Of a DNA stretch of 64,000 bases, positions 1-64,000 are shown in pieces. Every line of letters begins with the position of its first letter. Positions within the stretch are counted from its first letter, which is position 1. The stretch is from Escherichia coli (GTDB lineage: Bacteria > Pseudomonadota > Gammaproteobacteria > Enterobacterales > Enterobacteriaceae). Position numbers and translations under genes: made by a program. The DNA is taken from assembly GCF_003790525.1 (NCBI RefSeq), contig NZ_CP033635.1; one strand, given 5' to 3'. The notes under the pieces are model-generated. The model saw nothing but the letters and a program-made list of their open reading frames with translations. It searched no databases and was not told where the DNA came from.

Positions 1-1413
1 TTAATTGACGGCGTGCTGGGAATGAAAGCATACGGCAGCCTGGCAAAACGTGAAAAGGATGACCCGCAAAACTCAACGACCACCGATACCGGAGAAACGC
101 CGCGTATTGAAGGATTCTCCAGCCGCGACGGCAATGTCGAATTTGCCTGGACACCGAATCAAAATCACGATTTTACTGCCGGATACGGTTTCGACCGTCA
201 GGATCGTGATTCCGACTCGCTGGACAAAAACCGCCTGGAACGCCAGAACTACTCCGTCAGCCATAATGGGCGTTGGGATTACGGCACCAGCGAACTGAAA
301 TACTACGGTGAGAAAGTCGAGAACAAAAACCCTGGCTACAGCAGCCCGATAACTTCCGAAAGCAATACGGTCGACGGCAAATACACGTTGCCGCTGACGG
401 CGATTAATCAGTTTCTCACGGTTGGCGGTGAATGGCGTCACGACAAACTTAGCGATGCGGTGAACCTGACCGGGGGAACCAGCTCCAAAACGTCTGCCAG
501 CCAGTACGCGCTGTTTGTGGAAGATGAATGGCGGATCTTCGAGCCGCTGGCGCTGACGACCGGCGTACGTATGGACGATCATGAAACCTACGGTGAACAC
601 TGGAGTCCGCGTGCCTACCTGGTTTATAACGCCACCGACACCGTAACGGTGAAAGGGGGCTGGGCGACGGCATTTAAAGCGCCTTCTCTGTTGCAACTTA
701 GCCCTGACTGGACGAGCAATTCCTGCCGTGGCGCATGTAAGATTGTGGGTAGCCCGGATCTGAAACCAGAAACCAGCGAAAGTTGGGAACTGGGGCTTTA
801 CTACATGGGCGAAGAAGGCTGGCTGGAAGGGGTTGAATCCAGCGTTACCGTTTTCCGTAACGATGTGAAAGATCGTATCAGCATTAGCCGTACGTCTGAC
901 GTCAACGCTGCACCGGGCTACCAAAACTTTGTCGGTTTTGAGACGGGCGCTAACGGACGGCGCATACCGGTATTTAGCTACTACAACGTTAACAAAGCTC
1001 GTATTCAGGGCGTGGAAACCGAACTGAAAATTCCGTTCAACGATGAATGGAAACTGTCGATCAACTACACCTACAACGATGGTCGTGATGTCAGCAACGG
1101 CGAAAACAAACCGCTATCCGATCTGCCGTTCCATACTGCTAACGGTACGCTGGACTGGAAACCGCTGGCGCTGGAAGACTGGTCATTCTATGTTTCTGGT
1201 CACTATACCGGGCAGAAACGCGCCGACAGCGCGACGGCTAAAACACCGGGCGGTTATACCATCTGGAATACCGGTGCGGCCTGGCAGGTGACTAAAGACG
1301 TCAAACTGCGCGCAGGCGTGCTGAACCTTGGCGACAAGGATCTCAGTCGTGACGACTACAGCTATAACGAAGACGGACGTCGTTACTTTATGGCAGTGGA
1401 TTATCGCTTCTGA
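1..1413 (+). CDS. cirA: TonB-dependent outer-membrane receptor, C-terminal part (colicin I receptor-like); 5' end lies outside the window
   Basis: Frame open from position 1; beta-barrel C-terminus ending ...AVDYRF; sits next to yeiG/folE as in K-12 (from memory). Confidence 0.7.
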
Positions 1414-1418
1414 TGAGA

Positions 1419-1441
1419 AGATGCCCGGCGAACCGGGCGGA
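1419..1441. terminator. Hairpin between convergent cirA and yeiG (possible bidirectional terminator)
   Basis: GCCCGGCGAACCGGGC inverted repeat in the 31-bp gap between the two stop codons. Confidence 0.4.
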
Positions 1442-1444
1442 CTT

Positions 1445-2317
<873 letters not shown>

Positions 2318-2537
2318 TCATACCGTTAATTCATTGTGTCGTGAGTAACTTTCACTTCCGTATTTACATAACCGTGTTTTAACATTACACCTTTGTAAGG
2401 CAGCGGCAATTACAACAATTATCGCGGTGAATACTGGATTATGTGTGCCGCCTCACGCACAATAATCAGGCTGCTAATCAGCTTAATAACTTTGCCCCAC
2501 GCAGGGCAGAGGCGTCACACCTGCAGGAGAAAAATAA

Positions 2538-3206
2538 ATGCCATCACTCAGTAAAGAAGCGGCCCTGGTTCATGAAGCGCTGGTTGCGCGAGGACTGGAA
2601 ACACCGCTGCGCCCGCCCGTGCATGAAATGGATAACGAAACGCGCAAAAGCCTTATCGCCGGTCATATGACGGAAATCATGCAGTTGCTGAATCTCGACC
2701 TGGCTGATGACAGTTTGATGGAAACGCCGCATCGTATTGCCAAAATGTATGTCGATGAAATTTTCTCCGGTCTGGATTACGCCAATTTCCCGAAAATTAC
2801 CCTTATTGAAAACAAAATGAAGGTCGATGAGATGGTTACGGTGCGCGATATCACTCTGACCAGTACCTGTGAACACCATTTTGTTACCATTGATGGCAAA
2901 GCGACGGTGGCTTATATCCCGAAAGATTCGGTGATCGGTCTGTCAAAAATTAACCGCATCGTGCAGTTCTTTGCCCAGCGTCCGCAGGTGCAGGAACGTC
3001 TGACCCAGCAAATTCTCATTGCGCTACAAACGCTGCTGGGCACCAATAACGTGGCTGTCTCTATCGACGCGGTGCATTACTGCGTGAAAGCGCGTGGCAT
3101 CCGCGACGCAACCAGTGCCACAACAACGACCTCTCTTGGTGGATTGTTCAAATCCAGTCAGAATACGCGCCACGAGTTTCTGCGCGCTGTGCGTCATCAC
3201 AACTGA
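2538..3206 (+). CDS. folE: GTP cyclohydrolase I
   Basis: 222 aa; conserved CEHH region; ends ...RAVRHHN. Confidence 0.9.
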
Positions 3207-3222
3207 TTAAAAGGCAGGAACC

Positions 3223-4380
3223 ATGGAGCGCAACGTCACGCTCGATTTTGTTCGCGGCGTCGCCATTCTGGGGATCCTGCTATTAAACATCAGCGCCTTT
3301 GGGCTACCAAAGGCGGCTTATCTCAATCCCGCCTGGTACGGCGCTATTACGTCGCAGGATGCATGGACCTGGGCATTTCTCGATCTCATCGGCCAGGTGA
3401 AATTCCTCACGCTTTTTGCTCTGCTGTTTGGTGCGGGCCTGCAAATGTTGCTGCCCCGTGGCAGACGCTGGATCCAGTCGCGGTTAACGCTGTTAGTCTT
3501 GCTGGGCTTTATTCACGGTTTATTGTTCTGGGACGGCGATATTCTGCTGGCTTACGGGCTGGTGGGCTTAATCTGCTGGCGGCTGGTGCGCGATGCGCCA
3601 TCGGTAAAAAGCCTGTTTAATACAGGCGTCATGCTTTATCTGGTGGGGCTTGGCGTTTTGCTGTTATTGGGGCTGATTTCCGACAGCCAGACCAGCCGCG
3701 CCTGGACGCCGGATGCATCGGCTATTTTGTATGAAAAATACTGGAAGCTTCACGGCGGCGTTGAAGCGATCAGTAATCGTGCCGATGGTGTTGGCAACAG
3801 TTTACTGGCACTGGGCGCACAGTATGGCTGGCAACTGGCAGGGATGATGCTCATTGGTGCCGCATTGATGCGCAGCGGCTGGCTGAAAGGGCAGTTCAGC
3901 TTACGTCACTATCGTCGTACTGGTTTTGTGCTGGTGGCGATTGGGGTGACCATTAACCTTCCTGCCATCGCCCTGCAATGGCAGCTGGACTGGGCGTATC
4001 GCTGGTGTGCATTCTTACTTCAAATGCCGCGGGAACTGAGTGCGCCGTTTCAGGCGATTGGCTATGCGTCGCTGTTTTATGGCTTCTGGCCGCAATTAAG
4101 CCGCTTTAAGCTGGTGCTGGCAATCGCCTGTGTCGGACGGATGGCACTGACCAACTATCTATTGCAAACGCTGATTTGTACCACGCTTTTTTACCACCTC
4201 GGTTTGTTTATGCTGTTTGACCGTCTGGAATTGCTGGCGTTTGTTATTCCGGTATGGCTGGCGAATATTCTCTTCTCTGTTATCTGGCTGCGTTACTTCC
4301 GCCAGGGGCCGGTGGAATGGCTCTGGCGTCAGTTAACTTTGCGTGCAGCTGGGCCGGCAAGATCTAAAACATCAAGATAA
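3223..4380 (+). CDS. yeiB: Inner membrane protein (DUF418 family)
   Basis: 385 aa multi-pass hydrophobic ORF; synteny. Confidence 0.8.
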   Translation: MERNVTLDFVRGVAILGILLLNISAFGLPKAAYLNPAWYGAITSQDAWTWAFLDLIGQVKFLTLFALLFGAGLQMLLPRGRRWIQSRLTLLVLLGFIHGLLFWDGDILLAYGLVGLICWRLVRDAPSVKSLFNTGVMLYLVGLGVLLLLGLISDSQTSRAWTPDASAILYEKYWKLHGGVEAISNRADGVGNSLLALGAQYGWQLAGMMLIGAALMRSGWLKGQFSLRHYRRTGFVLVAIGVTINLPAIALQWQLDWAYRWCAFLLQMPRELSAPFQAIGYASLFYGFWPQLSRFKLVLAIACVGRMALTNYLLQTLICTTLFYHLGLFMLFDRLELLAFVIPVWLANILFSVIWLRYFRQGPVEWLWRQLTLRAAGPARSKTSR

Positions 4381-4521
4381 CGATCTGGATCACATTCGTT
4401 AACAAAACGGCTGTAACCGTTTCCATTGCTGTGACTCGATTCACGAAGTCCTGTATTCAGTGCTGACAAAATAGCCGCCAGCAAGCAGTCATTTACTGCA
4501 ATCTCATAACAGGTAGTGAAT

Positions 4522-5562
4522 ATGATCACCATTCGTGATGTAGCGCGTCAGGCTGGCGTCTCTGTGGCAACGGTTTCCCGAGTGCTCAATAACAGCACGC
4601 TGGTCAGTGCCGACACGCGTGAAGCAGTAATGAAAGCCGTGAGTGAGCTGGATTATCGACCAAATGCCAATGCCCAGGCGCTGGCAACTCAGGTTAGCGA
4701 CACCATTGGCGTGGTGGTGATGGACGTTTCTGATGCGTTTTTCGGCGCGCTGGTAAAAGCGGTGGATTTGGTCGCCCAGCAGCATCAGAAATACGTGCTA
4801 ATCGGCAATAGCTATCATGAAGCGGAAAAAGAGCGTCACGCCATTGAGGTGTTAATTCGCCAGCGTTGTAATGCGTTGATTGTTCACTCAAAAGCATTGA
4901 GTGATGATGAACTGGCACAATTTATGGATAACATTCCCGGTATGGTGTTAATCAACCGCGTTGTGCCGGGGTACGCCCATCGTTGCGTTTGCCTGGATAA
5001 TCTCAGCGGTGCCCGAATGGCGACGCGCATGTTGCTGAATAACGGTCATCAACGTATTGGTTATCTTTCTTCCAGCCACGGCATTGAAGATGACGCCATG
5101 CGTAAAGCAGGCTGGATGAGTGCGTTGAAAGAGCAGGATATTATTCCGCCGGAAAGCTGGATTGGCACTGGCACGCCGGACATGCCGGGCGGTGAGGCGG
5201 CGATGGTTGAACTGCTGGGGCGCAATCTACAACTTACCGCTGTATTTGCTTATAACGACAATATGGCTGCTGGCGCACTGACAGCATTAAAAGATAATGG
5301 CATTGCGATTCCGTTACATCTCTCAATCATCGGTTTCGATGATATTCCCATCGCCCGTTACACCGACCCGCAATTAACGACCGTGCGTTATCCCATTGCT
5401 TCAATGGCTAAATTAGCCACCGAACTGGCCTTGCAGGGGGCAGCAGGCAATATTGATCCTCGTGCCAGCCACTGTTTTATGCCAACGTTAGTGCGTCGTC
5501 ATTCTGTCGCAACGCGCCAGAATGCGGCGGCGATCACTAACTCAACAAATCAGGCGATGTAA
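4522..5562 (+). CDS. galS: LacI/GalR-family repressor of the mgl operon
   Basis: N-terminal [27 protein letters not shown]; start set at the second ATG to give the expected length. Confidence 0.85.
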
Positions 5563-5651
5563 CCGCTTTCAATCTGTGAGTGATTTCACAGTATCTTAAC
5601 AATGTGATAGCTATGATTGCACCGTTTTAACGTTGTAACCCGTATGTAACA

Positions 5652-5669
5652 GTGAATAATCACTTTCAC
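5652..5669. promoter_or_regulatory. Possible GalR/GalS-type operator in the galS-mglB intergenic region
   Basis: Imperfect palindrome GTGAATAATCACTTTCAC (GTGAA...TTCAC arms) about 170 bp upstream of mglB. Confidence 0.25.
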
Positions 5670-5841
5670 CGAGGTAATAGCGTCATAACAACAATTAAAG
5701 CCGTTTTCTGGAGCGTTACCGGGCATGGAAGAACGAATTTTAAAAAGTGAGCTTCGGCGTTCAGTAACACTTCATTAACTCTACTGCCCCGCCGAGCATT
5801 TATCTCAAGCACTACCCTGCATAAGAAAAACCGGAGATACC

Positions 5842-6840
5842 ATGAATAAGAAGGTGTTAACCCTGTCTGCTGTGATGGCCAGCATGTTATTCGGTGCCGC
5901 TGCACACGCTGCTGATACTCGCATTGGTGTAACAATCTATAAGTACGACGATAACTTTATGTCTGTGGTGCGCAAGGCTATTGAGCAAGATGCGAAAGCC
6001 GCGCCAGATGTTCAGCTGCTGATGAATGATTCTCAGAATGACCAGTCCAAGCAGAACGATCAGATCGACGTATTGCTGGCGAAAGGGGTGAAGGCACTGG
6101 CAATCAACCTGGTTGACCCGGCAGCTGCGGGTACGGTGATTGAGAAAGCGCGTGGGCAAAACGTGCCGGTGGTTTTCTTCAACAAAGAACCGTCTCGTAA
6201 GGCGCTGGATAGCTACGACAAAGCCTACTACGTTGGCACTGACTCCAAAGAGTCCGGCATTATTCAGGGCGATTTGATTGCTAAACACTGGGCGGCGAAT
6301 CAGGGTTGGGATCTGAACAAAGACGGTCAGATTCAGTTCGTACTGCTGAAAGGTGAGCCGGGCCATCCGGATGCAGAAGCACGTACCACTTACGTGATTA
6401 AAGAATTGAACGACAAAGGCATCAAAACTGAACAGTTACAGTTAGATACCGCTATGTGGGATACCGCTCAGGCGAAAGATAAGATGGACGCCTGGCTATC
6501 TGGCCCGAACGCCAACAAAATCGAAGTGGTTATCGCCAACAACGATGCGATGGCAATGGGCGCGGTAGAAGCACTGAAAGCACACAACAAGTCCAGCATT
6601 CCGGTGTTTGGCGTCGATGCGCTGCCAGAAGCGCTGGCGCTGGTGAAATCCGGTGCACTGGCGGGCACCGTACTGAACGATGCTAACAACCAGGCGAAAG
6701 CGACCTTTGATTTGGCGAAAAACCTGGCCGATGGCAAAGGTGCGGCTGATGGCACCAACTGGAAAATCGACAACAAAGTGGTCCGCGTACCTTATGTTGG
6801 CGTAGATAAAGACAACCTGGCTGAATTCAGCAAGAAATAA
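5842..6840 (+). CDS. mglB: Periplasmic galactose/glucose-binding protein
   Basis: 332 aa with signal peptide ending ...AAAHA; periplasmic binding-protein fold. Confidence 0.95.
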
Positions 6841-6900
6841 GACTGATTGGGCGCAGTCGTTTACTGCGCCCTTATTGTAGGGCCAACAAGGTAAAATTAT

Positions 6901-8421
6901 ATGGTCAGCTCAACGACTCCGTCTTCCGGGGAATACTTGTTGGAAATGAGCGGTATCAACAAGTCTTTTCCTGGTGTTAAGGCACTTGATAACGTTAATT
7001 TAAAAGTCCGGCCACATTCTATCCATGCATTAATGGGGGAAAACGGCGCAGGAAAATCAACATTATTAAAATGCCTGTTTGGTATTTATCAAAAAGACTC
7101 CGGCACCATTTTATTCCAGGGTAAAGAGATCGATTTCCATTCTGCAAAAGAAGCGCTGGAAAATGGTATTTCGATGGTACACCAGGAGTTAAACCTGGTA
7201 TTACAACGTTCGGTGATGGATAACATGTGGCTGGGGCGATATCCCACCAAAGGCATGTTTGTCGATCAGGACAAAATGTACCGCGAAACCAAAGCGATTT
7301 TTGATGAACTGGATATTGATATCGATCCGCGTGCGCGCGTCGGCACATTATCCGTTTCGCAAATGCAGATGATCGAAATCGCCAAAGCGTTTTCCTATAA
7401 CGCGAAAATTGTGATTATGGATGAACCGACTTCTTCGTTAACCGAAAAAGAGGTCAATCATCTGTTCACTATTATTCGTAAATTAAAAGAGCGCGGCTGC
7501 GGTATTGTTTATATCTCACATAAAATGGAAGAAATCTTCCAGTTATGTGATGAAGTTACCGTATTGCGCGACGGTCAGTGGATCGCCACCGAACCGCTGG
7601 CAGGGCTGACGATGGACAAGATCATCGCCATGATGGTTGGGCGTTCTCTTAACCAGCGTTTCCCTGACAAAGAAAACAAGCCGGGCGAAGTGATTCTGGA
7701 AGTGCGTAACCTGACGTCGCTGCGCCAGCCGTCGATCCGTGATGTCTCGTTTGATCTGCATAAAGGGGAGATTCTCGGTATAGCCGGTCTGGTGGGAGCG
7801 AAACGTACCGATATTGTTGAGACGTTATTTGGTATTCGCGAGAAATCGGCTGGCACCATTACGTTGCACGGCAAAAAGATCAATAACCATAATGCCAACG
7901 AAGCCATAAACCACGGATTTGCACTGGTAACTGAAGAGCGCCGCTCAACGGGAATTTATGCCTATCTGGATATTGGCTTTAACTCGTTAATTTCCAATAT
8001 TCGCAATTACAAAAACAAAGTTGGCTTGCTGGATAATTCGCGGATGAAAAGCGATACCCAGTGGGTCATTGATTCGATGCGGGTAAAAACGCCAGGTCAT
8101 CGGACGCAAATAGGTTCGCTCTCCGGTGGTAATCAGCAAAAAGTGATTATTGGTCGCTGGCTGTTAACGCAACCAGAAATATTAATGCTCGATGAACCGA
8201 CGCGCGGTATTGACGTTGGGGCTAAGTTTGAGATTTATCAGTTAATTGCCGAACTGGCGAAGAAAGGCAAGGGGATTATTATTATCTCCTCTGAAATGCC
8301 TGAGTTGTTAGGGATAACAGACCGTATTCTGGTCATGAGCAATGGTCTCGTTTCCGGAATTGTCGATACAAAAACAACAACGCAAAACGAAATTCTGCGT
8401 CTTGCGTCTTTGCACCTTTAA
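6901..8421 (+). CDS. mglA: Galactose/methyl-galactoside ABC transporter ATPase (tandem ABC domains)
   Basis: 506 aa; two Walker A and LSGG signature motifs. Confidence 0.95.
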
Positions 8422-8436
8422 GATTAGGGGCTTCCC

Positions 8437-9447
8437 ATGAGTGCGTTAAATAAGAAAAGTTTTCTTACTTACCTGAAAGAAGGCGGTATTTACGTCGTTC
8501 TTTTAGTTTTGCTGGCAATTATTATTTTCCAGGACCCAACATTTTTAAGTCTGTTGAACTTAAGTAATATTCTCACCCAGTCATCGGTGCGTATTATTAT
8601 CGCGCTCGGTGTGGCAGGGTTAATTGTCACCCAGGGGACCGACCTTTCTGCAGGTCGCCAGGTGGGGCTGGCGGCAGTAGTAGCGGCGACGTTGTTGCAG
8701 TCCATGGATAACGCCAACAAAGTGTTCCCGGAAATGGCGACGATGCCGATTGCGCTGGTTATTCTGATTGTCTGTGCCATTGGTGCGGTGATCGGTTTGA
8801 TTAACGGCCTGATTATCGCTTATCTCAACGTGACGCCATTCATTACCACGCTCGGCACGATGATCATCGTCTATGGCATCAACTCGCTCTATTACGACTT
8901 TGTCGGGGCGTCGCCAATTTCTGGTTTTGACAGTGGCTTCTCTACCTTTGCTCAGGGCTTTGTCGCGCTGGGGAGTTTCCGTCTCTCTTACATCACCTTC
9001 TATGCGTTGATTGCGGTGGTGTTTGTCTGGGTGTTGTGGAACAAAACCCGCTTCGGTAAGAACATTTTTGCCATTGGCGGTAACCCGGAAGCGGCGAAAG
9101 TATCTGGTGTCAACGTCGGCCTGAACCTGCTGATGATCTACGCGTTGTCTGGTGTGTTCTATGCCTTCGGCGGGATGTTAGAAGCCGGACGTATCGGCTC
9201 AGCCACCAATAACCTCGGCTTTATGTATGAGCTGGATGCTATCGCGGCGTGCGTGGTAGGCGGCGTATCGTTCAGCGGCGGTGTGGGGACGGTGATTGGC
9301 GTGGTGACCGGGGTAATTATTTTTACCGTCATCAACTATGGCCTGACGTATATCGGCGTAAACCCATACTGGCAGTACATCATCAAAGGGGCGATTATTA
9401 TCTTCGCCGTAGCGCTGGATTCACTGAAATACGCGCGTAAGAAATGA
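8437..9447 (+). CDS. mglC: Galactose ABC transporter permease
   Basis: 336 aa polytopic membrane protein immediately after mglA. Confidence 0.95.
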   Translation: MSALNKKSFLTYLKEGGIYVVLLVLLAIIIFQDPTFLSLLNLSNILTQSSVRIIIALGVAGLIVTQGTDLSAGRQVGLAAVVAATLLQSMDNANKVFPEMATMPIALVILIVCAIGAVIGLINGLIIAYLNVTPFITTLGTMIIVYGINSLYYDFVGASPISGFDSGFSTFAQGFVALGSFRLSYITFYALIAVVFVWVLWNKTRFGKNIFAIGGNPEAAKVSGVNVGLNLLMIYALSGVFYAFGGMLEAGRIGSATNNLGFMYELDAIAACVVGGVSFSGGVGTVIGVVTGVIIFTVINYGLTYIGVNPYWQYIIKGAIIIFAVALDSLKYARKK

Positions 9448-9462
9448 TGTGAATGTGGGTAT

Positions 9463-9513
9463 TGCCGGATGCGCTGCATCCGGCATTCGGTGCCAAATGC
9501 CGGATGTGACGCG
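9463..9513. repeat. REP/BIME element
   Basis: Two GCCGGATG-type palindromic units (TGCCGGATGCG...CATCCGGCA...) between convergent mglC and preA. Confidence 0.6.
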
Positions 9514-9517
9514 GGTT

Positions 9518-10753
9518 CTACAACGTTACCGGGTGTTCTTTCTCGCCTTTCTTAAACTTCACTTCTCCGAGATCAATACAACCCACCGGGCAGACGTGAC
9601 CACAAAGCAGACAACCCACGCATTTCTCGGTATTACAATGCGGTGTACGGGTTTTCTCGCTCCATTCCATCGCCTGGTGACCGCCGTCGTAACAGGAAAT
9701 ATAACAGCGTCCACAGCCAACACATTTATCGAGATTGATATGGGGATAGACAATATAACTGCGGTCTAAATCTTCCGCCGGGACAATATTATTATTCGCC
9801 AGACCTACCATCTCCTGCAACGAATCAAATCCCTGATCGGTGAGATAATGCGACAACCCGCTCGCCATATCTTCCACTATCCGATACCCGTACTGCATAA
9901 TGCCGGTGGTCACCTGCAACGTCGCTGCACCGAGCAATAAAAACTCCGCCGCATCTTCCCAGGTTTCAATACCGCCGATACCGCTGATCGGGAAATCGCG
10001 CAGCTCTGGATGGGTACGCATTTGCTGAATGAAGCGCAGGGCGATCGGTTTTACCGCTTTACCGGAATATCCGGAAATACTCGATTTACCGTTAACGATC
10101 GGCATACCGATTTTCTGATTAAGATCGATATTGGTGATGGATTTAACGGTGTTAATCGCCGCAATGCCATCTGCGCCGCCGCGCTTCGCCGCCAGCGCCA
10201 CTTCGCACATATCACCGATATTCGGCGTCATCTTCGCCAGCATTGGCAGCGTGGAACCACGTTTTACTGCCCGACAATATTTTTCTACCAGCTCCGGGCT
10301 TTGCCCGACATCGCTACCCATCGCATGAGAAGTCATTTGCGGACAGGAGAAGTTACACTCGATCATATCCGCGCCAGCTTCTTGCACCAGACGCGCCAGC
10401 TCTTCCCATTGCTGCTCATTTTCGCCCATGATTGAAGCGATCAATACTTTGTCCGGGTAATCTTCTTTCAGCCGACGCAGGGCGGCCAGATTCTCTTCCA
10501 ACGGATGTTCAGCAATCTGCTCCATATTTTTGAAGCCGATAAAACCGGTATCTTCTTTCACCAGATGATCAAAACGCGGCGAGACTTCGTTGGCGATAAA
10601 AAAGCCGATCGTTTTAAACACCACGCCGCCCCAGCCAGTGTCGTAGGCTTTGGCACACATCTCATAGCAGTTGCCTACCGGCGAAGAAGAGAGGCAGAAC
10701 GGGTTGGGAAACTTCACGCCGCAAAAAGTAATCGAAAGATCTTTCGTTAACAT
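9518..10753 (-). CDS. preA: NAD-dependent dihydropyrimidine dehydrogenase subunit PreA (4Fe-4S/TIM barrel)
   Basis: DHOD-like fold with C-terminal CxxCxxC ferredoxin motifs; start at MLTKDL. Confidence 0.85.
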
Positions 10754-11985
10754 GAGCAAGCTCCCTCTAAATAGTGATGAATCGCCTCGGCGGCTTCTTT
10801 CCCGGTTTTCACGGCATAGACCACGGTTTTGTCCCCCTCAACAATATCGCCAGCAGCAAAGACTTGCGGATCGCGGGTCTGGTAATTTTGTGTATTGATG
10901 GTGTTACGCTGCGGCTCTAACTCCGCAAAGGCATCCAGTCTGGCATGCTGACCGACGGCGAGAATAATTTTATCTGCCGCCATCGTCAGTTCGCCCGGTA
11001 ACCGTACATGCTTAAACGTGACTTTATTGCCTTCCACGGCTACTGGCGTGAATCCATCAATGATCGAAACGCCCAGCTCCCGGGCGCTGGCAAACTCTTT
11101 TTCGCTTGCCGGAAACTCATCTAACTCTTCACGCGCTACGCAAGTTACTGCCTGACAGCCGAGAACTTTCAGCGTGCTGGCTACGTCCATCGCGACATCA
11201 CCGCCGCCGATAATTAATGCGCTTTGTGGAATGCTGATATCGCCTTGCGCCTGTCGTGCACGTTGCAGGAAGTCGACGGCAATCTCAACGTCGCTATGCT
11301 CAAACAGTGGTAGCCCCGAACCGCTCGATAACCCCACGGTGACCAGTACCGCGCGGTTTTCCGCTTTCAGCTGCTCCAGGGTGAGTGTGTTACCGATTTC
11401 GTTATTGCATTTAATGGTCACGCCCATTTTTTCTATACGGGCGATTTCTGCATCCAGCACCGATTGCGGTAACCGGAATTGCGGAATGCCGTTACGCAAC
11501 CAGCCACCGGGTTGTGCTTCTTTCTCATAGATCGTGACGTCATAACCCTGGTTTGTCAGCGTCACACTGGCCTGCAATCCGGCAGGACCCGCGCCAATAA
11601 TGGCGACTTTGCCGAGCGTTTTAGTACCGGGCTGATAAATTTCCATCCCGGTTTGTTGTTCAAAATCAGTAACAAAACGCTGTAAGCGACCGATATCAAT
11701 GGGAGTATCAACACCAGCACGTGTACAACCGCTTTGGCATAATTTCTCCGTCGGGCACACTCTGGCACAAACGGCACCGAGGGCATTATTTTCACGAATT
11801 GTCTCGGCAGCACCTTTAAAATTACGAAAATAAATTGAGCGGATAAATTTCCCTGGGTCAGTTTGCGCCGGACAAGCCTGACTACAGGGGGCGTCATGGC
11901 ATAATAAACAGCGAGAGGCTTCTTTAATCGCCAGTAAAGGCGTAAAAGCCGGAGTGAGTTCATCCAGATAATTTTGTTGCGGCAT
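10747..11985 (-). CDS. preT: Dihydropyrimidine dehydrogenase subunit PreT (FAD/NAD oxidoreductase)
   Basis: 412 aa; GAGPAG dinucleotide-binding motif; overlaps the preA start. Confidence 0.85.
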
Positions 11986-12178
11986 GTGATCTTCCTTAAT
12001 GCTATGAGTAATTAAGGCGAACGCTAAATAAATATTGCGTGCTGATATTAAGGCTATGCGCGTGGGGAAATTTAAACTGTGAAAGGATTCACAAATAGCT
12101 GCGGTTCAGAATGTTATATCCGCAGCTTATTGAGTGAAGTAATAATTATTCTCAATAATTAACAGAAAAGAGAAAATA

Positions 12179-14174
<1,996 letters not shown>

Positions 14175-14303
14175 GGCGTTGCCTCATAATCATGTAATGG
14201 GATAACAGTTTACGAACCCGTTATGGCTTTATATGTGATCTGAATCTCATTAATTATGCAACGAGTGAAACTTACATCAAAAATGCGCGACGCATCGCAA
14301 ATT

Positions 14304-15430
<1,127 letters not shown>

Positions 15431-15632
15431 TTAATTCGTAAAACGTGCTACCGATCACATTAAGAAATCAGCGCTTATTTTTTCGCTCCCGGGCATTACG
15501 CAATGCGCAGCGAACTCAGGCATACATCAAGCATAGAGAGGGATTGCAGTTTGCAGCAATCCCTCTTTGCAGACCTTTAATCCGTTGACTATAGGCGCTA
15601 ACATAGCGCCTCATTTTTTTGCGGGTGATGAT

Positions 15633-16580
15633 ATGCGTGTGTTACTGGCACCGATGGAGGGTGTACTCGACTCTCTGGTGCGTGAATTGCTGACCGAAGT
15701 TAACGACTACGATCTGTGCATCACCGAGTTTGTCCGCGTGGTGGATCAACTGCTGCCGGTAAAAGTCTTTCATCGCATTTGCCCTGAGCTACAAAACGCC
15801 AGCCGGACACCATCCGGTACGCTGGTGCGCGTGCAGTTGTTAGGTCAGTTCCCACAATGGCTGGCAGAGAATGCCGCCCGTGCGGTCGAGTTAGGTTCCT
15901 GGGGCGTGGATCTCAATTGCGGCTGCCCGTCGAAAACGGTTAACGGTAGCGGCGGTGGGGCGACGTTACTCAAAGATCCTGAACTCATCTATCAGGGTGC
16001 AAAAGCGATGCGCGAAGCTGTACCGGCGCATTTGCCCGTCAGCGTAAAAGTGCGTCTGGGCTGGGACAGCGGTGAGAAGAAATTTGAAATCGCCGATGCG
16101 GTTCAACAGGCTGGTGCTACAGAGCTGGTGGTGCATGGGCGGACGAAAGAGCAGGGTTACCGCGCGGAGCATATTGACTGGCAGGCGATTGGCGAGATTC
16201 GCCAGCGGCTGAATATTCCGGTGATTGCCAACGGTGAAATCTGGAACTGGCAGAGTGCGCAACAATGCATGACGATCAGCGGATGCGACGCAGTGATGAT
16301 TGGTCGCGGGGCGCTCAATATTCCCAACCTGAGCCGGGTGGTAAAATATAACGAACCGCGAATGCCGTGGCCGGAGGTAGTTGCTTTGCTGCAAAAATAT
16401 ACCCGTCTGGAAAAGCAGGGCGATACCGGGTTATATCACGTAGCGCGGATTAAACAGTGGTTGAGTTATTTGCGTAAAGAATACGATGAAGCAACAGAAT
16501 TATTTCAGCATGTTCGGATGTTGAATAATTCCCCTGATATTGCAAGGGCTATTCAGGCAATTGATATCGAGAAACTCTAA
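15633..16580 (+). CDS. dusC: tRNA-dihydrouridine synthase C
   Basis: Dus TIM-barrel motifs (LAPMEG, NCGCP); start at [10 protein letters not shown]. Confidence 0.85.
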
Positions 16581-16810
16581 GAAACATAGTGATGTTTTTT
16601 GACAATGTGTTAGCTCTTTATCAATAGGCCGCACGGTTGTTTGGTGGCGTCAAAATCGCCGAGGCGTTCCCTGAAGGCCGGGGCAGCCCACATGGATGTG
16701 GGCTGAGGGCGCGTTTTACAGGGATAATGAGATGGACGCTCCAGATTTTACGGTATCAAAGTACCAGACTGGATCGTTGCAATACGTCCTGAAAAATTAG
16801 GAGCGTCCAC

Positions 16811-17836
16811 ATGAAAGTATCAACTCTTGGTATCGACCTGGCAAAGAACGTTTTTCAGCTTCATGGTGTCGATCATGAAGGCCATACTATTTTGCGTAAA
16901 AAGCTCACCCGGGCTAAGTTTGTTCAGTTTGTGATTCAACTGGAACCTTGTCTGATTGGCATGGAAGCCTGCTCATCCAGTCATTATTTTGCGCGATTAT
17001 TCACCCGCTATGGTCATGAGGTAAAACTCATACCTCCGCAGTATGTGAAGCCTTATGTGAAAACGAACAAGACGGATGCAACAGATGCTGAAGCAATCTG
17101 CGAAGCGGTAACACGTCCGAATATGCGTTTTGTTCAGATAAAAACCGAAGAGCAGCAGGCCGTTTTAGCGTTACACACTGAACGGGGAATACTTATCCGT
17201 GAGCGGATTGCCTGTGCCAATAGTTTAAGAGCCACACTTGCTGAGTTTGGTATTACGATTGCGGCCGGACAAAACCATTTAACCCGTGAGCTGCCAGCCA
17301 TTCTGGAGGATGGCGAAAATGGTTTATCTCCCTTTGTCAGAACCAGCATCTACAGACAGTCTAAACATATCCGGGAACTTGAAGAACAAGTTAAACAGGT
17401 AGAAGAAGCTCTGGCCTCCTGGTATAGAACGCAGGAAGCCTGCCAGAGAATGGCCAAGATCCCGGGGGTTGGCATGCTAACGGCCACTTATGTGGTAGCA
17501 GCAGTGGGTAATGCCCGACAATTCAGTACCGCAAAGCAGTTCGCTTCATGGCTGGGGCTGACACCAAAGGAACATTCCAGCGGCGGGAAACAGCAACTGG
17601 GAGGGATCAGCAAACGTGGAGATGGATATTTCCGATACCTGCTGGTTCACGGCGCACGCGCACTTACCGCCAGGGTCAACCGAAACGGCGCGGTTGAGAA
17701 GAATTCCTGGCTTCAGGGACTCCTTGAGCGGAAGCACTACAATGTAGCTGTTGTCGCCATGGCGGCAAAAACAGCGAGGATCATGTGGTCAATGTTGTCA
17801 CACAATACTGAATATCAACCTCGGCAGCTCGCCTGA
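16811..17836 (+). CDS. IS110-family DEDD transposase/recombinase
   Basis: 341 aa; N-terminal LGIDLAK...GMEACSSSHYF...TDATDAEAI RuvC-like motifs; C-terminal IPGVG...LGLTPKEHSSGG...ISKRGD Transposase_20-like region. Confidence 0.85.
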   Translation: MKVSTLGIDLAKNVFQLHGVDHEGHTILRKKLTRAKFVQFVIQLEPCLIGMEACSSSHYFARLFTRYGHEVKLIPPQYVKPYVKTNKTDATDAEAICEAVTRPNMRFVQIKTEEQQAVLALHTERGILIRERIACANSLRATLAEFGITIAAGQNHLTRELPAILEDGENGLSPFVRTSIYRQSKHIRELEEQVKQVEEALASWYRTQEACQRMAKIPGVGMLTATYVVAAVGNARQFSTAKQFASWLGLTPKEHSSGGKQQLGGISKRGDGYFRYLLVHGARALTARVNRNGAVEKNSWLQGLLERKHYNVAVVAMAAKTARIMWSMLSHNTEYQPRQLA

Positions 17837-18112
17837 CACAAGGTCAGTCAATCTGACGAGGTGCTGAAAAAAAGTTAACGTCCTGGTAGGTGCAGGTGAC
17901 TTCAGAAGATGGCAAAACAGGTAAGACCGCAGGCAGGATACACCGAGAGGTAACAAGGGCAAGTTAGCCCGTAGAGGATGATTGGTACCTGCCTGGCGGA
18001 TTTCATCATGGTTCGGGATAAAAATCCCATCAGAAACCGGATATATGGCTGCACCTACCCGTTTTATTACATAACTGAAGAAAGCATTGCATTCCGGGAG
18101 CGTCCATATATG
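17837..18112 (+). ncRNA. Candidate guide (bridge/seek-type) RNA region in the IS 3' non-coding tail
   Basis: No credible ORF; by analogy with IS110/IS1111 elements that encode a target/donor-pairing ncRNA in their longer non-coding end. Exact RNA ends not determinable here. Confidence 0.3.
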
Positions 18113-18311
18113 TTACCTCGCGCCCGACCCGGTAGCCGCAAGGGATAAGCCGAGGGTACCGCGCAGCGGCGATTTTGTTCGCCAGAGCCCGGGGGGCAGG
18201 GGGCGGCGGCGATTGGCCGCCCCCTGCGCGCTCCTTGCGTCAGTGGCAATATGTGGCTTAGCTCATGAAAGGAGCGCAACAAGATGATGAATCAACATAT
18301 AACAACATTTT

Positions 18312-18340
18312 AAAAAAAGCCTGACATTGCGCCAGGCCTT
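18312..18340 (-). terminator. Rho-independent terminator of aqpZ
   Basis: On the minus strand GCCTGGCGCAATGTCAGGC followed by a T7 run, just past the aqpZ stop. Confidence 0.5.
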
Positions 18341-18349
18341 CTGCGTTAA

Positions 18350-19045
18350 TTAATTACGCTTTTCCAGCAGGGTCCGGTAAATCAGACCACCGATAATACC
18401 GCCGACAATTGGCACCACCCAGAAGAACCACAGTTGTTCTAACGCCCAGCCGCCCTGGAAGATAGCAACCGCGGTGCTGCGCGCCGGGTTAACAGAAGTG
18501 TTAGTCACCGGAATACTGATTAAGTGAATCAGGGTTAAGGCCAGACCAATAGCTATCGGCGCAAAACCTGCCGGAGCGAATTTGTCGGTTGCGCCGTGGA
18601 TCACTAACAGGAAGCCCGCACTCAATACCAGTTCAACTACCAGCGCGGAAAGCATGGAATAACCGCCTGGCGAATGCTCGCCATAACCGTTAGAAGCAAA
18701 ACCGCTGGCTGCCGCGTCAAAACCTGTTTTACCACTGGCAATTAAATACAGCAGCGCCGCCGCAACAATACCGCCGACAACCTGGGCAATTACGTAGCCA
18801 ACGACTTCTTTTGCCGGGAAACGTCCGCCAGCCCATAAACCAATAGTGACCGCCGGGTTAAAATGACCACCAGAAATATGACCAACAGCAAAGGCCATCG
18901 TCAGAACGGTCAGACCGAATGCAAGCGCCACGCCGGCAAAACCAATGCCTAATTCCGGGAAGCCTGCGGCCAGTACGGCACTACCACAGCCACCAAAAAC
19001 AAGCCAGAAAGTACCAAAACATTCAGCTGCTAATTTTCTGAACAT
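18350..19045 (-). CDS. aqpZ: Aquaporin Z
   Basis: 231 aa with two NPA motifs; start at [11 protein letters not shown]. Confidence 0.9.
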
Positions 19046-19470
19046 ATCCACCTCAATTAAAAATTGACCCTGTGAAAAATATGGTCGTTTTATAGGGTCG
19101 TCGTAAAAAAGTGACGACGGAAATAATGCGCGGCTATTTTAAAAACGAAGGCGAGTCATTCACCAGATAAATAAATCCAGTAAATTTGATTTAGGGCAAC
19201 AGCGGGTTGCCCCATATAGTCATTTGTCTGATTGACAGTGTAGTGCAAGCAAAAGATTTAATCCTTTAGGCGTAATAAAAAATAATTTATCATGCTAATT
19301 ATTTGATTTTGTTGTTTTTGCAGGCTTATCAGCAAGAGGGAGTATAACGCGATTATTCGCTCATTTTTCAGACATTTGCCATGCTTAAATGTGATGTCAT
19401 CACGTATTAGCATGGCCTTTCCCGTTATACTGCCAGCGTAAAGGATAAGTCACATATTTCTGGAGGGGAT

Positions 19471-21129
19471 ATGATTCTTGAGCGCGTTGAAATTGTGGGT
19501 TTTCGCGGTATCAACCGTTTGTCGTTGATGCTGGAACAAAACAACGTCCTGATTGGGGAGAACGCGTGGGGTAAATCCAGCTTGCTGGACGCCTTAACCC
19601 TGCTGCTATCGCCAGAATCAGATCTCTACCATTTTGAGCGCGACGATTTCTGGTTCCCGCCGGGAGATATCAACGGACGGGAACATCATTTGCATATTAT
19701 TTTGACCTTCCGCGAATCGCTGCCAGGCCGACATCGGGTACGCCGCTATCGGCCACTGGAAGCGTGCTGGACGCCATGCACCGATGGCTATCACCGTATT
19801 TTTTATCGTCTGGAAGGGGAGAGTGCGGAAGACGGCAGCGTGATGACACTCCGCAGTTTTCTCGATAAAGACGGACATCCGATTGATGTCGAGGATATTA
19901 ACGATCAGGCACGCCATCTGGTGCGTTTAATGCCGGTGCTGCGCTTGCGTGATGCCCGTTTTATGCGCCGTATTCGTAACGGCACGGTGCCAAATGTCCC
20001 TAATGTGGAAGTCACCGCGCGCCAGCTCGATTTCCTCGCCCGTGAGTTATCCTCACATCCGCAAAATCTCTCTGATGGGCAGATTCGTCAGGGACTTTCC
20101 GCAATGGTACAGCTGCTTGAGCATTATTTCTCTGAGCAGGGGGCCGGACAGGCGCGATATCGTTTAATGCGGCGGCGAGCCAGCAATGAGCAACGAAGCT
20201 GGCGCTATCTGGATATCATCAACCGGATGATTGACCGACCTGGAGGGCGCTCGTATCGGGTTATTTTGCTCGGCCTGTTTGCTACTTTGTTGCAGGCAAA
20301 AGGCACATTGCGACTGGATAAAGACGCCCGTCCATTGTTGCTGATCGAAGATCCAGAAACCCGTTTACACCCCATTATGCTTTCAGTTGCCTGGCATCTG
20401 TTGAATCTTCTGCCATTGCAGCGCATCGCTACTACCAACTCGGGAGAGTTGCTTTCGTTAACGCCGGTAGAGCATGTTTGCCGACTGGTACGTGAGTCCT
20501 CGCGCGTTGCCGCCTGGCGTCTGGGGCCGAGTGGTTTGAGTACCGAAGATAGCCGACGCATCTCTTTCCACATTCGTTTTAATCGTCCATCATCGCTGTT
20601 TGCACGCTGCTGGCTGCTGGTGGAAGGGGAAACAGAAACCTGGGTTATCAACGAACTGGCGCGCCAGTGTGGACACCATTTCGATGCCGAAGGGATTAAG
20701 GTCATTGAATTTGCCCAGTCCGGGCTAAAACCACTGGTGAAATTTGCCCGGCGAATGGGGATTGAATGGCATGTACTGGTCGATGGCGATGAAGCAGGGA
20801 AGAAATATGCCGCTACGGTACGCAGCCTGTTGAATAACGATCGGGAAGCCGAACGAGAACATTTAACGGCGTTACCGGCGCTGGATATGGAACATTTTAT
20901 GTATCGCCAGGGATTTTCCGATGTGTTCCACCGCGTGGCGCAAATCCCGGAAAATGTACCGATGAATCTGCGCAAAATTATCTCGAAAGCGATCCATCGC
21001 TCTTCCAAACCCGATCTTGCCATTGAAGTGGCAATGGAGGCCGGACGTCGTGGTGTGGATTCCGTACCGACGCTGCTGAAAAAAATGTTCTCACGCGTGC
21101 TGTGGCTGGCGCGCGGTCGCGCGGATTAA
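19471..21129 (+). CDS. ybjD: OLD-family-like ATPase/TOPRIM protein (DUF2813)
   Basis: 552 aa; N-terminal P-loop GENAWGKSSLLDAL; K-12 synteny (core gene). Confidence 0.8.
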   Translation: MILERVEIVGFRGINRLSLMLEQNNVLIGENAWGKSSLLDALTLLLSPESDLYHFERDDFWFPPGDINGREHHLHIILTFRESLPGRHRVRRYRPLEACWTPCTDGYHRIFYRLEGESAEDGSVMTLRSFLDKDGHPIDVEDINDQARHLVRLMPVLRLRDARFMRRIRNGTVPNVPNVEVTARQLDFLARELSSHPQNLSDGQIRQGLSAMVQLLEHYFSEQGAGQARYRLMRRRASNEQRSWRYLDIINRMIDRPGGRSYRVILLGLFATLLQAKGTLRLDKDARPLLLIEDPETRLHPIMLSVAWHLLNLLPLQRIATTNSGELLSLTPVEHVCRLVRESSRVAAWRLGPSGLSTEDSRRISFHIRFNRPSSLFARCWLLVEGETETWVINELARQCGHHFDAEGIKVIEFAQSGLKPLVKFARRMGIEWHVLVDGDEAGKKYAATVRSLLNNDREAEREHLTALPALDMEHFMYRQGFSDVFHRVAQIPENVPMNLRKIISKAIHRSSKPDLAIEVAMEAGRRGVDSVPTLLKKMFSRVLWLARGRAD

Positions 21130-22118
21130 CCGCGAAACATCGTGGCCATTTGTGGCTGAATAGCGTCGAGCATCTCATAGCGCCGACGGTATTCAGCCCG
21201 TTTTTTACTGGCGATTTCGGCAATCTCTTTTCGTGCTATCTGTGCTGGAAGGCGGTAATGGCGTTCAGCATCACATACGCCGCCAACCGATTCCCAGAAA
21301 GCGTTGTAATCAGCGTGGATCTTGCCTTCTTTATCGCGATAACGCAGGCTGCGGTAAATATGCGTTTCATTGCTGACGGCAATAATCTGCTCTACCTGCA
21401 AACGTTGGGCAAACAGACAGGCCGCTTCCATCACGAGGCGTTTGGGAAATAGCCCGTGGCAGGCTTTCGTCGCATTCTGGATTTCCTGATGTGGGATTTC
21501 CCATTTTGCGCCTTGCAGTCCGCCAATAAACATTGTTCTTTTCCCCTGATATTCACACAGGGTAAACGTGATCTCTGCCAGAGGAATACCTTCGCTGTTG
21601 CGAAACAGGATTGTGCTGTCACCTTCTTTATCCATTGAGATCATCATGGTCAGCTCAAGTGTGAACTGCTCGCCGTTTTTGCCTTCCAGCTTCGCCAGTT
21701 GCAGCCCGGGGGTATTCAAATATAAGCTGAATTCTTCCGCCGACATACACCCGCGGAGTAACGCATAATGGTAACGTAACGCCTCCAGCAATTGCTTACG
21801 GCTAAGATTCGCCGCAAGGTAAGGGCGATGCAGACGCACAGGCAGTCGCGGCTGGCGCGTTAACAACACATTGAGATTAGGCCAGTGGGAAAGTTCGTTC
21901 ATCCACTCAACGCTTAAACGCGGCATAATCAACGAGCGCAGCAAAAATTTCTGGCGAAAACTACGGCGATGCCAGAATTTACCCGGCCGACACTGTCCAC
22001 GTGCCAGACTAAGAAAAAGTGACAGGCTGCTGAGAGATTCAGATGGCGTAAAGGTCCGTTCAGTTAGCTGCGACATATTCATGAAATCAATGGTTATACA
22101 TGACGTCGATTTCACCAT
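21126..22118 (-). CDS. ybjX: DUF535 (VirK-like) protein
   Basis: 330 aa; synteny between ybjD and macA. Confidence 0.8.
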   Translation of the reverse strand: MVKSTSCITIDFMNMSQLTERTFTPSESLSSLSLFLSLARGQCRPGKFWHRRSFRQKFLLRSLIMPRLSVEWMNELSHWPNLNVLLTRQPRLPVRLHRPYLAANLSRKQLLEALRYHYALLRGCMSAEEFSLYLNTPGLQLAKLEGKNGEQFTLELTMMISMDKEGDSTILFRNSEGIPLAEITFTLCEYQGKRTMFIGGLQGAKWEIPHQEIQNATKACHGLFPKRLVMEAACLFAQRLQVEQIIAVSNETHIYRSLRYRDKEGKIHADYNAFWESVGGVCDAERHYRLPAQIARKEIAEIASKKRAEYRRRYEMLDAIQPQMATMFRG

Positions 22119-22232
22119 TGCGTATCTTAACCAAACATCAATAGTGTGATTACTAACGTAAATTTTAGGGTTTTGTTGATATTTCGTTGAAGTTAATGAC
22201 CCGGATTGGCATATGGAGTATTCAGAATATTT

Positions 22233-23348
22233 ATGAAAAAGCGGAAAACCGTGAAGAAGCGTTACGTTATTGCGCTGGTGATAGTCATCGCCGGACTGAT
22301 TACGTTATGGAGAATTCTTAACGCACCCGTTCCGACTTATCAGACGCTGATTGTGCGCCCCGGTGATTTACAGCAAAGCGTGCTGGCGACCGGAAAGCTG
22401 GACGCGCTGCGTAAGGTTGACGTGGGCGCGCAGGTCAGCGGTCAGTTGAAAACGCTGTCGGTGGCGATTGGCGATAAAGTAAAAAAAGACCAGCTTTTAG
22501 GGGTTATTGATCCTGAACAGGCTGAAAACCAGATCAAGGAGGTGGAAGCAACGCTGATGGAGCTACGCGCGCAGCGGCAGCAGGCGGAAGCGGAGCTGAA
22601 ACTGGCGCGGGTGACGTATTCCCGTCAGCAACGTCTTGCACAAACGCAAGCGGTTTCACAGCAGGATCTCGATACCGCCGCGACGGAGATGGCTGTGAAA
22701 CAGGCGCAAATTGGCACCATTGACGCGCAAATCAAGCGCAATCAGGCCTCACTCGATACGGCTAAAACCAATCTCGATTACACCCGCATCGTTGCCCCGA
22801 TGGCCGGGGAAGTCACGCAAATCACCACTCTGCAAGGCCAGACGGTGATTGCCGCACAACAAGCACCGAACATTCTGACGCTGGCAGATATGAGCACCAT
22901 GCTGGTAAAAGCGCAGGTTTCTGAAGCGGATGTAATCCACCTGAAGCCGGGGCAAAAAGCCTGGTTTACGGTACTAGGCGATCCGCTGACGCGCTATGAG
23001 GGGCAAATCAAGGATGTGCTACCGACGCCGGAAAAGGTTAACGACGCTATTTTCTATTACGCCCGTTTTGAAGTCCCCAACCCCAATGGTTTGCTGCGGC
23101 TGGATATGACCGCGCAAGTGCATATTCAGCTCACCGATGTGAAAAATGTGCTGACGATCCCTCTGTTGGCGTTAGGCGATCCGGTTGGCGATAATCGTTA
23201 TAAAGTCAAATTGTTGCGTAATGGTGAAACACGCGAGCGTGAAGTGACGATTGGCGCACGTAACGATACCGATGTTGAGATTGTCAAAGGGCTGGAAGCG
23301 GGCGATGAAGTGGTGATTGGTGAGGCCAAACCAGGAGCTGCACAATGA
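22233..23348 (+). CDS. macA: Macrolide efflux membrane-fusion protein
   Basis: Coiled-coil/HlyD-like periplasmic adaptor; start at MKKRKTVKK. Confidence 0.9.
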
Positions 23349-25291
23349 CGCCTTTGCTCGAATTAAAGGATATTCGTCGCAGCTATCCTGCCGGTGATGA
23401 GCAGGTTGAGGTGCTGAAGGGCATCAGCCTCGATATTTATGCCGGTGAGATGGTAGCGATTGTTGGCGCTTCGGGTTCCGGCAAATCGACCCTGATGAAT
23501 ATTCTCGGCTGCCTGGATAAGGCCACCAGCGGCACCTATCGCGTCGCCGGTCAGGATGTTGCCACGCTGGACGCCGATGCGCTGGCGCAACTGCGCCGCG
23601 AGCATTTCGGCTTTATTTTCCAGCGTTACCATTTGCTTTCGCATTTAACCGCCGAGCAGAACGTTGAAGTTCCCGCCGTCTATGCTGGTCTTGAGCGGAA
23701 ACAGCGGCTGCTTCGCGCCCAGGAGTTGCTGCAACGACTGGGGCTGGAAGACCGTACAGAGTATTATCCGGCACAGCTTTCGGGTGGTCAGCAACAGCGT
23801 GTCAGCATCGCGCGGGCATTGATGAACGGCGGTCAGGTAATTCTTGCCGATGAACCAACCGGTGCACTGGACAGCCATTCTGGCGAAGAGGTGATGGCGA
23901 TCCTGCATCAGCTGCGCGATCGCGGGCATACGGTGATTATCGTCACCCACGATCCGCAGGTTGCTGCTCAGGCCGAGCGGGTGATCGAAATTCGTGACGG
24001 CGAAATTGTGCACAATCCTCCCGCCGTTGAAAAAGTGAATGCTACTGGCGGGACGGAACCTGTTGTCAACACGGCGTCTGGCTGGCGGCAGTTTGTCAGC
24101 GGTTTTAACGAGGCGCTGACGATGGCATGGCGGGCGCTGGCAGCGAATAAAATGCGTACTTTACTGACCATGCTGGGGATTATTATCGGTATTGCGTCGG
24201 TGGTTTCCATTGTCGTGGTGGGCGACGCCGCCAAACAAATGGTGCTGGCGGATATTCGTTCTATTGGTACGAATACTATTGATGTCTATCCCGGGAAAGA
24301 TTATGGCGATGACGATCCGCAATATCAGCAGGCGCTGAAGTACGACGACTTAATCGCCATCCAAAAACAACCGTGGGTCGCCTCAGCCACACCTGCCGTC
24401 TCGCAAAACCTGCGCCTGCGTTATAACAATGTTGATGTGGCTGCCAGTGCCAATGGCGTGAGCGGCGATTATTTTAATGTCTATGGCATGACCTTCAGTG
24501 AAGGGAACACCTTTAATCAGGAGCAGCTGAACGGTCGTGCGCAGGTGGTGGTTCTCGACAGTAATACTCGCCGCCAGCTTTTCCCCCATAAAGCAGATGT
24601 GGTTGGCGAGGTGATTCTGGTCGGCAATATGCCCGCCAGAGTCATTGGTGTGGCGGAAGAAAAACAGTCGATGTTTGGTAGCAGTAAAGTGCTGCGTGTC
24701 TGGCTACCTTACAGCACGATGTCCGGGCGAGTTATGGGCCAGTCGTGGCTGAACTCCATTACTGTCAGGGTGAAAGAAGGATTTGACAGCGCCGAGGCGG
24801 AACAGCAACTCACGCGTTTACTTTCACTGCGCCACGGTAAGAAGGATTTCTTTACCTGGAACATGGATGGTGTCTTGAAAACCGTTGAAAAGACCACACG
24901 TACTTTACAACTGTTTCTGACGCTGGTGGCGGTGATTTCGCTGGTGGTGGGCGGTATTGGTGTAATGAATATTATGCTGGTGTCAGTGACCGAGCGGACG
25001 CGGGAAATTGGCATTCGCATGGCTGTAGGTGCGCGAGCAAGCGATGTTTTGCAACAGTTCCTGATCGAAGCCGTACTGGTTTGCCTGGTCGGTGGCGCGT
25101 TGGGAATAACACTGTCACTGTTAATTGCTTTCACCTTGCAGCTTTTCTTACCCGGCTGGGAGATTGGTTTTTCACCGTTGGCACTGCTGCTGGCGTTTCT
25201 CTGCTCGACGGTCACCGGGATTTTATTTGGCTGGTTACCCGCACGAAATGCGGCACGACTGGATCCAGTAGATGCTCTGGCACGAGAGTAA
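23345..25291 (+). CDS. macB: Macrolide export ABC transporter ATPase/permease
   Basis: 648 aa; N-terminal ABC ATPase ([17 protein letters not shown]) plus C-terminal FtsX-like permease. Confidence 0.9.
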
Positions 25292-25302
25292 TTTTTGAGA
25301 TA

Positions 25303-25331
25303 AAAATGCCAGCCGATCGGGCTGGCATTTT
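25303..25331. terminator. Bidirectional terminator between macB and cspD
   Basis: AAAAATGCCAGCCGATCGGGCTGGCATTTTG: hairpin with A-run and T-run on either side. Confidence 0.6.
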
Positions 25332-25363
25332 GCCTTTAGGATGTACACAATGAGACAGAAGAG

Positions 25364-25588
25364 CTATGCGACTGCCGCTTCTACTTCGACGGGCACAATA
25401 ACACTGGCGTGATTGCCTTTTGGCCCCTGGTGGACATCAAACTGAACGGATTGTCCAGCTTTTAGCGTTCTGTAACCATCCATCTGAATGGTGGAATAAT
25501 GAGCGAAAATATCTTCGCCGCCGCCTTCAGGGCAGATGAAACCAAACCCTTTGGCATTGTTGAACCACTTAACAGTACCCTTTTCCAT
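25364..25588 (-). CDS. cspD: Stationary-phase cold-shock-domain protein
   Basis: MEKGTVKWFNNAKGFGFI... CSD; start at MEKGTV rather than the upstream ATG. Confidence 0.9.
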   Translation of the reverse strand: MEKGTVKWFNNAKGFGFICPEGGGEDIFAHYSTIQMDGYRTLKAGQSVQFDVHQGPKGNHASVIVPVEVEAAVA

Positions 25589-25945
25589 GCTTCGACATCC
25601 TTCGCAAATCTTATACAAGTAAGATGGAATAAACCGGGGTCAGAGAGGGGGCTGTTCAAAACCTCGCCAACTCTAGAAATACAATTTAGAGAATTAGGGC
25701 GAGCCGTCAAGCATTTGACAGGGGACAGGGGGCAGGTATGAATCAAAAATTTGAAGCAGTTAACGCTATTGACAGGAATGTGACAGATGTCGCTGATGCC
25801 AACGATAGATGATAGTTATTTATCATCTAGTGTTCGCGGGTGTTCGTGGTAGTGTTTTGTGTGCATTCATCGCTATGATTATAAAGGAAAATTTTGTTTT
25901 ACTTGTTCGCTCTTGTTCGTCACGGTTTGCCCTTGTACGATGCAC

Positions 25946-25969
25946 GGTGTAGTCAATGGTGTAGTTAAT
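25946..25969. repeat. Island attL direct repeat
   Basis: GGTGTAGTCAATGGTGTAGTTAAT; an additional GTTCGCGG(G/T)TGTTCG block at 25832-25846 is also repeated at the right end (36264-36278). Confidence 0.65.
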
Positions 25970-25992
25970 TTTGATGACCGGAAACGCGAAAC

Positions 25993-27231
25993 ATGAGCAG
26001 CGCAATTCATAGACTTAGCGACACTCTTTTACGAAAATTAAGCGGATCACCAACCACAAAAAACGCCTTTTTTAATGACGGTGGCAATCTTAGCGTAAGA
26101 CATTCCACCAGCGGCCTGTTAACCTGGTATTTCACTTACAGGGCCGGAACTGGCAGGCAGGTATCACCGGAACGCCTGAGACTGGGCAACTATCCCGATC
26201 TGAGCCTGAAAGCAGCCAGGGAAAAAGCGGCACAGTGTCGCGCCTGGCTGGCGGAGGGGAAAAATCCACGCCATGAGCTTAATCACACAGTGCAGGAAGC
26301 GTTAGCCCCCGTGACGGTTAAGGACGCGCTCACTTACTGGCTTGAGTCGTATGCGAAGGAAAAGCGCACTGACCACGAATCACTGAAAAGCCGTATCAAT
26401 AAGCACATAATCAGCCAGATTGGTGCTATGCCGCTGGATAAATGCGAGCTACGCCACTGGCTGGCCTGTTTTGACCAGCTTGCTAAGCGTAATCCGGTAT
26501 CAGCCGGCTTTTTGTTGCAGGTATGCAAACAGGCGCTTAAGTACTGCCGTAAACGTCGCTACGCCGTCAGTAACGTTCTTGATGATATGGTCGTAGGTGA
26601 TGTGGGAAAAAAAGCAGAAATAAGCGAGCGAGTGCTAACAAACAAGGAGCTTGGCGAGCTACTCCGCGCACTGGATGAAAAAATTTTCCCGCCGTACTAC
26701 AGCGCTTTAATTCGCCTTCTGATTGTCTTCGGATGCCGTACCACTGAGCTAAGACGCTCCGAGGTTCGGGAATGGGATTTTAAAGAAATGCTCTGGACTG
26801 TGCCGAAAGAACACAGCAAAACGAAGGTAGCAATATTCAGGCCAATACCGGAAGCGATCTTGCCGTTCGTCATGAAGCTGGTGGAGCAGAACAGGCACAC
26901 GGGCTTATTGCTTGGAGAACTGAAAGGGCAATCATCCGTAGCAGAGTACGGAAGAACGGCACACAGACGCATTAATCAAGCCCCCTGGTCGTTGCACGAC
27001 ATCCGGCACACATTTACAACCATGCTGAACGATTTAGGCGTGGATCCGCATATTGTCGAACAGCTTACTGCCCACCAGATGCCAGGAATGCAACGCGTCT
27101 ATAACCACTCCCGTTATCTCGATGCAAAGCGTGACGCTCTTAATCTATGGGTAGACCGTCTCGAGCTTCTCCAGAACAATGATGAAAAAATCGTTGTTAT
27201 GACCCCGCGAATTTACCCCCAAAATTCTTGA
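25993..27231 (+). CDS. int: Tyrosine integrase (P4-type)
   Basis: 412 aa; C-terminal catalytic region (...HDIRHTFTTML...YNHSRYLD) adjacent to the att repeat. Confidence 0.85.
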   Translation: MSSAIHRLSDTLLRKLSGSPTTKNAFFNDGGNLSVRHSTSGLLTWYFTYRAGTGRQVSPERLRLGNYPDLSLKAAREKAAQCRAWLAEGKNPRHELNHTVQEALAPVTVKDALTYWLESYAKEKRTDHESLKSRINKHIISQIGAMPLDKCELRHWLACFDQLAKRNPVSAGFLLQVCKQALKYCRKRRYAVSNVLDDMVVGDVGKKAEISERVLTNKELGELLRALDEKIFPPYYSALIRLLIVFGCRTTELRRSEVREWDFKEMLWTVPKEHSKTKVAIFRPIPEAILPFVMKLVEQNRHTGLLLGELKGQSSVAEYGRTAHRRINQAPWSLHDIRHTFTTMLNDLGVDPHIVEQLTAHQMPGMQRVYNHSRYLDAKRDALNLWVDRLELLQNNDEKIVVMTPRIYPQNS

Positions 27232-27650
27232 CAAATTACGGCTGTTTTTTCTTTAAGAGATTACAGCCGTGAATAGATCTTAGAATATCGGGGAATATCT
27301 GCAAATATCTTCTCTTTATATGTGTCAACTATCGAAAAAAATTGAAATGTCTTCTTCTGAGTTCTTATTCTCTGTTTCTTGATTGTTCCAACATCTGATG
27401 GTTTATCTATTTGTTTTTAATGAGGTAATTCAGGTGACATGCCAAATGACGACATTTTTTGTTGCGTCGCTTAAAAACTCGTGACACGATTTTAAACACT
27501 AACGAGCTTCTACGAACCTTAGCGAACAAAGCCTTTAGCATGGTTGTGTTTTTAATTTAAGAGGTGAAAAAGAATCTAAGTAATATCCGATCTCATATAT
27601 CTACAGCTAAGAGAAAAGTTTATATACGTAATTTTTATGTAGGTTTTTGT

Positions 27651-27860
27651 ATGCGTGAAATAAATGAAGATCGCGTAATCCGTGAGGATGAATGTCGTAA
27701 GTTAACTGGAGTGTGTCGCACTACACGCTACGAACTGGAGAAAAAAGGGAGCTTTCCGTCTCGCCGTAATCTTGGTGGGCGTTCTGTAGGTTGGCTGCTG
27801 TCCGAGGTTATGGAATGGGTTAAAAGCCGGGATCGCATTAATTCAGGCAAGGCAGCGTAA
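27651..27860 (+). CDS. alpA: AlpA-family phage transcriptional regulator (excisionase-like HTH)
   Basis: ~69 aa from MREINEDRV...; layout resembles AlpA/Vis-family proteins; position right after int. Confidence 0.65.
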   Translation: MREINEDRVIREDECRKLTGVCRTTRYELEKKGSFPSRRNLGGRSVGWLLSEVMEWVKSRDRINSGKAA

Positions 27861-27998
27861 AGGGGAGTATATGACACATAAAACAAAGGCGACCGGGGGC
27901 GGTCGCCAATGGGAAAACACTAAACATAAGCCCGAACATCATAGCGATTTGCTGGCTGGTGGGCAATGTGTCCAGTGTGGTGGCTTGCTGGTGGATTG

Positions 27999-28199
27999 TC
28001 AGCCAGGTGGGCGGTTTTTGTTTGCTTTTAAGCGCCGAGGGTATTTCTCGACAAAAGGATCAAGGGCGAACTTATCAGGAACTTTAAGATTTTCAGTGCG
28101 GGTTAATGCCTTATTTATTTCCCTGCGGGTTTTCTCACGCTGGCGCATGATAATTGATAATGCTTTATTTTGTAGTTCCTGGTTATTCATAATTATCAC
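27999..28199 (-). CDS. Hypothetical small basic protein
   Basis: 66 aa ORF directly downstream of the RHH gene on the same strand; may be co-transcribed. Confidence 0.35.
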   Translation of the reverse strand: MIIMNNQELQNKALSIIMRQREKTRREINKALTRTENLKVPDKFALDPFVEKYPRRLKANKNRPPG

Positions 28200-28247
28200 C
28201 TTTAAAACAATGCGCCGCAGTACCTCACACCACGGCGCTGATAGTGA

Positions 28248-28427
28248 TTATTCTGATTCTTTGGCCTTGCGGCGCTGGCGGTATTCAACTTCTCGCTTTA
28301 ATGCTGCTGTTACAAACTGCCCTGTACTTTCACCAGGCATTTTTACCGCCTCAACATTGTTCATAACTTCATGCGGAACCCTTGCCGCAACTGTTTGTGA
28401 TTTTGCGTTTACTGCTTTTGTCGCCAT
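28248..28427 (-). CDS. Ribbon-helix-helix (CopG/Arc-like) DNA-binding protein, 59 aa
   Basis: Hand-translated (below the 60-aa track cutoff): MATKAVNAKSQTVAARVPHEVMNNVEAVKMPGESTGQFVTAALKREVEYRQRRKAKESE; palindromic operators lie just upstream. Confidence 0.5.
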   Translation of the reverse strand: MATKAVNAKSQTVAARVPHEVMNNVEAVKMPGESTGQFVTAALKREVEYRQRRKAKESE

Positions 28428-28477
28428 GTTGTGTACCCCTTACAAAAAACAAATGCAGTATGCAGGAAAAAAAATAA

Positions 28478-28530
28478 GTGTTCAACACTTGGCGTGTTTA
28501 ACACCTAGGCTTAAATTGGTGTTCAACACC
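28478..28530. promoter_or_regulatory. Three palindromic operator-like sites
   Basis: GTGTTCAACAC (28478-28488), GTGTTTAACAC (28495-28505), GGTGTTCAACACC (28518-28530) upstream of the RHH gene. Confidence 0.45.
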
Positions 28531-29571
28531 TTGTTGATGAAAGGTGCAGAAACGACGAAACCCCGCACTGTTGGAGCAGTAACGGGGCTTCTAACCACCA
28601 ACGATAGAAAGCGTATCGAGGTAGCTATGTTAAATCATACCACACACCCGCAAGGGCGGGACCCGCACAACCTGAATAAATACATCTGGCGTTTTATCGC
28701 CCTGAGCACAGCACAACCACGCGTTATTACCATCGGGGCCACCAGCGAACAGGAAGCCCGCCAGCAATCCCCGACTGGCTGGGTGATGGTATTGGCCTCC
28801 AGATTTCATCATCGCTGTTTGTTTTTTGTCTGTCTCTCCTCGGGGTATGGGGTTGTGCCGTTCCAGCGTATGCGGGGCCGTTCACTGATGAAGCGCTCAA
28901 GCGGGAAATTATCGGATGGCGCGGGGGGCCGTACCCGTCGTTCCCGCCTCCGCTGGCGTACCACGCTGGCTTCGGTAATTTCCCCTGATTCGTTTATTTT
29001 CATAAAGAGTTACCTCCGTGCTCATCTGCTCTGGCGTTTTCTGTTTCTGATGAAGACTTACAGCGGTAGCGGCGTATCTTATCTTAAGATTTGGTTTAAT
29101 TTCTCGTGTCTGGCTTTAATGACGGCGCGTAATAATATCTGTCGCTGCTTTGTGTTTACGTCCAGAACTGTGGGGGATAATATGGATTTGTTCATGGTGC
29201 TCACCTGTAATGCATTGCGTCGTGATGCCTCATATCACGGCGGCGGTTATCGTTTTGTTCGGATTCGTCCCCTGATGAAATCCTCAAGCGGAAAATGTTC
29301 AGGGCGAGGTAATTCAGGAGGGACAGGGTTATTACTCATGCGCTCACGTTCCCTTGCGGCGCGTGCAGCATTCAGCTTTTGCAGGAGCACATCAAACGGC
29401 ACCCCCTTATCATTCATGGTCCCCCCTGTATATCCGTTGTTAACTGATGGTTACAGGTGCATTTTTCGCACAAACTATTTAATCAACACATCCGACCACA
29501 TTATCAGAGAGCCGGAATATACAGGGGCAATAATCCCGCATTTGCTGGCCTACGCACAGCTTACCGCTGAT

Positions 29572-29859
29572 ATGGCACTGAATGAGGCCAAAGCCATCCT
29601 GATTGCTGATTGTGAATATGGGGTTATGCGTGATGATCGTTTTAATGCCCTGAAACAGGAATTTGATGGCACACCGGAAGATACAGATATTGCGCTGTTA
29701 TGTGTTGCTGACATGGTAAAAGCTGCATGTTTTTTACTGGAAACCGCCGAACATTCAGGAACGGGTAGCGATATTCTCAATATTGCGTCGGACTATGCTG
29801 AATATGTGGCAGAGGCGCGTTACAGAAGAAAATTCCAGGAGGTGGTTAGCCATGAATAA
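29572..29859 (+). CDS. Hypothetical protein (start uncertain; TTG at 29542 is an alternative)
   Basis: Only protein-like portion of the long stop-free frame; ends with an AGGAGG RBS for the next gene. Confidence 0.4.
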   Translation: MALNEAKAILIADCEYGVMRDDRFNALKQEFDGTPEDTDIALLCVADMVKAACFLLETAEHSGTGSDILNIASDYAEYVAEARYRRKFQEVVSHE

Positions 29860-30025
29860 TCATGAAGCGCACTTACCTGTAGTGCTTAATGTGCCATCTG
29901 ATTATACGGGGCGCGTTTTGATATTTCTGGATAAAGGGAAAGTGAAATCGCAATGCCGCCTTAGAAATAATGAGGTTATTGGTTCTCTGGCTTTTTTTCT
30001 GAAGCCTGTATTCGCGCCGGAATAA
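29851..30025 (+). CDS. Hypothetical small protein (57 aa)
   Basis: ATG overlaps the upstream stop (CATGAATAATC) with an AGGAGG SD 8 nt upstream. Confidence 0.4.
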
Positions 30026-30055
30026 AGCCGGAATCACTGACAGGAAAATAAAACC

Positions 30056-30355
30056 ATGAAAAAGAAAAATTCTGGCTTTACTGCCAGCGGCCTCGCTCGG
30101 CCTGAAATCCGTCCCGGCTATATTTTCCGTGATAACTACGGCGGTACGGTAACGATTAAAGGCGTGGCAGAACGGCGCATCACCTACCGCCATGAAGGTT
30201 ACGAATATGATTGCGTGATGCCTGTTTATCAGTTTGTGCGTGATTTTTCTCTTGTGCAGGCCGTACCGCGTAACGTGCCCACCAGCAGGGAGAAAGCACG
30301 CGCCAATATTCAGAAGATGAAAACCATGATTAACGGATTCAGGGGTAAAAAATGA
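30056..30355 (+). CDS. Hypothetical protein
   Basis: 99 aa ORF; 4-bp overlap with the primase start. Confidence 0.5.
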   Translation: MKKKNSGFTASGLARPEIRPGYIFRDNYGGTVTIKGVAERRITYRHEGYEYDCVMPVYQFVRDFSLVQAVPRNVPTSREKARANIQKMKTMINGFRGKK

Positions 30356-32100
30356 AACTGGCACCGAACGTAAAACTGCAGTCACGCGGCATAAAACACA
30401 AAGGAACTGAAGTCATTATTTTTGCGGGTAGTGATGCCTGGGCACACGCGAAACAATGGCAGGAACATGACGCGCGTATGGCCGGAGATAATGAGCCTCC
30501 TGTGTGGCTTGGGGAGCAGCAGTTATCCGAACTGGATAAGCTGCAAATTGTGCCGGAAGGCAGAAAATCCGTGCGTATATTCAGGGCCGGATATCTTGCG
30601 CCAGTAATGATAAAGGCGATTGGTCAGAAGCTGGCGGCGGCTGGCGTACAGGACGCAAATTTTTACCCCGAAGGAATGCACGGTCAGAAGTGTGAAAACT
30701 GGCGGCGTTATCTGAATGCTGAGCGTGAAAATATTGCTGCAGGGCTTACCATGCCGGAGCAGAAAAATACGCAACTGGCACAAATGGCAGACAGTGAGCG
30801 CGCACAGATGCTTGCTGGTCGATTTGATGGCGTTTGTGTGCATCCGGAAAGTGAAATCGTTCACGTATGGCGCGGCGGGGTATGGTGTCCGGTCAGCACA
30901 ATGGAACTGAGCCGCGAAATGGTGGCGATCTATTCAGAGCACAGGGCCACTTTCAGCAAGCGCGTAATCAGTAACGCCGTGGAAGCGTTAAAAGTTATTG
31001 CCGAACCAATGGGCGAGCCGTCCGGCGATTTGCTGCCGTTCGCCAATGGTGCGCTTGACCTGAAAACGGGGGAATTTTCCCCGCACACGCCGGAGAACTG
31101 GATCACCACGCACAACGGCATTGAGTACACGCCACCAGCACCTGGGGAGAACATCCGCGATAACGCGCCAAACTTTCATAAATGGCTTGAGCACGCAGCC
31201 GGAAAAGACCCGCGCAAGATGATGCGTATATGTGCCGCGCTGTACATGATTATGGCGAACCGGTACGACTGGCAGATGTTTATTGAGGCCACCGGAGACG
31301 GCGGGAGCGGTAAAAGTACATTCACACACATAGCCAGCCTTCTGGCAGGGAAACAGAACACGGTAAGTGCTGAGATGACATCGCTTGATGATGCTGGTGG
31401 GCGTGCGCAGGTTGTCGGGAGTCGTCTTATCGTCCTGGCAGACCAGCCGAAATATACAGGCGAAGGAACGGGCATCAAGAAAATCACGGGCGGTGACCCC
31501 GTGGAAATTAACCCGAAATACGAAAAGCGTTTCACGGCTGTAATCAGGGCGGTGGTGCTGGCGACCAACAATAACCCGATGATATTCACCGAACGGGCCG
31601 GAGGTGTGGCACGTCGTCGCGTGATTTTTCGTTTCGACAATATCGTCAGTGAGGCTGAAAAAGACAGGGAGCTACCGGAAAGGATTGCGGCTGAAATCCC
31701 CGTCATTATCCGCCGATTACTGGCGAACTTTGCAGACCCTGAAAAGGCGCGGGCTTTACTACTGGAACAGCGTGACGGTGATGAAGCACTGGCGATAAAG
31801 CAGCAAACGGATCCGGTTATTGAGTTTTGCCAGTTCCTGAATTTTCTGGAGGAAGCACGTGGCCTGATGATGGGTGGCGGTGGCGATTCCGTGAAGTACA
31901 CGACCAGAAACAGCCTGTACCGCGTCTATCTGGCGTTTATGGCATACGCAGGCAGGAGCAAACCGCTGAACGTGGCTGAGTTCAGCAAGGCCATGAAGCC
32001 AGCGGCGAAAGTTTACGGACATGAATATATAACGCGCAGGATTAAAGGGGTTACGCAAACCAACGTGACAACAACAGACGACTGCGACGCGTTTTTATAG
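30352..32100 (+). CDS. P4-family phage/plasmid primase-helicase-like replication protein
   Basis: 582 aa; C-terminal NTPase with Walker A GDGGSGKST and LADQP Walker B-like motif typical of the P4 alpha / D5 family. Confidence 0.8.
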   Translation: MKLAPNVKLQSRGIKHKGTEVIIFAGSDAWAHAKQWQEHDARMAGDNEPPVWLGEQQLSELDKLQIVPEGRKSVRIFRAGYLAPVMIKAIGQKLAAAGVQDANFYPEGMHGQKCENWRRYLNAERENIAAGLTMPEQKNTQLAQMADSERAQMLAGRFDGVCVHPESEIVHVWRGGVWCPVSTMELSREMVAIYSEHRATFSKRVISNAVEALKVIAEPMGEPSGDLLPFANGALDLKTGEFSPHTPENWITTHNGIEYTPPAPGENIRDNAPNFHKWLEHAAGKDPRKMMRICAALYMIMANRYDWQMFIEATGDGGSGKSTFTHIASLLAGKQNTVSAEMTSLDDAGGRAQVVGSRLIVLADQPKYTGEGTGIKKITGGDPVEINPKYEKRFTAVIRAVVLATNNNPMIFTERAGGVARRRVIFRFDNIVSEAEKDRELPERIAAEIPVIIRRLLANFADPEKARALLLEQRDGDEALAIKQQTDPVIEFCQFLNFLEEARGLMMGGGGDSVKYTTRNSLYRVYLAFMAYAGRSKPLNVAEFSKAMKPAAKVYGHEYITRRIKGVTQTNVTTTDDCDAFL

Positions 32101-32109
32101 TTTTAGACA

Positions 32110-32345
32110 AAAGCCCTCTACCCCTTCTACCTTAAGAAAATAATTACATATATTTCATGTTGATAGATTGGGTAGATGGCAGGTAGAAGGTACTTAAAAG
32201 CCCTCTACACCCTCTACCATAATTCAGGGCATTTGTGAGGGGGTGGTAGATGGCAGGTAGAGGGCCAAAAAAGCCCTCTACCCCGCTGAAATCCGCGCCA
32301 TTACTGACCTGAAAGATGATTGTGTAGAGAGGTAGAGGAGGTGCA
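32110..32345. repeat. Iteron cluster (putative island replication origin)
   Basis: About 12 copies of CCCTCTACC / GGTAGAGGG in both orientations (e.g. 32112-32131, 32171-32190, 32199-32218, 32241-32264, 32272-32285, 32328-32342) immediately downstream of the primase gene. Confidence 0.65.
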
Positions 32346-32386
32346 CCACAACACAAAACTTTTTAAACACGAGGGTAAAAATAAAA

Positions 32387-32644
32387 ATGCACACATCAGA
32401 AAAATTTAACAATCAGAAGAAATCACATAACCGCGCCATTGACCTTACAGAGCACTGGCTGAGGGTGGCGATAAAAATCATCGACCGCAACGCGGGAGAA
32501 GGATACGCGAAAGCGCATCCCGAACTGATTAGCGCATTCATGACCACAGCGGCGGCAAACTTTGCCACGCTGACACAACGGGAGATTGCCGAAGCGGAAC
32601 AGGTAACAACCATCAACGTTAAAACCAGTGAGGTGGAATCATGA
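32387..32644 (+). CDS. Hypothetical protein
   Basis: 85 aa ORF; stop overlaps the next start. Confidence 0.45.
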   Translation: MHTSEKFNNQKKSHNRAIDLTEHWLRVAIKIIDRNAGEGYAKAHPELISAFMTTAAANFATLTQREIAEAEQVTTINVKTSEVES

Positions 32645-33051
32645 CAGCACAGATAGCGGCTTACGGGCGGCTGGTGGCTGACCCGCAGTTAAAGACCACC
32701 AGCAAGGGGACACAAATGGCGATGGCGAGTATGGCGGTCCCCCTTCCGTGCAGCCAGGCAGATGACGGAACGGCGACGATGTGGTTATCTGTGCTGGCGT
32801 TTGGCAGACAGGCCGAAGCACTGGCAAAGCACCGCAAGGGTGAACTCCTGAGCGTGGCGGGTAACATGCAGGTCAGCCAGTGGACCGGACAGAACGGGGA
32901 AACGCGGCAGGGCTGGCAGGTTATCGCAGACAGCGTAATCAGTGCGCGGACAGTGCGACCGGGCGGAAAAACACGCAAAACCACAGGCGCACAGGGGAAT
33001 AAGCCACCAGCGGGAGGCGATGGCCCCTACGGAGATGATATACCCTTCTGA
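32641..33051 (+). CDS. Single-stranded-DNA-binding (OB-fold, SSB-like) protein
   Basis: 136 aa; layout resembles the SSB N-terminal OB fold (GRLVADPQL...W..VLAFGRQAE...QW..QNGE.R); C-terminal G/P-rich tail. Confidence 0.55.
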   Translation: MTAQIAAYGRLVADPQLKTTSKGTQMAMASMAVPLPCSQADDGTATMWLSVLAFGRQAEALAKHRKGELLSVAGNMQVSQWTGQNGETRQGWQVIADSVISARTVRPGGKTRKTTGAQGNKPPAGGDGPYGDDIPF

Positions 33052-33068
33052 ATCAGGCGGGGAGCAAC

Positions 33069-33389
33069 ATGAACAACAGCACACCGAAGAACCGGACAAT
33101 AAGCGACGCGACAGCAGAAGAACTCGAGAGCAGGGGACTGTGGCGACGGGCTGCCAGAAGGTGGCAGGATGTGATGATTACTCTTCAGGAAGACAGGCAC
33201 AGAGAACTTGCGGCAATGAGAGCAAGGGAATGTATCAGGAAGGCAAAGCGCCCGATACCTGAAAACCGTTATGATGTTCACGCAGTCAGAAGGGCCGCAG
33301 ACAGGACAATACAACAGATGGGGCTACCGTCGCTTACTGATGAAATATGGCGTGATTACCCTGATAACGTAAATGATGACGGTTATTAA
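33069..33389 (+). CDS. Hypothetical protein
   Basis: 106 aa charged ORF. Confidence 0.45.
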   Translation: MNNSTPKNRTISDATAEELESRGLWRRAARRWQDVMITLQEDRHRELAAMRARECIRKAKRPIPENRYDVHAVRRAADRTIQQMGLPSLTDEIWRDYPDNVNDDGY

Positions 33390-33468
33390 CAGGCGGGGAA
33401 ACACGACACCAGCGGGAGCGACACGGGGTAGCAGATGCCGCTGGTGGAACAGCACAAAGGGGGAGAAC

Positions 33469-34053
33469 ATGACAAAGCTGACCATTAACCGAAAACCAAA
33501 AGGCATATACGGCACACCGCAGAAAAAGACGCAGGAGGCTGAACAGCCGGATAAAACCACACCAGCGCAAAAGCAGAGCCGCGAGCAGAAAACACAACAG
33601 AAGACGGCAGCAAAACGCAAATCAGAAAAGAGCCGGAAAAAAAATATCAGACGCGTTGAACGCCTTGCCGCGCTCTGGCCTGAACTTTTCAGCCAGGAAT
33701 CGCCCAGACCGCTTAAGGTTGGCATATTTGATGACCTGATGGAGGATATTACTGCGAGAGGTATTTCATTAGGTCAGGGAGCGCTTCGCGCAACGCTGGC
33801 GTATTATGTCAGTTCAGTGCGATATTACCGTTCCCTGATGGCTGGTGGCGTGCGTTACGACCTGAAAGGCCATCCGTGCGGGGAGGTGACACAGGAGCAC
33901 CAGTTGAACGCGGGGAAGCGACTGGATGAGATGAAGAAAAAACAGCAGGAGCGCAGAAACATGAAGGCAGAAAATAAGCATAACGGTAAGCCACCAGCAG
34001 GGCATAATATTATTCTGAAAAATGCCAGTTCCTCGGGCGTACGGAAAGCATAA
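33469..34053 (+). CDS. ProQ/FinO-domain RNA-binding protein
   Basis: Lys-rich N-terminus followed by LAALWPELFSQESPRPLKVGIFDDLMEDI...LRATLAYYVSSVRYYRSLMAGGVRYDLKGHPCGEV, close to the ProQ N-terminal FinO domain; start at ATG 33469 with GGGGGAG RBS. Confidence 0.65.
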   Translation: MTKLTINRKPKGIYGTPQKKTQEAEQPDKTTPAQKQSREQKTQQKTAAKRKSEKSRKKNIRRVERLAALWPELFSQESPRPLKVGIFDDLMEDITARGISLGQGALRATLAYYVSSVRYYRSLMAGGVRYDLKGHPCGEVTQEHQLNAGKRLDEMKKKQQERRNMKAENKHNGKPPAGHNIILKNASSSGVRKA

Positions 34054-34075
34054 AACCCTGACCACATGAAGAGAC

Positions 34076-34105
34076 GAAGCCGGAGTAGTCCGGCTTTATT
34101 TTTTA
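34076..34105 (+). terminator. Rho-independent terminator
   Basis: AAGCCGGAGTAGTCCGGCTTT followed by ATTTTTTAT. Confidence 0.55.
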
Positions 34106-34130
34106 TGGGTCCTTTCCGGCATGTGGACCC

Positions 34131-34300
34131 GTTACGGGGCGGCGACCTCGCGCAAAACAACTCCTTATGAAATTTTTACGGGAAATTCAGATCCGTTCTT
34201 CTTTTTTGTAAGTCATTGTGTATATTGAATTTTATTTGTTCTGAGAAAGGATCTGATAAGGCTTCGTTTCGCCTGAAAAGGCAGTTTTAAGATCCTTTCT
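34131..34300 (+). other. Lambda-type cos site (cosN plus cosB-like region)
   Basis: GTTACGGGGCGGCGACCTCGCG matches the lambda cohesive-end region (12-nt GGGCGGCGACCT at 34137-34148); downstream TTATGAAATTTTTACGGG and CCGTTCTTCTTTTTT resemble lambda cosB elements. Confidence 0.65.
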
Positions 34301-34340
34301 TAAAAAAACGGGTCATTTTCTTGCTGGAGGGGATGCTGGT

Positions 34341-34925
34341 GTGAGGGTTAACAAGAAAAAGCTGGCTGAGATTTTTGATGTTGATGTGCGGACTATATCC
34401 ACCTGGCAAAATCAGGGGCTGCCGCTGATATCAGGCGGCGGGAAAGGGAATGAAGCGATTTTTGATACGGGAAAAGCGATTGAGTGGTTCGCTCAGCGTG
34501 AGGCCGACATTGAAAATGAAAAACTTCGTAAGGAAGTCGACGATATGCGCGTGGCTGCTGAGTCGGATCTGCAGCCCGGTACGATTGATTACGAACGCTA
34601 CCGTCTCACAAAAGCACAGGCAGATGCGCAGGAACTTAAAAACGAGCGCGATCGCGGTGACGTGATTGATACAGAGTTTTGCATGTACGCGCTTTCAAAA
34701 CTGGCGAGACAGATTTCATCAATCATGGACAGCCTCCCGCTTACTATGCAAAGGAGCTTCCCACAGATGACCCCCGCCATGCTGGATGGCCTGAAAAAAG
34801 AAGTTGTCAGAGCCTGTAACGCATGCACAAAACTTGATGAAAACATCCCGCGAATGCTGTCCGATTATCTGATGGAAACTACCGGAAATGTGCCTGATAA
34901 GTTTCAGCCGGATAAAGACAAGTAA
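34341..34925 (+). CDS. Nu1-like small terminase subunit homologue (candidate packaging-redirection factor)
   Basis: MRVNKKKLAEIFDVDVRTISTWQNQGLPLISGGGKGNEAIFD...ADIENEKLRKEV...LQPGTIDYERYRLTKAQADAQELKN closely parallels lambda Nu1; GTG start. Confidence 0.75.
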   Translation: MRVNKKKLAEIFDVDVRTISTWQNQGLPLISGGGKGNEAIFDTGKAIEWFAQREADIENEKLRKEVDDMRVAAESDLQPGTIDYERYRLTKAQADAQELKNERDRGDVIDTEFCMYALSKLARQISSIMDSLPLTMQRSFPQMTPAMLDGLKKEVVRACNACTKLDENIPRMLSDYLMETTGNVPDKFQPDKDK

Positions 34926-35086
34926 CGTAGTGCACAATGACCGAAGCCAGTTTACTGACTGGCTTTCAGCGTTGCGCTGGTGGGCGTTATGCGTCAGTGA
35001 TGAACAAAAAACAATCGAAATCGACACCGAAAAATAAAACATCAAGTCATATCAATATATTGCATTGGTGGTGATAACGAATAAAA

Positions 35087-35467
35087 ATGCAAAAACTAGC
35101 CTTTTTCCGCGATGCTCCCGCCCCGTGGCAGGGCACCCCACAAGGAGGACCCGCCATCACTATGGAGGACATGACCATGACCATGACCGAGACCGAAGCG
35201 ATCGGGATAATCCGCAGTATTACCGGAATCAGCCAGCAGGCTGGCGAACAGGAGGCCACGCAGCCGGACAGCGTGATAGCCGAAAATTACGCGTGTGTTG
35301 TTGCTGAGGTGATGCGCCGTGATGGTATTGAGCTTAACGGCGTGGATATGCGCAACATACGAACCAGAGTCCTTGAGTTGCTGGCATACCGTCGCCGTTC
35401 TCAACAACGGAGGGAGAGCGCGAAAAACACTTATCAGTGGAAGAAGCCGGAACGGTTGCGGCGGTAG
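35087..35467 (+). CDS. Hypothetical protein (true start may be the internal MEDMTM...)
   Basis: 126 aa ORF; last protein-like ORF before the right att. Confidence 0.4.
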   Translation: MQKLAFFRDAPAPWQGTPQGGPAITMEDMTMTMTETEAIGIIRSITGISQQAGEQEATQPDSVIAENYACVVAEVMRRDGIELNGVDMRNIRTRVLELLAYRRRSQQRRESAKNTYQWKKPERLRR

Positions 35468-36293
35468 ATTCCTGATATTCAGGAAAACCACGAATCCGGG
35501 GGTTTTACTGGCGCGGTGTACACGGTGGAACGCATAGCGTTACCTGACTTATTGCATTGTAAAAAGTTAGAAAGGCACGGCCTGTAAGATGGGATGTTGT
35601 GAGTAGTTTAAAGCTACCCGCAAATTCTTTCGTTGTGCTGGCACAGGCGGTTAAACCGTCGGTAACTGGATAATCCCCACTGGGGGAAAAGCTGGCTACA
35701 TCCCTCACATCTGAGGACTGATAATGCGACATTGCGCTGGCTGGTGGGTGAGTTGCAGATTTGCAACTCGACCATGAAACTACGGAAACTACCCGTAGTT
35801 TGGGTAGTAAGAGTAACACCCAGATTTTGGGGCTTACTCGCGATACCCAAATAAAGGGTATCGGTGGAAGAAATATCGTTTCTCATATGTAAGTACCGAG
35901 GGCGGAATTCCGCCTTCGGTTACTTATTGTGCTCATTCACAGGGAGGGGCGGGTCAAATCTCTGTACCCTGACGTCTTCAGGACTGCCCGCCCCATCGAT
36001 TTTTTATACCCGCGAAAAATGAAAAACGCTTCACGCTGGTGGGCCTGATGCCGATATGGGGAGCCGCATACCGGAGAATATCCACCAGCACGGCAACAGC
36101 AGAATAGCCCCGACACAGAAAAACCACGAATATGGGGTTTTTGTTATGGCATGGTCATGATGACCGCCCCTGCTCTGAATGGTGGAAATCACCACGCAGA
36201 TCATCCACCAGCTTCATGACGGATAGCCGGAAAATGATAATGATTAAAGCGTGTTGATCTTTGTTCGCGGTTGTTCGATATTGTTCGTGAAGC

Positions 36294-36317
36294 GGTGTAG
36301 TTAATGGTGTAGTTAAT
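36294..36317. repeat. Island attR direct repeat
   Basis: GGTGTAGTTAATGGTGTAGTTAAT, 23/24 identical to attL. Confidence 0.65.
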
Positions 36318-36488
36318 ATCACTGTTTTTGACGGGCTTGTTATTTGCAACATAATGAAAAATAAAGACTAATTAACTAAATGATATAAGATAGTTATCTA
36401 TCATGTGGAGTAGATTGGTCAGGCAAATAAGCTCTTGTCAGCGGCAGGGCGTTCTGCCGATAACCGTAACCGAAGATGATAACTGACA

Positions 36489-36809
36489 ATGGGTAAAACG
36501 AACGACTGGCTGGACTTTGATCAACTGGCGGAAGAAAAAGTTCGCGACGCGCTAAAACCGCCATCTATGTATAAAGTGATATTAGTCAATGATGATTACA
36601 CTCCGATGGAGTTTGTTATTGACGTGTTACAAAAATTCTTTTCTTATGATGTAGAACGTGCAACGCAATTGATGCTCGCTGTTCACTACCAGGGGAAGGC
36701 CATTTGCGGAGTCTTTACCGCCGAGGTTGCAGAAACCAAAGTGGCGATGGTGAACAAGTACGCGAGGGAGAATGAGCATCCATTGCTGTGTACGCTAGAA
36801 AAAGCCTGA
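36489..36809 (+). CDS. clpS: ClpA adaptor protein ClpS
   Basis: 106 aa; [21 protein letters not shown] motif. Confidence 0.95.
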
Positions 36810-36839
36810 ATGCAGGCATAAAAATTGGGGGAGGTGCCT

Positions 36840-39116
36840 ATGCTCAATCAAGAACTGGAACTCAGTTTAAATATGGCTTTCGCCAGAGCGCGCGAGCACC
36901 GTCATGAGTTTATGACCGTCGAGCACTTGTTACTGGCGCTGCTCAGTAACCCATCTGCCCGGGAGGCGCTGGAAGCGTGTTCTGTGGATTTGGTTGCGCT
37001 CCGTCAGGAACTGGAAGCCTTTATTGAACAAACCACACCCGTTCTGCCTGCCAGTGAAGAGGAGCGCGACACACAGCCGACGCTGAGTTTTCAGCGTGTA
37101 CTGCAACGTGCGGTCTTCCATGTCCAGTCCTCCGGTCGCAATGAGGTTACCGGTGCAAACGTTCTGGTCGCTATTTTTAGCGAACAGGAGTCGCAGGCGG
37201 CATATCTGTTGCGTAAACATGAAGTCAGCCGTCTCGATGTGGTGAACTTTATCTCTCATGGCACGCGTAAAGACGAGCCGACACAGTCTTCTGATCCTGG
37301 CAGCCAGCCAAACAGCGAAGAACAAGCTGGTGGGGAGGAACGTATGGAGAATTTCACGACGAACCTGAATCAGCTTGCGCGAGTGGGCGGAATCGACCCA
37401 CTGATTGGTCGTGAGAAGGAGCTGGAGCGTGCTATTCAGGTTCTCTGCCGTCGCCGTAAAAACAACCCGCTGCTGGTGGGGGAATCTGGTGTCGGTAAAA
37501 CCGCGATTGCGGAAGGTCTTGCCTGGCGAATTGTTCAGGGCGATGTGCCGGAAGTGATGGCTGACTGTACGATTTACTCTCTCGATATCGGTTCTCTGTT
37601 AGCGGGCACTAAATATCGCGGCGACTTTGAAAAACGTTTTAAAGCGTTGCTCAAGCAGCTGGAGCAGGACACTAACAGCATCCTGTTTATTGATGAGATC
37701 CACACCATTATCGGTGCGGGTGCAGCGTCTGGTGGTCAGGTCGATGCGGCTAACCTGATCAAACCGTTGCTCTCCAGCGGTAAAATTCGCGTAATTGGTT
37801 CGACAACCTATCAGGAGTTCAGCAACATTTTCGAGAAAGACCGTGCTCTGGCGCGTCGCTTCCAGAAAATTGATATTACTGAACCGTCGATCGAAGAAAC
37901 TGTTCAAATCATCAATGGCCTGAAACCGAAGTACGAAGCGCACCATGACGTGCGTTATACCGCAAAAGCGGTGCGTGCAGCGGTAGAGCTGGCGGTGAAA
38001 TACATTAACGATCGTCATCTGCCGGATAAAGCCATTGACGTTATCGACGAAGCGGGCGCTCGCGCACGCCTGATGCCGGTAAGCAAACGCAAGAAAACCG
38101 TTAATGTGGCGGATATTGAGTCTGTGGTGGCCCGTATTGCGCGCATTCCAGAGAAGAGTGTTTCGCAGAGTGACCGCGATACCCTGAAAAACCTCGGCGA
38201 TCGCCTGAAAATGCTGGTCTTCGGTCAGGATAAAGCCATTGAGGCGCTGACTGAAGCCATTAAGATGGCGCGTGCAGGTTTAGGTCACGAACATAAACCG
38301 GTCGGTTCGTTCCTGTTTGCCGGTCCTACCGGGGTCGGGAAAACAGAGGTGACGGTACAGCTTTCGAAAGCTTTGGGCATTGAGCTTCTGCGCTTTGATA
38401 TGTCCGAGTATATGGAACGCCATACCGTCAGCCGTCTGATTGGTGCGCCTCCGGGATACGTTGGTTTTGATCAGGGGGGGCTGCTGACCGATGCGGTCAT
38501 CAAGCATCCGCACGCGGTACTGCTGCTGGACGAAATCGAGAAAGCGCATCCGGACGTGTTCAATATTCTGTTGCAGGTGATGGACAACGGTACGCTGACC
38601 GATAACAACGGACGCAAAGCGGACTTCCGTAACGTGGTATTGGTGATGACCACCAACGCTGGGGTACGAGAAACTGAGCGTAAATCGATTGGTCTTATCC
38701 ATCAGGACAACAGCACCGATGCGATGGAAGAGATCAAGAAGATCTTTACGCCGGAGTTTCGTAACCGTCTCGACAACATTATCTGGTTCGATCATCTCTC
38801 CACCGACGTGATCCATCAGGTAGTGGATAAATTCATCGTCGAGTTGCAGGTTCAGCTGGATCAGAAAGGTGTTTCTCTGGAAGTGAGCCAGGAAGCGCGT
38901 AACTGGCTGGCCGAGAAAGGTTACGACCGGGCAATGGGCGCACGTCCGATGGCGCGTGTCATCCAGGACAACCTGAAAAAACCGCTCGCCAACGAACTGT
39001 TGTTTGGTTCGCTGGTGGACGGCGGTCAGGTGACGGTTGCGCTGGATAAAGAGAAAAATGAGCTGACTTACGGATTCCAGAGTGCACAAAAGCACAAGGC
39101 GGAAGCAGCGCATTAA
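36840..39116 (+). CDS. clpA: ATP-dependent Clp protease ATP-binding subunit ClpA
   Basis: Two AAA+ modules ([16 protein letters not shown]); start at MLNQELE. Confidence 0.95.
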
Positions 39117-39140
39117 TCTGATTGTCTGGTAGGTTGGTGA

Positions 39141-39178
39141 AGTCCGTAATCTCGAAAGAGGTTACGGACTTTTTGTTT
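39141..39178 (+). terminator. clpA terminator
   Basis: AGTCCGTAATCTCGAAAGAGGTTACGGACT followed by TTTTGTTT. Confidence 0.6.
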
Positions 39179-39399
39179 GTAGGGTGGAGGAGGTTCAGAC
39201 CCTTTTTTTGATGATGATGGTAAGTTGTTGATAATTAGTGCTGCGGGAAGGTAAGGATAAAAAAGGGTGGTAGCAGGAAAATGAGATGGTTTTGCTTTAT
39301 TAATAACGGACTAAACGTGTAGTATTTGAGCTCACTGCCGTACAGGCAGATAAAATGCGAAAAAAAGCCCGTACTTTCGTACGAGCTCTTCTTTAAATA

Positions 39400-39487
39400 T
39401 GGCGGTGAGGGGGGGATTCGAACCCCCGATACGTTGCCGTATACACACTTTCCAGGCGTGCTCCTTCAGCCACTCGGACACCTCACC
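39400..39487 (-). tRNA. serW: tRNA-Ser (anticodon GGA)
   Basis: Reverse complement reads GGTGAGGTGTCCGAGTGG...CCTGGAAAGTG...GGTTCGAATCCCCCCCTCACCGCCA; long variable arm. Confidence 0.9.
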
Positions 39488-39675
39488 AAATTGTTTTGCT
39501 GCCAAACCTCATGGGTGGCAACGGGGCGCTACTATAGGGAGTTGGAGTAAAACGGTCAAGAAGAATTTTAATGATAATTATTGTTTGCTCATACTGTAAA
39601 CAAGTTGTGCAGTATATCTACATCGAGACAAGTTATGGACTTATACTTCCAAAGTACTTCATACATATCACAAAA

Positions 39676-39703
39676 TAAAAAGGTCGGTTAAACCGACCTT
39701 TTA
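39676..39703 (-). terminator. infA terminator
   Basis: AAAAGGTCGGTTAAACCGACCTTTT hairpin flanked by A/T runs. Confidence 0.5.
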
Positions 39704-39740
39704 CTCGTTCTTTCTCTTCGCCCATCAGGCGGTAAAACAA

Positions 39741-39962
<222 letters not shown>

Positions 39963-40243
39963 ATCCTCTGGGGTATCACTACCGTAATTTGAACCGGCAA
40001 GATAATGCCGAAGTTCTGTAAATAAGTAAAGATTTGCGCGCTAAATCGCAACAAACAGGTTCGGCACATTACTCCGAAAACACACGGCTAAGCCGCACCA
40101 AAAGCGCAACGTATAAGGGAGCGGTGAGATAAACGATGGGCGTTACCTGACGCGAAAAATTCCTTATCGGCAGCGGGGTAATGAGCGTAACCAACTCTGC
40201 GACCGCAATTATAACACTCTGGGGAGAAATGTGCCGAAAACAT

Positions 40244-40948
40244 TCATTCTTGTGGTGAAAACAAGCACCGTGGTACCCAGAAATTATTCGGCAATCGTCC
40301 GAGGCGCATTTGATTGAGATAATTTAGATAATCCCGGCGGGGAATTTCGCAGGCACCAAGCGAAGCTGTGTGATCGTTAAGGACCTGGCAGTCGATAAGC
40401 TTACCGCCATGACCAATAAATTCCTCACAGAATACCAGAAGCGCCGTTTTAGACGCATTTTCCATCCGGCTGAACATGGACTCGCCACAAAATAGCGTTC
40501 CCTGGGCCACGCCGTACATACCGCCGACAAGCTCATCTTCACGCCAGACTTCAATAGAGTGGGCATGACCGAGTTCGTGAAGGCGATGGTAGGCTTCGAC
40601 CACGCCACGCGTGATCCAGGTTCCTTCTTCGCGATCGCTGGCACAGCCTTCAATGACCTGACCAAAAGCGTAATTCATCGTGACTCGATAGGGCGAGCGT
40701 TTATGAAATCGCTTCATACTACGGCTGATATGCAGTGATTCTGGCCATAGCACCGCGCGGGGATCGGGCGACCACCAGAGGATGGGGTCGCCTGGAGAAA
40801 ACCACGGAAAAATACCACGCTGGTAAGCCATTAACAGGCGCGCAGGGCTAAGATCGCCCCCCAGTGCCAGCAGGCCGTTAGGCTCACGTAATGCGCCTTC
40901 CGGGGAAGGGAAGGCTATTGAATGGCGAGAAAGCTGAACCAGGCGCAT
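40244..40948 (-). CDS. aat: Leucyl/phenylalanyl-tRNA--protein transferase
   Basis: 234 aa; synteny with infA and cydC. Confidence 0.9.
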
Positions 40949-40989
40949 GACCGCAAAACTCCACGCAAGTCGGATCGTTCAATAATAGC

Positions 40990-42711
40990 TTACAAACCCT
41001 GCTTAAACTGGTAATAACGCCCCTGTCGGGCAAGCAGTTCTGCGTGAGTACCTTGCTCAATAATTTGCCCGTTGTCCATCACTATTATTTGCTGGAAACG
41101 AGAGAGCCCGCGAAGTCGATGGGTGACCATTAACACCGTTTTCTCACGCATCATTTCTGCAAGTAATTCAAGGATCTGACTTTCAGTTGTGGCATCTAAG
41201 CCTTCGGTAGGTTCATCCAGCAATACCAGTGGCGCATCATGTAACAGCGCACGGGCGATAGCCAGACGGCGCAGTTCACCACCGGAGAGCTGGCGTCCGC
41301 CTTCACCCAACCAACTGTTGAGACCTGCATCCTCGAGCAGCTTCTCCAGACCAACGCGACGCAAGATCTCCGCCAGAGCCTCATCACTACTATCAGGCGA
41401 GGCGAGTAACAGATTATCACGCAGCGTGGCGCTAAACAGATGCACTCGCTGTGGCACAACGCTGATGGTCTGTCGTAGAGTCGCTTCATTCAGGCTGGCT
41501 ATGGGGCTATCGTTAAGCAAAATCTCGCCCTGTTGCGGGTCCCATGCGCGGGTCAGCAGTTGTAACAATGTTGATTTGCCGCATCCGGTTCGCCCGAGAA
41601 TCGCTATATGTTCTCCGGCGTTTACCTGAAGAGAAATCCCTTTAAGTGCCTGTTGGGATTGCTCTGGATAAGTGAACTGAACATCCCGTAATGTCAGCGA
41701 AACACGATCGGCAACACGAGTTTGGGTATCAGGGAAGGTGACTTCCGGTTTTTGATCCGTTAAGTCAGTGATCCGTACGGCAGAGGCAATGACTTGCCCC
41801 AGATGCTGAAATGCACCCGTTACTGGTGCCAGTGCTTCAAACGCGGCTAACGCGCAGAAGACAAACAGGGCAATTAACGCGCCGGGTTGAGCATTGCCGC
41901 CAACGCCGCCAGACGCCATCCACAGCATCAGGATCACCGCTAACGCGCCAATGAGCAGCATTATCGCTTGCGACAATGCGGTGAGTTCAGATTGACGACG
42001 TTGCGATTCCAGCCACTGAATTTCGGTATTCTCTAACTGCGTGCGATAACGATCGCTGGCACCAAAAATGGTCAGCTCAGCTTGCCCTTGCAGCCAGGCC
42101 GTCAGTTGTTGGCGATACTGCCCGCGAAGATGAGTCAGATTTTGCCCGGTGCTTTTTCCCGCACGATAAAACAGTGGTGGCATAAGGAAAAGCGTCAGTA
42201 ACATAATGCCGCCCAGCGTAAAGGCGAGGGTGAAATCAAGGAAACTTAACCCGATTGTCACCACCATAATCACCACAAAAGCGCCCACCAGCGGCGAGAT
42301 AACGCGCAGGTAAAGATGATCGAGCGTATCAACATCCGCCACCACGCGGTTGAGCAATTCGCCCTGACGATAGCGCGCCAGTCCGGCAGGGGAGAGGGGC
42401 AGCAATTTGCTGAAGGTATAAATGCGCAGATGCTGCAACACGCGGAAAGTCGCGTCGTGACTTACCAGGCGTTCAAAATAGCGCCCGGCAGTACGGGTGA
42501 TTGCTGCGCCACGCACGCCCGCAGCGGGTAGCATATAGTTGAAGCTGTACAGTCCGGCAACCCCCGCAACCGCTGAGGCGGAGAGGAACCAGCCCGAAAG
42601 TGTCAACAGACCGATGCTGGCGAGCAGCGTGACAATTGCCAGCACAATACCAAGACTTAACATCCATTTATGACGTTTATACAGTGCCAGATAGGGTAGC
42701 AAAGCGCGCAT
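40990..42711 (-). CDS. cydC: Cysteine/glutathione ABC exporter subunit CydC
   Basis: 573 aa TMD plus ABC ATPase (GRTGCGKST, LSGGE). Confidence 0.9.
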   Translation of the reverse strand: MRALLPYLALYKRHKWMLSLGIVLAIVTLLASIGLLTLSGWFLSASAVAGVAGLYSFNYMLPAAGVRGAAITRTAGRYFERLVSHDATFRVLQHLRIYTFSKLLPLSPAGLARYRQGELLNRVVADVDTLDHLYLRVISPLVGAFVVIMVVTIGLSFLDFTLAFTLGGIMLLTLFLMPPLFYRAGKSTGQNLTHLRGQYRQQLTAWLQGQAELTIFGASDRYRTQLENTEIQWLESQRRQSELTALSQAIMLLIGALAVILMLWMASGGVGGNAQPGALIALFVFCALAAFEALAPVTGAFQHLGQVIASAVRITDLTDQKPEVTFPDTQTRVADRVSLTLRDVQFTYPEQSQQALKGISLQVNAGEHIAILGRTGCGKSTLLQLLTRAWDPQQGEILLNDSPIASLNEATLRQTISVVPQRVHLFSATLRDNLLLASPDSSDEALAEILRRVGLEKLLEDAGLNSWLGEGGRQLSGGELRRLAIARALLHDAPLVLLDEPTEGLDATTESQILELLAEMMREKTVLMVTHRLRGLSRFQQIIVMDNGQIIEQGTHAELLARQGRYYQFKQGL

Positions 42712-44478
42712 TTAAATCTCCTCCTGACGATGGGCCAGCAATGTGGCGAAAGGACCACCAGCCACGCTTAATTCCGCGTAACGTCCTTGCTCAATAATCT
42801 GACCATCCTGCATTACCCAAATGACATCCCAGTCAGCAAGATCTTCTAACTGGTGGGTGACCATTAACGTTGTCTGGCGCAGAGAGGCGGCATTAAGCGC
42901 CTCCATTACGCGCTGTTCACTGTGAGCATCAAGGCTGGCAGCGGGTTCATCCAACAGTAATAGCGAACAGGGATTCAGTAATGCTCGGGCCACCGCCACG
43001 CGCTGCGCCTGCCCCACGGAAAGGCGGGCAGCCTGGTCACCAACAGGCGTATCAACGCCTTGTGGCAGGAGCGGTAGAAACTCACTGACCCAGGCGTTAT
43101 CCAGTGCTGCTTGTAACTCGTGTTCGTTGGCATCAGGTCGCGCCAGTAGTACGTTATCCCGTAGTGTTGCTGCCGGTAATTGTGGGTTTTGCCCAACCCA
43201 GGAGAGATGTTTACGCCATGATTCTGGTGATAAATCGCGTAATTCTATCCCGTTGATTCGTAGCGATCCCTGATATGAGAGAAAACCAGAAAGCGCGTTC
43301 AGCAGTGAGCTTTTACCTGAACCGCTGCGACCAACCAACACTGCACGTTGGCCTGCTGGCAAAGTAAAGTTCAGCGGTCCGGCCAGCGTTTTACCTTCTG
43401 GTGATGTAATAAACAGCTCCTCGGCTTCAATGGTCACCGGATCGGTCGATGCTAATTCCGCCTCACCACGCTGCGGATGGGCAAGCGGGGTTTCCATAAA
43501 CGTTTTCAAACTGTCAGCTGCACCAACAGCCTGGGCTTTAGCATGATAAAACGTACCGAGATCGCGTAATGGCTGGAAAAACTCCGGCGCAAGGATCAGG
43601 GCCAGAAAACCCGCAGCCAGCGTCACGCCAGTATCATAGTGACCAAAATCCAGCTCGCCGAGATAGGAAAAACCAAAGTAGACCGCCACCAGAGCAATTG
43701 ACAGCGAGGTAAAAAATTCGAGAATGCCGGAGGATAAAAACGCCAGCCGTAGCACTTCCATTGTCCGTTGGCGGAAATCTTCCGAAGCAGAACGAATACT
43801 TTCAATTTCAGCTTCACCACGACCAAAAATACGCAATGTTTCCATGCCGCGCAGGCGATCGAGAAAATGCCCACTTAAGCGAGCAAGAGCGAGAAAGTTA
43901 CGTCGGTTAGCATCGGCAGCCCCCATTCCAACCAGCGCCATAAACAACGGAATTAACGGAGCAGTGCCCAGCAGAATGAGCGCCGCAGCCCAGTTAGAGG
44001 GGAAGATAGCCACCACAATCAGCAACGGCACCGACACTGCCAGCGCCATTTGCGGCAGGTAGCGTGCATAGTAATCATGCATATCGTCAATTTGCTCGAG
44101 TACCAGCGTCGCCCAGCTCCCCGCCGGTTTACCCTGAATCCACGCTGGCCCTGCTTGTTGCAGACGGTCGAGAACCTGACGGCGGATGGCAAAGCGGATA
44201 TGCTGCCCGGCGTGATAACCCACCCGTTCGCGTAACCAGACCACCCATGCGCGCAGTACAAAGGTCAGAACCAGTAACGTAAAGGGAAGCAGCAGGGCTT
44301 CACGGGGAATATTCTCCATAATCATATGTTGCAGAATTCGCGCCATGAACCAGGCCTGGGCAATGATCAATATGCCGCTCACAAAGCCCAGCAGACGAGA
44401 AATATTCAGCCAACGTTGGGAGATGACGCTTTGCTGTTTTAACCAGCGGGTTAACTCTTTTTGACGGGATTTATTCAT
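42712..44478 (-). CDS. cydD: Cysteine/glutathione ABC exporter subunit CydD
   Basis: 588 aa TMD plus ABC ATPase (GRSGSGKSS). Confidence 0.9.
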   Translation of the reverse strand: MNKSRQKELTRWLKQQSVISQRWLNISRLLGFVSGILIIAQAWFMARILQHMIMENIPREALLLPFTLLVLTFVLRAWVVWLRERVGYHAGQHIRFAIRRQVLDRLQQAGPAWIQGKPAGSWATLVLEQIDDMHDYYARYLPQMALAVSVPLLIVVAIFPSNWAAALILLGTAPLIPLFMALVGMGAADANRRNFLALARLSGHFLDRLRGMETLRIFGRGEAEIESIRSASEDFRQRTMEVLRLAFLSSGILEFFTSLSIALVAVYFGFSYLGELDFGHYDTGVTLAAGFLALILAPEFFQPLRDLGTFYHAKAQAVGAADSLKTFMETPLAHPQRGEAELASTDPVTIEAEELFITSPEGKTLAGPLNFTLPAGQRAVLVGRSGSGKSSLLNALSGFLSYQGSLRINGIELRDLSPESWRKHLSWVGQNPQLPAATLRDNVLLARPDANEHELQAALDNAWVSEFLPLLPQGVDTPVGDQAARLSVGQAQRVAVARALLNPCSLLLLDEPAASLDAHSEQRVMEALNAASLRQTTLMVTHQLEDLADWDVIWVMQDGQIIEQGRYAELSVAGGPFATLLAHRQEEI

Positions 44479-44600
44479 TGCACGCTTAGCAGGTGAGTTA
44501 TCAGAATTATTTGCAGAGCAATGTTACAACGAGGAAAAAATAAAGGCGACCCATAGTCGCATGGTGTCGCCTTCTTTACTTTTGTTACTGATTTGTAAAA

Positions 44601-45683
<1,083 letters not shown>

Positions 45684-46110
45684 TCAAATTCTCCCGTCAT
45701 TATCACCTCTGCTACTTAAATTTCCCGCTTTATAAGCCGATTAAATGATGAATAAACGCCCCTGTTAATGAATATCTGGCATGTTGTACTAAAAATCGAT
45801 GTTTTGCTTTGACAATCCCCTGGTGTTTTGCGAAAACATTCTAGGAAGAAAAAAAACAGTATTCTTATATGCGCATAATCATGCATGTAAATACCATGTT
45901 TACCGTGCTAGTGAAATCTACGTATGGCGTGGACAGACGCCATTCGTGATGTCGATAGCTGCCACAAGGCAACGGTCTTCTCACCGTAGACCCAGGCATT
46001 GCGCGCCGTGAATCTTCATGATTTCGGTCTATCGTGACGGGTAGCGACTCTGAACAGTGATGTTTCAGGGTCAGACAGGAGTAGGGAAGGAATACAGAGA
46101 GACAATAATA

Positions 46111-46605
46111 ATGGTAGATAGCAAGAAGCGCCCTGGCAAAGATCTCGACCGTATCGATCGTAACATTCTTAATGAGTTGCAAAAGGATGGGCGTATTTCT
46201 AACGTCGAGCTTTCTAAACGTGTGGGACTTTCCCCAACGCCGTGCCTTGAGCGTGTGCGTCGGCTGGAAAGACAAGGGTTTATTCAGGGCTATACGGCGC
46301 TGCTGAACCCCCATTATCTGGATGCATCACTTCTGGTATTCGTTGAGATTACTCTGAATCGTGGCGCACCGGATGTGTTTGAACAATTCAATACCGCTGT
46401 ACAAAAACTTGAAGAAATTCAGGAGTGTCATTTAGTGTCCGGTGATTTCGACTACCTGTTGAAAACACGCGTGCCGGATATGTCAGCTTACCGTAAGTTG
46501 CTGGGGGAAACCCTGCTGCGTCTGCCTGGCGTCAATGACACACGGACATACGTTGTTATGGAAGAAGTCAAGCAGAGTAATCGTCTGGTTATTAAGACGC
46601 GCTAA
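46111..46605 (+). CDS. lrp: Leucine-responsive regulatory protein
   Basis: 164 aa from MVDSKKRPGKDLDRIDRNIL...; AsnC-family HTH. Confidence 0.95.
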   Translation: MVDSKKRPGKDLDRIDRNILNELQKDGRISNVELSKRVGLSPTPCLERVRRLERQGFIQGYTALLNPHYLDASLLVFVEITLNRGAPDVFEQFNTAVQKLEEIQECHLVSGDFDYLLKTRVPDMSAYRKLLGETLLRLPGVNDTRTYVVMEEVKQSNRLVIKTR

Positions 46606-46739
46606 CACGGAACAGGTGCAAAATCGGCGTATTTTGATTACACTCCTGTTAATCCATACAGCAACAGTACTGGGGTAACCTGGTACTGTTGTCCGTTTTA
46701 GCATCGGGCAGGAAAAGCCTGTAACCTGGAGAGCCTTTC

Positions 46740-49700
46740 TTGAGCCAGGAATACACTGAAGACAAAGAAGTCACATTGACAAAGTTAAGTAGCGGCCGCC
46801 GCCTTCTGGAGGCGTTGCTGATCCTTATTGTCCTGTTTGCCGTCTGGTTGATGGCTGCCTTACTAAGCTTTAACCCTTCGGACCCCAGCTGGTCGCAAAC
46901 GGCCTGGCATGAACCTATCCATAATTTAGGTGGGATGCCCGGTGCATGGCTGGCAGATACGCTGTTCTTTATTTTTGGAGTGATGGCTTACACCATTCCC
47001 GTCATTATTGTCGGCGGTTGTTGGTTTGCCTGGCGTCATCAGTCCAGCGACGAATACATTGATTATTTTGCCGTTTCGCTACGCATCATTGGCGTTTTGG
47101 CGCTCATCCTTACCTCCTGTGGTCTGGCGGCAATCAACGCTGACGATATCTGGTATTTTGCCTCCGGTGGCGTCATTGGCAGCTTACTGAGCACTACGCT
47201 ACAACCACTGCTACACAGTAGCGGGGGAACTATTGCACTGCTCTGCGTTTGGGCAGCGGGCCTGACGCTGTTCACCGGTTGGTCATGGGTGACCATTGCT
47301 GAAAAACTCGGCGGCTGGATTTTAAATATTCTTACCTTCGCCAGTAATCGTACCCGTCGCGATGATACCTGGGTCGATGAAGATGAGTATGAAGACGACG
47401 AAGAATATGAAGAAGATGAAAGTCACGGCAAACAGCATGAATCACGCCGTGCCCGTATTCTTCGCGGCGCGCTAGCGCGTCGTAAACGGTTGGCGGAAAA
47501 ATTCATTAATCCGATGGGGCGGCAAACAGACGCTGCGTTGTTCTCCGGTAAGCGGATGGATGATGACGAAGAGATTACCTACACTGCACGCGGTGTGGCT
47601 GCCGACCCTGACGACGTCCTCTTTTCGGGCAATCGTGCAACGCAGCCAGAATATGACGAGTACGATCCATTATTAAACGGTGCGCCAATTACCGAACCTG
47701 TTGCTGTAGCAGCTGCTGCTACCACGGCGACACAAAGCTGGGCTGCGCCGGTTGAACCTGTGACTCAGACGCCGCCTGTTGCCTCTGTTGATGTTCCACC
47801 TGCACAACCTACAGTAGCCTGGCAGCCTGTACCGGGGCCACAAACGGGAGAGCCGGTTATTGCTCCTGCACCGGAAGGTTACCCACAGCAGCCACAATAT
47901 GCGCAGCCTGCAGTGCAATATAATGAGCCGCTGCAACAACCAGTACAGCCACAGCAGCCGTATTATGCACCTGCAGCTGAACAATCTGCGCAACAACCTT
48001 ACTACGCTCCTGCGCCGGAACAGTCTGCGCAACAGCCGTATTACGCCCCTGCGCCAGAACAATCGGTGGCAGGTAACGCCTGGCAAGCCGAAGAGCAGCA
48101 ATCCACTTTTGCTCCACAGTCTACATACCAGACGGAGCAAACTTATCAGCAGCCAGCCGCTCAGGAGCCGTTGTACCAACAGCCGCAACCCGTTGAACAG
48201 CAGCCTGTTGTGGAGCCTGAACCCGTTGTAGAAGAGACAAAACCCGCGCGTCCGCCGCTTTACTATTTTGAAGAAGTGGAAGAGAAGCGTGCCCGTGAAC
48301 GTGAACAACTTGCGGCCTGGTATCAACCGATTCCAGAACCTGTTAAAGAACCAGAACCGATCAAATCTTCGCTAAAAGCACCTTCTGTTGCAGCAGTACC
48401 TCCAGTGGAAGCCGCTGCCGCCGTTTCTCCGCTGGCATCTGGCGTGAAAAAAGCGACACTGGCGACGGGGGCTGCCGCAACCGTTGCCGCGCCAGTCTTC
48501 AGTCTGGCAAATAGCGGTGGACCGCGTCCACAGGTCAAAGAGGGGATTGGCCCCCAGTTGCCACGACCGAAACGCATCCGCGTGCCAACTCGTCGTGAAC
48601 TGGCGTCTTACGGTATTAAGCTGCCCTCACAGCGTGCGGCAGAAGAAAAAGCCCGTGAAGCCCAGCGCAATCAGTATGATTCTGGCGATCAGTATAACGA
48701 TGATGAAATCGATGCGATGCAGCAGGATGAACTGGCGCGTCAATTCGCCCAGACACAGCAGCAACGCTACGGCGAACAGTATCAACATGATGTGCCCGTG
48801 AACGCAGAAGATGCAGATGCTGCGGCAGAGGCTGAACTGGCTCGTCAGTTTGCTCAAACTCAACAACAACGTTATTCCGGCGAACAACCGGCTGGGGCGA
48901 ATCCGTTCACTCTGGATGATTTTGAATTTTCGCCAATGAAAGCGTTGCTGGATGATGGTCCACACGAACCGCTGTTTACGCCAATTGTTGAACCTGTACA
49001 GCAGCCGCAACAACCGATTGCACCGCAGCAACAGTATCAGCAGCCGCAGCAACCAGTTGCGCCGCAGCCGCAGTATCAGCAGCCGCAACAGCCGGTTGCA
49101 CCGCAGCAGCAATATCAGCAGCCGCAACAGCCGGTTGCACCACAGCCGCAATATCAGCAGCCGCAACAGCCAGTTGCGCCGCAGCCGCAGTATCAGCAGC
49201 CACAACAACCGGTTGCGCCGCAGCAGCAATATCAGCAGCCACAACAGCCAGTTGCGCCGCAGCCGCAGTATCAGCAGCCACAACAGCCAGTTGCGCCACA
49301 GCCGCAGGATACCCTGCTTCATCCGCTGTTGATGCGTAATGGCGACAGCCGTCCGTTGCATAAACCGACGACGCCGCTGCCTTCTCTGGATTTGTTGACG
49401 CCGCCGCCGAGCGAAGTGGAGCCGGTAGATACCTTTGCGCTTGAACAAATGGCGCGTCTGGTGGAAGCGCGTCTGGCTGATTTCCGTATTAAAGCCGATG
49501 TCGTCAATTACTCTCCGGGGCCAGTTATCACTCGCTTTGAACTTAACCTGGCACCTGGCGTAAAAGCGGCGCGCATTTCTAACTTGTCACGGGACCTTGC
49601 CCGTTCACTTTCGACGGTGGCGGTGCGTGTCGTTGAAGTTATTCCTGGCAAACCCTATGTAGGTCTGGAGTTACCGAATAAAAAACGACAAACCGTTTAT

Positions 49701-50849
49701 CTGCGCGAAGTTTTGGATAACGCCAAATTCCGCGATAATCCGTCGCCATTAACCGTGGTGCTGGGTAAAGATATCGCCGGTGAGCCGGTGGTTGCCGATC
49801 TGGCAAAAATGCCGCACTTGTTGGTTGCGGGGACTACCGGTTCCGGTAAGTCTGTCGGGGTGAACGCGATGATCCTGAGCATGCTTTATAAAGCACAGCC
49901 AGAAGATGTGCGTTTCATCATGATCGACCCGAAAATGCTGGAGCTTTCGGTTTATGAAGGCATTCCGCATCTGTTAACGGAAGTTGTTACTGATATGAAA
50001 GATGCCGCCAACGCGCTGCGCTGGTGTGTTAACGAGATGGAGCGTCGTTATAAACTGATGTCTGCGCTGGGTGTGCGTAATCTGGCGGGTTATAACGAAA
50101 AAATTGCTGAAGCCGATCGCATGATGCGTCCGATTCCAGACCCGTACTGGAAGCCGGGTGACAGTATGGATGCCCAGCATCCGGTGCTGAAAAAAGAACC
50201 GTACATTGTGGTGTTGGTGGACGAATTTGCCGACCTGATGATGACGGTAGGTAAAAAAGTGGAAGAGCTTATAGCACGTCTGGCGCAAAAAGCCCGTGCC
50301 GCGGGTATCCACCTCGTACTGGCAACGCAGCGTCCATCGGTTGATGTTATTACTGGTCTGATTAAAGCGAATATTCCGACCCGTATCGCCTTTACCGTAT
50401 CCAGTAAGATTGACTCACGTACCATTCTTGATCAGGCTGGCGCGGAATCACTGCTGGGTATGGGGGATATGCTTTACTCTGGGCCGAACTCCACGTTGCC
50501 GGTACGTGTTCATGGTGCTTTTGTTCGCGATCAGGAAGTTCATGCCGTGGTGCAGGACTGGAAAGCGCGTGGTCGCCCACAGTATGTTGATGGCATCACC
50601 TCCGACAGTGAAAGCGAAGGTGGCGCGGGCGGTTTCGATGGCGCTGAAGAACTGGATCCGTTGTTCGATCAGGCGGTGCAGTTTGTCACTGAAAAACGCA
50701 AAGCATCAATTTCTGGCGTACAGCGTCAGTTCCGCATTGGTTATAACCGTGCAGCGCGTATTATCGAACAGATGGAAGCGCAGGGGATTGTCAGCGAACA
50801 GGGGCACAACGGTAATCGTGAAGTGCTGGCCCCACCGCCGTTTGACTAA
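46740..50849 (+). CDS. ftsK: DNA translocase FtsK
   Basis: N-terminal TM domain, long Pro/Gln-rich linker, C-terminal motor (GTTGSGKS) and gamma domain; apparent TTG start. Confidence 0.9.
48993..49308 (+). repeat. In-frame 39-bp tandem repeats in the ftsK linker
   Basis: About 8 tandem copies encoding PQQPVAPQ(Q/P)QYQQ. Confidence 0.7.
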
Positions 50850-50854
50850 TTAAT

Positions 50855-50897
50855 GCATCGTATGCCGGAAAAGGCGCGGTAGCGTCGCATCCGGCAC
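50855..50897. repeat. REP element
   Basis: ATGCCGGA...GCATCCGGCA palindromic unit after ftsK. Confidence 0.45.
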
Positions 50898-51007
50898 TCT
50901 ATCAACTGAAAATTCAGTATTTTCTTCTTTCCTCAAGCTGATTATTAGCCTGGAATAGAGAGTAGAGGGAGCTCCCGGTCGGGAGTGACGTAATTTGAGG
51001 AATAATG

Positions 51008-51619
51008 ATGAAAAAAATTGCTATCACCTGTGCATTACTCTCAAGCTTAGTAGCAAGCAGCGTTTGGGCTGATGCCGCAAGCGATCTGAAAAGCCGCCTG
51101 GATAAAGTCAGCAGCTTCCACGCCAGCTTCACACAAAAAGTGACTGACGGTAGCGGCGCGGCGGTGCAGGAAGGTCAGGGCGATCTGTGGGTGAAACGTC
51201 CAAACTTATTCAACTGGCATATGACTCAACCTGACGAAAGCATTCTGGTTTCTGACGGTAAAACACTGTGGTTCTATAACCCGTTCGTTGAGCAAGCTAC
51301 GGCAACCTGGCTGAAAGATGCCACCGGTAATACGCCGTTTATGCTGATTGCCCGCAACCAGTCCAGCGACTGGCAGCAGTACAATATCAAACAGAATGGC
51401 GATGACTTTGTCCTGACGCCGAAAGCCAGCAATGGCAATCTGAAGCAGTTCACCATTAACGTGGGACGTGATGGCACAATCCATCAGTTTAGCGCGGTGG
51501 AGCAGGACGATCAGCGCAGCAGTTATCAGCTGAAATCCCAGCAAAATGGGGCTGTGGATGCAGCGAAATTTACCTTCACCCCGCCGCAAGGCGTCACGGT
51601 AGATGATCAACGTAAGTAG
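51008..51619 (+). CDS. lolA: Outer-membrane lipoprotein carrier protein
   Basis: Signal peptide [21 protein letters not shown] then LolA fold. Confidence 0.9.
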
Positions 51620-51629
51620 AGGCACCTGA

Positions 51630-52973
51630 GTGAGCAATCTGTCGCTCGATTTTTCGGATAATACTTTTCAACCTCTGGCCGCGCGTATGCGGCCAGAAAA
51701 TTTAGCACAGTATATCGGCCAGCAACATTTGCTGGCTGCGGGGAAGCCGTTGCCGCGCGCTATCGAAGCCGGGCATTTGCATTCTATGATCCTCTGGGGG
51801 CCGCCGGGTACCGGCAAAACAACCCTCGCTGAAGTGATTGCCCGCTATGCGAACGCTGATGTGGAACGTATTTCTGCCGTCACCTCTGGTGTGAAAGAGA
51901 TTCGCGAGGCGATCGAGCGCGCTCGGCAAAACCGCAATGCAGGTCGCCGCACTATTCTTTTTGTTGACGAAGTTCACCGTTTCAACAAAAGCCAGCAGGA
52001 TGCATTTCTGCCACATATTGAAGACGGCACCATCACTTTTATTGGCGCAACCACTGAAAACCCGTCGTTTGAGCTTAATTCGGCACTGCTTTCCCGTGCC
52101 CGTGTCTATCTGTTGAAATCCCTGAGTACAGAGGATATTGAGCAAGTACTGACTCAGGCGATGGAAGACAAAACCCGTGGCTATGGTGGTCAGGATATTG
52201 TTCTGCCAGATGAAACACGACGCGCCATTGCTGAACTGGTGAATGGCGACGCGCGCCGGGCGTTAAATACGCTGGAAATGATGGCGGATATGGCCGAAGT
52301 CGATGATAGCGGTAAGCGGGTCCTGAAACCTGAATTACTGACCGAAATCGCCGGTGAACGTAGCGCCCGCTTTGATAACAAAGGCGATCGCTTTTACGAT
52401 CTGATTTCCGCATTGCATAAGTCGGTACGTGGTAGCGCACCCGATGCGGCGCTGTACTGGTATGCGCGAATTATTACCGCCGGTGGCGATCCGTTATATG
52501 TTGCGCGTCGTTGCCTGGCAATTGCTTCCGAAGATGTCGGCAATGCCGACCCACGGGCGATGCAGGTGGCAATTGCGGCCTGGGATTGCTTTACTCGCGT
52601 TGGCCCGGCGGAAGGTGAACGCGCCATTGCTCAGGCGATTGTTTACCTGGCCTGCGCGCCAAAAAGCAACGCTGTCTACACCGCGTTTAAAGCCGCGCTG
52701 GCCGATGCTCGCGAACGTCCCGATTATGACGTGCCGGTTCATTTGCGTAATGCGCCGACGAAATTAATGAAGGAAATGGGCTACGGGCAGGAATATCGTT
52801 ACGCTCATGATGAAGCAAACGCTTATGCTGCCGGTGAGGTTTATTTCCCGCCGGAAATAGCACAAACACGCTATTATTTCCCGACAAACAGGGGCCTTGA
52901 AGGCAAGATTGGCGAAAAGCTCGCCTGGCTGGCTGAACAGGATCAAAATAGCCCCATAAAACGCTACCGTTAA
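51630..52973 (+). CDS. rarA: Replication-associated recombination protein A (AAA+ ATPase)
   Basis: 447 aa; GPPGTGKTT Walker A; GTG start. Confidence 0.9.
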
Positions 52974-53042
52974 TGTTATCGTTGCGGTAATGTTGTTACT
53001 GTATCCCTGTGGTCGCAGGCTGTGGCCACATCTCCCATTTAA

Positions 53043-54356
<1,314 letters not shown>

Positions 54357-54376
54357 TACCCAATTTTTCTGAATCT

Positions 54377-54399
54377 AAAAAGCGCCTGCGGGCGCTTTT
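54377..54399 (+). terminator. serS terminator
   Basis: AAAAAGCGCCTGCGGGCGCTTTT. Confidence 0.65.
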
Positions 54400-54554
54400 G
54401 CATGGTACTTAACTATATGAAAATAAATGGATTTTATTTTCATGTGTCCAGATAATGTCCATCTTTGAAGAAAAAAGTCCACAATACTGACGTTGTGGGC
54501 TTTTCTTTTTCCTGATGGTGTCGTGCCGTCAGTGCAACGAACCAAAGGGAGGGG

Positions 54555-54782
54555 ATGTTGATGTTGTTTTCCCTTCGCACCAGCTTTAAAGCCACTCTTG
54601 TTAACGATGATGGTACGCCACGGATCACGGCCGAGGTGAGGAATGTGACACCTGATGATATCGGGAAGGTGGCGGAACTTGTCAGGGATGTTTTTGGTAC
54701 TCCTTCCGGTACCTGCCGTTCAGACTCTGCGGCCAGGGTTGACAGGCAGGATGTTAACGCCGGGTGGCTTACGCGCCTCTGA
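54555..54782 (+). CDS. Hypothetical small protein (75 aa), possible distant paralogue of the 71-aa array protein
   Basis: Strong SD AGGGAGGGG before ATG; convergent with hok-like copy 1; shares the M.LF..R...GTP pattern with the 57756 ORF. Confidence 0.4.
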   Translation: MLMLFSLRTSFKATLVNDDGTPRITAEVRNVTPDDIGKVAELVRDVFGTPSGTCRSDSAARVDRQDVNAGWLTRL

Positions 54783-54932
54783 ATGATGATGCCCTCACTG
54801 GTGAGGGTGACAAAAAAGCCCTCTCAATGGCGGGCAAATCTGGTTTTTTGTTTTGTCTCTACAGGGAAAGGGCGCCATATCGGCCCACCCCAACAACCGG
54901 ATAGCGGGGAATTTCTCCCCCGCTGCGGTTTC

Positions 54933-55073
54933 TTACGGTTTACACTGCAAGAACGCCGCAAAACGCGCTCCCCAGATATCAAAGCTGAATTCACATAACG
55001 AATCGTGGACCATCCAGATGACCAGGGTTATTGTCAGGCATAAAATGCCAACAATAATCGTTTTTTGCGGTAT
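54933..55073 (-). pseudogene. Hok/Gef-family toxin homologue, copy 1, start codon ATG->ATA
   Basis: Hand-translated ...LCLTITLVIWMVHDSLCEFSFDIWGARFAAFLQCKP; the position aligned to the ATG of copy 2 is ATA (TAT at 55071-55073 on the + strand); overlapping mok-like frame 54991..55173. Confidence 0.45.
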
Positions 55074-55314
55074 AGCGCTTGCTCCTTTTACAAAGAGGCG
55101 CTAACCTTCCACTTGTCACGGTAGGAAGGGTCAGGCCTCGGTTAAACACAGATGTTTTCCGGGGCCTTTCCACATCCGGCCTTCAGGTTTTCCCTCCGGC
55201 CATCAGCCGAAAGGCACCCGTTTCTTTTTGTTGCGGCAATATTTCAGGTGTCAGTTGGGGTGGGCTGTATCTTGTCTGATGCATAAAAAAATGCCCGCGC
55301 TTTGGCGGGCAAAA

Positions 55315-55496
55315 GACAAGACTTTTCGTTTGTATATCATGGATAATGGACACCCCTTCCTGTTGTCAGGTGGCAGGCACCCGTGGTTAATCTACTGTTT
55401 TTGTGCTTTTGTCTCAACCCTGAAGTTTTCATGGAAAATCAGGGTTGCTTCATATGTGCCAGGAAGGTGCGGCTATGATAACTGCCAAAAAAAGCC
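55315..55496 (-). ncRNA. Structured repeat element X1 (candidate sRNA, subtype a)
   Basis: ~170 bp bounded by hairpins; internal perfect stems (CAACCCTGA...TCAGGGTTG, CCTTCC...GGAAGG); no SD-led ORF. Confidence 0.3.
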
Positions 55497-55525
55497 CGCT
55501 TTCCGGCGGGCAAAACAGCAATGTG

Positions 55526-55683
55526 AGTTGTCTGTCATTGATACTGGACAGCCTTCCTGTTGTCAGGTGGAAGGTACCCGTGGTTAATCTACTGTCTTTG
55601 TGCTTTTGTCTCAACCCTGAAGTTTTCATGGAAAATCAGGGTTGCTTCATGTGAACCAGGAAGGTGAGGCGATGGTAACCGCC
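55526..55683 (-). ncRNA. Structured repeat element X2 (candidate sRNA, subtype b)
   Basis: Near-identical core to X1 with a different distal end (CAGCAATGTGAGTTGTCTGTCATTGATACTGG). Confidence 0.3.
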
Positions 55684-55930
55684 AAAAAAATGCCCGCTTT
55701 CCGGCGGGCAAAACAAGGAAGTACGGATCATGTATTATTGATTACGAGGCATTCCACCATGCCCACGTTTAATTTAGCTAGTTTTCATTTTATTCACAAT
55801 ATAGTTACTTATCATATTTATGAACAAAACTGTAATTTCATCTATAGGTATAAGTGATTTGCATTAACATGTTTCTTCTGTATTGCTGTTGGTTTTCCGA
55901 TGCTGATATTTATGATACATTCAGGGGCAA

Positions 55931-56135
55931 ATGAGGTTGTTCCACAGAAACGATGTTGAGATATTTCTGCTCCAGAAAGGACAAGCTAAAAAAATAAAGT
56001 GAAATTATGATATGTCAGGGATGTTCAGGCATGTCAGTGTCTTATTAATAAACTCGTTGCTGCTGTAATAACACCAAAAAAATCAAAGCATAATCTGCAT
56101 GTTGTTCCTGATGACCCAATAACCACAAAAGAATA
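55931..56135 (+). pseudogene. Degenerate copy of the small array protein gene (frameshift/early stop)
   Basis: Begins MRLFHRNDVEI... then stops after 23 aa; the downstream DNA still aligns with the intact copy through ...CTGATGACCC(A/C)ATAACCACAAAAGAATAA. Confidence 0.4.
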
Positions 56136-56164
56136 AAAAAATGCCCGCTTTCCGGCGGGCAAAA

Positions 56165-56333
56165 CAGCAATGTGAGTTGTCTGTCATTGATACTGGACAC
56201 CCTTCCTGTTGTCAGGTGGAAGGCACCCGTGGTTAATCTACTGTCTTTGTGCTTTTGGCTCAACCCTGAAGTTTTCATGGAAAATCAGGGCTGCTTTGTG
56301 TGCGCCAGGGAAGGCGCCTCGATGGCAGGCGCA
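56165..56333 (-). ncRNA. Structured repeat element X3 (subtype b)
   Basis: Copy of X2 between hairpins at 56134 and 56333. Confidence 0.3.
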
Positions 56334-56586
56334 AAAAAAATGCCCGTGCTTCGGCGGGCAAAATAAGGAAGTACAGGTTACATGTTATTGATAAAGTAGC
56401 ATTGCTCTGTCCGTCTTTAATCTAACGAGTTTTGAGTTTTTTCACAATATTGTTACCTGTCATGTTATAGATGAAACTGCAATTTCATCTATAGGTATAA
56501 ATGATTTGTATTAATGTGTGTCCACTGTTTGTCTGCTTTCTGGTTTTCAGTTGACTGTGTTTCTGATGAATTCAGGAGGTTGTCTT

Positions 56587-56685
56587 ATGAGGCTGTTCCA
56601 CAGAAACGATATTGAGATTGAACTGCATTTCTCCTCCGGTGAGGATAAGGTTAAATCATTGTTGATGAAAAAAACAAAGATTTAA
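56587..56685 (+). pseudogene. 3'-truncated copy of the small array protein gene
   Basis: MRLFHRNDIEIELHFSSGEDKVKSLLMKKTKI*; AGGAGG SD; identical to the intact copy for 23 codons, then diverges. Confidence 0.35.
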
Positions 56686-56937
56686 TTTATTGATATAAAG
56701 GATTTGTATCAGCGTATGTCCACGCAGTGACCACATTTTCGAGAGGTAGAGTAAGCCCGCAACATTGCGGGCTTTGTCTTATAGTCTGATCACTGTTTCA
56801 AGTCGGTGAGGACACCAAAAAGAAAACCCGCAGTTTTTATGCTGCGGGTTTGTTGTTCATGTCTGTGAGATAGGGTGCCTTATCGACCTTACCCTGGCAA
56901 CCGATTGACGGGGGATTGCTCCCCCGTCGCGGTTTCC

Positions 56938-57078
56938 TTACTTCTTACATTGTAAGAACGCCGCAAACTCCGCTCCCCAGAAGCTCATCCGTATTTCGCA
57001 CAGCGAACCGTGCAATATCCAGATGATGAGGATTGCCGTCACGCAGAACGTGATGGCCGTAAGCGATTTTTGCGACAT
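56938..57078 (-). CDS. Hok/Gef-family type I toxin homologue (46 aa), copy 2, intact
   Basis: Hand-translated MSQKSLTAITFCVTAILIIWILHGSLCEIRMSFWGAEFAAFLQCKK: TM helix plus SLCE(I/L)R and AAFLxC signature of Hok proteins; fully overlapped by a mok-like frame (56945..57178). Confidence 0.65.
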   Translation of the reverse strand: MSQKSLTAITFCVTAILIIWILHGSLCEIRMSFWGAEFAAFLQCKK

Positions 57079-57335
57079 AGCACTTGCTCCTTTTCCGGAG
57101 AGGCGCTAACCTTTCACTTGTCAAGGTAATGCGGTTAGGGCCTCGGTTAAACAGAAATGTTTTCCGGGGCCTTTCCACATCCGGCCTTCAGGTTTTCCCT
57201 CCGGCCATCAGCCGAAAGGCACCCGCGCGTAATTTAACTGTTTCTTTTTGTTGCGGCAATATTTCAGGTGTCAGTTGGGGTGGGCTGTATCTTGTCTGAT
57301 GCATAAAAAAATGCCCGCGCTTCGGCGGGCAAAAA

Positions 57336-57504
57336 ACAAGACTTTTCGTTTGTATATCATGGATAATGGACACCCTTCCTGTTGTCAGGGGGAGGTACCC
57401 GTAGCTAATCTACTCACTTTGTGCCCGCAGCTCAACCCTGAAGTTTTCATGGAAAATCAGGGCTGCTTTGTGTGCGCCAGGGAAGGCGCCTCGATGGCAG
57501 GCGC
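57336..57504 (-). ncRNA. Structured repeat element X4 (subtype a)
   Basis: Copy of X1 between hairpins at 57305 and 57505. Confidence 0.3.
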
Positions 57505-57755
57505 AAAAAAAATGCCCGCTCTCCGGCGGGCAAAACAATGATCTACGTCACATTATATTGATAACCGGGCATTCCTCCATGCCCATTTTTAATTTAGCCA
57601 TTTTTCATTTTGTTCACAATATAGTTATCTATCATATTCATGAATGAAATTATAATTTCATCTATAGGTATAAATGATTTGTGTTAATATGTTTCTCCTG
57701 TCTAACTGTTTTCTCATTTTTCGATACTAGTATTTCTGATATATTCAGGGGGCGT

Positions 57756-57971
57756 ATGAGATTGTTCCGAAGAAACGATATTGAGATTGAACTGCATTTC
57801 TCCTCCGGTGAGGATAAGGTTAAATCAATAAAGGTGAAACTAAGACATGCCCGGGATGTTCAGGCGTGTCAGTGTCTTATTGATGAACTCGTTGCTGCCG
57901 GAGGAACGCCAAAAAAACAAAAATATAATCTGCACGTGGTTCCTGATGACCCCATAACCACAAAAGAATAA
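57756..57971 (+). CDS. Small basic protein (71 aa), intact copy of the array family
   Basis: MRLFRRNDIEIELHFSSGEDKVKSIKVKLRHARDVQACQCLIDELVAAGGTPKKQKYNLHVVPDDPITTKE; GGGGG SD; AT-rich promoter-like region upstream; two degenerate paralogues nearby. Confidence 0.5.
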   Translation: MRLFRRNDIEIELHFSSGEDKVKSIKVKLRHARDVQACQCLIDELVAAGGTPKKQKYNLHVVPDDPITTKE

Positions 57972-58113
57972 AAAAATGCCCGCTTTCCGGCGGGCAAAAA
58001 ACAATTTAGGTCATATTTCATCATGGATAATTAAATACTTGCCCGTGGTTGCGGGAAAGTATCTGCCGTTAATCTACTTGCCTTATGATGTCCTCTCAAC
58101 CTGATTATTGTTC

Positions 58114-58365
58114 TTAAATATCAAGATTAATCTGAGTATTCCCCCTGTGAGATCCCGGAAAATCTTCCCACGGTATCCGCTCTGTACCCTGCGGCGACGG
58201 GGCGCGTTTTGATGTGAATTTGTTAAAACCCTCCAGTGTGGTAAAGCCGATCCCGCATTCGAGGTTATTGCACTGGTAGTACTTCAGGCGAACTGTGCCT
58301 GAATCATTTTCATTGCGACTGGTGCGGATACGTGCGGATGCACCGCATAGGGGACAACGGAACAT
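58114..58365 (-). CDS. ogr: Ogr/Delta-family zinc-finger late transcription activator
   Basis: MFRCPLCG...YYQCNNLECG: CxxC...CxxxxC spacing as in P2 Ogr. Confidence 0.8.
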   Translation of the reverse strand: MFRCPLCGASARIRTSRNENDSGTVRLKYYQCNNLECGIGFTTLEGFNKFTSKRAPSPQGTERIPWEDFPGSHRGNTQINLDI

Positions 58366-58408
58366 GGCTTCTCCTTATCTGGCTGAGTGGAGATGGCTCA
58401 TTTTAATT

Positions 58409-59500
58409 TTATCCGCCTGAATCTGCTATCCATTCGGGGATTTTCGCTTCCAGCTCCAGTTGTGTGGTGAAGCCGCTTTCATCTATGATGTGCTCCACCC
58501 TGGCAATAATCCAGTCCTGATTGTCCACCTCGCTTTTAAAACCTGTTACCCTGCCGTGCATTTCGGGATACAGGTCGGCACGACCCCGTGCCAGAGTGAT
58601 GGAGAATGCCGCTGCTCCCCGCTGTAACTCCTGCCACTTTGCCGCAGCTGCACGTCGTGCGGTTTCTTCATTCTGGTAAGTCCTGCGCAGAACGTAGACG
58701 TTCCCTTCCGCGCCTTCCATGTAATCACCCTCCCGGCTGCTGCTCTTCTCCTGTTTCTGTTTCCCGGCTTCCCTGCGTCGCTTCACGTTCACTTTTTTCT
58801 TGTGCCCGAACTTCAGATCGAGCCAGTGCGCCCGGACCCCCGTATACGCATCACGGTCAGCAATGCGAAAGCGGTGACTGTCGCCGCTGCTGCGGGTAAT
58901 GGCGAACGAAGGCAGGGCTCTTCCGTCCGGCCCGGTTCCGCCACCCGGCAGAATGAATAACAGGCTGCCGTTTTTTACGGTGGCAATCGCACCCAGCATT
59001 TCAGCCATGCGGGTCAGGAAGGATATATCGCTCTCTTCGGTCTGGTCAGCGTGGTCAATTTCGATATCCATGAGGATTTCGCTTATCTGTGTCTTCAGGC
59101 CGTAGCGGTGAGCGATGGCTGACACAACCTGTTTTACGGTCACGTCGTGCCAGGATACCTCCCGCCTCACGTTGAACTCTTCCCGAAAATCTGCGCTGCT
59201 GGCGGTGATGATCAGTTTATCTGGAGGTCCTTCCCACGCAACCTCATCAACGACGTAGGTGCCCTTGTTAACCAGTGATTCTCCTCGCCAGCCAATCATC
59301 ACTCTCAGGCGTGCGCCACGTGGTGGCAACTGTAACTGCCCGTCCGTATCGTCAAGGGTGAGGGTGACGCGGTCTGCCTCAAAGGCCCGGTTATCCGTCA
59401 GGGTCAGCGTCATGAGTCGCTCTGTGAGGTTTGCCAGTGTGTTGTTGTTGATGGTGATGTCGATATCCGGTGACGGAACGGTAACTGACAGCTCTTTCAT
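58409..59500 (-). CDS. P2 gpD-like tail protein (late control D)
   Basis: ...LTLTDNRAFEADRVTLTLDD...DISFLTRMAE...SGDSHRFRIADRDAYTGVRAHW... parallels P2 D; start at MKELSV with AGGAGAG SD. Confidence 0.8.
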   Translation of the reverse strand: MKELSVTVPSPDIDITINNNTLANLTERLMTLTLTDNRAFEADRVTLTLDDTDGQLQLPPRGARLRVMIGWRGESLVNKGTYVVDEVAWEGPPDKLIITASSADFREEFNVRREVSWHDVTVKQVVSAIAHRYGLKTQISEILMDIEIDHADQTEESDISFLTRMAEMLGAIATVKNGSLLFILPGGGTGPDGRALPSFAITRSSGDSHRFRIADRDAYTGVRAHWLDLKFGHKKKVNVKRRREAGKQKQEKSSSREGDYMEGAEGNVYVLRRTYQNEETARRAAAAKWQELQRGAAAFSITLARGRADLYPEMHGRVTGFKSEVDNQDWIIARVEHIIDESGFTTQLELEAKIPEWIADSGG

Positions 59501-59661
59501 GGTGTTCTCTCCTGGTGCGTTCTGTAATGGTTTCATGCACCGCAGCGGCGTTGAATGGCTGTTTTGTTGTCGCTGTCAGGAGACAACATCAAAGGGGTGA
59601 GATTACCGCGTGTGTGGGTAATGATTACGCAAAATCAACCAGCCAGACAAGGGTGAAACAT

Positions 59662-60945
59662 ATGAGTGAAACACGCTTTCATGGTGCGCGCGTAAGGGAA
59701 AGTACCGGCCTTGCCACCGCCATTAATGATGTGGATTCCAGTGTTATTGGTATTGTGGCTACGGCAGATGACGCGGATGAAACTCTGTTCCCGCTGAACA
59801 AACCCACACTGCTGACCCGCGTCAGTGATGTGCTGGGTAAGGCCGGCACAAAGGGGACGCTTTACAAATCGCTTAAGGCTGTCGCCGACCAGGTGAGCAC
59901 GAAGGTGATTGTGGTGCGCGTTCCTGATGCCAGTTCTCAGGGCGCCCCGGATACAGGAGTTACATCATTCGGTCATCTGGATCCTGAAGACAGGGCATTT
60001 TTTGGTATTGATGAGTCTGAAGATGCACATCCTGTATACCCACACAAAACGCAGGACCAGTATGTCATTGGTGGCACGGATGGCGACGGTAATTATACCG
60101 GTATGTATGCACTTCTGATAGCTGAACAGGATGATGCCATCGGTTACCGTCCGCGCATCATCGCAGCTCCCGGACTGGATACTGAAGCTGTCACAAAATC
60201 CCTGTGTGTAATTGCAGAAAAACTTCGCGCATTTGTCTACGCGGGCTGTCACAACTGCAAGAAGCCCGCCGATGCAATCAGCTACCGCGCCAGATTTAAC
60301 GAGCGCGAACTTATGCTGGTCTGGCCGGACTTCATCGCCCATAACCCGAAATCCGGCGCTAATGAGGTCTTCCCGGCTGTGGCGTACGCCTGCGGTTTAC
60401 GTGCACGTATTGACCACGAACAGGGCTGGCATAAATCGCTGTCCAACGTGCCGGTAAGAAATGTGCTGGGTATTTCCAGCCCGGTGTTCTGGTCCCTTCA
60501 GTCCGAAGACAGCGATGCCAACAATCTCAACAACAAGGAAATCACTACCATCATTTGCCGTAACGGTTTCCGCTTCTGGGGCAACCGTACGCCGGAAACG
60601 AAGGCGTATATCTTTGAGGTGTACACGCGAACCGCTCAGGTGCTGGCTGATTCCATTGCGGAAGCGCAGTTTGAAACGATTGATGCCCCGCTGACCCCTG
60701 CTAATGTGAAAGACGTGTTAAGCGCAATTCGCGCAAAACTGGATGCGCTGGTTACGTCAGGACGTCTCATTGGTGCGGAGTGCTGGTATGACGTGGTGGA
60801 TAACAGCACCACGGAACTTCGTCAGGGACGCGTGCGTATCCGCTACAAGTACACGCCCGTTCCGCCGCTTGAGGATATGGAACTTTACCAGGCGTTTACT
60901 GATGAATTCTTTGGTCCTGCATTTGCGACGCTTGGAGGTGCTTAA
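59662..60945 (+). CDS. Contractile tail sheath protein (P2 FI-like)
   Basis: ...ETLFPLNKP...KLRAF...RELMLVWPDF...RIDHEQGWHKSLSNV...GFRFWGNRT...YTRTAQVLAD...YTPVPPLE collinear with P2 FI. Confidence 0.85.
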   Translation: MSETRFHGARVRESTGLATAINDVDSSVIGIVATADDADETLFPLNKPTLLTRVSDVLGKAGTKGTLYKSLKAVADQVSTKVIVVRVPDASSQGAPDTGVTSFGHLDPEDRAFFGIDESEDAHPVYPHKTQDQYVIGGTDGDGNYTGMYALLIAEQDDAIGYRPRIIAAPGLDTEAVTKSLCVIAEKLRAFVYAGCHNCKKPADAISYRARFNERELMLVWPDFIAHNPKSGANEVFPAVAYACGLRARIDHEQGWHKSLSNVPVRNVLGISSPVFWSLQSEDSDANNLNNKEITTIICRNGFRFWGNRTPETKAYIFEVYTRTAQVLADSIAEAQFETIDAPLTPANVKDVLSAIRAKLDALVTSGRLIGAECWYDVVDNSTTELRQGRVRIRYKYTPVPPLEDMELYQAFTDEFFGPAFATLGGA

Positions 60946-61463
60946 TGGCCGTACCAAAAAATCTCAGGGTGTTCACGCTGTTTACTGACGGGGTGAACCA
61001 GATTGGCAGGGTGACCGGCTTCACGCCCCCCAAACTGACCCGTAAAACGGAAGCCTATCGCGGTGGTGGTATGGCCGGCGCGGTGAATATCGACCTTGGT
61101 CTGGATGACGGCGCGCTGGATGCGAGTTTCACCATGGGCGGGCCGACCCGCGAACTGTTCCTTAAGTACGGCGGCACGATCGACGGTACGCTGCTGCGCT
61201 TTGTCGGTGAGTACTACAACGATGAAGAGCAGAGCGACCTGTATGAAATTGAGCTTCGCGGCCGCGTGACGGAAATTGATACGGGGGAGGCAAAACAGGG
61301 TGAGGTCACGTCTCACACCTATGCGGTCAGGAGTACCTACTACAAACTCAGCATTAACGACCGTCCGGTGCTGGAGATTGATTTACTGAACCACATCGAA
61401 CGCAAGGACGGCAAAAACGTCTTCCCGGACCGCGTGCGCTCGGCGATTGGTCTTGGTGGTTAA
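60945..61463 (+). CDS. Tail tube protein (P2 FII-like)
   Basis: ...PPKLTRKTEAYRGGGMAGAVNIDLGLDDGALD...EIDTGEAKQGE...; ATG overlaps the FI stop (TAATG). Confidence 0.85.
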   Translation: MAVPKNLRVFTLFTDGVNQIGRVTGFTPPKLTRKTEAYRGGGMAGAVNIDLGLDDGALDASFTMGGPTRELFLKYGGTIDGTLLRFVGEYYNDEEQSDLYEIELRGRVTEIDTGEAKQGEVTSHTYAVRSTYYKLSINDRPVLEIDLLNHIERKDGKNVFPDRVRSAIGLGG

Positions 61464-61513
61464 TGTTTCCCACGGCGGCGCGCGGCGTCGCCCCCTGATT
61501 TGAGGTTTTATGC

Positions 61514-61876
61514 ATGAAAGAAAATCCGGTTGTTGCCCCTGTTACTGACGGTGCTGATGCGGCGGACGTGACCAGTGAGCGCGGCGTGACGCTGAAAACG
61601 CCCCTTGTGCTCGGTAACAAAAAAATCACGTATGTGGAAATCACGCCTGCTGTACAGCAGGCCGGTTCACTGCGCGGGCTGTCACTGCTTGACGTGCTGA
61701 ACATGAAAACGGACGCGATGTTTGAGTTACTCCCGCGCGTCACTTCGCCGCGACTGGACGAGGTTCTGCTTAAGCGCATGGGGTCCGCTGATTTTATTCA
61801 GCTGTGCGGGGTGGCGGTTAATTTTTTGGCCGGTCAGGACTCTGGCGGGAAGAGCGGGGCGGCGACGGCAGGCTGA
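61514..61876 (+). CDS. Tail assembly chaperone (P2 E-like); a -1 frameshift at TTTTTTG would give an E'-like product ending at 62040
   Basis: Position between tube and tape-measure genes; slippery TTTTTTG at 61823-61829; -1 frame open to 62040 (...ITVVPFEHIEDFVADIAVIFNWSPAEIF...). Confidence 0.65.
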   Translation: MKENPVVAPVTDGADAADVTSERGVTLKTPLVLGNKKITYVEITPAVQQAGSLRGLSLLDVLNMKTDAMFELLPRVTSPRLDEVLLKRMGSADFIQLCGVAVNFLAGQDSGGKSGAATAG

Positions 61877-62026
61877 TAACCGTCGTGCCCTTTGAGCACA
61901 TTGAAGACTTTGTGGCGGATATCGCCGTTATTTTCAACTGGTCTCCCGCTGAAATCTTCCTGATGGATCCCGGCGAGGTGGTCGCCTGGCGTGAGCGGGC
62001 GGCCCTTCGCAGCGGGAACGCAGAGC

Positions 62027-64000
62027 ATGAAAACGCTTGATATACGGGTCGCCTTCAGCGCTGTTGACAGGCTGACCCGTCCCACCGAAAACGCCCGTCG
62101 CATGATGGGCCAGCTTGGCGACTCCATACAGAGAACGCAGGGTGCGATCAAAAACCTGGAACGCTACGCCCGTTCATTTGATCGCGCCCGCGAGGCTGCA
62201 AACAAGGCCGGAAACGGCATTGTCAGGGCGCAACGCCAGTTAAGCGCACTTCAGCAAATTCAGCGCGCCGGAACCGTGCTGTCTGACAAACAGAAAAAGC
62301 TGATGAACGATTTGAGCCTCAAACTTGAGCGTCTCAATGAGGTCCGTGCGCGTGAAGTTCAGCGAATGCGCGAACTGGGTGGTGAGCTGCGGCGCCACGG
62401 TATTGCGCTTTCCGGCAGTGACAACACCATTCAACAGGCCATACGGCGAACACAGCAATACAACGACCAGCTGGAACGCGAACGGCAGGCGCTGGCACGT
62501 GTCACGCAGGCACGCCAGCAATATTCCCGTGCTCAGGAGACGGCGGGAAAACTTAAAACGGTCGGACTTACGGCGGTTGGTACGGCGGCGGCAGGCGGCT
62601 ATGCGGCCGGACGTTTCCTGCAACCGGCGGTCAGTTTTGGTAAGGAGATGTCACGCGTCCAGGCGCTGACCCGTATTGACAAAAACAGTCCGCAGTTTAA
62701 GGCGCTGCGCGAACAGGCCATTAAGCTGGGCTCTGAAACGCAGTTTACCGCCGGTGATGCTGCCAGCGGTCAGGCGTTCCTTGCCATGGCCGGCTTCACA
62801 CCACAGGCCATACAGGCGGCGCTACCCGGCGTGCTTGATCTGGCAATGGCTGCAGGGATGGACCTGGGACAGACTGCCGATATCAGTTCGAATATCCTCA
62901 CACAGTTTGGTCTGTCCGCTGACCAGATGGATCGCGTGGGTGACACGCTGGCCGCCACCTTCACACGAACCAATACGGATCTCCGTTCACTGGGTGAAAC
63001 CATGAAGTACACGGGTCCGGTTGCAGCTTCACTTGGCCTGTCCCTTGAACAGGCGGCAGCCATGACGGGTGTCCTTGGCAGTGTGGGGATCCGTGGAAGT
63101 GATGCAGGTACGGCGCTGCGTGCCAGTCTGTCACGTCTGGTTGATCCGCCGAAGGCCGCTGCAATGGCACTGAAAGAGCTTGGCGTGGAGACGCAGAATG
63201 CTTACGGGAACATGCGCCGGATGGAAAATATCCTGAATGAGCTGTACCAGGCCACCCGAAAATACGGTAATGCCGCGCAGGTCTCCTTTTTCAGGGCTAT
63301 TGCCGGGCAGGAGTCCTATGTTTCCCTGATGAATCTTGTCACTGCGGCGGGGGAAAATAATCTTCCCCGTCTTACGCAGGAGATTGAACTGGCCACCGGG
63401 GAACTTAATCACACTGCCCGTGTTATGGCTGATAACCTGGACGGTGACCTGAAATCACTGAACAGCGCATGGGAAGGACTGCGTATCCGTGTCGCTGACC
63501 TCGTTGACGGGCCGCTGCGTTCTGTCACGCAGTCGTTCACCCGGGTTATTGCGAAAGTCACCGCGCTGGCTCAGGCGCACCCTGAACTGACAAAACAACT
63601 GCTGATTGCCGGTGGTGTACTGCTGGCTGCGGTTGCGGCCATGGGGGCGCTGTCACTTGCCACTGGTGTGTTGATGGGGCCGCTGGCAAAACTGCGTCTT
63701 GGGTTTGCCCTGCTGACCGGCACATCCGGCCTCGGTCGTGCGCTGCCGTTACTGACGCAGCTGCGCGGCGTACTCGGTGGTCCGCTGGGCGGTATCGGTG
63801 GCTGGCGCGTGCTGTTTGTCGGTATCACCTCCGGTGCCGGACGGTTTGCTGCACTGCTGGGCGTAGTTGCGGGGCGGCTTCGTGGTGTGCAGGCGGGACT
63901 TGGCGCGCTGCGTGGTGGTCTGCTGGCTGCGTTCACTTCACCTGGCGGCGCACTGATTTCACTGGGGCGCGGTATCGGAATACTGGCGCTCAGACTGTCA
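62027..64000 (+). CDS. Tail tape-measure protein (P2 T-like); 3' end lies outside the window
   Basis: Hand-translated frame open from ATG 62027 to the window end (MKTLDIRVAFSAVDRL...); coiled-coil N-terminus and Gly/Ala-rich hydrophobic segments; absent from the ORF track because no stop lies in the window. Confidence 0.7.
   Translation, partial: MKTLDIRVAFSAVDRLTRPTENARRMMGQLGDSIQRTQGAIKNLERYARSFDRAREAANKAGNGIVRAQRQLSALQQIQRAGTVLSDKQKKLMNDLSLKLERLNEVRAREVQRMRELGGELRRHGIALSGSDNTIQQAIRRTQQYNDQLERERQALARVTQARQQYSRAQETAGKLKTVGLTAVGTAAAGGYAAGRFLQPAVSFGKEMSRVQALTRIDKNSPQFKALREQAIKLGSETQFTAGDAASGQAFLAMAGFTPQAIQAALPGVLDLAMAAGMDLGQTADISSNILTQFGLSADQMDRVGDTLAATFTRTNTDLRSLGETMKYTGPVAASLGLSLEQAAAMTGVLGSVGIRGSDAGTALRASLSRLVDPPKAAAMALKELGVETQNAYGNMRRMENILNELYQATRKYGNAAQVSFFRAIAGQESYVSLMNLVTAAGENNLPRLTQEIELATGELNHTARVMADNLDGDLKSLNSAWEGLRIRVADLVDGPLRSVTQSFTRVIAKVTALAQAHPELTKQLLIAGGVLLAAVAAMGALSLATGVLMGPLAKLRLGFALLTGTSGLGRALPLLTQLRGVLGGPLGGIGGWRVLFVGITSGAGRFAALLGVVAGRLRGVQAGLGALRGGLLAAFTSPGGALISLGRGIGILALRLS

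What the first reader, a model, noticed from the sequence alone, without database searches (positions are those of the whole stretch)
56938..57178. Intact Hok/Gef-family toxin gene with an overlapping mok-like frame, missed by the 60-aa ORF cutoff
The minus strand encodes a 46-aa protein with a single TM helix and the SLCEIR...AAFLxC signature of Hok toxins (compare HokA ...DSLCELHIK...AAFLACK). A 77-aa frame (56945..57178) overlaps it as mok does in hok/sok loci. Downstream lie stem-loops that could act as fold-back or terminator structures.
Basis: partly seen in the sequence, partly recalled or inferred. Interest (0 to 1): 0.6.

Follow-up and report, generated by a model that had tools for sequence, protein, structure and literature searches.

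The report
Prophage-borne Hok toxin gene, already known
The small gene is a real, intact Hok-type membrane toxin with its antisense-RNA control region. It sits at the end of a defective P2-like prophage in E. coli and is already annotated and catalogued.

Summary
The 46-aa ORF at 56938..57078 (-) exists and belongs to the Hok/Gef family (Pfam PF01848, E 9.8e-7; PHROG 251, E 8.5e-22). The window is E. coli chromosome. RefSeq already annotates this ORF as WP_000078913.1, "Hok/Gef family protein". The ~450-nt cassette occurs in about a third of complete E. coli genomes. It lies just after ogr in P2-like prophages, after lom in Stx phages, and on a few plasmids. A peptide 44/46 identical was tested as a cluster representative in a 2026 preprint and is not among the three sequences it names as non-toxic.

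The hok mRNA architecture is complete:
- promoter
- 5' element that can pair either with the 3' end or within the leader
- antisense-target hairpin
- Shine-Dalgarno sequence and anti-Shine-Dalgarno element
- terminator
- a Sok promoter at the position homologous to R1's

The 77-aa overlapping frame is not a conserved mok. Only 27 of 61 unique cassettes have any upstream ORF reading through the hok start, and no ORF class exceeds 11 of 61. R1, hokB and hokC all have an ATG with an SD-like motif at -57/-58.

A second, decayed copy lies at 54842-55219. Unusual hok-leader-like repeats fill the interval between serS and ogr.

Verdict: correct identification of a known element. The mok claim is unsupported. 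Interest is low.

The parts
57254..57259 (-). hok promoter -35 (TTGCCG)
   Evidence: Read from the sequence. It lies 17 nt upstream of TAAATT. The T/G core is conserved in the 62-sequence alignment. The regex TTGNNN-N17-TANNNT-N6-GGGTGCCT matches at 57259->57217. Inferred, not tested.
57231..57236 (-). hok promoter -10 (TAAATT), 6 nt before the predicted +1 at 57224
   Evidence: Conserved as TAnATT across homologues. This 15-nt stretch is deleted in the decayed copy A.
56824..57224 (-). Predicted full-length hok mRNA, from +1 (GGGUGCC...) to the intrinsic terminator
   Evidence: The Rfam RF01794 match starts at 57224. The MFE fold has z = -7.75 and pairs the 5' end with the 3' end. The BLAST-conserved cassette spans roughly 56806-57260.
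57210..57224 (-). 5' tac-like element (GGGUGCCUUUCGGCU)
   Evidence: It pairs with 56873-56888 in the full-length fold. After 3' truncation it pairs with 57166-57176. It is identical in the six BLAST-retrieved homologues L005-L010 and in copy A.
57166..57176 (-). Internal partner of the 5' element (GGAAAGGCCCC), forming the 5' 'tac stem' of the processed mRNA
   Evidence: Seen in the truncated-mRNA folds, in the RNAalifold consensus of 58-61 sequences, and in the Rfam consensus structure.
57100..57144 (-). Antisense-target (SokT-like) hairpin, GAGGC.CUAACC...GGUUAG.GCCUC. Its loop is hypervariable and carries a UUNR motif.
   Evidence: for the structure. One search shows invariant stems and a hypervariable +92..+104.
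57087..57092 (-). hok Shine-Dalgarno (AAGGAG), 8 nt before the ATG
   Evidence: Read from the sequence and conserved. In the full-length fold it pairs with the upstream CCUCUCC, which acts as an anti-SD.
56938..57078 (-). hok CDS, 46 aa, single hydrophobic helix
   Evidence: RefSeq WP_000078913.1. The ORF is 46 aa in 57 of 61 unique cassettes. pN/pS is 0.37.
56945..57178 (-). 77-aa overlapping frame: a lineage-specific open frame, not a conserved mok
   Evidence: No family match.
56906..56929 (.). GC-rich hairpin just after the hok stop (GACGGGGGAGCAAUCCCCCGUC)
   Evidence: It is retained in the consensus fold.
56873..56888 (-). fbi-like 3' fold-back element (GGUCGAUAAGGCACCC), complementary to the mRNA 5' end
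   Evidence: 5'/3' pairing appears in the MFE of 59 of 61 homologues. Mean duplex energy is -25.6 kcal/mol against -14.4 for shuffled controls.
56824..56851 (-). Intrinsic terminator of the hok mRNA
   Evidence: 10-bp stem followed by UUUUCUUUUU.
57084..57112 (+). Predicted Sok promoter: -35 TTGCTC (57084-57089), 17-nt spacer, -10 TAACCT (57107-57112)
   Evidence: Its position is homologous to the R1-type TTGCGC-N17-TATCCT, read from L004. The mRNA-sense complement AGGTTAGCGCCTCT is 100% conserved in 62 sequences. It is too weak for the generic scan, matching 6 of 12 consensus positions. Inferred.
57119..57176 (+). Predicted Sok-like antisense RNA, about 57 nt: a single-stranded 5' tail, then hairpin 57138-57171 followed by UUUCC
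   Evidence: Fold. The length matches the annotated sokC (59 nt) and sokB (57 nt). No transcript data are available.
54842..55219 (-). Second, decayed hok/sok copy (copy A)
   Evidence: Rfam RF01794 scores 48.1 bits at 55062-55219. The start codon is ATA (55071-55073). A 15-nt deletion removes the -10 box. The mok-like frame is closed early. The Sok promoter and hairpin are retained.

Best explanation
The locus is an intact hok/sok-type type I toxin-antitoxin cassette of about 440 nt (56824-57259). It is carried as a moron at the ogr-proximal end of a defective P2-like (P88/Xuanwuvirus-type) prophage inserted next to serS in E. coli.

Proposed mechanism, by analogy with R1 hok/sok:
1. A stable mRNA is transcribed from 57224 on the minus strand.
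2. In its full-length form the 5' end (GGGUGCCUUUCGG) pairs with the 3' fbi-like element (AAGGCACCC). An upstream CCUCUCC masks the hok Shine-Dalgarno, so the mRNA is inert.
3. After 3' trimming the 5' end instead forms a local stem. An antisense-target hairpin then forms.
4. A short, unstable Sok-like RNA of about 57 nt, made from the + strand (57119-57176), pairs with that hairpin and triggers decay.
5. If Sok is lost, the 46-aa Hok peptide is made. It inserts into the inner membrane and depolarises the cell.

Unlike R1 hok, hokB and hokC, this Hok cluster has no conserved mok leader ORF. Hok is therefore probably translated directly from its own strong SD (AAGGAG, 8-nt spacing).

Shown here: the ORF, family membership, the alternative RNA pairings (predicted), conservation, and genomic context.
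Inferred: transcription start sites, the existence of Sok, 3' processing, mok-independent translation, and the biological role (prophage stabilisation, phage exclusion or lysis assistance).
For: Family membership and prior knowledge:
- Pfam HOK_GEF E 9.8e-7 and phrog_251 E 8.5e-22.
- RefSeq annotates it as a Hok/Gef family protein.
- The Rfam hok-leader model RF01794 matches 57065-57224 with E 3.4e-8.
- A peptide 44/46 identical (72_1621) appears in Table S2 of bioRxiv 10.1101/2025.08.07.668861. It is not among the three sequences named as non-toxic out of 45 tested.

RNA architecture:
- The full-length fold pairs the 5' and 3' ends, z = -7.75.
- Truncation switches the fold to a 5' stem plus a target hairpin. 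The consensus fold of 58-61 homologues shows the same two hairpins.
- 5'/3' pairing is predicted in 59 of 61 homologues.
- The stretch holding the complement of the Sok -10 box and the anti-SD (AGGTTAGCGCCTCT) is invariant. The region opposite the Sok 5' tail is hypervariable.

Selection and distribution:
- The hok ORF is 46 aa in 57 of 61 cassettes, and pN/pS is 0.37.
- The cassette is present in 1755 of 5426 complete E. coli genomes.
- It lies directly after ogr in P2-like prophages at three different att sites.
- It is present in isolated Peduoviridae phages and in Stx phages.

Absence of mok: with positive controls.
Against: - No transcript data exist for either RNA.
- The Sok promoter matches only 6 of 12 consensus positions. 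The generic scan did not detect it.
- The Rfam and NCBIfam scores are below the curated thresholds.
- Predicted unpaired probabilities for the SD and AUG barely change between the full-length and truncated forms: 0.43 to 0.33-0.37 for the SD and 0.19 to 0.24-0.25 for the AUG. Refolding alone therefore does not obviously open the hok start, so some other activating step may exist.
- The homologue set was retrieved partly with an exact 17-nt 5' pattern. This fixes the 5' element and precludes a covariation test on it.
- The host prophage is defective, so the cassette's present-day role is unknown.
Confidence: 0.75

Rival explanations
1. Canonical three-gene hok/mok/sok locus. The 77-aa frame (or a shorter version starting at UUG +101 or AUU +95) is a functional mok, its translation is required to open the hok start, and it is what Sok blocks.
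For: - The frame is open from +38 to +280 and ends 7 nt before the hok stop, much as I recall for R1 mok.
- GUG at +47 has an AAGG motif 6 nt upstream.
- UUG at +101 lies inside the Sok target, where R1 and K-12 mok start codons lie.
- Thermodynamic folding does not show the hok SD opening on its own.
Against: - The frame is not conserved. A canonical start upstream is present in 20 of 61 cassettes, and one at a mok-like position (+80 or beyond) in 10 of 61.
- The frame end differs in 46 of 61.
- No reading-through ORF class exceeds 11 of 61 in any frame.
- Frame 0 is blocked by an invariant TAG.
- GUG +47 lies beside the tac stem and outside the Sok target.
- Alleles with near-identical Hok, such as L005, have no upstream start at all.
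- There are no family matches.
Confidence: 0.1
2. Inactive relic. Like K-12 hokA, hokC and hokE, the cassette is a non-functional remnant carried along with a decaying prophage. Its mRNA is not made or not activatable.
For: - The prophage is defective. The tape-measure gene is annotated as partial.
- The neighbouring copy A is clearly decayed.
- The region is riddled with repeats and rearrangements.
- Chromosomal hok loci in K-12 are interrupted or flanked by IS elements.
Against: - Every recognisable element of copy B is intact, in contrast to copy A: promoter boxes, 5' element, fbi, SD, ATG, Sok promoter and terminator.
- The ORF is under purifying selection across the family.
- A 44/46-identical peptide is reported as toxic.
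- The same 501 bases are 100% identical in at least 15 other genomes.
Confidence: 0.14
3. Chance small ORF with a hydrophobic stretch, not a Hok gene.
For: The protein is short. The NCBIfam scores (30.7 and 21.3 bits) are far below the curated cut-offs of 89 and 73.
Against: - Pfam, PHROG and BLASTP significance.
- An independent RNA-level match to the hok leader.
- Conservation of the ORF in hundreds of phage and bacterial records.
Confidence: 0.01

Closest known systems
RefSeq WP_000078913.1 'Hok/Gef family protein'; PHROG phrog_251 'MokW-like host killing'; 'cluster 72' of Escalera-Maurer et al. (bioRxiv 10.1101/2025.08.07.668861)
   Same: This is the same gene. RefSeq annotates exactly this ORF. 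Phage records (P88, Chuche, Xuanwuvirus P884B11, Stx phages) annotate the homologous 141-nt ORF. The preprint's tested representative 72_1621 is 44/46 identical, and 72_1589 is another allele seen here in L010.
   Different: The window allele has I21 and K46 instead of M and Q. None of these sources analyses mok, Sok or the mRNA elements for this cluster. The preprint states that Mok was not analysed. The PHROG name 'MokW-like' is a misnomer, because the ORF is the hok frame.
hok/mok/sok (parB) of plasmid R1
   Same: - A small hydrophobic toxin with the C..T....LCE..AAF signature.
- An mRNA whose 5' end can pair either with a 3' fbi element or locally.
- A GAGGC/GCCUC target hairpin and an anti-SD element.
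- A Sok -10 at the homologous AGG(A/T)TAGC position, with a 17-nt spacer to a TTGC.. -35 box.
   Different: - Only 30% peptide identity, and 46 aa instead of 52 aa.
- tblastn with this peptide does not reach the more than 5000 plasmid records that carry R1-type Hok.
- There is no ATG with an SD at -57 and no conserved mok.
- The Sok -35 box overlaps the hok SD.
- The locus is prophage-borne rather than plasmid-borne.
E. coli K-12 hokA (with mokA/sokA)
   Same: It is the closest K-12 paralogue, at 40% identity and E 2e-10. It shares M.QK, W, SLCE and AAFL.CK. It is also the best NCBIfam hit.
   Different: - HokA is 50 aa.
- The NCBIfam HokA equivalog score of 30.7 is far below the cut-off of 89, so the window gene is not a HokA orthologue.
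- K-12 mokA shares hokA's stop coordinate and frame. In this family that frame carries an invariant TAG 10 codons upstream.
- In K-12 an IS150 element begins immediately upstream of hokA and truncates mokA.
hokW-sokW of Stx2 prophage Sp5 (PMC8621323)
   Same: A prophage-borne hok/sok type I TA system. It offers a tested precedent for function: sokW antitoxin activity partly needs RNase III and Hfq, and the locus assists phage-induced lysis and phage release.
   Different: HokW is 51 aa and was described as 44% identical to R1 Hok, so it is a different Hok cluster. No experiment addresses the P2-type cassette.

Membership tests
Hok/Gef protein family (Pfam PF01848) | Significant match to the HOK_GEF profile over most of its length | tested here: met
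   E 9.8e-7, 28.7 bits, model positions 5-42 of 42.
Hok/Gef protein family (Pfam PF01848) | About 50-aa peptide with one N-terminal hydrophobic helix and the conserved Cys, Thr, Leu-Cys-Glu and Glu residues | tested here: met
   C12, T14, E28 and A39 are invariant in the alignment with HokA, HokB, HokC and R1 Hok. L26-C27-E28 and E37 are read from the sequence. These correspond to the residues reported as more than 80% conserved (C16, T18, L30, C31, E32, E41). The peptide is 46 aa, at the short end of the range.
Hok/Gef protein family (Pfam PF01848) | Toxicity on expression (membrane depolarisation) | not testable with these tools
   There is only indirect evidence. The 44/46-identical 72_1621 was among 45 homologues tested and is not one of the three listed as non-toxic.
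NCBIfam NF007290 HokA equivalog / NF007279 Hok subfamily | Score at or above the curated cut-off | tested here: not met
   30.7 bits against a cut-off of 89, and 21.3 bits against 73. The protein is a divergent cluster, not a HokA orthologue.
[quoted passage not shown] | hok mRNA leader matching the Rfam RF01794 covariance model | tested here: inconclusive
   46.2 bits, E 3.4e-8, full model length 1-157, but below the gathering score of 59. Several inner-stem pairs are flagged as non-canonical.
[quoted passage not shown] | 5' tac element able to pair alternatively with a 3' fbi element (inactive form) or locally (active form) | tested here: met
   Predicted. The pairing is present in 59 of 61 homologues, at -25.6 kcal/mol against -14.4 for shuffled controls. 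This is prediction only. No covariation test was possible because the 5' element is invariant.
[quoted passage not shown] | Antisense Sok RNA gene with its own promoter, overlapping the leader | tested here: inconclusive
   A TTGCTC-N17-TAACCT promoter lies at the R1-homologous position. The mRNA-sense complement of its -10 box and the adjacent anti-SD stretch (AGGTTAGCGCCTCT) are invariant, and the -35 region is highly conserved. A terminator-like hairpin follows. The generic scan did not call the promoter, and there are no expression data.
[quoted passage not shown] | Overlapping mok ORF with its own SD and start inside the Sok target, translationally coupled to hok | tested here: not met
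   No conserved upstream ORF exists in any frame: 27 of 61 have any, and no class exceeds 11 of 61. The controls hokB, hokC and R1-type all have an ATG with an SD at -57/-58.
[quoted passage not shown] | 3' exonucleolytic processing of the mRNA and RNase III cleavage of the Sok duplex | not testable with these tools
   Requires RNA mapping in wild-type and rnc or pnp/rnb mutant backgrounds.
PHROG phrog_251 (phage moron 'MokW-like host killing') | Profile match and location in a phage or prophage accessory region | tested here: met
   E 8.5e-22, residues 1-46. The cassette lies just after ogr in P2-like prophages and phages and after lom in Stx phages.

The most novel reading that the evidence does not exclude
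This widespread phage-borne Hok cluster (46 aa; carried by P2-like and Stx phages) may be a natural mok-less hok/sok variant. Hok would be translated directly from its own SD, and Sok would act only through mRNA decay or refolding rather than by blocking a leader ORF. In addition, the rare hok-leader-like 'R' units next to it have the same promoter architecture and the same GGGUGCCUU 5' end. They may encode ~95-nt RNAs that compete with the hok mRNA 5' end for the fbi element and so modulate hok mRNA activation in trans.
Probability: 0.3. Interest if true: 0.4.

Novelty: already known. Interest (0 to 1): 0.15.

Why it matters
The identification itself adds nothing new. The gene is annotated in RefSeq and in phage records, belongs to a PHROG, and its cluster has been catalogued and tested for toxicity.

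The modest added value is regulatory. The textbook hok/sok model makes mok translation the step that Sok controls. This abundant phage-associated cluster keeps every RNA element of the R1 system but has no conserved mok. That makes it a convenient natural test of whether mok coupling is dispensable.

The cassette's fixed position after ogr in P2-like prophages at several integration sites also marks it as a phage moron. Its benefit to the phage is untested; candidates are prophage retention, exclusion of other phages, or help with lysis.

Tried and rejected
- The generic sigma-70 scan of 56700-57450 found no promoter at its 9-of-12 threshold. The hok and Sok promoters therefore rest on positional homology and conservation only.
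- The PDB sequence search found no solved relative.
- tblastn of the 46-aa peptide against plasmids did not reach R1-type Hok, finding only 34 records. This shows that the cluster is divergent.
- RNAalifold on the full-length alignment did not return the 5'/3' pairing, probably because the 3' ends align poorly. I replaced it with per-sequence folding and duplex energies.
- Unpaired probabilities did not show the SD opening after truncation. I therefore do not claim that refolding alone activates translation.
- I considered an in-frame, mokC-type N-terminal extension. It is rejected because an invariant TAG lies 10 codons upstream.
- I considered the tiny uORF GUG-AAA-GGU-UAG. It is rejected because the GUG is replaced by GUA in some alleles, such as L007 and L010.
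- The S segment (57225-58113) had no match in the phage collection. There was no Rfam family for the R units at either threshold.
- Local alignment of the R units to the hok promoter and leader is only marginally above shuffled controls: score 23-28 against a maximum of 22.
- I did not use the large protein searches or structure prediction. They could not change the verdict.

Full report
**Observation.** The minus strand of 56938..57078 encodes the 46-aa peptide MSQKSLTAITFCVTAILIIWILHGSLCEIRMSFWGAEFAAFLQCKK. A GTG-started 77-aa frame at 56945..57178 overlaps it in another frame. The peptide matches Pfam HOK_GEF (PF01848) with E 9.8e-7 over model positions 5-42 of 42. It matches PHROG phrog_251 with E 8.5e-22. 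Its best NCBIfam hits are HokA and the Hok subfamily, both far below the curated cut-offs: 30.7 against 89 bits and 21.3 against 73 bits. In an alignment with K-12 HokA, HokB and HokC and with R1 Hok, it keeps the invariant Cys, Thr and Glu and the LCE/AAF motifs. K-12 HokA is the closest named paralogue at 40% identity.

**Where the window comes from and whether the gene is known.** The region is E. coli chromosome, in the order ftsK-lolA-rarA-serS, then about 3.7 kb of repeats, then ogr, gpD, tail sheath and tail tube of a P2-like prophage. It is 99.7% identical to strain NRZ14408. There RefSeq annotates exactly this ORF as WP_000078913.1, "Hok/Gef family protein", and annotates the tape-measure gene as partial, so the prophage is defective. 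The 501 bases around the gene are 100% identical in at least 15 other complete genomes. Homologues at 74-100% identity occur in 1755 of 5426 complete E. coli genomes and are consistently annotated Hok/Gef.

**Distribution of the cassette.** The conserved unit is a cassette of about 450 nt. It lies directly downstream of ogr at the end of P2-like prophages integrated at three different sites: serS, flk/yfcJ and tRNA-Leu/pgsA. It also lies after lom in a lambdoid prophage and in the O157 urease island. It is found in 198 phage records, including isolated Peduoviridae (P88, Chuche, Xuanwuvirus P884B11) and many Stx phages. In those records the same 141-nt ORF is labelled "MokW-like host killing". 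It occurs on only about 35 plasmids, whereas R1-type Hok is found on more than 5000.

**Prior experimental evidence.** A 2026 preprint cataloguing Hok diversity lists 72_1621 (MSQKSLTAITFCVTAILIIWMLHGSLCEIRMSFWGAEFAAFLQCKQ, 44/46 identical) and 72_1589 as tested representatives of a high-abundance cluster. It names only three other sequences as non-toxic among the 45 tested (bioRxiv 10.1101/2025.08.07.668861). The gene is therefore already known.

**RNA architecture.** The Rfam model RF01794 is named "sok" but covers the hok mRNA leader in the sense orientation. It matches 57065-57224 (-) over its full length with E 3.4e-8 and 46.2 bits, below its gathering score of 59. Taking 57224 (GGGUGCC...) as +1, the following elements can be placed:
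- A promoter-like TTGCCG-N17-TAAATT lies at 57259-57231. It is conserved as TTG...-N17-TAnATT in homologues.
- Folding of +1..+413 gives z = -7.75. The first 15 nt pair with GGUCGAUAAGGCACCC at 56873-56888, an fbi-like element. CCUCUCC pairs with the hok SD.
- Removing the 3' end (+1..+322 or +335) switches the prediction. The 5' end now pairs with GGAAAGGCCCC at +49..59, and a GAGGC.CUAACC...GGUUAG.GCCUC hairpin forms at +81..125. RNAalifold on 58-61 unique homologues returns the same two hairpins.
- Full-length 5'/3' pairing is predicted in 59 of 61 homologues. Mean duplex energy is -25.6 kcal/mol against -14.4 for shuffled controls.
- A GC hairpin (56906-56929) follows the stop codon, and an intrinsic terminator (56851-56824) ends the unit.

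**Sok.** On the + strand, TTGCTC (57084-57089), a 17-nt spacer and TAACCT (57107-57112) occupy the position homologous to the R1-type TTGCGC-N17-TATCCT, read from a plasmid carrying a 100%-identical R1 Hok. Transcription from about 57119 would give an RNA of about 57 nt, with a single-stranded 5' tail and a GC hairpin (57138-57171) followed by UUUCC. That length is comparable with the annotated sokC (59 nt) and sokB (57 nt). In 62 aligned sequences the stretch AGGTTAGCGCCTCT, which holds the complement of the Sok -10 box and the anti-SD, is 100% conserved. The segment opposite the Sok 5' tail (+92..+104) and the Sok hairpin loop (+61..+75) are the most variable parts of the cassette. This fits diversification of Sok/target specificity among paralogous loci, which is my inference. 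The target loop keeps a UUNR motif in the alleles I inspected by eye. The promoter is weak by consensus, matching 6 of 12 positions, and the generic scan did not call it. Sok therefore remains a prediction.

**The "mok-like" frame.** I retrieved homologous cassettes from IMG/VR with the invariant 5' 17-mer and added the BLAST-retrieved E. coli loci, giving 61 unique intact-leader sequences.
- The hok ORF is exactly 46 aa in 57 of the 61. Its pN/pS is 0.37.
- The frame of the 77-aa ORF has an ATG/GTG/TTG upstream of the hok ATG in only 20 of 61, and one at a mok-like position (+80 or beyond) in 10 of 61.
- It terminates 58 nt before the hok stop in 46 of 61, and 7 nt before (as in this window) in only 12.
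- Across all frames, only 27 of 61 have any canonical-start ORF that begins upstream and reads through the hok start. The figure is 34 of 61 when near-cognate starts are allowed. No class exceeds 11 of 61.
- The hok frame itself carries an invariant TAG 10 codons upstream, which excludes a mokC-type in-frame extension.
- The same script recovers the annotated mokC (69 aa) and mokB (55 aa) and the R1-type mok (71 aa). Each is an ATG at -57/-58 preceded by an SD-like motif.
- The 77-aa product has no Pfam, NCBIfam or PHROG match.

I conclude that the 77-aa frame is a lineage-specific open frame and that this Hok cluster lacks a conserved mok. The preprint explicitly left Mok unanalysed.

**How hok translation is activated without mok is not settled.** In the MFE structures the anti-SD pairing is replaced by the target hairpin after truncation. 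However, ensemble unpaired probabilities for the SD and AUG barely change. A conserved long-range pairing of the start region (GUCGCAAAA) with UUUGCGGCG inside the CDS persists in both forms. Direct translation from the strong SD, with Sok acting through duplex-triggered decay, is my best inference. The hokW-sokW work, in which antitoxin activity partly requires RNase III and Hfq, provides a precedent (PMC8621323).

**Surroundings.** A second cassette, copy A (54842-55219, -), scores 48.1 bits with RF01794 but is decayed:
- the start codon is ATA;
- a 15-nt deletion removes the -10 box;
- the hok terminator is replaced.

Its Sok promoter and hairpin are intact.

Between serS and ogr the DNA is built from repeats. 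There are four ~195-nt "R" units and three ~520-700-nt "S" segments interleaved with the two hok cassettes. S occurs in only 30 of 5426 genomes, at 1-8 places each, and in no phage record. Each R unit has TTGAGN-N17-TAGATT-N6-GGGTRCCT, the same layout as the hok promoter and 5' end. Each runs about 95 nt to an intrinsic terminator. Two of the R-unit 5' ends are predicted to pair with the hok fbi element at about -22 kcal/mol, against -25.7 for the cognate 5' end. They look like collapsed hok leaders. Whether they are decay products or trans-acting RNAs is unknown.

**Verdict.** The mok interpretation does not survive comparison with homologues. The element is already annotated, catalogued and, as a cluster, tested for toxicity, so novelty is nil and interest is low. 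The residual points of interest are the apparent absence of mok in an abundant phage-borne Hok cluster and the rare hok-leader-like repeat array beside it.

Noticed in passing
window 54842-55219 (-): A second hok/sok cassette next to serS is decayed. Its hok start codon is ATA (55071-55073), a 15-nt deletion removes the hok -10 box, and its 3' end is different. Its Sok promoter (TTGCTC-N17-TAACCT) and Sok hairpin are intact, so it may be an orphan antitoxin gene. By eye, its predicted Sok 5' tail differs from that of copy B at about 8 of 20 positions.
   Followed up: partly
window 55290-55520, 55487-55720, 56136-56370, 57306-57545 (-): Four ~195-nt 'R' repeat units have no Rfam match. Each has a conserved hairpin (CCCUGAUUUUCCAUGAAAACUUCAGGG), a promoter-like TTGAGN-N17-TAGATT-N6 followed by GGGTRCCT (the hok mRNA 5' motif), a CCUUCC/GGAAGG hairpin and an intrinsic terminator. 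The predicted ~95-nt RNAs start at 57400, 56228, 55579 and 55382. Two of them are predicted to pair with the hok fbi element at about -22 kcal/mol. They may be collapsed hok leaders or tac-mimic RNAs.
   Followed up: partly
window 55487-56164, 56136-56655, 57306-57999: Three copies, about 80% identical, of a 520-700-nt 'S' segment separate ogr from hok and the two hok cassettes from each other. In typical P2-like prophages hok starts about 44 nt after ogr. S is found in only 30 of 5426 complete E. coli genomes, at 1-8 places each, and in no phage record.
   Followed up: partly
window 57756-57971 (+); related fragment 56586-56685 (+): A small ORF inside S3 (MRLFRRNDIEIELHFSSGEDKVKS...) is annotated in RefSeq as hypothetical protein WP_001236182.1. 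An 89%-identical 85-nt stretch covering its start recurs in S2 as a truncated frame. Its function is unknown and I did not search for it.
   Followed up: no
window 57121-57133 (hok mRNA +92..+104) and 57150-57164 (+61..+75): These are the two hypervariable patches in an otherwise highly conserved cassette. They coincide with the target of the predicted Sok 5' tail and with the Sok hairpin loop. This suggests diversifying selection on antisense specificity among the up to 9 paralogous copies per genome.
   Followed up: partly
window 57070-57078 with 56958-56966 (hok mRNA about +147..155 with +259..267): A long-range pairing is predicted between the hok start region (GUCGCAAAA) and UUUGCGGCG, which lies inside the codons for the conserved FAAF motif. 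It appears in the consensus fold and in both the full-length and truncated folds. It may be an additional translational lock.
   Followed up: no
window 58114-64000: A defective P88/Xuanwuvirus-type P2-like prophage. ogr and gpD are on the - strand. Tail sheath, tail tube and gpE are on the + strand. The tape-measure gene is broken into short ORFs and annotated as partial in the RefSeq twin.
   Followed up: no
phage records NC_026014.1, PP925824.1, NC_029120.1 (L132-L134): The PHROG-derived product name 'MokW-like host killing' is attached to the 141-nt hok frame, not to any mok frame. This annotation misnomer is propagating through phage records.
   Followed up: yes
window 39403-39487 (-): A tRNA gene is the only Rfam match at gathering threshold in the whole window. 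I did not examine it further.
   Followed up: no

Follow-up and report, generated by a model that had tools for sequence, protein, structure and literature searches.

The window, that is the whole stretch of 64,000 nucleotides of Escherichia coli DNA analysed here (contig NZ_CP033635.1), ends in part of the tail module of a P2-like prophage, accompanied by a late-control gene. The following features were identified:

57977–57996, minus strand: terminator-like hairpin and T-run following ogr, where the D-ogr transcript may end
58114–58365, minus strand: ogr, Ogr/Delta-type zinc-finger late activator, 83 aa, CX2C-X24-CX4C (PHROGs transcriptional regulator phrog_603, 7.6e-14)
58409–59500, minus strand: D, gpD tail protein (VgrG/Pvc8-like), 363 aa with the ATG at 59500 as start
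59662–60945, plus strand: FI, tail sheath, 427 aa (phrog_23, 4.2e-117)
60945–61463, plus strand: FII, tail tube (phrog_55, 1.3e-54; TIGR01611, 118 bits against a cut-off of 102.75)
61514–61876, plus strand: E, tail assembly chaperone (phrog_103)
61822–61828, plus strand: slippery heptamer T-TTT-TTG in the E frame, candidate −1 frameshift site for E+E' as in P2
61885–62040, plus strand: E' segment, −1 frame relative to E, GpE family (phrog_1756)
62027–64000, plus strand: T, tape measure, truncated where the window ends (phrog_28, 2.2e-152)

Hence, ogr and D on one strand diverge from FI, FII, E/E' and T on the other, with the D|FI spacer between them. A preliminary description had placed ogr and D head-to-head with FI-FII-E-T, and PHROGs and tblastn recovered every one of these genes where it had been placed. 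The PHROGs match to D (tail phrog_52, 1.4e-147) was obtained with the ORF 58409–59536 on the minus strand, though the better start is at 59500, which is preceded at 7 nt by the Shine-Dalgarno sequence AGGAGA and is also the RefSeq start in an identical genome; the D|FI spacer is therefore 59501–59661 (161 bp). The tail ORFs are all intact, and tblastn identities to the P2 and P88 counterparts, respectively, are 46 and 76 % for D, 42 and 77 % for FI, 40 and 77 % for FII, 36 and 71 % for ogr, and 33 and 75 % for T. As the gene order rests on strong homology, it is not a matter of chance. With U, which was seen in the identical genome and not in the window, the P2-like (Peduoviridae) set of FI, FII, E/E', T, U, D and an Ogr/Delta activator is complete by PHROGs, NCBIfam and tblastn, and the position of T-TTT-TTG in the E frame, with E' in the −1 frame, predicts the E/E' frameshift.

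The canonical P2 order given in the preliminary description, a co-directional FI-FII-E/E'-T-U-D-ogr, matches the P2 reference annotation. Its remark that U is not found between T and D within the window is true but trivial, as the window ends inside T on the plus strand. In NZ_CP128970.1, which is 100 % identical, T ends at position 31039 of the region examined (L001) and U is the next gene (31051–31539, corresponding to about 65350–65838 in window numbering), a short way beyond the end of the window. Compared with P2, inversion affects the FI-U block alone; instead of lying downstream of G and reading in the same direction through to ogr, as in the F operon of P2 and 186, FI-U is opposite to both O..G and D-ogr.

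The module belongs to a complete P2-like prophage of 37.4 kb in the E. coli chromosome, where it has integrated into the serS terminator and is flanked by serS and dmsA. At the serS side the following were found:

54379–54399: prophage boundary and att core, the 3' half of the serS terminator hairpin, from comparison with the empty site of K-12
54400–58113: arm between att and ogr, with two to three diverged tandem hok-type modules and repeated GC hairpin terminators
56938–57078, minus strand: intact hok/gef family toxin gene, 46 aa, from the RefSeq annotation of the identical genome

The empty site of K-12 is divided between window positions 54286–54399 and positions 9128–8871 of a second region (L003), with an overlap of 21 bp, and the att core, CCTGCGGGCGCTTTT, is present again at the int-proximal end beside dmsA. 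ARAGORN detected no tRNA in 40000–64000 and the att site is not a tRNA. The map of the annotated identical genome, NZ_CP128970.1, includes head, lysis, baseplate, fibre, replication and cox/C/int genes, and the remaining parts of the P2 genome layout (Q,P divergent from O,N,M,L and so on; cox/C/int; the A replication endonuclease) are likewise found there. The window alone, holding tail genes and ogr only, might have been read as a headless tailocin or a cryptic tail-only remnant with its own regulator. However, R-type tailocins are defined by the lack of capsid, packaging and replication genes, and the neighbouring sequence in the identical genome has genes for portal, terminase, scaffold, capsid, lysis, baseplate and fibre proteins as well as a replication endonuclease, cox, C and an integrase, the whole being bounded by att repeats, which makes such a remnant extremely unlikely.

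Repeats in the arm fall into ten families (D1–D10). One end of P88 matches 56817–57260 at 90 % and 54842–55220 at 77 %, and the hok-type module, present in one copy in P88, is represented here two to three times, with a decayed hok copy at 54933–55013 in the ORF list. A search of 54000–64000 against Rfam returned nothing, including no match to a curated hok/sok RNA model, and no internal att core, sought as a trace of earlier tandem prophages, was present in 54400–58113. The duplicated and partly decayed hok modules could be taken as the mark of a decaying prophage scrambled or inverted recently in this strain, as could the flagging of T as partial by PGAP in NZ_CP128970.1. However, the full T ORF in that genome is uninterrupted (1103 aa), so the flag, which labels T a pseudogene, is an annotation artefact, and the late genes are all present and ordered as in the viable phage P88. 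Further evidence against a recent event comes from the distribution of the gene order.

The same order, with D and ogr divergent from FI, was found in P88, P884B11, phiSM, PhiR44_2, Chuche, 500465-2, phiT5282H, 3LV2017, ST16-OXA48phi5.4, KSP20 and many Kp48xx phages. These include ICTV-classified isolated phages of at least three Peduoviridae genera, namely Xuanwuvirus (P88 and phiSM), Novemvirus (Enterobacter phage phiT5282H) and Reginaelenavirus (Klebsiella phage 3LV2017), in addition to Serratia phage KSP20 and many Klebsiella phages. Of these, P88 and phiSM are known to be viable (PMC5285337, PMC6456863). Megablast of 58000–64000 against phages retrieved only the sheath/tube part at 77–78 %, and colinearity across D|FI was visible only with sensitive blastn. 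In the database records, ogr is unannotated in P88, and the phiSM entry gives D the name ogr and FI the name D. The order is also found in 26 complete E. coli genomes, assembled independently and each containing at least 80 % of 54300–64000, and in all 79 informative IMG/VR loci, with a single orientation throughout. Literature searches found no published description of the divergent gene order.

These comparisons bear on each of the ways in which the order might be an anomaly. An assembly mis-join at the D|FI spacer (59500–59662), for which the only argument is that the order differs from that of P2, is ruled out by assemblies made independently, as the junction is present at 99.7–100 % identity in the 26 genomes and also in IMG/VR contigs (93–100 % D identity) and in isolated phage genomes; we give it practically no weight. 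As the order is common to several genera at 61–78 % protein identity, the inversion must be ancient, and the block has no flanking inverted repeats, which together with the intact late genes leaves a recent strain-specific event very unlikely. A programmed segment of the Gin/Cin/Hin type that flips the FI-U block was considered, as a DNA invertase adjoins U in P88 and phiSM and as reversible inversions involving the tail-fibre gene gpH have been reported in P88-like prophages (preprint 10.1101/2022.05.07.487787). However, the invertase in those phages adjoins alternative tail-fibre (H/G) cassettes rather than FI-U, the prophage examined here has no invertase and only 70 nt between U and G, and just one orientation was seen in the 79 loci. 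A search for inverted repeats around the block, at the D|FI and U|G junctions, found short pairs at chance level only, and both an adjacent invertase and crossover repeats at the two ends, the hallmarks of a serine-invertase segment, are thus missing, making a switch of this kind scarcely credible.

The head-to-head order is therefore real and represents the usual, conserved gene arrangement in a known P2-like branch comprising P88 and its relatives. It is ordinary, neither a rearrangement nor an assembly error. Among the options raised in the preliminary description, a distinct P2-like lineage was the correct one, the order being fixed across the whole P88-like branch, whereas a rearranged prophage or another inversion junction found no support in view of the three or more genera, the 26 genomes, the 79 loci and the lack of both invertase and flanking inverted repeats. 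The suggestion of something unusual falls with P88 (NC_026014) and others, which have exactly the same arrangement.

The D|FI spacer and the region upstream of ogr contain the following candidate regulatory elements:

58400–58405, minus strand: TAAAAT, candidate −10 of an ogr-specific promoter, 35–40 nt upstream of the ogr ATG
59527–59532, minus strand: AACCAT, candidate −10 of the D-ogr late promoter, 44.5–49.5 nt from the dyad centre
59566–59587: perfect dyad GTTGTC-N10-GACAAC, centre 59576.5, with a TGT-N12-ACA core at 59568–59585, candidate Ogr site
59619–59625, plus strand: TAATGAT, candidate −10 of the FI-operon late promoter, 43–48 nt from the dyad centre

The dyad lies mid-way in the spacer and its sole exact twin in the prophage is in the O|P spacer. 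TGT-N12-ACA by itself is uninformative across the window (15 matches, 14.9 expected) and weight was therefore placed only on the extended dyad, its location and its conservation. Exact GTTGT-N12-ACAAC occurs twice in approximately 70 kb of prophage and flanks, in the D|FI and O|P spacers, where about 0.07 would be expected by chance (our own estimate, 70 kb / 4^10), and P88 has versions with one mismatch at both equivalent spacers. Across 70 distinct relatives, the left half-site never varies from TTGTTGT and the dyad centre is 81–88 nt from the FI ATG (the 37 nt printed for phiT5282H is a coordinate artefact, an upstream ATG having been annotated as the FI start), though this stack was anchored on the dyad and its members are related by descent, so that the conservation overstates the independent support. 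The right half is degenerate in many relatives (AGAAC, AGACC). In the same stack, −10-like blocks are conserved on the minus side at −49 to −44 and on the plus side (GAtgAT) at +43 to +48, but such hexamers are weak motifs that are easily met by chance, and the predicted D leader in P88-type relatives would be only about 14 nt. Scanning the D|FI spacer for the sigma-70 consensus gave no promoter, as expected if transcription is activator-dependent, yet this is not positive evidence. A box that the D|FI and O|P spacers share, AGGGGTGAG, was dropped as a promoter element as its offsets from the dyad differ between the two. The candidate ogr −10 has the geometry of the annotated P2 Pogr −10 and is conserved, as TAGAAT, both in P88 and in those relatives whose cargo insertion follows D. 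The dyads in both spacers match the geometry of P2 late promoters and dependence on Ogr is predicted. Literature searches turned up neither mapped transcription starts nor data on Ogr binding or expression for the P88-type lineage.

Because the convergent FI-U block separates D from the O..G operon, D-ogr needs a promoter of its own. In the P2 reference, one activator site serves pO and pP, with starts 55 and 56 nt from its centre. By analogy, a single symmetric Ogr-type site at the centre of the D|FI spacer may feed two divergent late promoters, one for FI-U and the other for D-ogr. ogr probably also keeps a weak sigma-70 promoter of its own, overlapping the D stop codon, and the two promoters together would allow early synthesis of Ogr followed by late positive feedback, as in P2. 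We are thus somewhat inclined to the view, drawn from sequence comparison, that inversion of FI-U put the symmetric Ogr site of pF beside D, such that one dyad drives both pF and a new pD and D-ogr is autoactivated by Ogr. No description of this dual-promoter scheme for P88-like phages was found in the literature. If correct, it would be a natural example of a symmetric activator site allowing an inversion to split an operon without loss of regulation, and the comparison yields a testable prediction, a bidirectional Ogr-dependent promoter. Overall, this part of the window very probably represents the end nearest attR of a 37.4-kb P88/Xuanwuvirus-like prophage, complete and apparently functional, in which FI-U is fixed in the opposite orientation and for which a shared Ogr site is proposed. 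The arrangement matters little for discovery, being the standard layout of a common, sequenced and ICTV-classified P2-like branch, but in annotation D divergent from FI should not be taken for a rearrangement, an inversion junction or a mis-assembly.

The closest known systems are P88 (Xuanwuvirus, Peduoviridae) and Citrobacter phage phiSM, in which order and orientation are identical genome-wide, with U, T, E', E, FII and FI reading away from D, ogr and hok, and which also have a dyad in each of the corresponding spacers, FI|D and P|O. The tail proteins are 62–84 % identical to theirs and blastn is colinear with P88 along the whole prophage, which is the Xuanwuvirus architecture. Genera are conventionally delimited by ICTV at 70 % or more genome-wide nucleotide similarity. 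About 56 % of the prophage aligns with P88, at 75.5 % identity, and the resulting one-way product of identity and coverage, approximately 42 % and thus below that value, is a rough blastn estimate against P88 alone and not a VIRIDIC figure. The prophage differs from P88 and phiSM in lacking the invertase and the alternative fibre cassette and in its duplicated hok modules, and from P88 in a longer tape measure (1103 versus 935 aa) and approximately 33 extra residues near positions 90–127 of FI.

P2 and 186 (Peduovirus and Eganvirus) have the same protein set (FI, FII, E/E' with the T-TTT-TTG frameshift, T, U, D and Ogr), ogr directly after D, TGT-N12-ACA-type dyads approximately 55 nt upstream of late promoters and an activator site shared between the divergent pP and pO. 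However, nucleotide similarity to P2 is only about 5 %, and in P2 a single co-directional operon runs from FI to D, with U overlapping D, whereas here FI-U is inverted; S and V overlap here, which would leave no room for an intergenic promoter of the P2 pV type. Finally, phiT5282H, 3LV2017 and KSP20 share the divergent D|FI junction and the FI-FII-E-T-U block, with G convergent on U, and the dyad is conserved in this group, 3LV2017 having GTTGTG-N10-CACAAC, a symmetric double change. They differ in hosts, immunity and cargo regions, and the junction is 67–71 % identical in nucleotide sequence.

The preliminary description placed ogr and D on the opposite strand to, and divergent from, FI-FII-E-T. 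This gene order is confirmed, and all of the named genes were recovered in the ORF list and by family searches:

58114-58365, minus strand, ogr, 83 aa with a CX2C-X24-CX4C motif
58409-59500, minus strand, D
59662-60945, plus strand, FI (tail sheath)
60945-61463, plus strand, FII
61514-61876, plus strand, E
61885-62040, plus strand, E', in the -1 frame
62027 to past the window end, plus strand, T (tape measure)

The D start at 59500 has an AGGAGA Shine-Dalgarno sequence and is the RefSeq start, though an alternative upstream ATG at 59536 is possible. The E/E' slippery heptamer is located at 61822-61828. Identities to the P2 and P88 proteins, respectively, are 46 and 76 % (D), 42 and 77 % (FI), 40 and 77 % (FII), 36 and 62 % (E), 49 and 84 % (E'), 33 and 75 % (T) and 36 and 71 % (ogr). 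FI is 427 aa here compared to 394 aa in P88, with ~33 additional residues around positions 90-127.

Window positions 54300-64000 are 100 % identical to E. coli NZ_CP128970.1, and among 5,426 complete E. coli genomes, 26 contain at least 80 % of this segment. The region forms one end of a complete 37,390-bp prophage in NZ_CP128970.1, with serS on one side and dmsA on the other, and extension supplied the remaining prophage genes and an att core at both ends. The order from serS is the hok arm, ogr and D (leftward), FI, FII, E, E', T and U (rightward), G, H, I, J, W, V, S, R, lysis, X, L, M, N and O (leftward), P and Q (rightward), then accessory genes, the replication endonuclease, cox, C and int, followed by dmsA. 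The presence of head, packaging, replication and integration genes excludes a tailocin or tail-only remnant. That U is missing between T and D is true of the window but does not represent a loss, because the window ends inside T and U is the next gene in NZ_CP128970.1. There, T is uninterrupted (27728-31039 in the numbering of that prophage region, L001), encodes 1103 aa and ends 12 nt ahead of U; its PGAP flag as a partial pseudogene was ruled out as the ORF is intact. T is 168 aa longer than its P88 counterpart, with a Pro/Val-rich, repetitive C-terminal part, and hence a longer tail is possible.

The att core, CCTGCGGGCGCTTTT, was defined by comparison with the empty K-12 site, and lies at 54379-54399 and again beside int (9108-9128 in L003, the int-proximal end next to dmsA). 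It corresponds to the 3' half of the rho-independent hairpin that terminates serS, and integration rebuilds this hairpin; no tRNA is involved. Outside the prophage, the window and NZ_CP128970.1 differ before ~39393, beside tRNA-Ser/infA, where NZ_CP128970.1 carries a CP4-like island (cbtA/yeeU, antirestriction genes); the match starts at 39393 (98.8 %).

Between att and ogr lies a 3.7-kb arm (54400-58113) of two to three diverged tandem copies of one module (63-99 % identity), whereas P88 carries a single copy; the arm may have arisen either by internal duplication or from the remains of earlier prophages. It includes an intact hok gene (56938-57078, minus strand), a decayed copy (54933-55013, minus strand) and numerous GC hairpins, nearly identical to one another, of the form AAAAAATGCCCGC..GCGGGCAAAA; an Rfam search of the arm matched no family. 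A terminator-like hairpin lies downstream of ogr at 57996-57977.

The divergent order is not an unusual feature. A sensitive blastn search with 58114-61463 gave a single colinear place each, covering ogr-D-spacer-FI-FII, in P88, P884B11, phiSM, PhiR44_2, Chuche, 500465-2, 520873 and 503458, together with Enterobacter phiT5282H, Klebsiella 3LV2017, ST16-OXA48phi5.4, the Kp48xx series and Serratia KSP20, and annotated maps confirmed it in three ICTV genera (Xuanwuvirus, Novemvirus and Reginaelenavirus). On the P88 RefSeq map, G and the invertase/fibre cassette are followed by U, T, E', E, FII and FI, all encoded on the strand opposite to D; ogr, found by tblastn directly after D (34476-34724 in the P88 genome, L002), is missing from the annotation. 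In the phiSM GenBank record (L006, 2294-4745), D carries the name ogr, and the sheath gene is labelled 'late control gene D'. Scanning IMG/VR with an alignment of gpD yielded 586 relatives, and among the best 80 loci (D 67-100 % identical) FI and D diverged, and ogr followed D, in all 79 that could be judged. P88 and phiSM form plaques or can be induced (PMC5285337; PMC6456863), so this order is compatible with function.

Hence, the suggestions of a rearranged prophage or an inversion junction are not supported. An assembly mis-join at D|FI is excluded by the same junction in independent assemblies, and a recent or strain-specific inversion by conservation across Peduoviridae genera. A programmed switch flipping the FI-U block is not supported either, as the prophage has no invertase, the U-G gap is 70 nt, the inverted repeats near the block do not exceed chance expectation, and the P88 invertase adjoins alternative tail-fibre cassettes. 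Since published and classified phage genomes already contain it, the arrangement is ordinary, though a literature search found no comment on the divergent D/FI order. Only the predicted bidirectional Ogr-dependent promoter is mildly new.

Because the convergent FI-U block cuts D off from the O..G operon, D needs its own late promoter, which, judged from the sequence, must lie inside the 161-bp spacer (59501-59661). A perfect dyad, GTTGTC-N10-GACAAC, spans 59566-59587 within this spacer (centre 59576.5). The exact form GTTGT-N12-ACAAC occurs only twice in ~70 kb of prophage and flanks, once here and once at L001 42985-43006, in the other divergent late spacer, O|P, and P88 has one-mismatch versions in the same two spacers. 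In a dyad-anchored stack of 70 distinct D|FI spacers from relatives, which are related by descent, the half-site TTGTTGT is invariant and the other half varies (ACAAC, AGAAC, AGACC); in 3LV2017 the variation is symmetric (GTTGTG...CACAAC). Between the dyad centre and the FI ATG there are 81-88 nt in the spacers of the IMG/VR relatives, the window, P88 and 3LV2017. The 37 nt obtained for phiT5282H reflects an upstream ATG annotated as the FI start; its FI-like start codon is in register with the other relatives and the spacing is not different. Conserved candidate -10 hexamers, both weak motifs, are GAtgAT on the FI side at +43 to +48 from the dyad (AATGAT, 59620-59625, in the window) and, on the D side, minus-strand GAcCAT or AACCAT at -44 to -49 (59532-59527), and the O|P spacer has matching candidates (CATCAT, minus strand, L001 42951-42946; TAAACT, 43040-43045). 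Start sites are predicted ~55-56 nt either side of the centre, the same geometry as in the P2 record, where a single activator site serves two promoters whose starts lie 56 nt (pP) and 55 nt (pO) from its centre. Taken together, the dyad, mirror hexamers and P2 geometry suggest that one candidate Ogr site would drive pF and pD in opposite directions.

A conserved but weak TAnAAT hexamer (TAAAAT, 58405-58400, minus strand) precedes the ogr ATG by 35-40 nt, as does the annotated -10 of Pogr in P2, and is kept in relatives with 1-3.5 kb of cargo directly after the D stop codon, making a separate ogr promoter probable. Ogr would then probably be expressed from this predicted promoter plus read-through from pD, and the read-through would probably create a positive feedback loop like that of P2. 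Between S and V there is a 4-nt overlap and no orf30-type insert (L001 36262-37454), which leaves no intergenic space for a pV promoter of the P2 type, and the late promoters of this lineage may instead be pP, pO, pF and pD.

The insertion point of the variable cargo, precisely after the D stop codon and ahead of the ogr promoter region, is shared by ~18 IMG/VR relatives (L023, L025, L028, L030-L033, L036, L037, L039, L041, L044, L047, L048, L051-L053 and L074). In L032 the cargo encodes an antiphage protein of the GapS6a family (135 bits against a cut-off of 90) adjoining a 932-aa ORF. The D-ogr gap looks like a defence/moron hotspot of the P88-like branch; in the window prophage this site is empty (43 nt).

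The earlier interpretation is thus partly supported: the anomaly disappears, since known P2-like phages have exactly this order, and the distinct P2-like lineage is upheld. The protein set, E/E' slippery heptamer and genome plan are those of a P2-like tail and late-control system. In the P2 reference record, FI-FII-E/E'-T-U-D-ogr is one co-directional operon, and the prophage, only 4.8 % similar to P2 by identity x coverage, departs from this canonical P2/186 order. The inversion relative to P2 is limited to the FI-U block, with D-ogr oriented as the O..G genes. The P88-type order, in contrast, is matched exactly. Colinearity with P88 extends along the full prophage, yet the two are only ~42 % similar by the same measure, and the prophage is therefore a distinct relative inside the P88-like branch, probably outside the genus Xuanwuvirus under the 70 % nucleotide similarity convention for genera.

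What the first reader, a model, noticed from the sequence alone, without database searches (positions are those of the whole stretch)
61823..62040. Programmed -1 frameshift site for the E/E' tail chaperone pair
The slippery heptamer TTTTTTG in the E-like gene, with the -1 frame open for ~70 more codons and ending where the tape-measure gene starts, is the conserved frameshift architecture of tail assembly chaperones.
Basis: partly seen in the sequence, partly recalled or inferred. Interest (0 to 1): 0.3.

Follow-up and report, generated by a model that had tools for sequence, protein, structure and literature searches.

The report
P2-type tail chaperone frameshift site
This is the ordinary, well-known ribosomal -1 frameshift site that lets a P2-like prophage of E. 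coli make two tail-assembly proteins (E and the longer E+E') from one start codon; it is real, but not new.

Summary
Confirmed, and ordinary. Gene E (61514-61876, 120 aa) lies between the tail tube gene FII and the tape-measure gene T of a P88-like (Xuanwuvirus, Peduoviridae) prophage next to serS in E. coli. It runs 70 sense codons to TGA 62038-40 and overlaps the T start (ATG 62027) by 14 nt. The predicted fusion, join(61514..61828,61828..62040), is 175 aa. It aligns without a break across the junction to P2 E+E' (2e-27). Its extension matches Pfam Phage_P2_GpE (4e-12). In all 85 sequences examined (80 related viral contigs, four reference phages and the window itself) E' is in the -1 frame, with a canonical heptamer at the same spot (TTTTTTG, AAATTTT, CCCTTTC or TTTTTTA). 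The most variable codon position changes from the E frame to the -1 frame at the heptamer. 32 of 56 distinct relatives have no start codon for E'. No conserved downstream RNA structure was found, as reported for P2. RefSeq annotates E and a 51-aa 'GpE family' ORF separately, and the fusion is in no protein collection searched. That is an annotation gap, not new biology. Fusion synthesis and its ratio to E are inferred, not measured.

The parts
61514..61876 (+). Gene E, zero-frame product of 120 aa (tail assembly chaperone, P2 gpE homologue). GAGG at 61502-61505 lies 8 nt before the ATG.
   Evidence: ORF and translation. BLASTP against P2 gpE 2e-14. phrog_103 4.7e-31. RefSeq CDS WP_000662443.1 'hypothetical protein' at the same coordinates.
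61822..61828 (+). Slippery heptamer T_TTT_TTG (zero-frame codons AAT TTT TTG = N103 F104 L105).
   Evidence: Sequence. Register check. Same heptamer at the homologous F-L in P2, 186, P88 and Chuche. Columns 61822-24 and 61827 are invariant in 75 distinct relatives, while flanking third positions have diversity 0.5-0.65.
61819..61821 (+). TAA stop in the -1 frame directly before the heptamer. It sets the 5' limit of any productive shift, so the shift must occur between 61822 and the E stop at 61876.
   Evidence: Translation of the -1 frame.
61828..62040 (+). E' extension read in the -1 frame: 70 codons plus TGA (62038-62040). The predicted fusion E+E' is join(61514..61828,61828..62040), 175 aa.
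   Evidence: Pfam PF06528 on fusion residues 134-169. phrog_1756 5.7e-33 on residues 98-172, spanning the junction. Contiguous alignment to P2 E+E', 2e-27. AF2 model pLDDT 86.7, above 90 across the junction.
61885..62040 (+). The 51-aa ORF that RefSeq annotates as a separate 'GpE family phage tail protein' (GTG start, no Shine-Dalgarno). Read here as the C-terminal part of E+E', not a gene of its own.
   Evidence: -1 frame constraint already holds upstream of this GTG. 32 of 56 distinct relatives have no ATG/GTG/TTG there.
62027..64000 (+). Tape-measure gene T, which runs off the window end. Its ATG overlaps the end of E' by 14 nt.
   Evidence: Pfam PhageMin_Tail 1.1e-52. RefSeq annotation. 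Intact 1115-codon ORF in the near-identical locus L001.
60945..61463 (+). Tail tube gene FII, directly upstream of E.
   Evidence: Pfam Phage_tube 1.8e-44.
59662..60945 (+). Tail sheath gene FI.
   Evidence: Pfam Phage_sheath_1, Gp18_domIII_N and Phage_sheath_1C. RefSeq start.

Best explanation
This is the E/E+E' programmed -1 ribosomal frameshift cassette of a P2-like (P88-like, Xuanwuvirus) prophage. Most ribosomes translating gene E terminate at 61876 and make the 120-aa chaperone E. A minority slip back one base while tRNA-Phe (on UUU) and tRNA-Leu (on UUG) sit on U_UUU_UUG at 61822-61828. Both tRNAs re-pair with UUU_UUU, and the ribosome continues in the -1 frame for 70 codons, giving the 175-aa fusion E+E', which ends 14 nt inside the tape-measure gene. 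By analogy with P2 E/E+E' and lambda G/GT, E coats the tape-measure protein T. The rarer E+E' also coats T and carries the E' domain, which by analogy recruits the tube protein, so that tube and sheath polymerise on a T scaffold; neither protein stays in the virion. Shown here: the anatomy, homology of both parts to P2 E and E', conservation of a canonical heptamer at this codon, and the switch of the selected reading frame at the heptamer. Inferred: that the fusion is actually made, its proportion, and the chaperone roles. The shift appears to rely on the heptamer alone, with no conserved downstream RNA structure.
For: Anatomy. Position between the tube gene and the tape-measure gene. Homology: E against P2 E 2e-14; E' against P2 E' 7e-16; fusion against P2 E+E' contiguous across the junction, 2e-27; PF06528 above its cut-off; phrog_1756 spans the junction. 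tblastn of the fusion hits 396 phage records, and 58 of the 60 listed match in two pieces, i.e. two frames. All 85 sequences examined (80 viral contigs, four reference phages and the window) have E' in the -1 frame with a canonical heptamer in the overlap. The heptamer is replaced by another canonical one (A_AAT_TTT, C_CCT_TTC, T_TTT_TTA) rather than lost. Six more distant phages (Burkholderia x2, Ralstonia, Shewanella, Vibrio, Zymomonas element) have T_TTT_TTG/C/T at the same spot, and a Mannheimia phage has G_GGA_AAG. Minimum substitutions per codon position are 111/84/201 upstream of the heptamer (E-frame third position dominates). Between the heptamer and the annotated GTG they are 22/34/21 (-1 frame third position dominates). 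The two zones differ (chi-square p = 2.5e-5), and the second is indistinguishable from the rest of E' (p = 0.14). 32 of 56 distinct relatives have no start codon for E'. KS5 and FLC5 carry joined E+E' CDSs, and the phage 186 record notes the frameshift. Literature: P2 TTTTTTG, E 91 aa, E+E' 142 aa (PMC3091744); lambda G/GT mechanism (PMC5009743). The AF2 fusion model is confident through the junction.
Against: There is no direct evidence of the fusion protein for this prophage. The heptamer itself is common in the window. The window's E does not reach Pfam Phage_TAC_7 on its own, although 21 of 24 aligned homologues do. No stimulatory RNA element was found, so efficiency cannot be argued from sequence. 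A GTG at 61885 could in principle start a separate 51-aa product, as RefSeq annotates. The substitution counts come from related, not independent, sequences. In a near-identical prophage (F1022) the terminase gene is truncated, so the cassette may no longer be used to make virions.
Confidence: 0.93

Rival explanations
1. Two separate genes, as RefSeq annotates them: E (120 aa), and an independently initiated 51-aa 'GpE family' protein starting at GTG 61885, with no frameshift.
For: RefSeq and several phage records list two separate CDSs. The exact 51-aa sequence is on at least 999 contigs under that name. A GTG exists at 61885.
Against: There is no Shine-Dalgarno before GTG 61885. 32 of 56 distinct relatives have no ATG/GTG/TTG in that stretch. 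The 19 codons between the heptamer and the GTG already show -1 frame constraint and a conserved G.W..ERGGDG motif whose third positions vary. phrog_1756 and the P2 alignment run across the junction. This rival gives no reason for a canonical heptamer to be kept at that codon in all 85 sequences. In P2, E' is reported to be made as a -1 extension of E (PMC3091744).
Confidence: 0.04
2. Transcriptional slippage: RNA polymerase adds one U on the T6 run, and the altered mRNA encodes the fusion without any ribosomal shift.
For: The site is a homopolymeric T6 run. An insertion of one U would give the same frame change and nearly the same protein.
Against: From own knowledge, efficient RNA polymerase slippage usually needs runs of about 8-9 or more. 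33 of the 85 related sequences have A_AAT_TTT_ATG or C_CCT_TTC_TTG, with runs of only 3-4 identical bases, yet keep the X_XXY_YYZ register. That is what tandem tRNA slippage needs, not what polymerase slippage needs.
Confidence: 0.02
3. A chance overlap or a decayed gene: a frameshift mutation or sequencing error split one ancestral gene, and the heptamer is coincidental.
For: TTTTTTG occurs 28 times in the window, not more than chance. The prophage may be defective in relatives.
Against: The 801-bp segment 61400-62200 is 100% identical in 8 of the complete E. coli genomes listed and at least 99% identical in 24. The same two-frame arrangement is found in 396 phage records from Escherichia to Burkholderia and Vibrio. 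Both frames are open and under constraint.
Confidence: 0.01

Closest known systems
Bacteriophage P2 genes E and E+E' (-1 frameshift at TTTTTTG in the FETUD tail operon; Christie et al. 2002, as cited in PMC3091744)
   Same: Identical heptamer in the same register at the homologous F-L codons. E' is in the -1 frame and ends overlapping the T start. Both halves are homologous (35% and 49% identity). The cassette lies between FII and T. No downstream RNA structure was found.
   Different: The window's E has a longer N-terminus and a longer zero-frame tail (16 codons after the heptamer against 6). E' is 70 rather than 57 residues, with an extra roughly 13-residue segment (G.W..ERGGDG) that the AF2 model folds as a beta-hairpin. 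The window's E misses Pfam Phage_TAC_7. D and ogr are on the opposite strand rather than downstream of U.
Escherichia phage P88 / Xuanwuvirus (Peduoviridae) tail module
   Same: Same gene order (ogr and D on one strand; FI, FII, E, E', T, U on the other). The fusion is 73% identical. E' has 70 codons and overlaps T by 14 nt.
   Different: P88 has two overlapping heptamers (A_AAT_TTT_TTG), while the window has only T_TTT_TTG and a -1 stop directly before it. The DNA is only about 79% identical.
Lambda G/GT and the conserved tail-assembly-chaperone frameshift of tailed phages (Xu, Hendrix and Duda 2004; reviewed in PMC5009743)
   Same: [quoted passage not shown] The presumed role is the same.
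   Different: No sequence similarity to lambda G or T was detected: the Pfam and PHROG hits are to P2-type families only. This is a contractile tail, and the heptamer differs.
E. coli dnaX -1 frameshift
   Same: Tandem slippage on an X_XXY_YYZ heptamer by bacterial ribosomes.
   Different: dnaX uses an upstream Shine-Dalgarno-like element and a downstream hairpin (own knowledge). Here no downstream structure is conserved and the local folds are no better than shuffles.

Membership tests
P2-type E/E+E' frameshift cassette (Peduoviridae) | Located between the tail tube gene (FII) and the tape-measure gene (T) | tested here: met
   Phage_tube 60945-61463 and PhageMin_Tail from 62027. RefSeq annotation of the near-identical locus.
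P2-type E/E+E' frameshift cassette (Peduoviridae) | Upstream ORF homologous to P2 gpE | tested here: met
   BLASTP 35% identity over 88 residues, 2e-14. phrog_103 4.7e-31.
P2-type E/E+E' frameshift cassette (Peduoviridae) | Overlapping ORF in the -1 frame homologous to E' (Pfam PF06528 Phage_P2_GpE) | tested here: met
   PF06528 4e-12, 45.8 bits against a cut-off of 23. 49% identity to P2 E', 7e-16. All 24 aligned family members match PF06528.
P2-type E/E+E' frameshift cassette (Peduoviridae) | Canonical X_XXY_YYZ heptamer in the E frame inside the overlap, at the conserved F-L codons | tested here: met
   T_TTT_TTG at 61822-61828, same as P2, 186 and P88. A canonical heptamer is present in all 85 sequences examined.
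P2-type E/E+E' frameshift cassette (Peduoviridae) | E' has no translation start of its own | tested here: inconclusive
   The window has a GTG at 61885 without a Shine-Dalgarno. 32 of 56 distinct relatives have no start codon. -1 frame constraint begins at the heptamer.
P2-type E/E+E' frameshift cassette (Peduoviridae) | The fusion protein is actually made at a low fixed proportion and is essential for tail assembly | not testable with these tools
   This needs a reporter assay, a western blot or mass spectrometry, plus complementation. I recall P2 being reported at about 10%; that paper was not held.
Pfam PF10109 Phage_TAC_7 (tail assembly chaperones E, 41, 14) | Score above the gathering cut-off (25 bits) | tested here: not met
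   No hit for the window's E even at E <= 10, whereas P2 gpE scores 47 bits. 21 of 24 aligned homologues match at E <= 0.01. The window protein is therefore a divergent relative that the model misses, rather than unrelated.
Lambda G/GT-type tail assembly chaperone pair | Architecture: two ORFs between the tail or tube gene and the tape-measure gene, linked by a -1 shift | tested here: met
Lambda G/GT-type tail assembly chaperone pair | Sequence or fold similarity to a solved or named chaperone | tested here: inconclusive
   No PDB match by sequence or by Foldseek (best E 0.37). In BFVD there are two unnamed 83-89-aa viral proteins at E about 5e-4, and named 'tail assembly chaperone' models only at E 0.03-0.6.
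Stimulator-dependent -1 frameshift sites (dnaX-like or viral pseudoknot type) | Conserved RNA hairpin or pseudoknot 5-9 nt downstream of the heptamer | tested here: not met
   MFE z-scores -0.48 and -0.94. RNAalifold on 13 diverse relatives predicts 0 pairs. This agrees with the report for P2 and the KS phages.

The most novel reading that the evidence does not exclude
The only mildly new point is comparative. In this P88-like lineage the slip site is not fixed. It moves by one codon between T_TTT_TTG and A_AAT_TTT or C_CCT_TTC, and forms carrying both heptamers at once also exist (AAATTTTTTG, CCCTTTTTTG). No conserved RNA stimulator was found in any of them. If heptamer identity alone sets the E:E+E' ratio, these natural variants would be lineage-specific tunings of chaperone stoichiometry. 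The window would be the single-site T_TTT_TTG form, with a -1 stop placed directly before the site.
Probability: 0.2. Interest if true: 0.3.

Novelty: already known. Interest (0 to 1): 0.1.

Why it matters
Its main value is for annotation. RefSeq and several phage records list E as 'hypothetical protein' or 'tail protein' and list the 3' part of E' as a separate 51-aa 'GpE family' gene. The 175-aa fusion is absent from a collection of about 15 billion proteins, although both pieces occur on at least 999 contigs. Annotating join(61514..61828,61828..62040) would restore a tail-assembly protein that is probably essential. Biologically it adds one more instance of a conserved mechanism. The heptamer variants among relatives are a small natural series for studying how stimulator-free frameshift efficiency is set.

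Tried and rejected
1. Downstream stimulatory RNA: folding 61829-61880 and 61829-61920 gave energies no better than shuffles. RNAalifold on 13 relatives gave no pairs. The conserved G-rich stretch (GAACGnGGnGGnGACGG) varies at -1 frame third positions, so it reflects the ERGGDG peptide, not an RNA element.

2. An upstream Shine-Dalgarno-like stimulator: GGGGTGG lies 8-14 nt upstream in the window, but it is not conserved in P88-type relatives. I dropped it.

3. Independent initiation of E' was rejected.

4. NCBIfam gave no family for E, the fusion or P2 E+E'.

5. A PDB sequence search and a Foldseek search of the PDB found no solved relative. BFVD gave only weak named chaperone hits.

6. Christie et al. 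2002 (PMC135442) is not held, so the P2 facts are cited through PMC3091744.

7. Rfam on 54000-64000 gave no family at the gathering score.

8. The second anatomical candidate in the window (TTTAAAG at 52686) was set aside because it lies inside the annotated rarA range; its frame was not checked.
Full report
**Observation.** The region reads GCG GTT AAT TTT TTG GCC GGT in the frame of an ORF at 61514-61876 (120 aa).

In the -1 frame a TAA at 61819-61821 comes directly before TTT TTT, so that frame opens exactly at the heptamer. It then stays open for 70 sense codons, to TGA at 62038-62040. The next gene starts at ATG 62027, 14 nt before that stop, and is a tape-measure protein (PhageMin_Tail, 1.1e-52).

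The heptamer alone means little: there are 28 copies in the window against 21.3 expected. The anatomy is rare, though. Of 111 in-frame X_XXY_YYZ heptamers in 141 long stop-to-stop ORFs, only two lie near an ORF end with a -1 extension of at least 40 codons. The other one lies inside the range annotated as rarA, so its open -1 frame is probably the rarA frame itself, which I did not check.

**Context.** The window is E. coli chromosome. The 801-bp segment 61400-62200 is 100% identical in several complete E. coli genomes. It belongs to a P2-like prophage inserted between serS and dmsA. Its nearest named phages are P88, Chuche and other Xuanwuvirus members (Peduoviridae), at about 75-79% DNA identity.

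The local genes are:
- ogr, 58114-58365 on the minus strand;
- D, 58409-59536 on the minus strand;
- FI sheath, 59662-60945;
- FII tube, 60945-61463;
- E, E' and T.

**Homology.** The conceptual fusion join(61514..61828,61828..62040) is 175 aa.
- Its extension matches Pfam PF06528 Phage_P2_GpE at 4e-12, above the cut-off.
- phrog_1756 matches it at 5.7e-33, with an alignment that crosses the junction.
- I rebuilt P2 E (91 aa) and E+E' (142 aa) from the P2 genome with the same slip rule. The lengths equal the published ones (PMC3091744).
- The window fusion aligns to P2 E+E' without a break through the junction: 36% identity, 2e-27. The two halves are also significant separately, at 2e-14 and 7e-16.
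- The F-L pair encoded by the heptamer is invariant among the window, P88, P2 and 186.
- The window's E alone does not reach Pfam Phage_TAC_7, while P2 gpE does. However, 21 of 24 aligned homologues match it. I read this as a divergent member that the model misses.

**Comparative evidence that the shift is used.** A tblastn of the fusion hits 396 phage records, and 58 of the 60 listed match as two pieces in different frames. I examined 85 sequences: 80 related viral contigs, four reference phages and the window itself. In every one, E' is in the -1 frame relative to E, and a canonical heptamer lies in the overlap at the same spot.

The heptamer is not always the same. The 85 sequences divide as follows:

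| Heptamer(s) at the site | Sequences |
|---|---|
| TTTTTTG alone | 17 |
| AAATTTT and TTTTTTG, overlapping | 24 |
| CCCTTTT and TTTTTTG, overlapping | 9 |
| A_AAT_TTT only | 19 |
| C_CCT_TTC | 14 |
| T_TTT_TTA | 2 |

A slippery site replaced by another slippery site, rather than lost, is what selection for frameshifting predicts. More distant phages also keep T_TTT_TTG/C/T at this position (Burkholderia, Ralstonia, Shewanella, Vibrio and a Zymomonas element), and a Mannheimia phage has G_GGA_AAG.

Substitution patterns across 75 distinct nucleotide sequences change at the heptamer:

| Zone | Minimum changes at E-frame codon positions 1/2/3 | Dominant position |
|---|---|---|
| Upstream of the heptamer | 111/84/201 | E-frame third position |
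| Heptamer to the annotated GTG at 61885 | 22/34/21 | -1 frame third position |

The two zones differ (p = 2.5e-5), and the second does not differ from the rest of E' (p = 0.14). These sequences are related, so the p-values are indicative only.

In the overlap, many changes alter the E tail but are silent in E', and a G.W..ERGGDG motif is conserved in the -1 frame. 32 of 56 distinct relatives have no ATG, GTG or TTG in the -1 frame before the conserved E' domain.

An AlphaFold2 model of the fusion, built from an alignment of 24 conceptual fusions, is confident (pLDDT 86.7, pTM 0.76) and has a helix running through the junction. This is weak support, because the alignment assumes the fusion.

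**Mechanism.** The best explanation is tandem -1 slippage of tRNA-Phe and tRNA-Leu on U_UUU_UUG, giving mostly E and a minority of E+E'.

No stimulatory RNA was found. Local folds are no better than shuffles, and 13 diverse relatives share no predicted pair. This agrees with what is reported for P2 and the Burkholderia KS phages.

Transcriptional slippage is unlikely. One third of the relatives have runs of only three or four identical bases but still keep the X_XXY_YYZ register.

The roles of the two proteins are inferred from P2 and from lambda G/GT. E would coat the tape measure, and E+E' would additionally link it to the tube protein. From memory, the P2 study reported about 10% frameshifting and showed E' to be essential. 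That paper was not available here.

**Comparison and novelty.** This is an orthologue of the P2 E/E+E' cassette, and more broadly of the conserved tail-assembly-chaperone frameshift of tailed phages. It differs from P2 in four minor ways:
- a longer E N-terminus;
- a 16-codon rather than 6-codon zero-frame tail after the heptamer;
- a roughly 13-residue insertion at the start of E';
- a tail module in which D and ogr face the other way.

Some phage records carry the joined CDS (KS5, FLC5), and the phage 186 record notes the frameshift. RefSeq, however, annotates this prophage as 'hypothetical protein' plus a separate 51-aa 'GpE family phage tail protein'. The exact fusion is in no protein collection searched, although both pieces are on at least 999 contigs.

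The finding is correct, already known in kind, and of low interest beyond fixing the annotation.

Noticed in passing
window 54900-58000: The stretch between serS (53064-54356) and ogr is AT-rich (GC 0.38-0.44). It is made of diverged direct repeats of 70-230 nt at spacings of about 650, 1170, 1830 and 2005 nt, apparently two to four copies of a hok/gef-type unit. RefSeq annotates only one Hok/Gef CDS (window 56938-57078, minus strand) and leaves about 2.6 kb without features. No Rfam family reached the gathering score.
   Followed up: partly
window 61474-61492: A GC-rich hairpin (GGCGGCGC-GCG-GCGUCGCC) sits in the FII-E intergenic space. Phage 186 has an annotated partial terminator (tI) at the same place, which would lower E/T expression relative to sheath and tube. 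The fold is not better than shuffles (z = -0.34), and the terminator scan did not call it.
   Followed up: partly
L005:3200-3209, L008:2285-2291, L058:2231-2237 and similar loci: Relatives carry different slip sites at the same codon: A_AAT_TTT_TTG (two overlapping heptamers), A_AAT_TTT_ATG, C_CCT_TTC_TTG, C_CCT_TTT_TTG and T_TTT_TTA. The site appears to move by one codon through forms that carry both heptamers.
   Followed up: partly
window 58114-59536 (minus strand) versus 59662-64000 (plus strand): D and ogr are transcribed divergently from FI-FII-E-T, unlike the single FETUD operon order of P2. Phages P88 and Chuche share this arrangement.
   Followed up: no
L001:12592-15939 (continues window 62027 onward): RefSeq flags the tape-measure gene as a partial pseudogene missing its C-terminus and leaves 1.1 kb unannotated. 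The locus nevertheless contains one uninterrupted 1115-codon ORF ending just before gene U. This is probably an annotation artefact.
   Followed up: partly
L094:16920-18322: In the near-identical prophage of E. coli F1022, the terminase gpP gene is annotated as truncated next to a short portal gene. This prophage lineage may be unable to package DNA, even though the tail cassette is intact. That part lies outside the window.
   Followed up: no
window 59515-59661: The sheath ORF can be extended upstream to a GTG at 59515 (476 aa), overlapping the start of D on the other strand. RefSeq starts it at ATG 59662 (427 aa), which fits the Pfam sheath domains.
   Followed up: no
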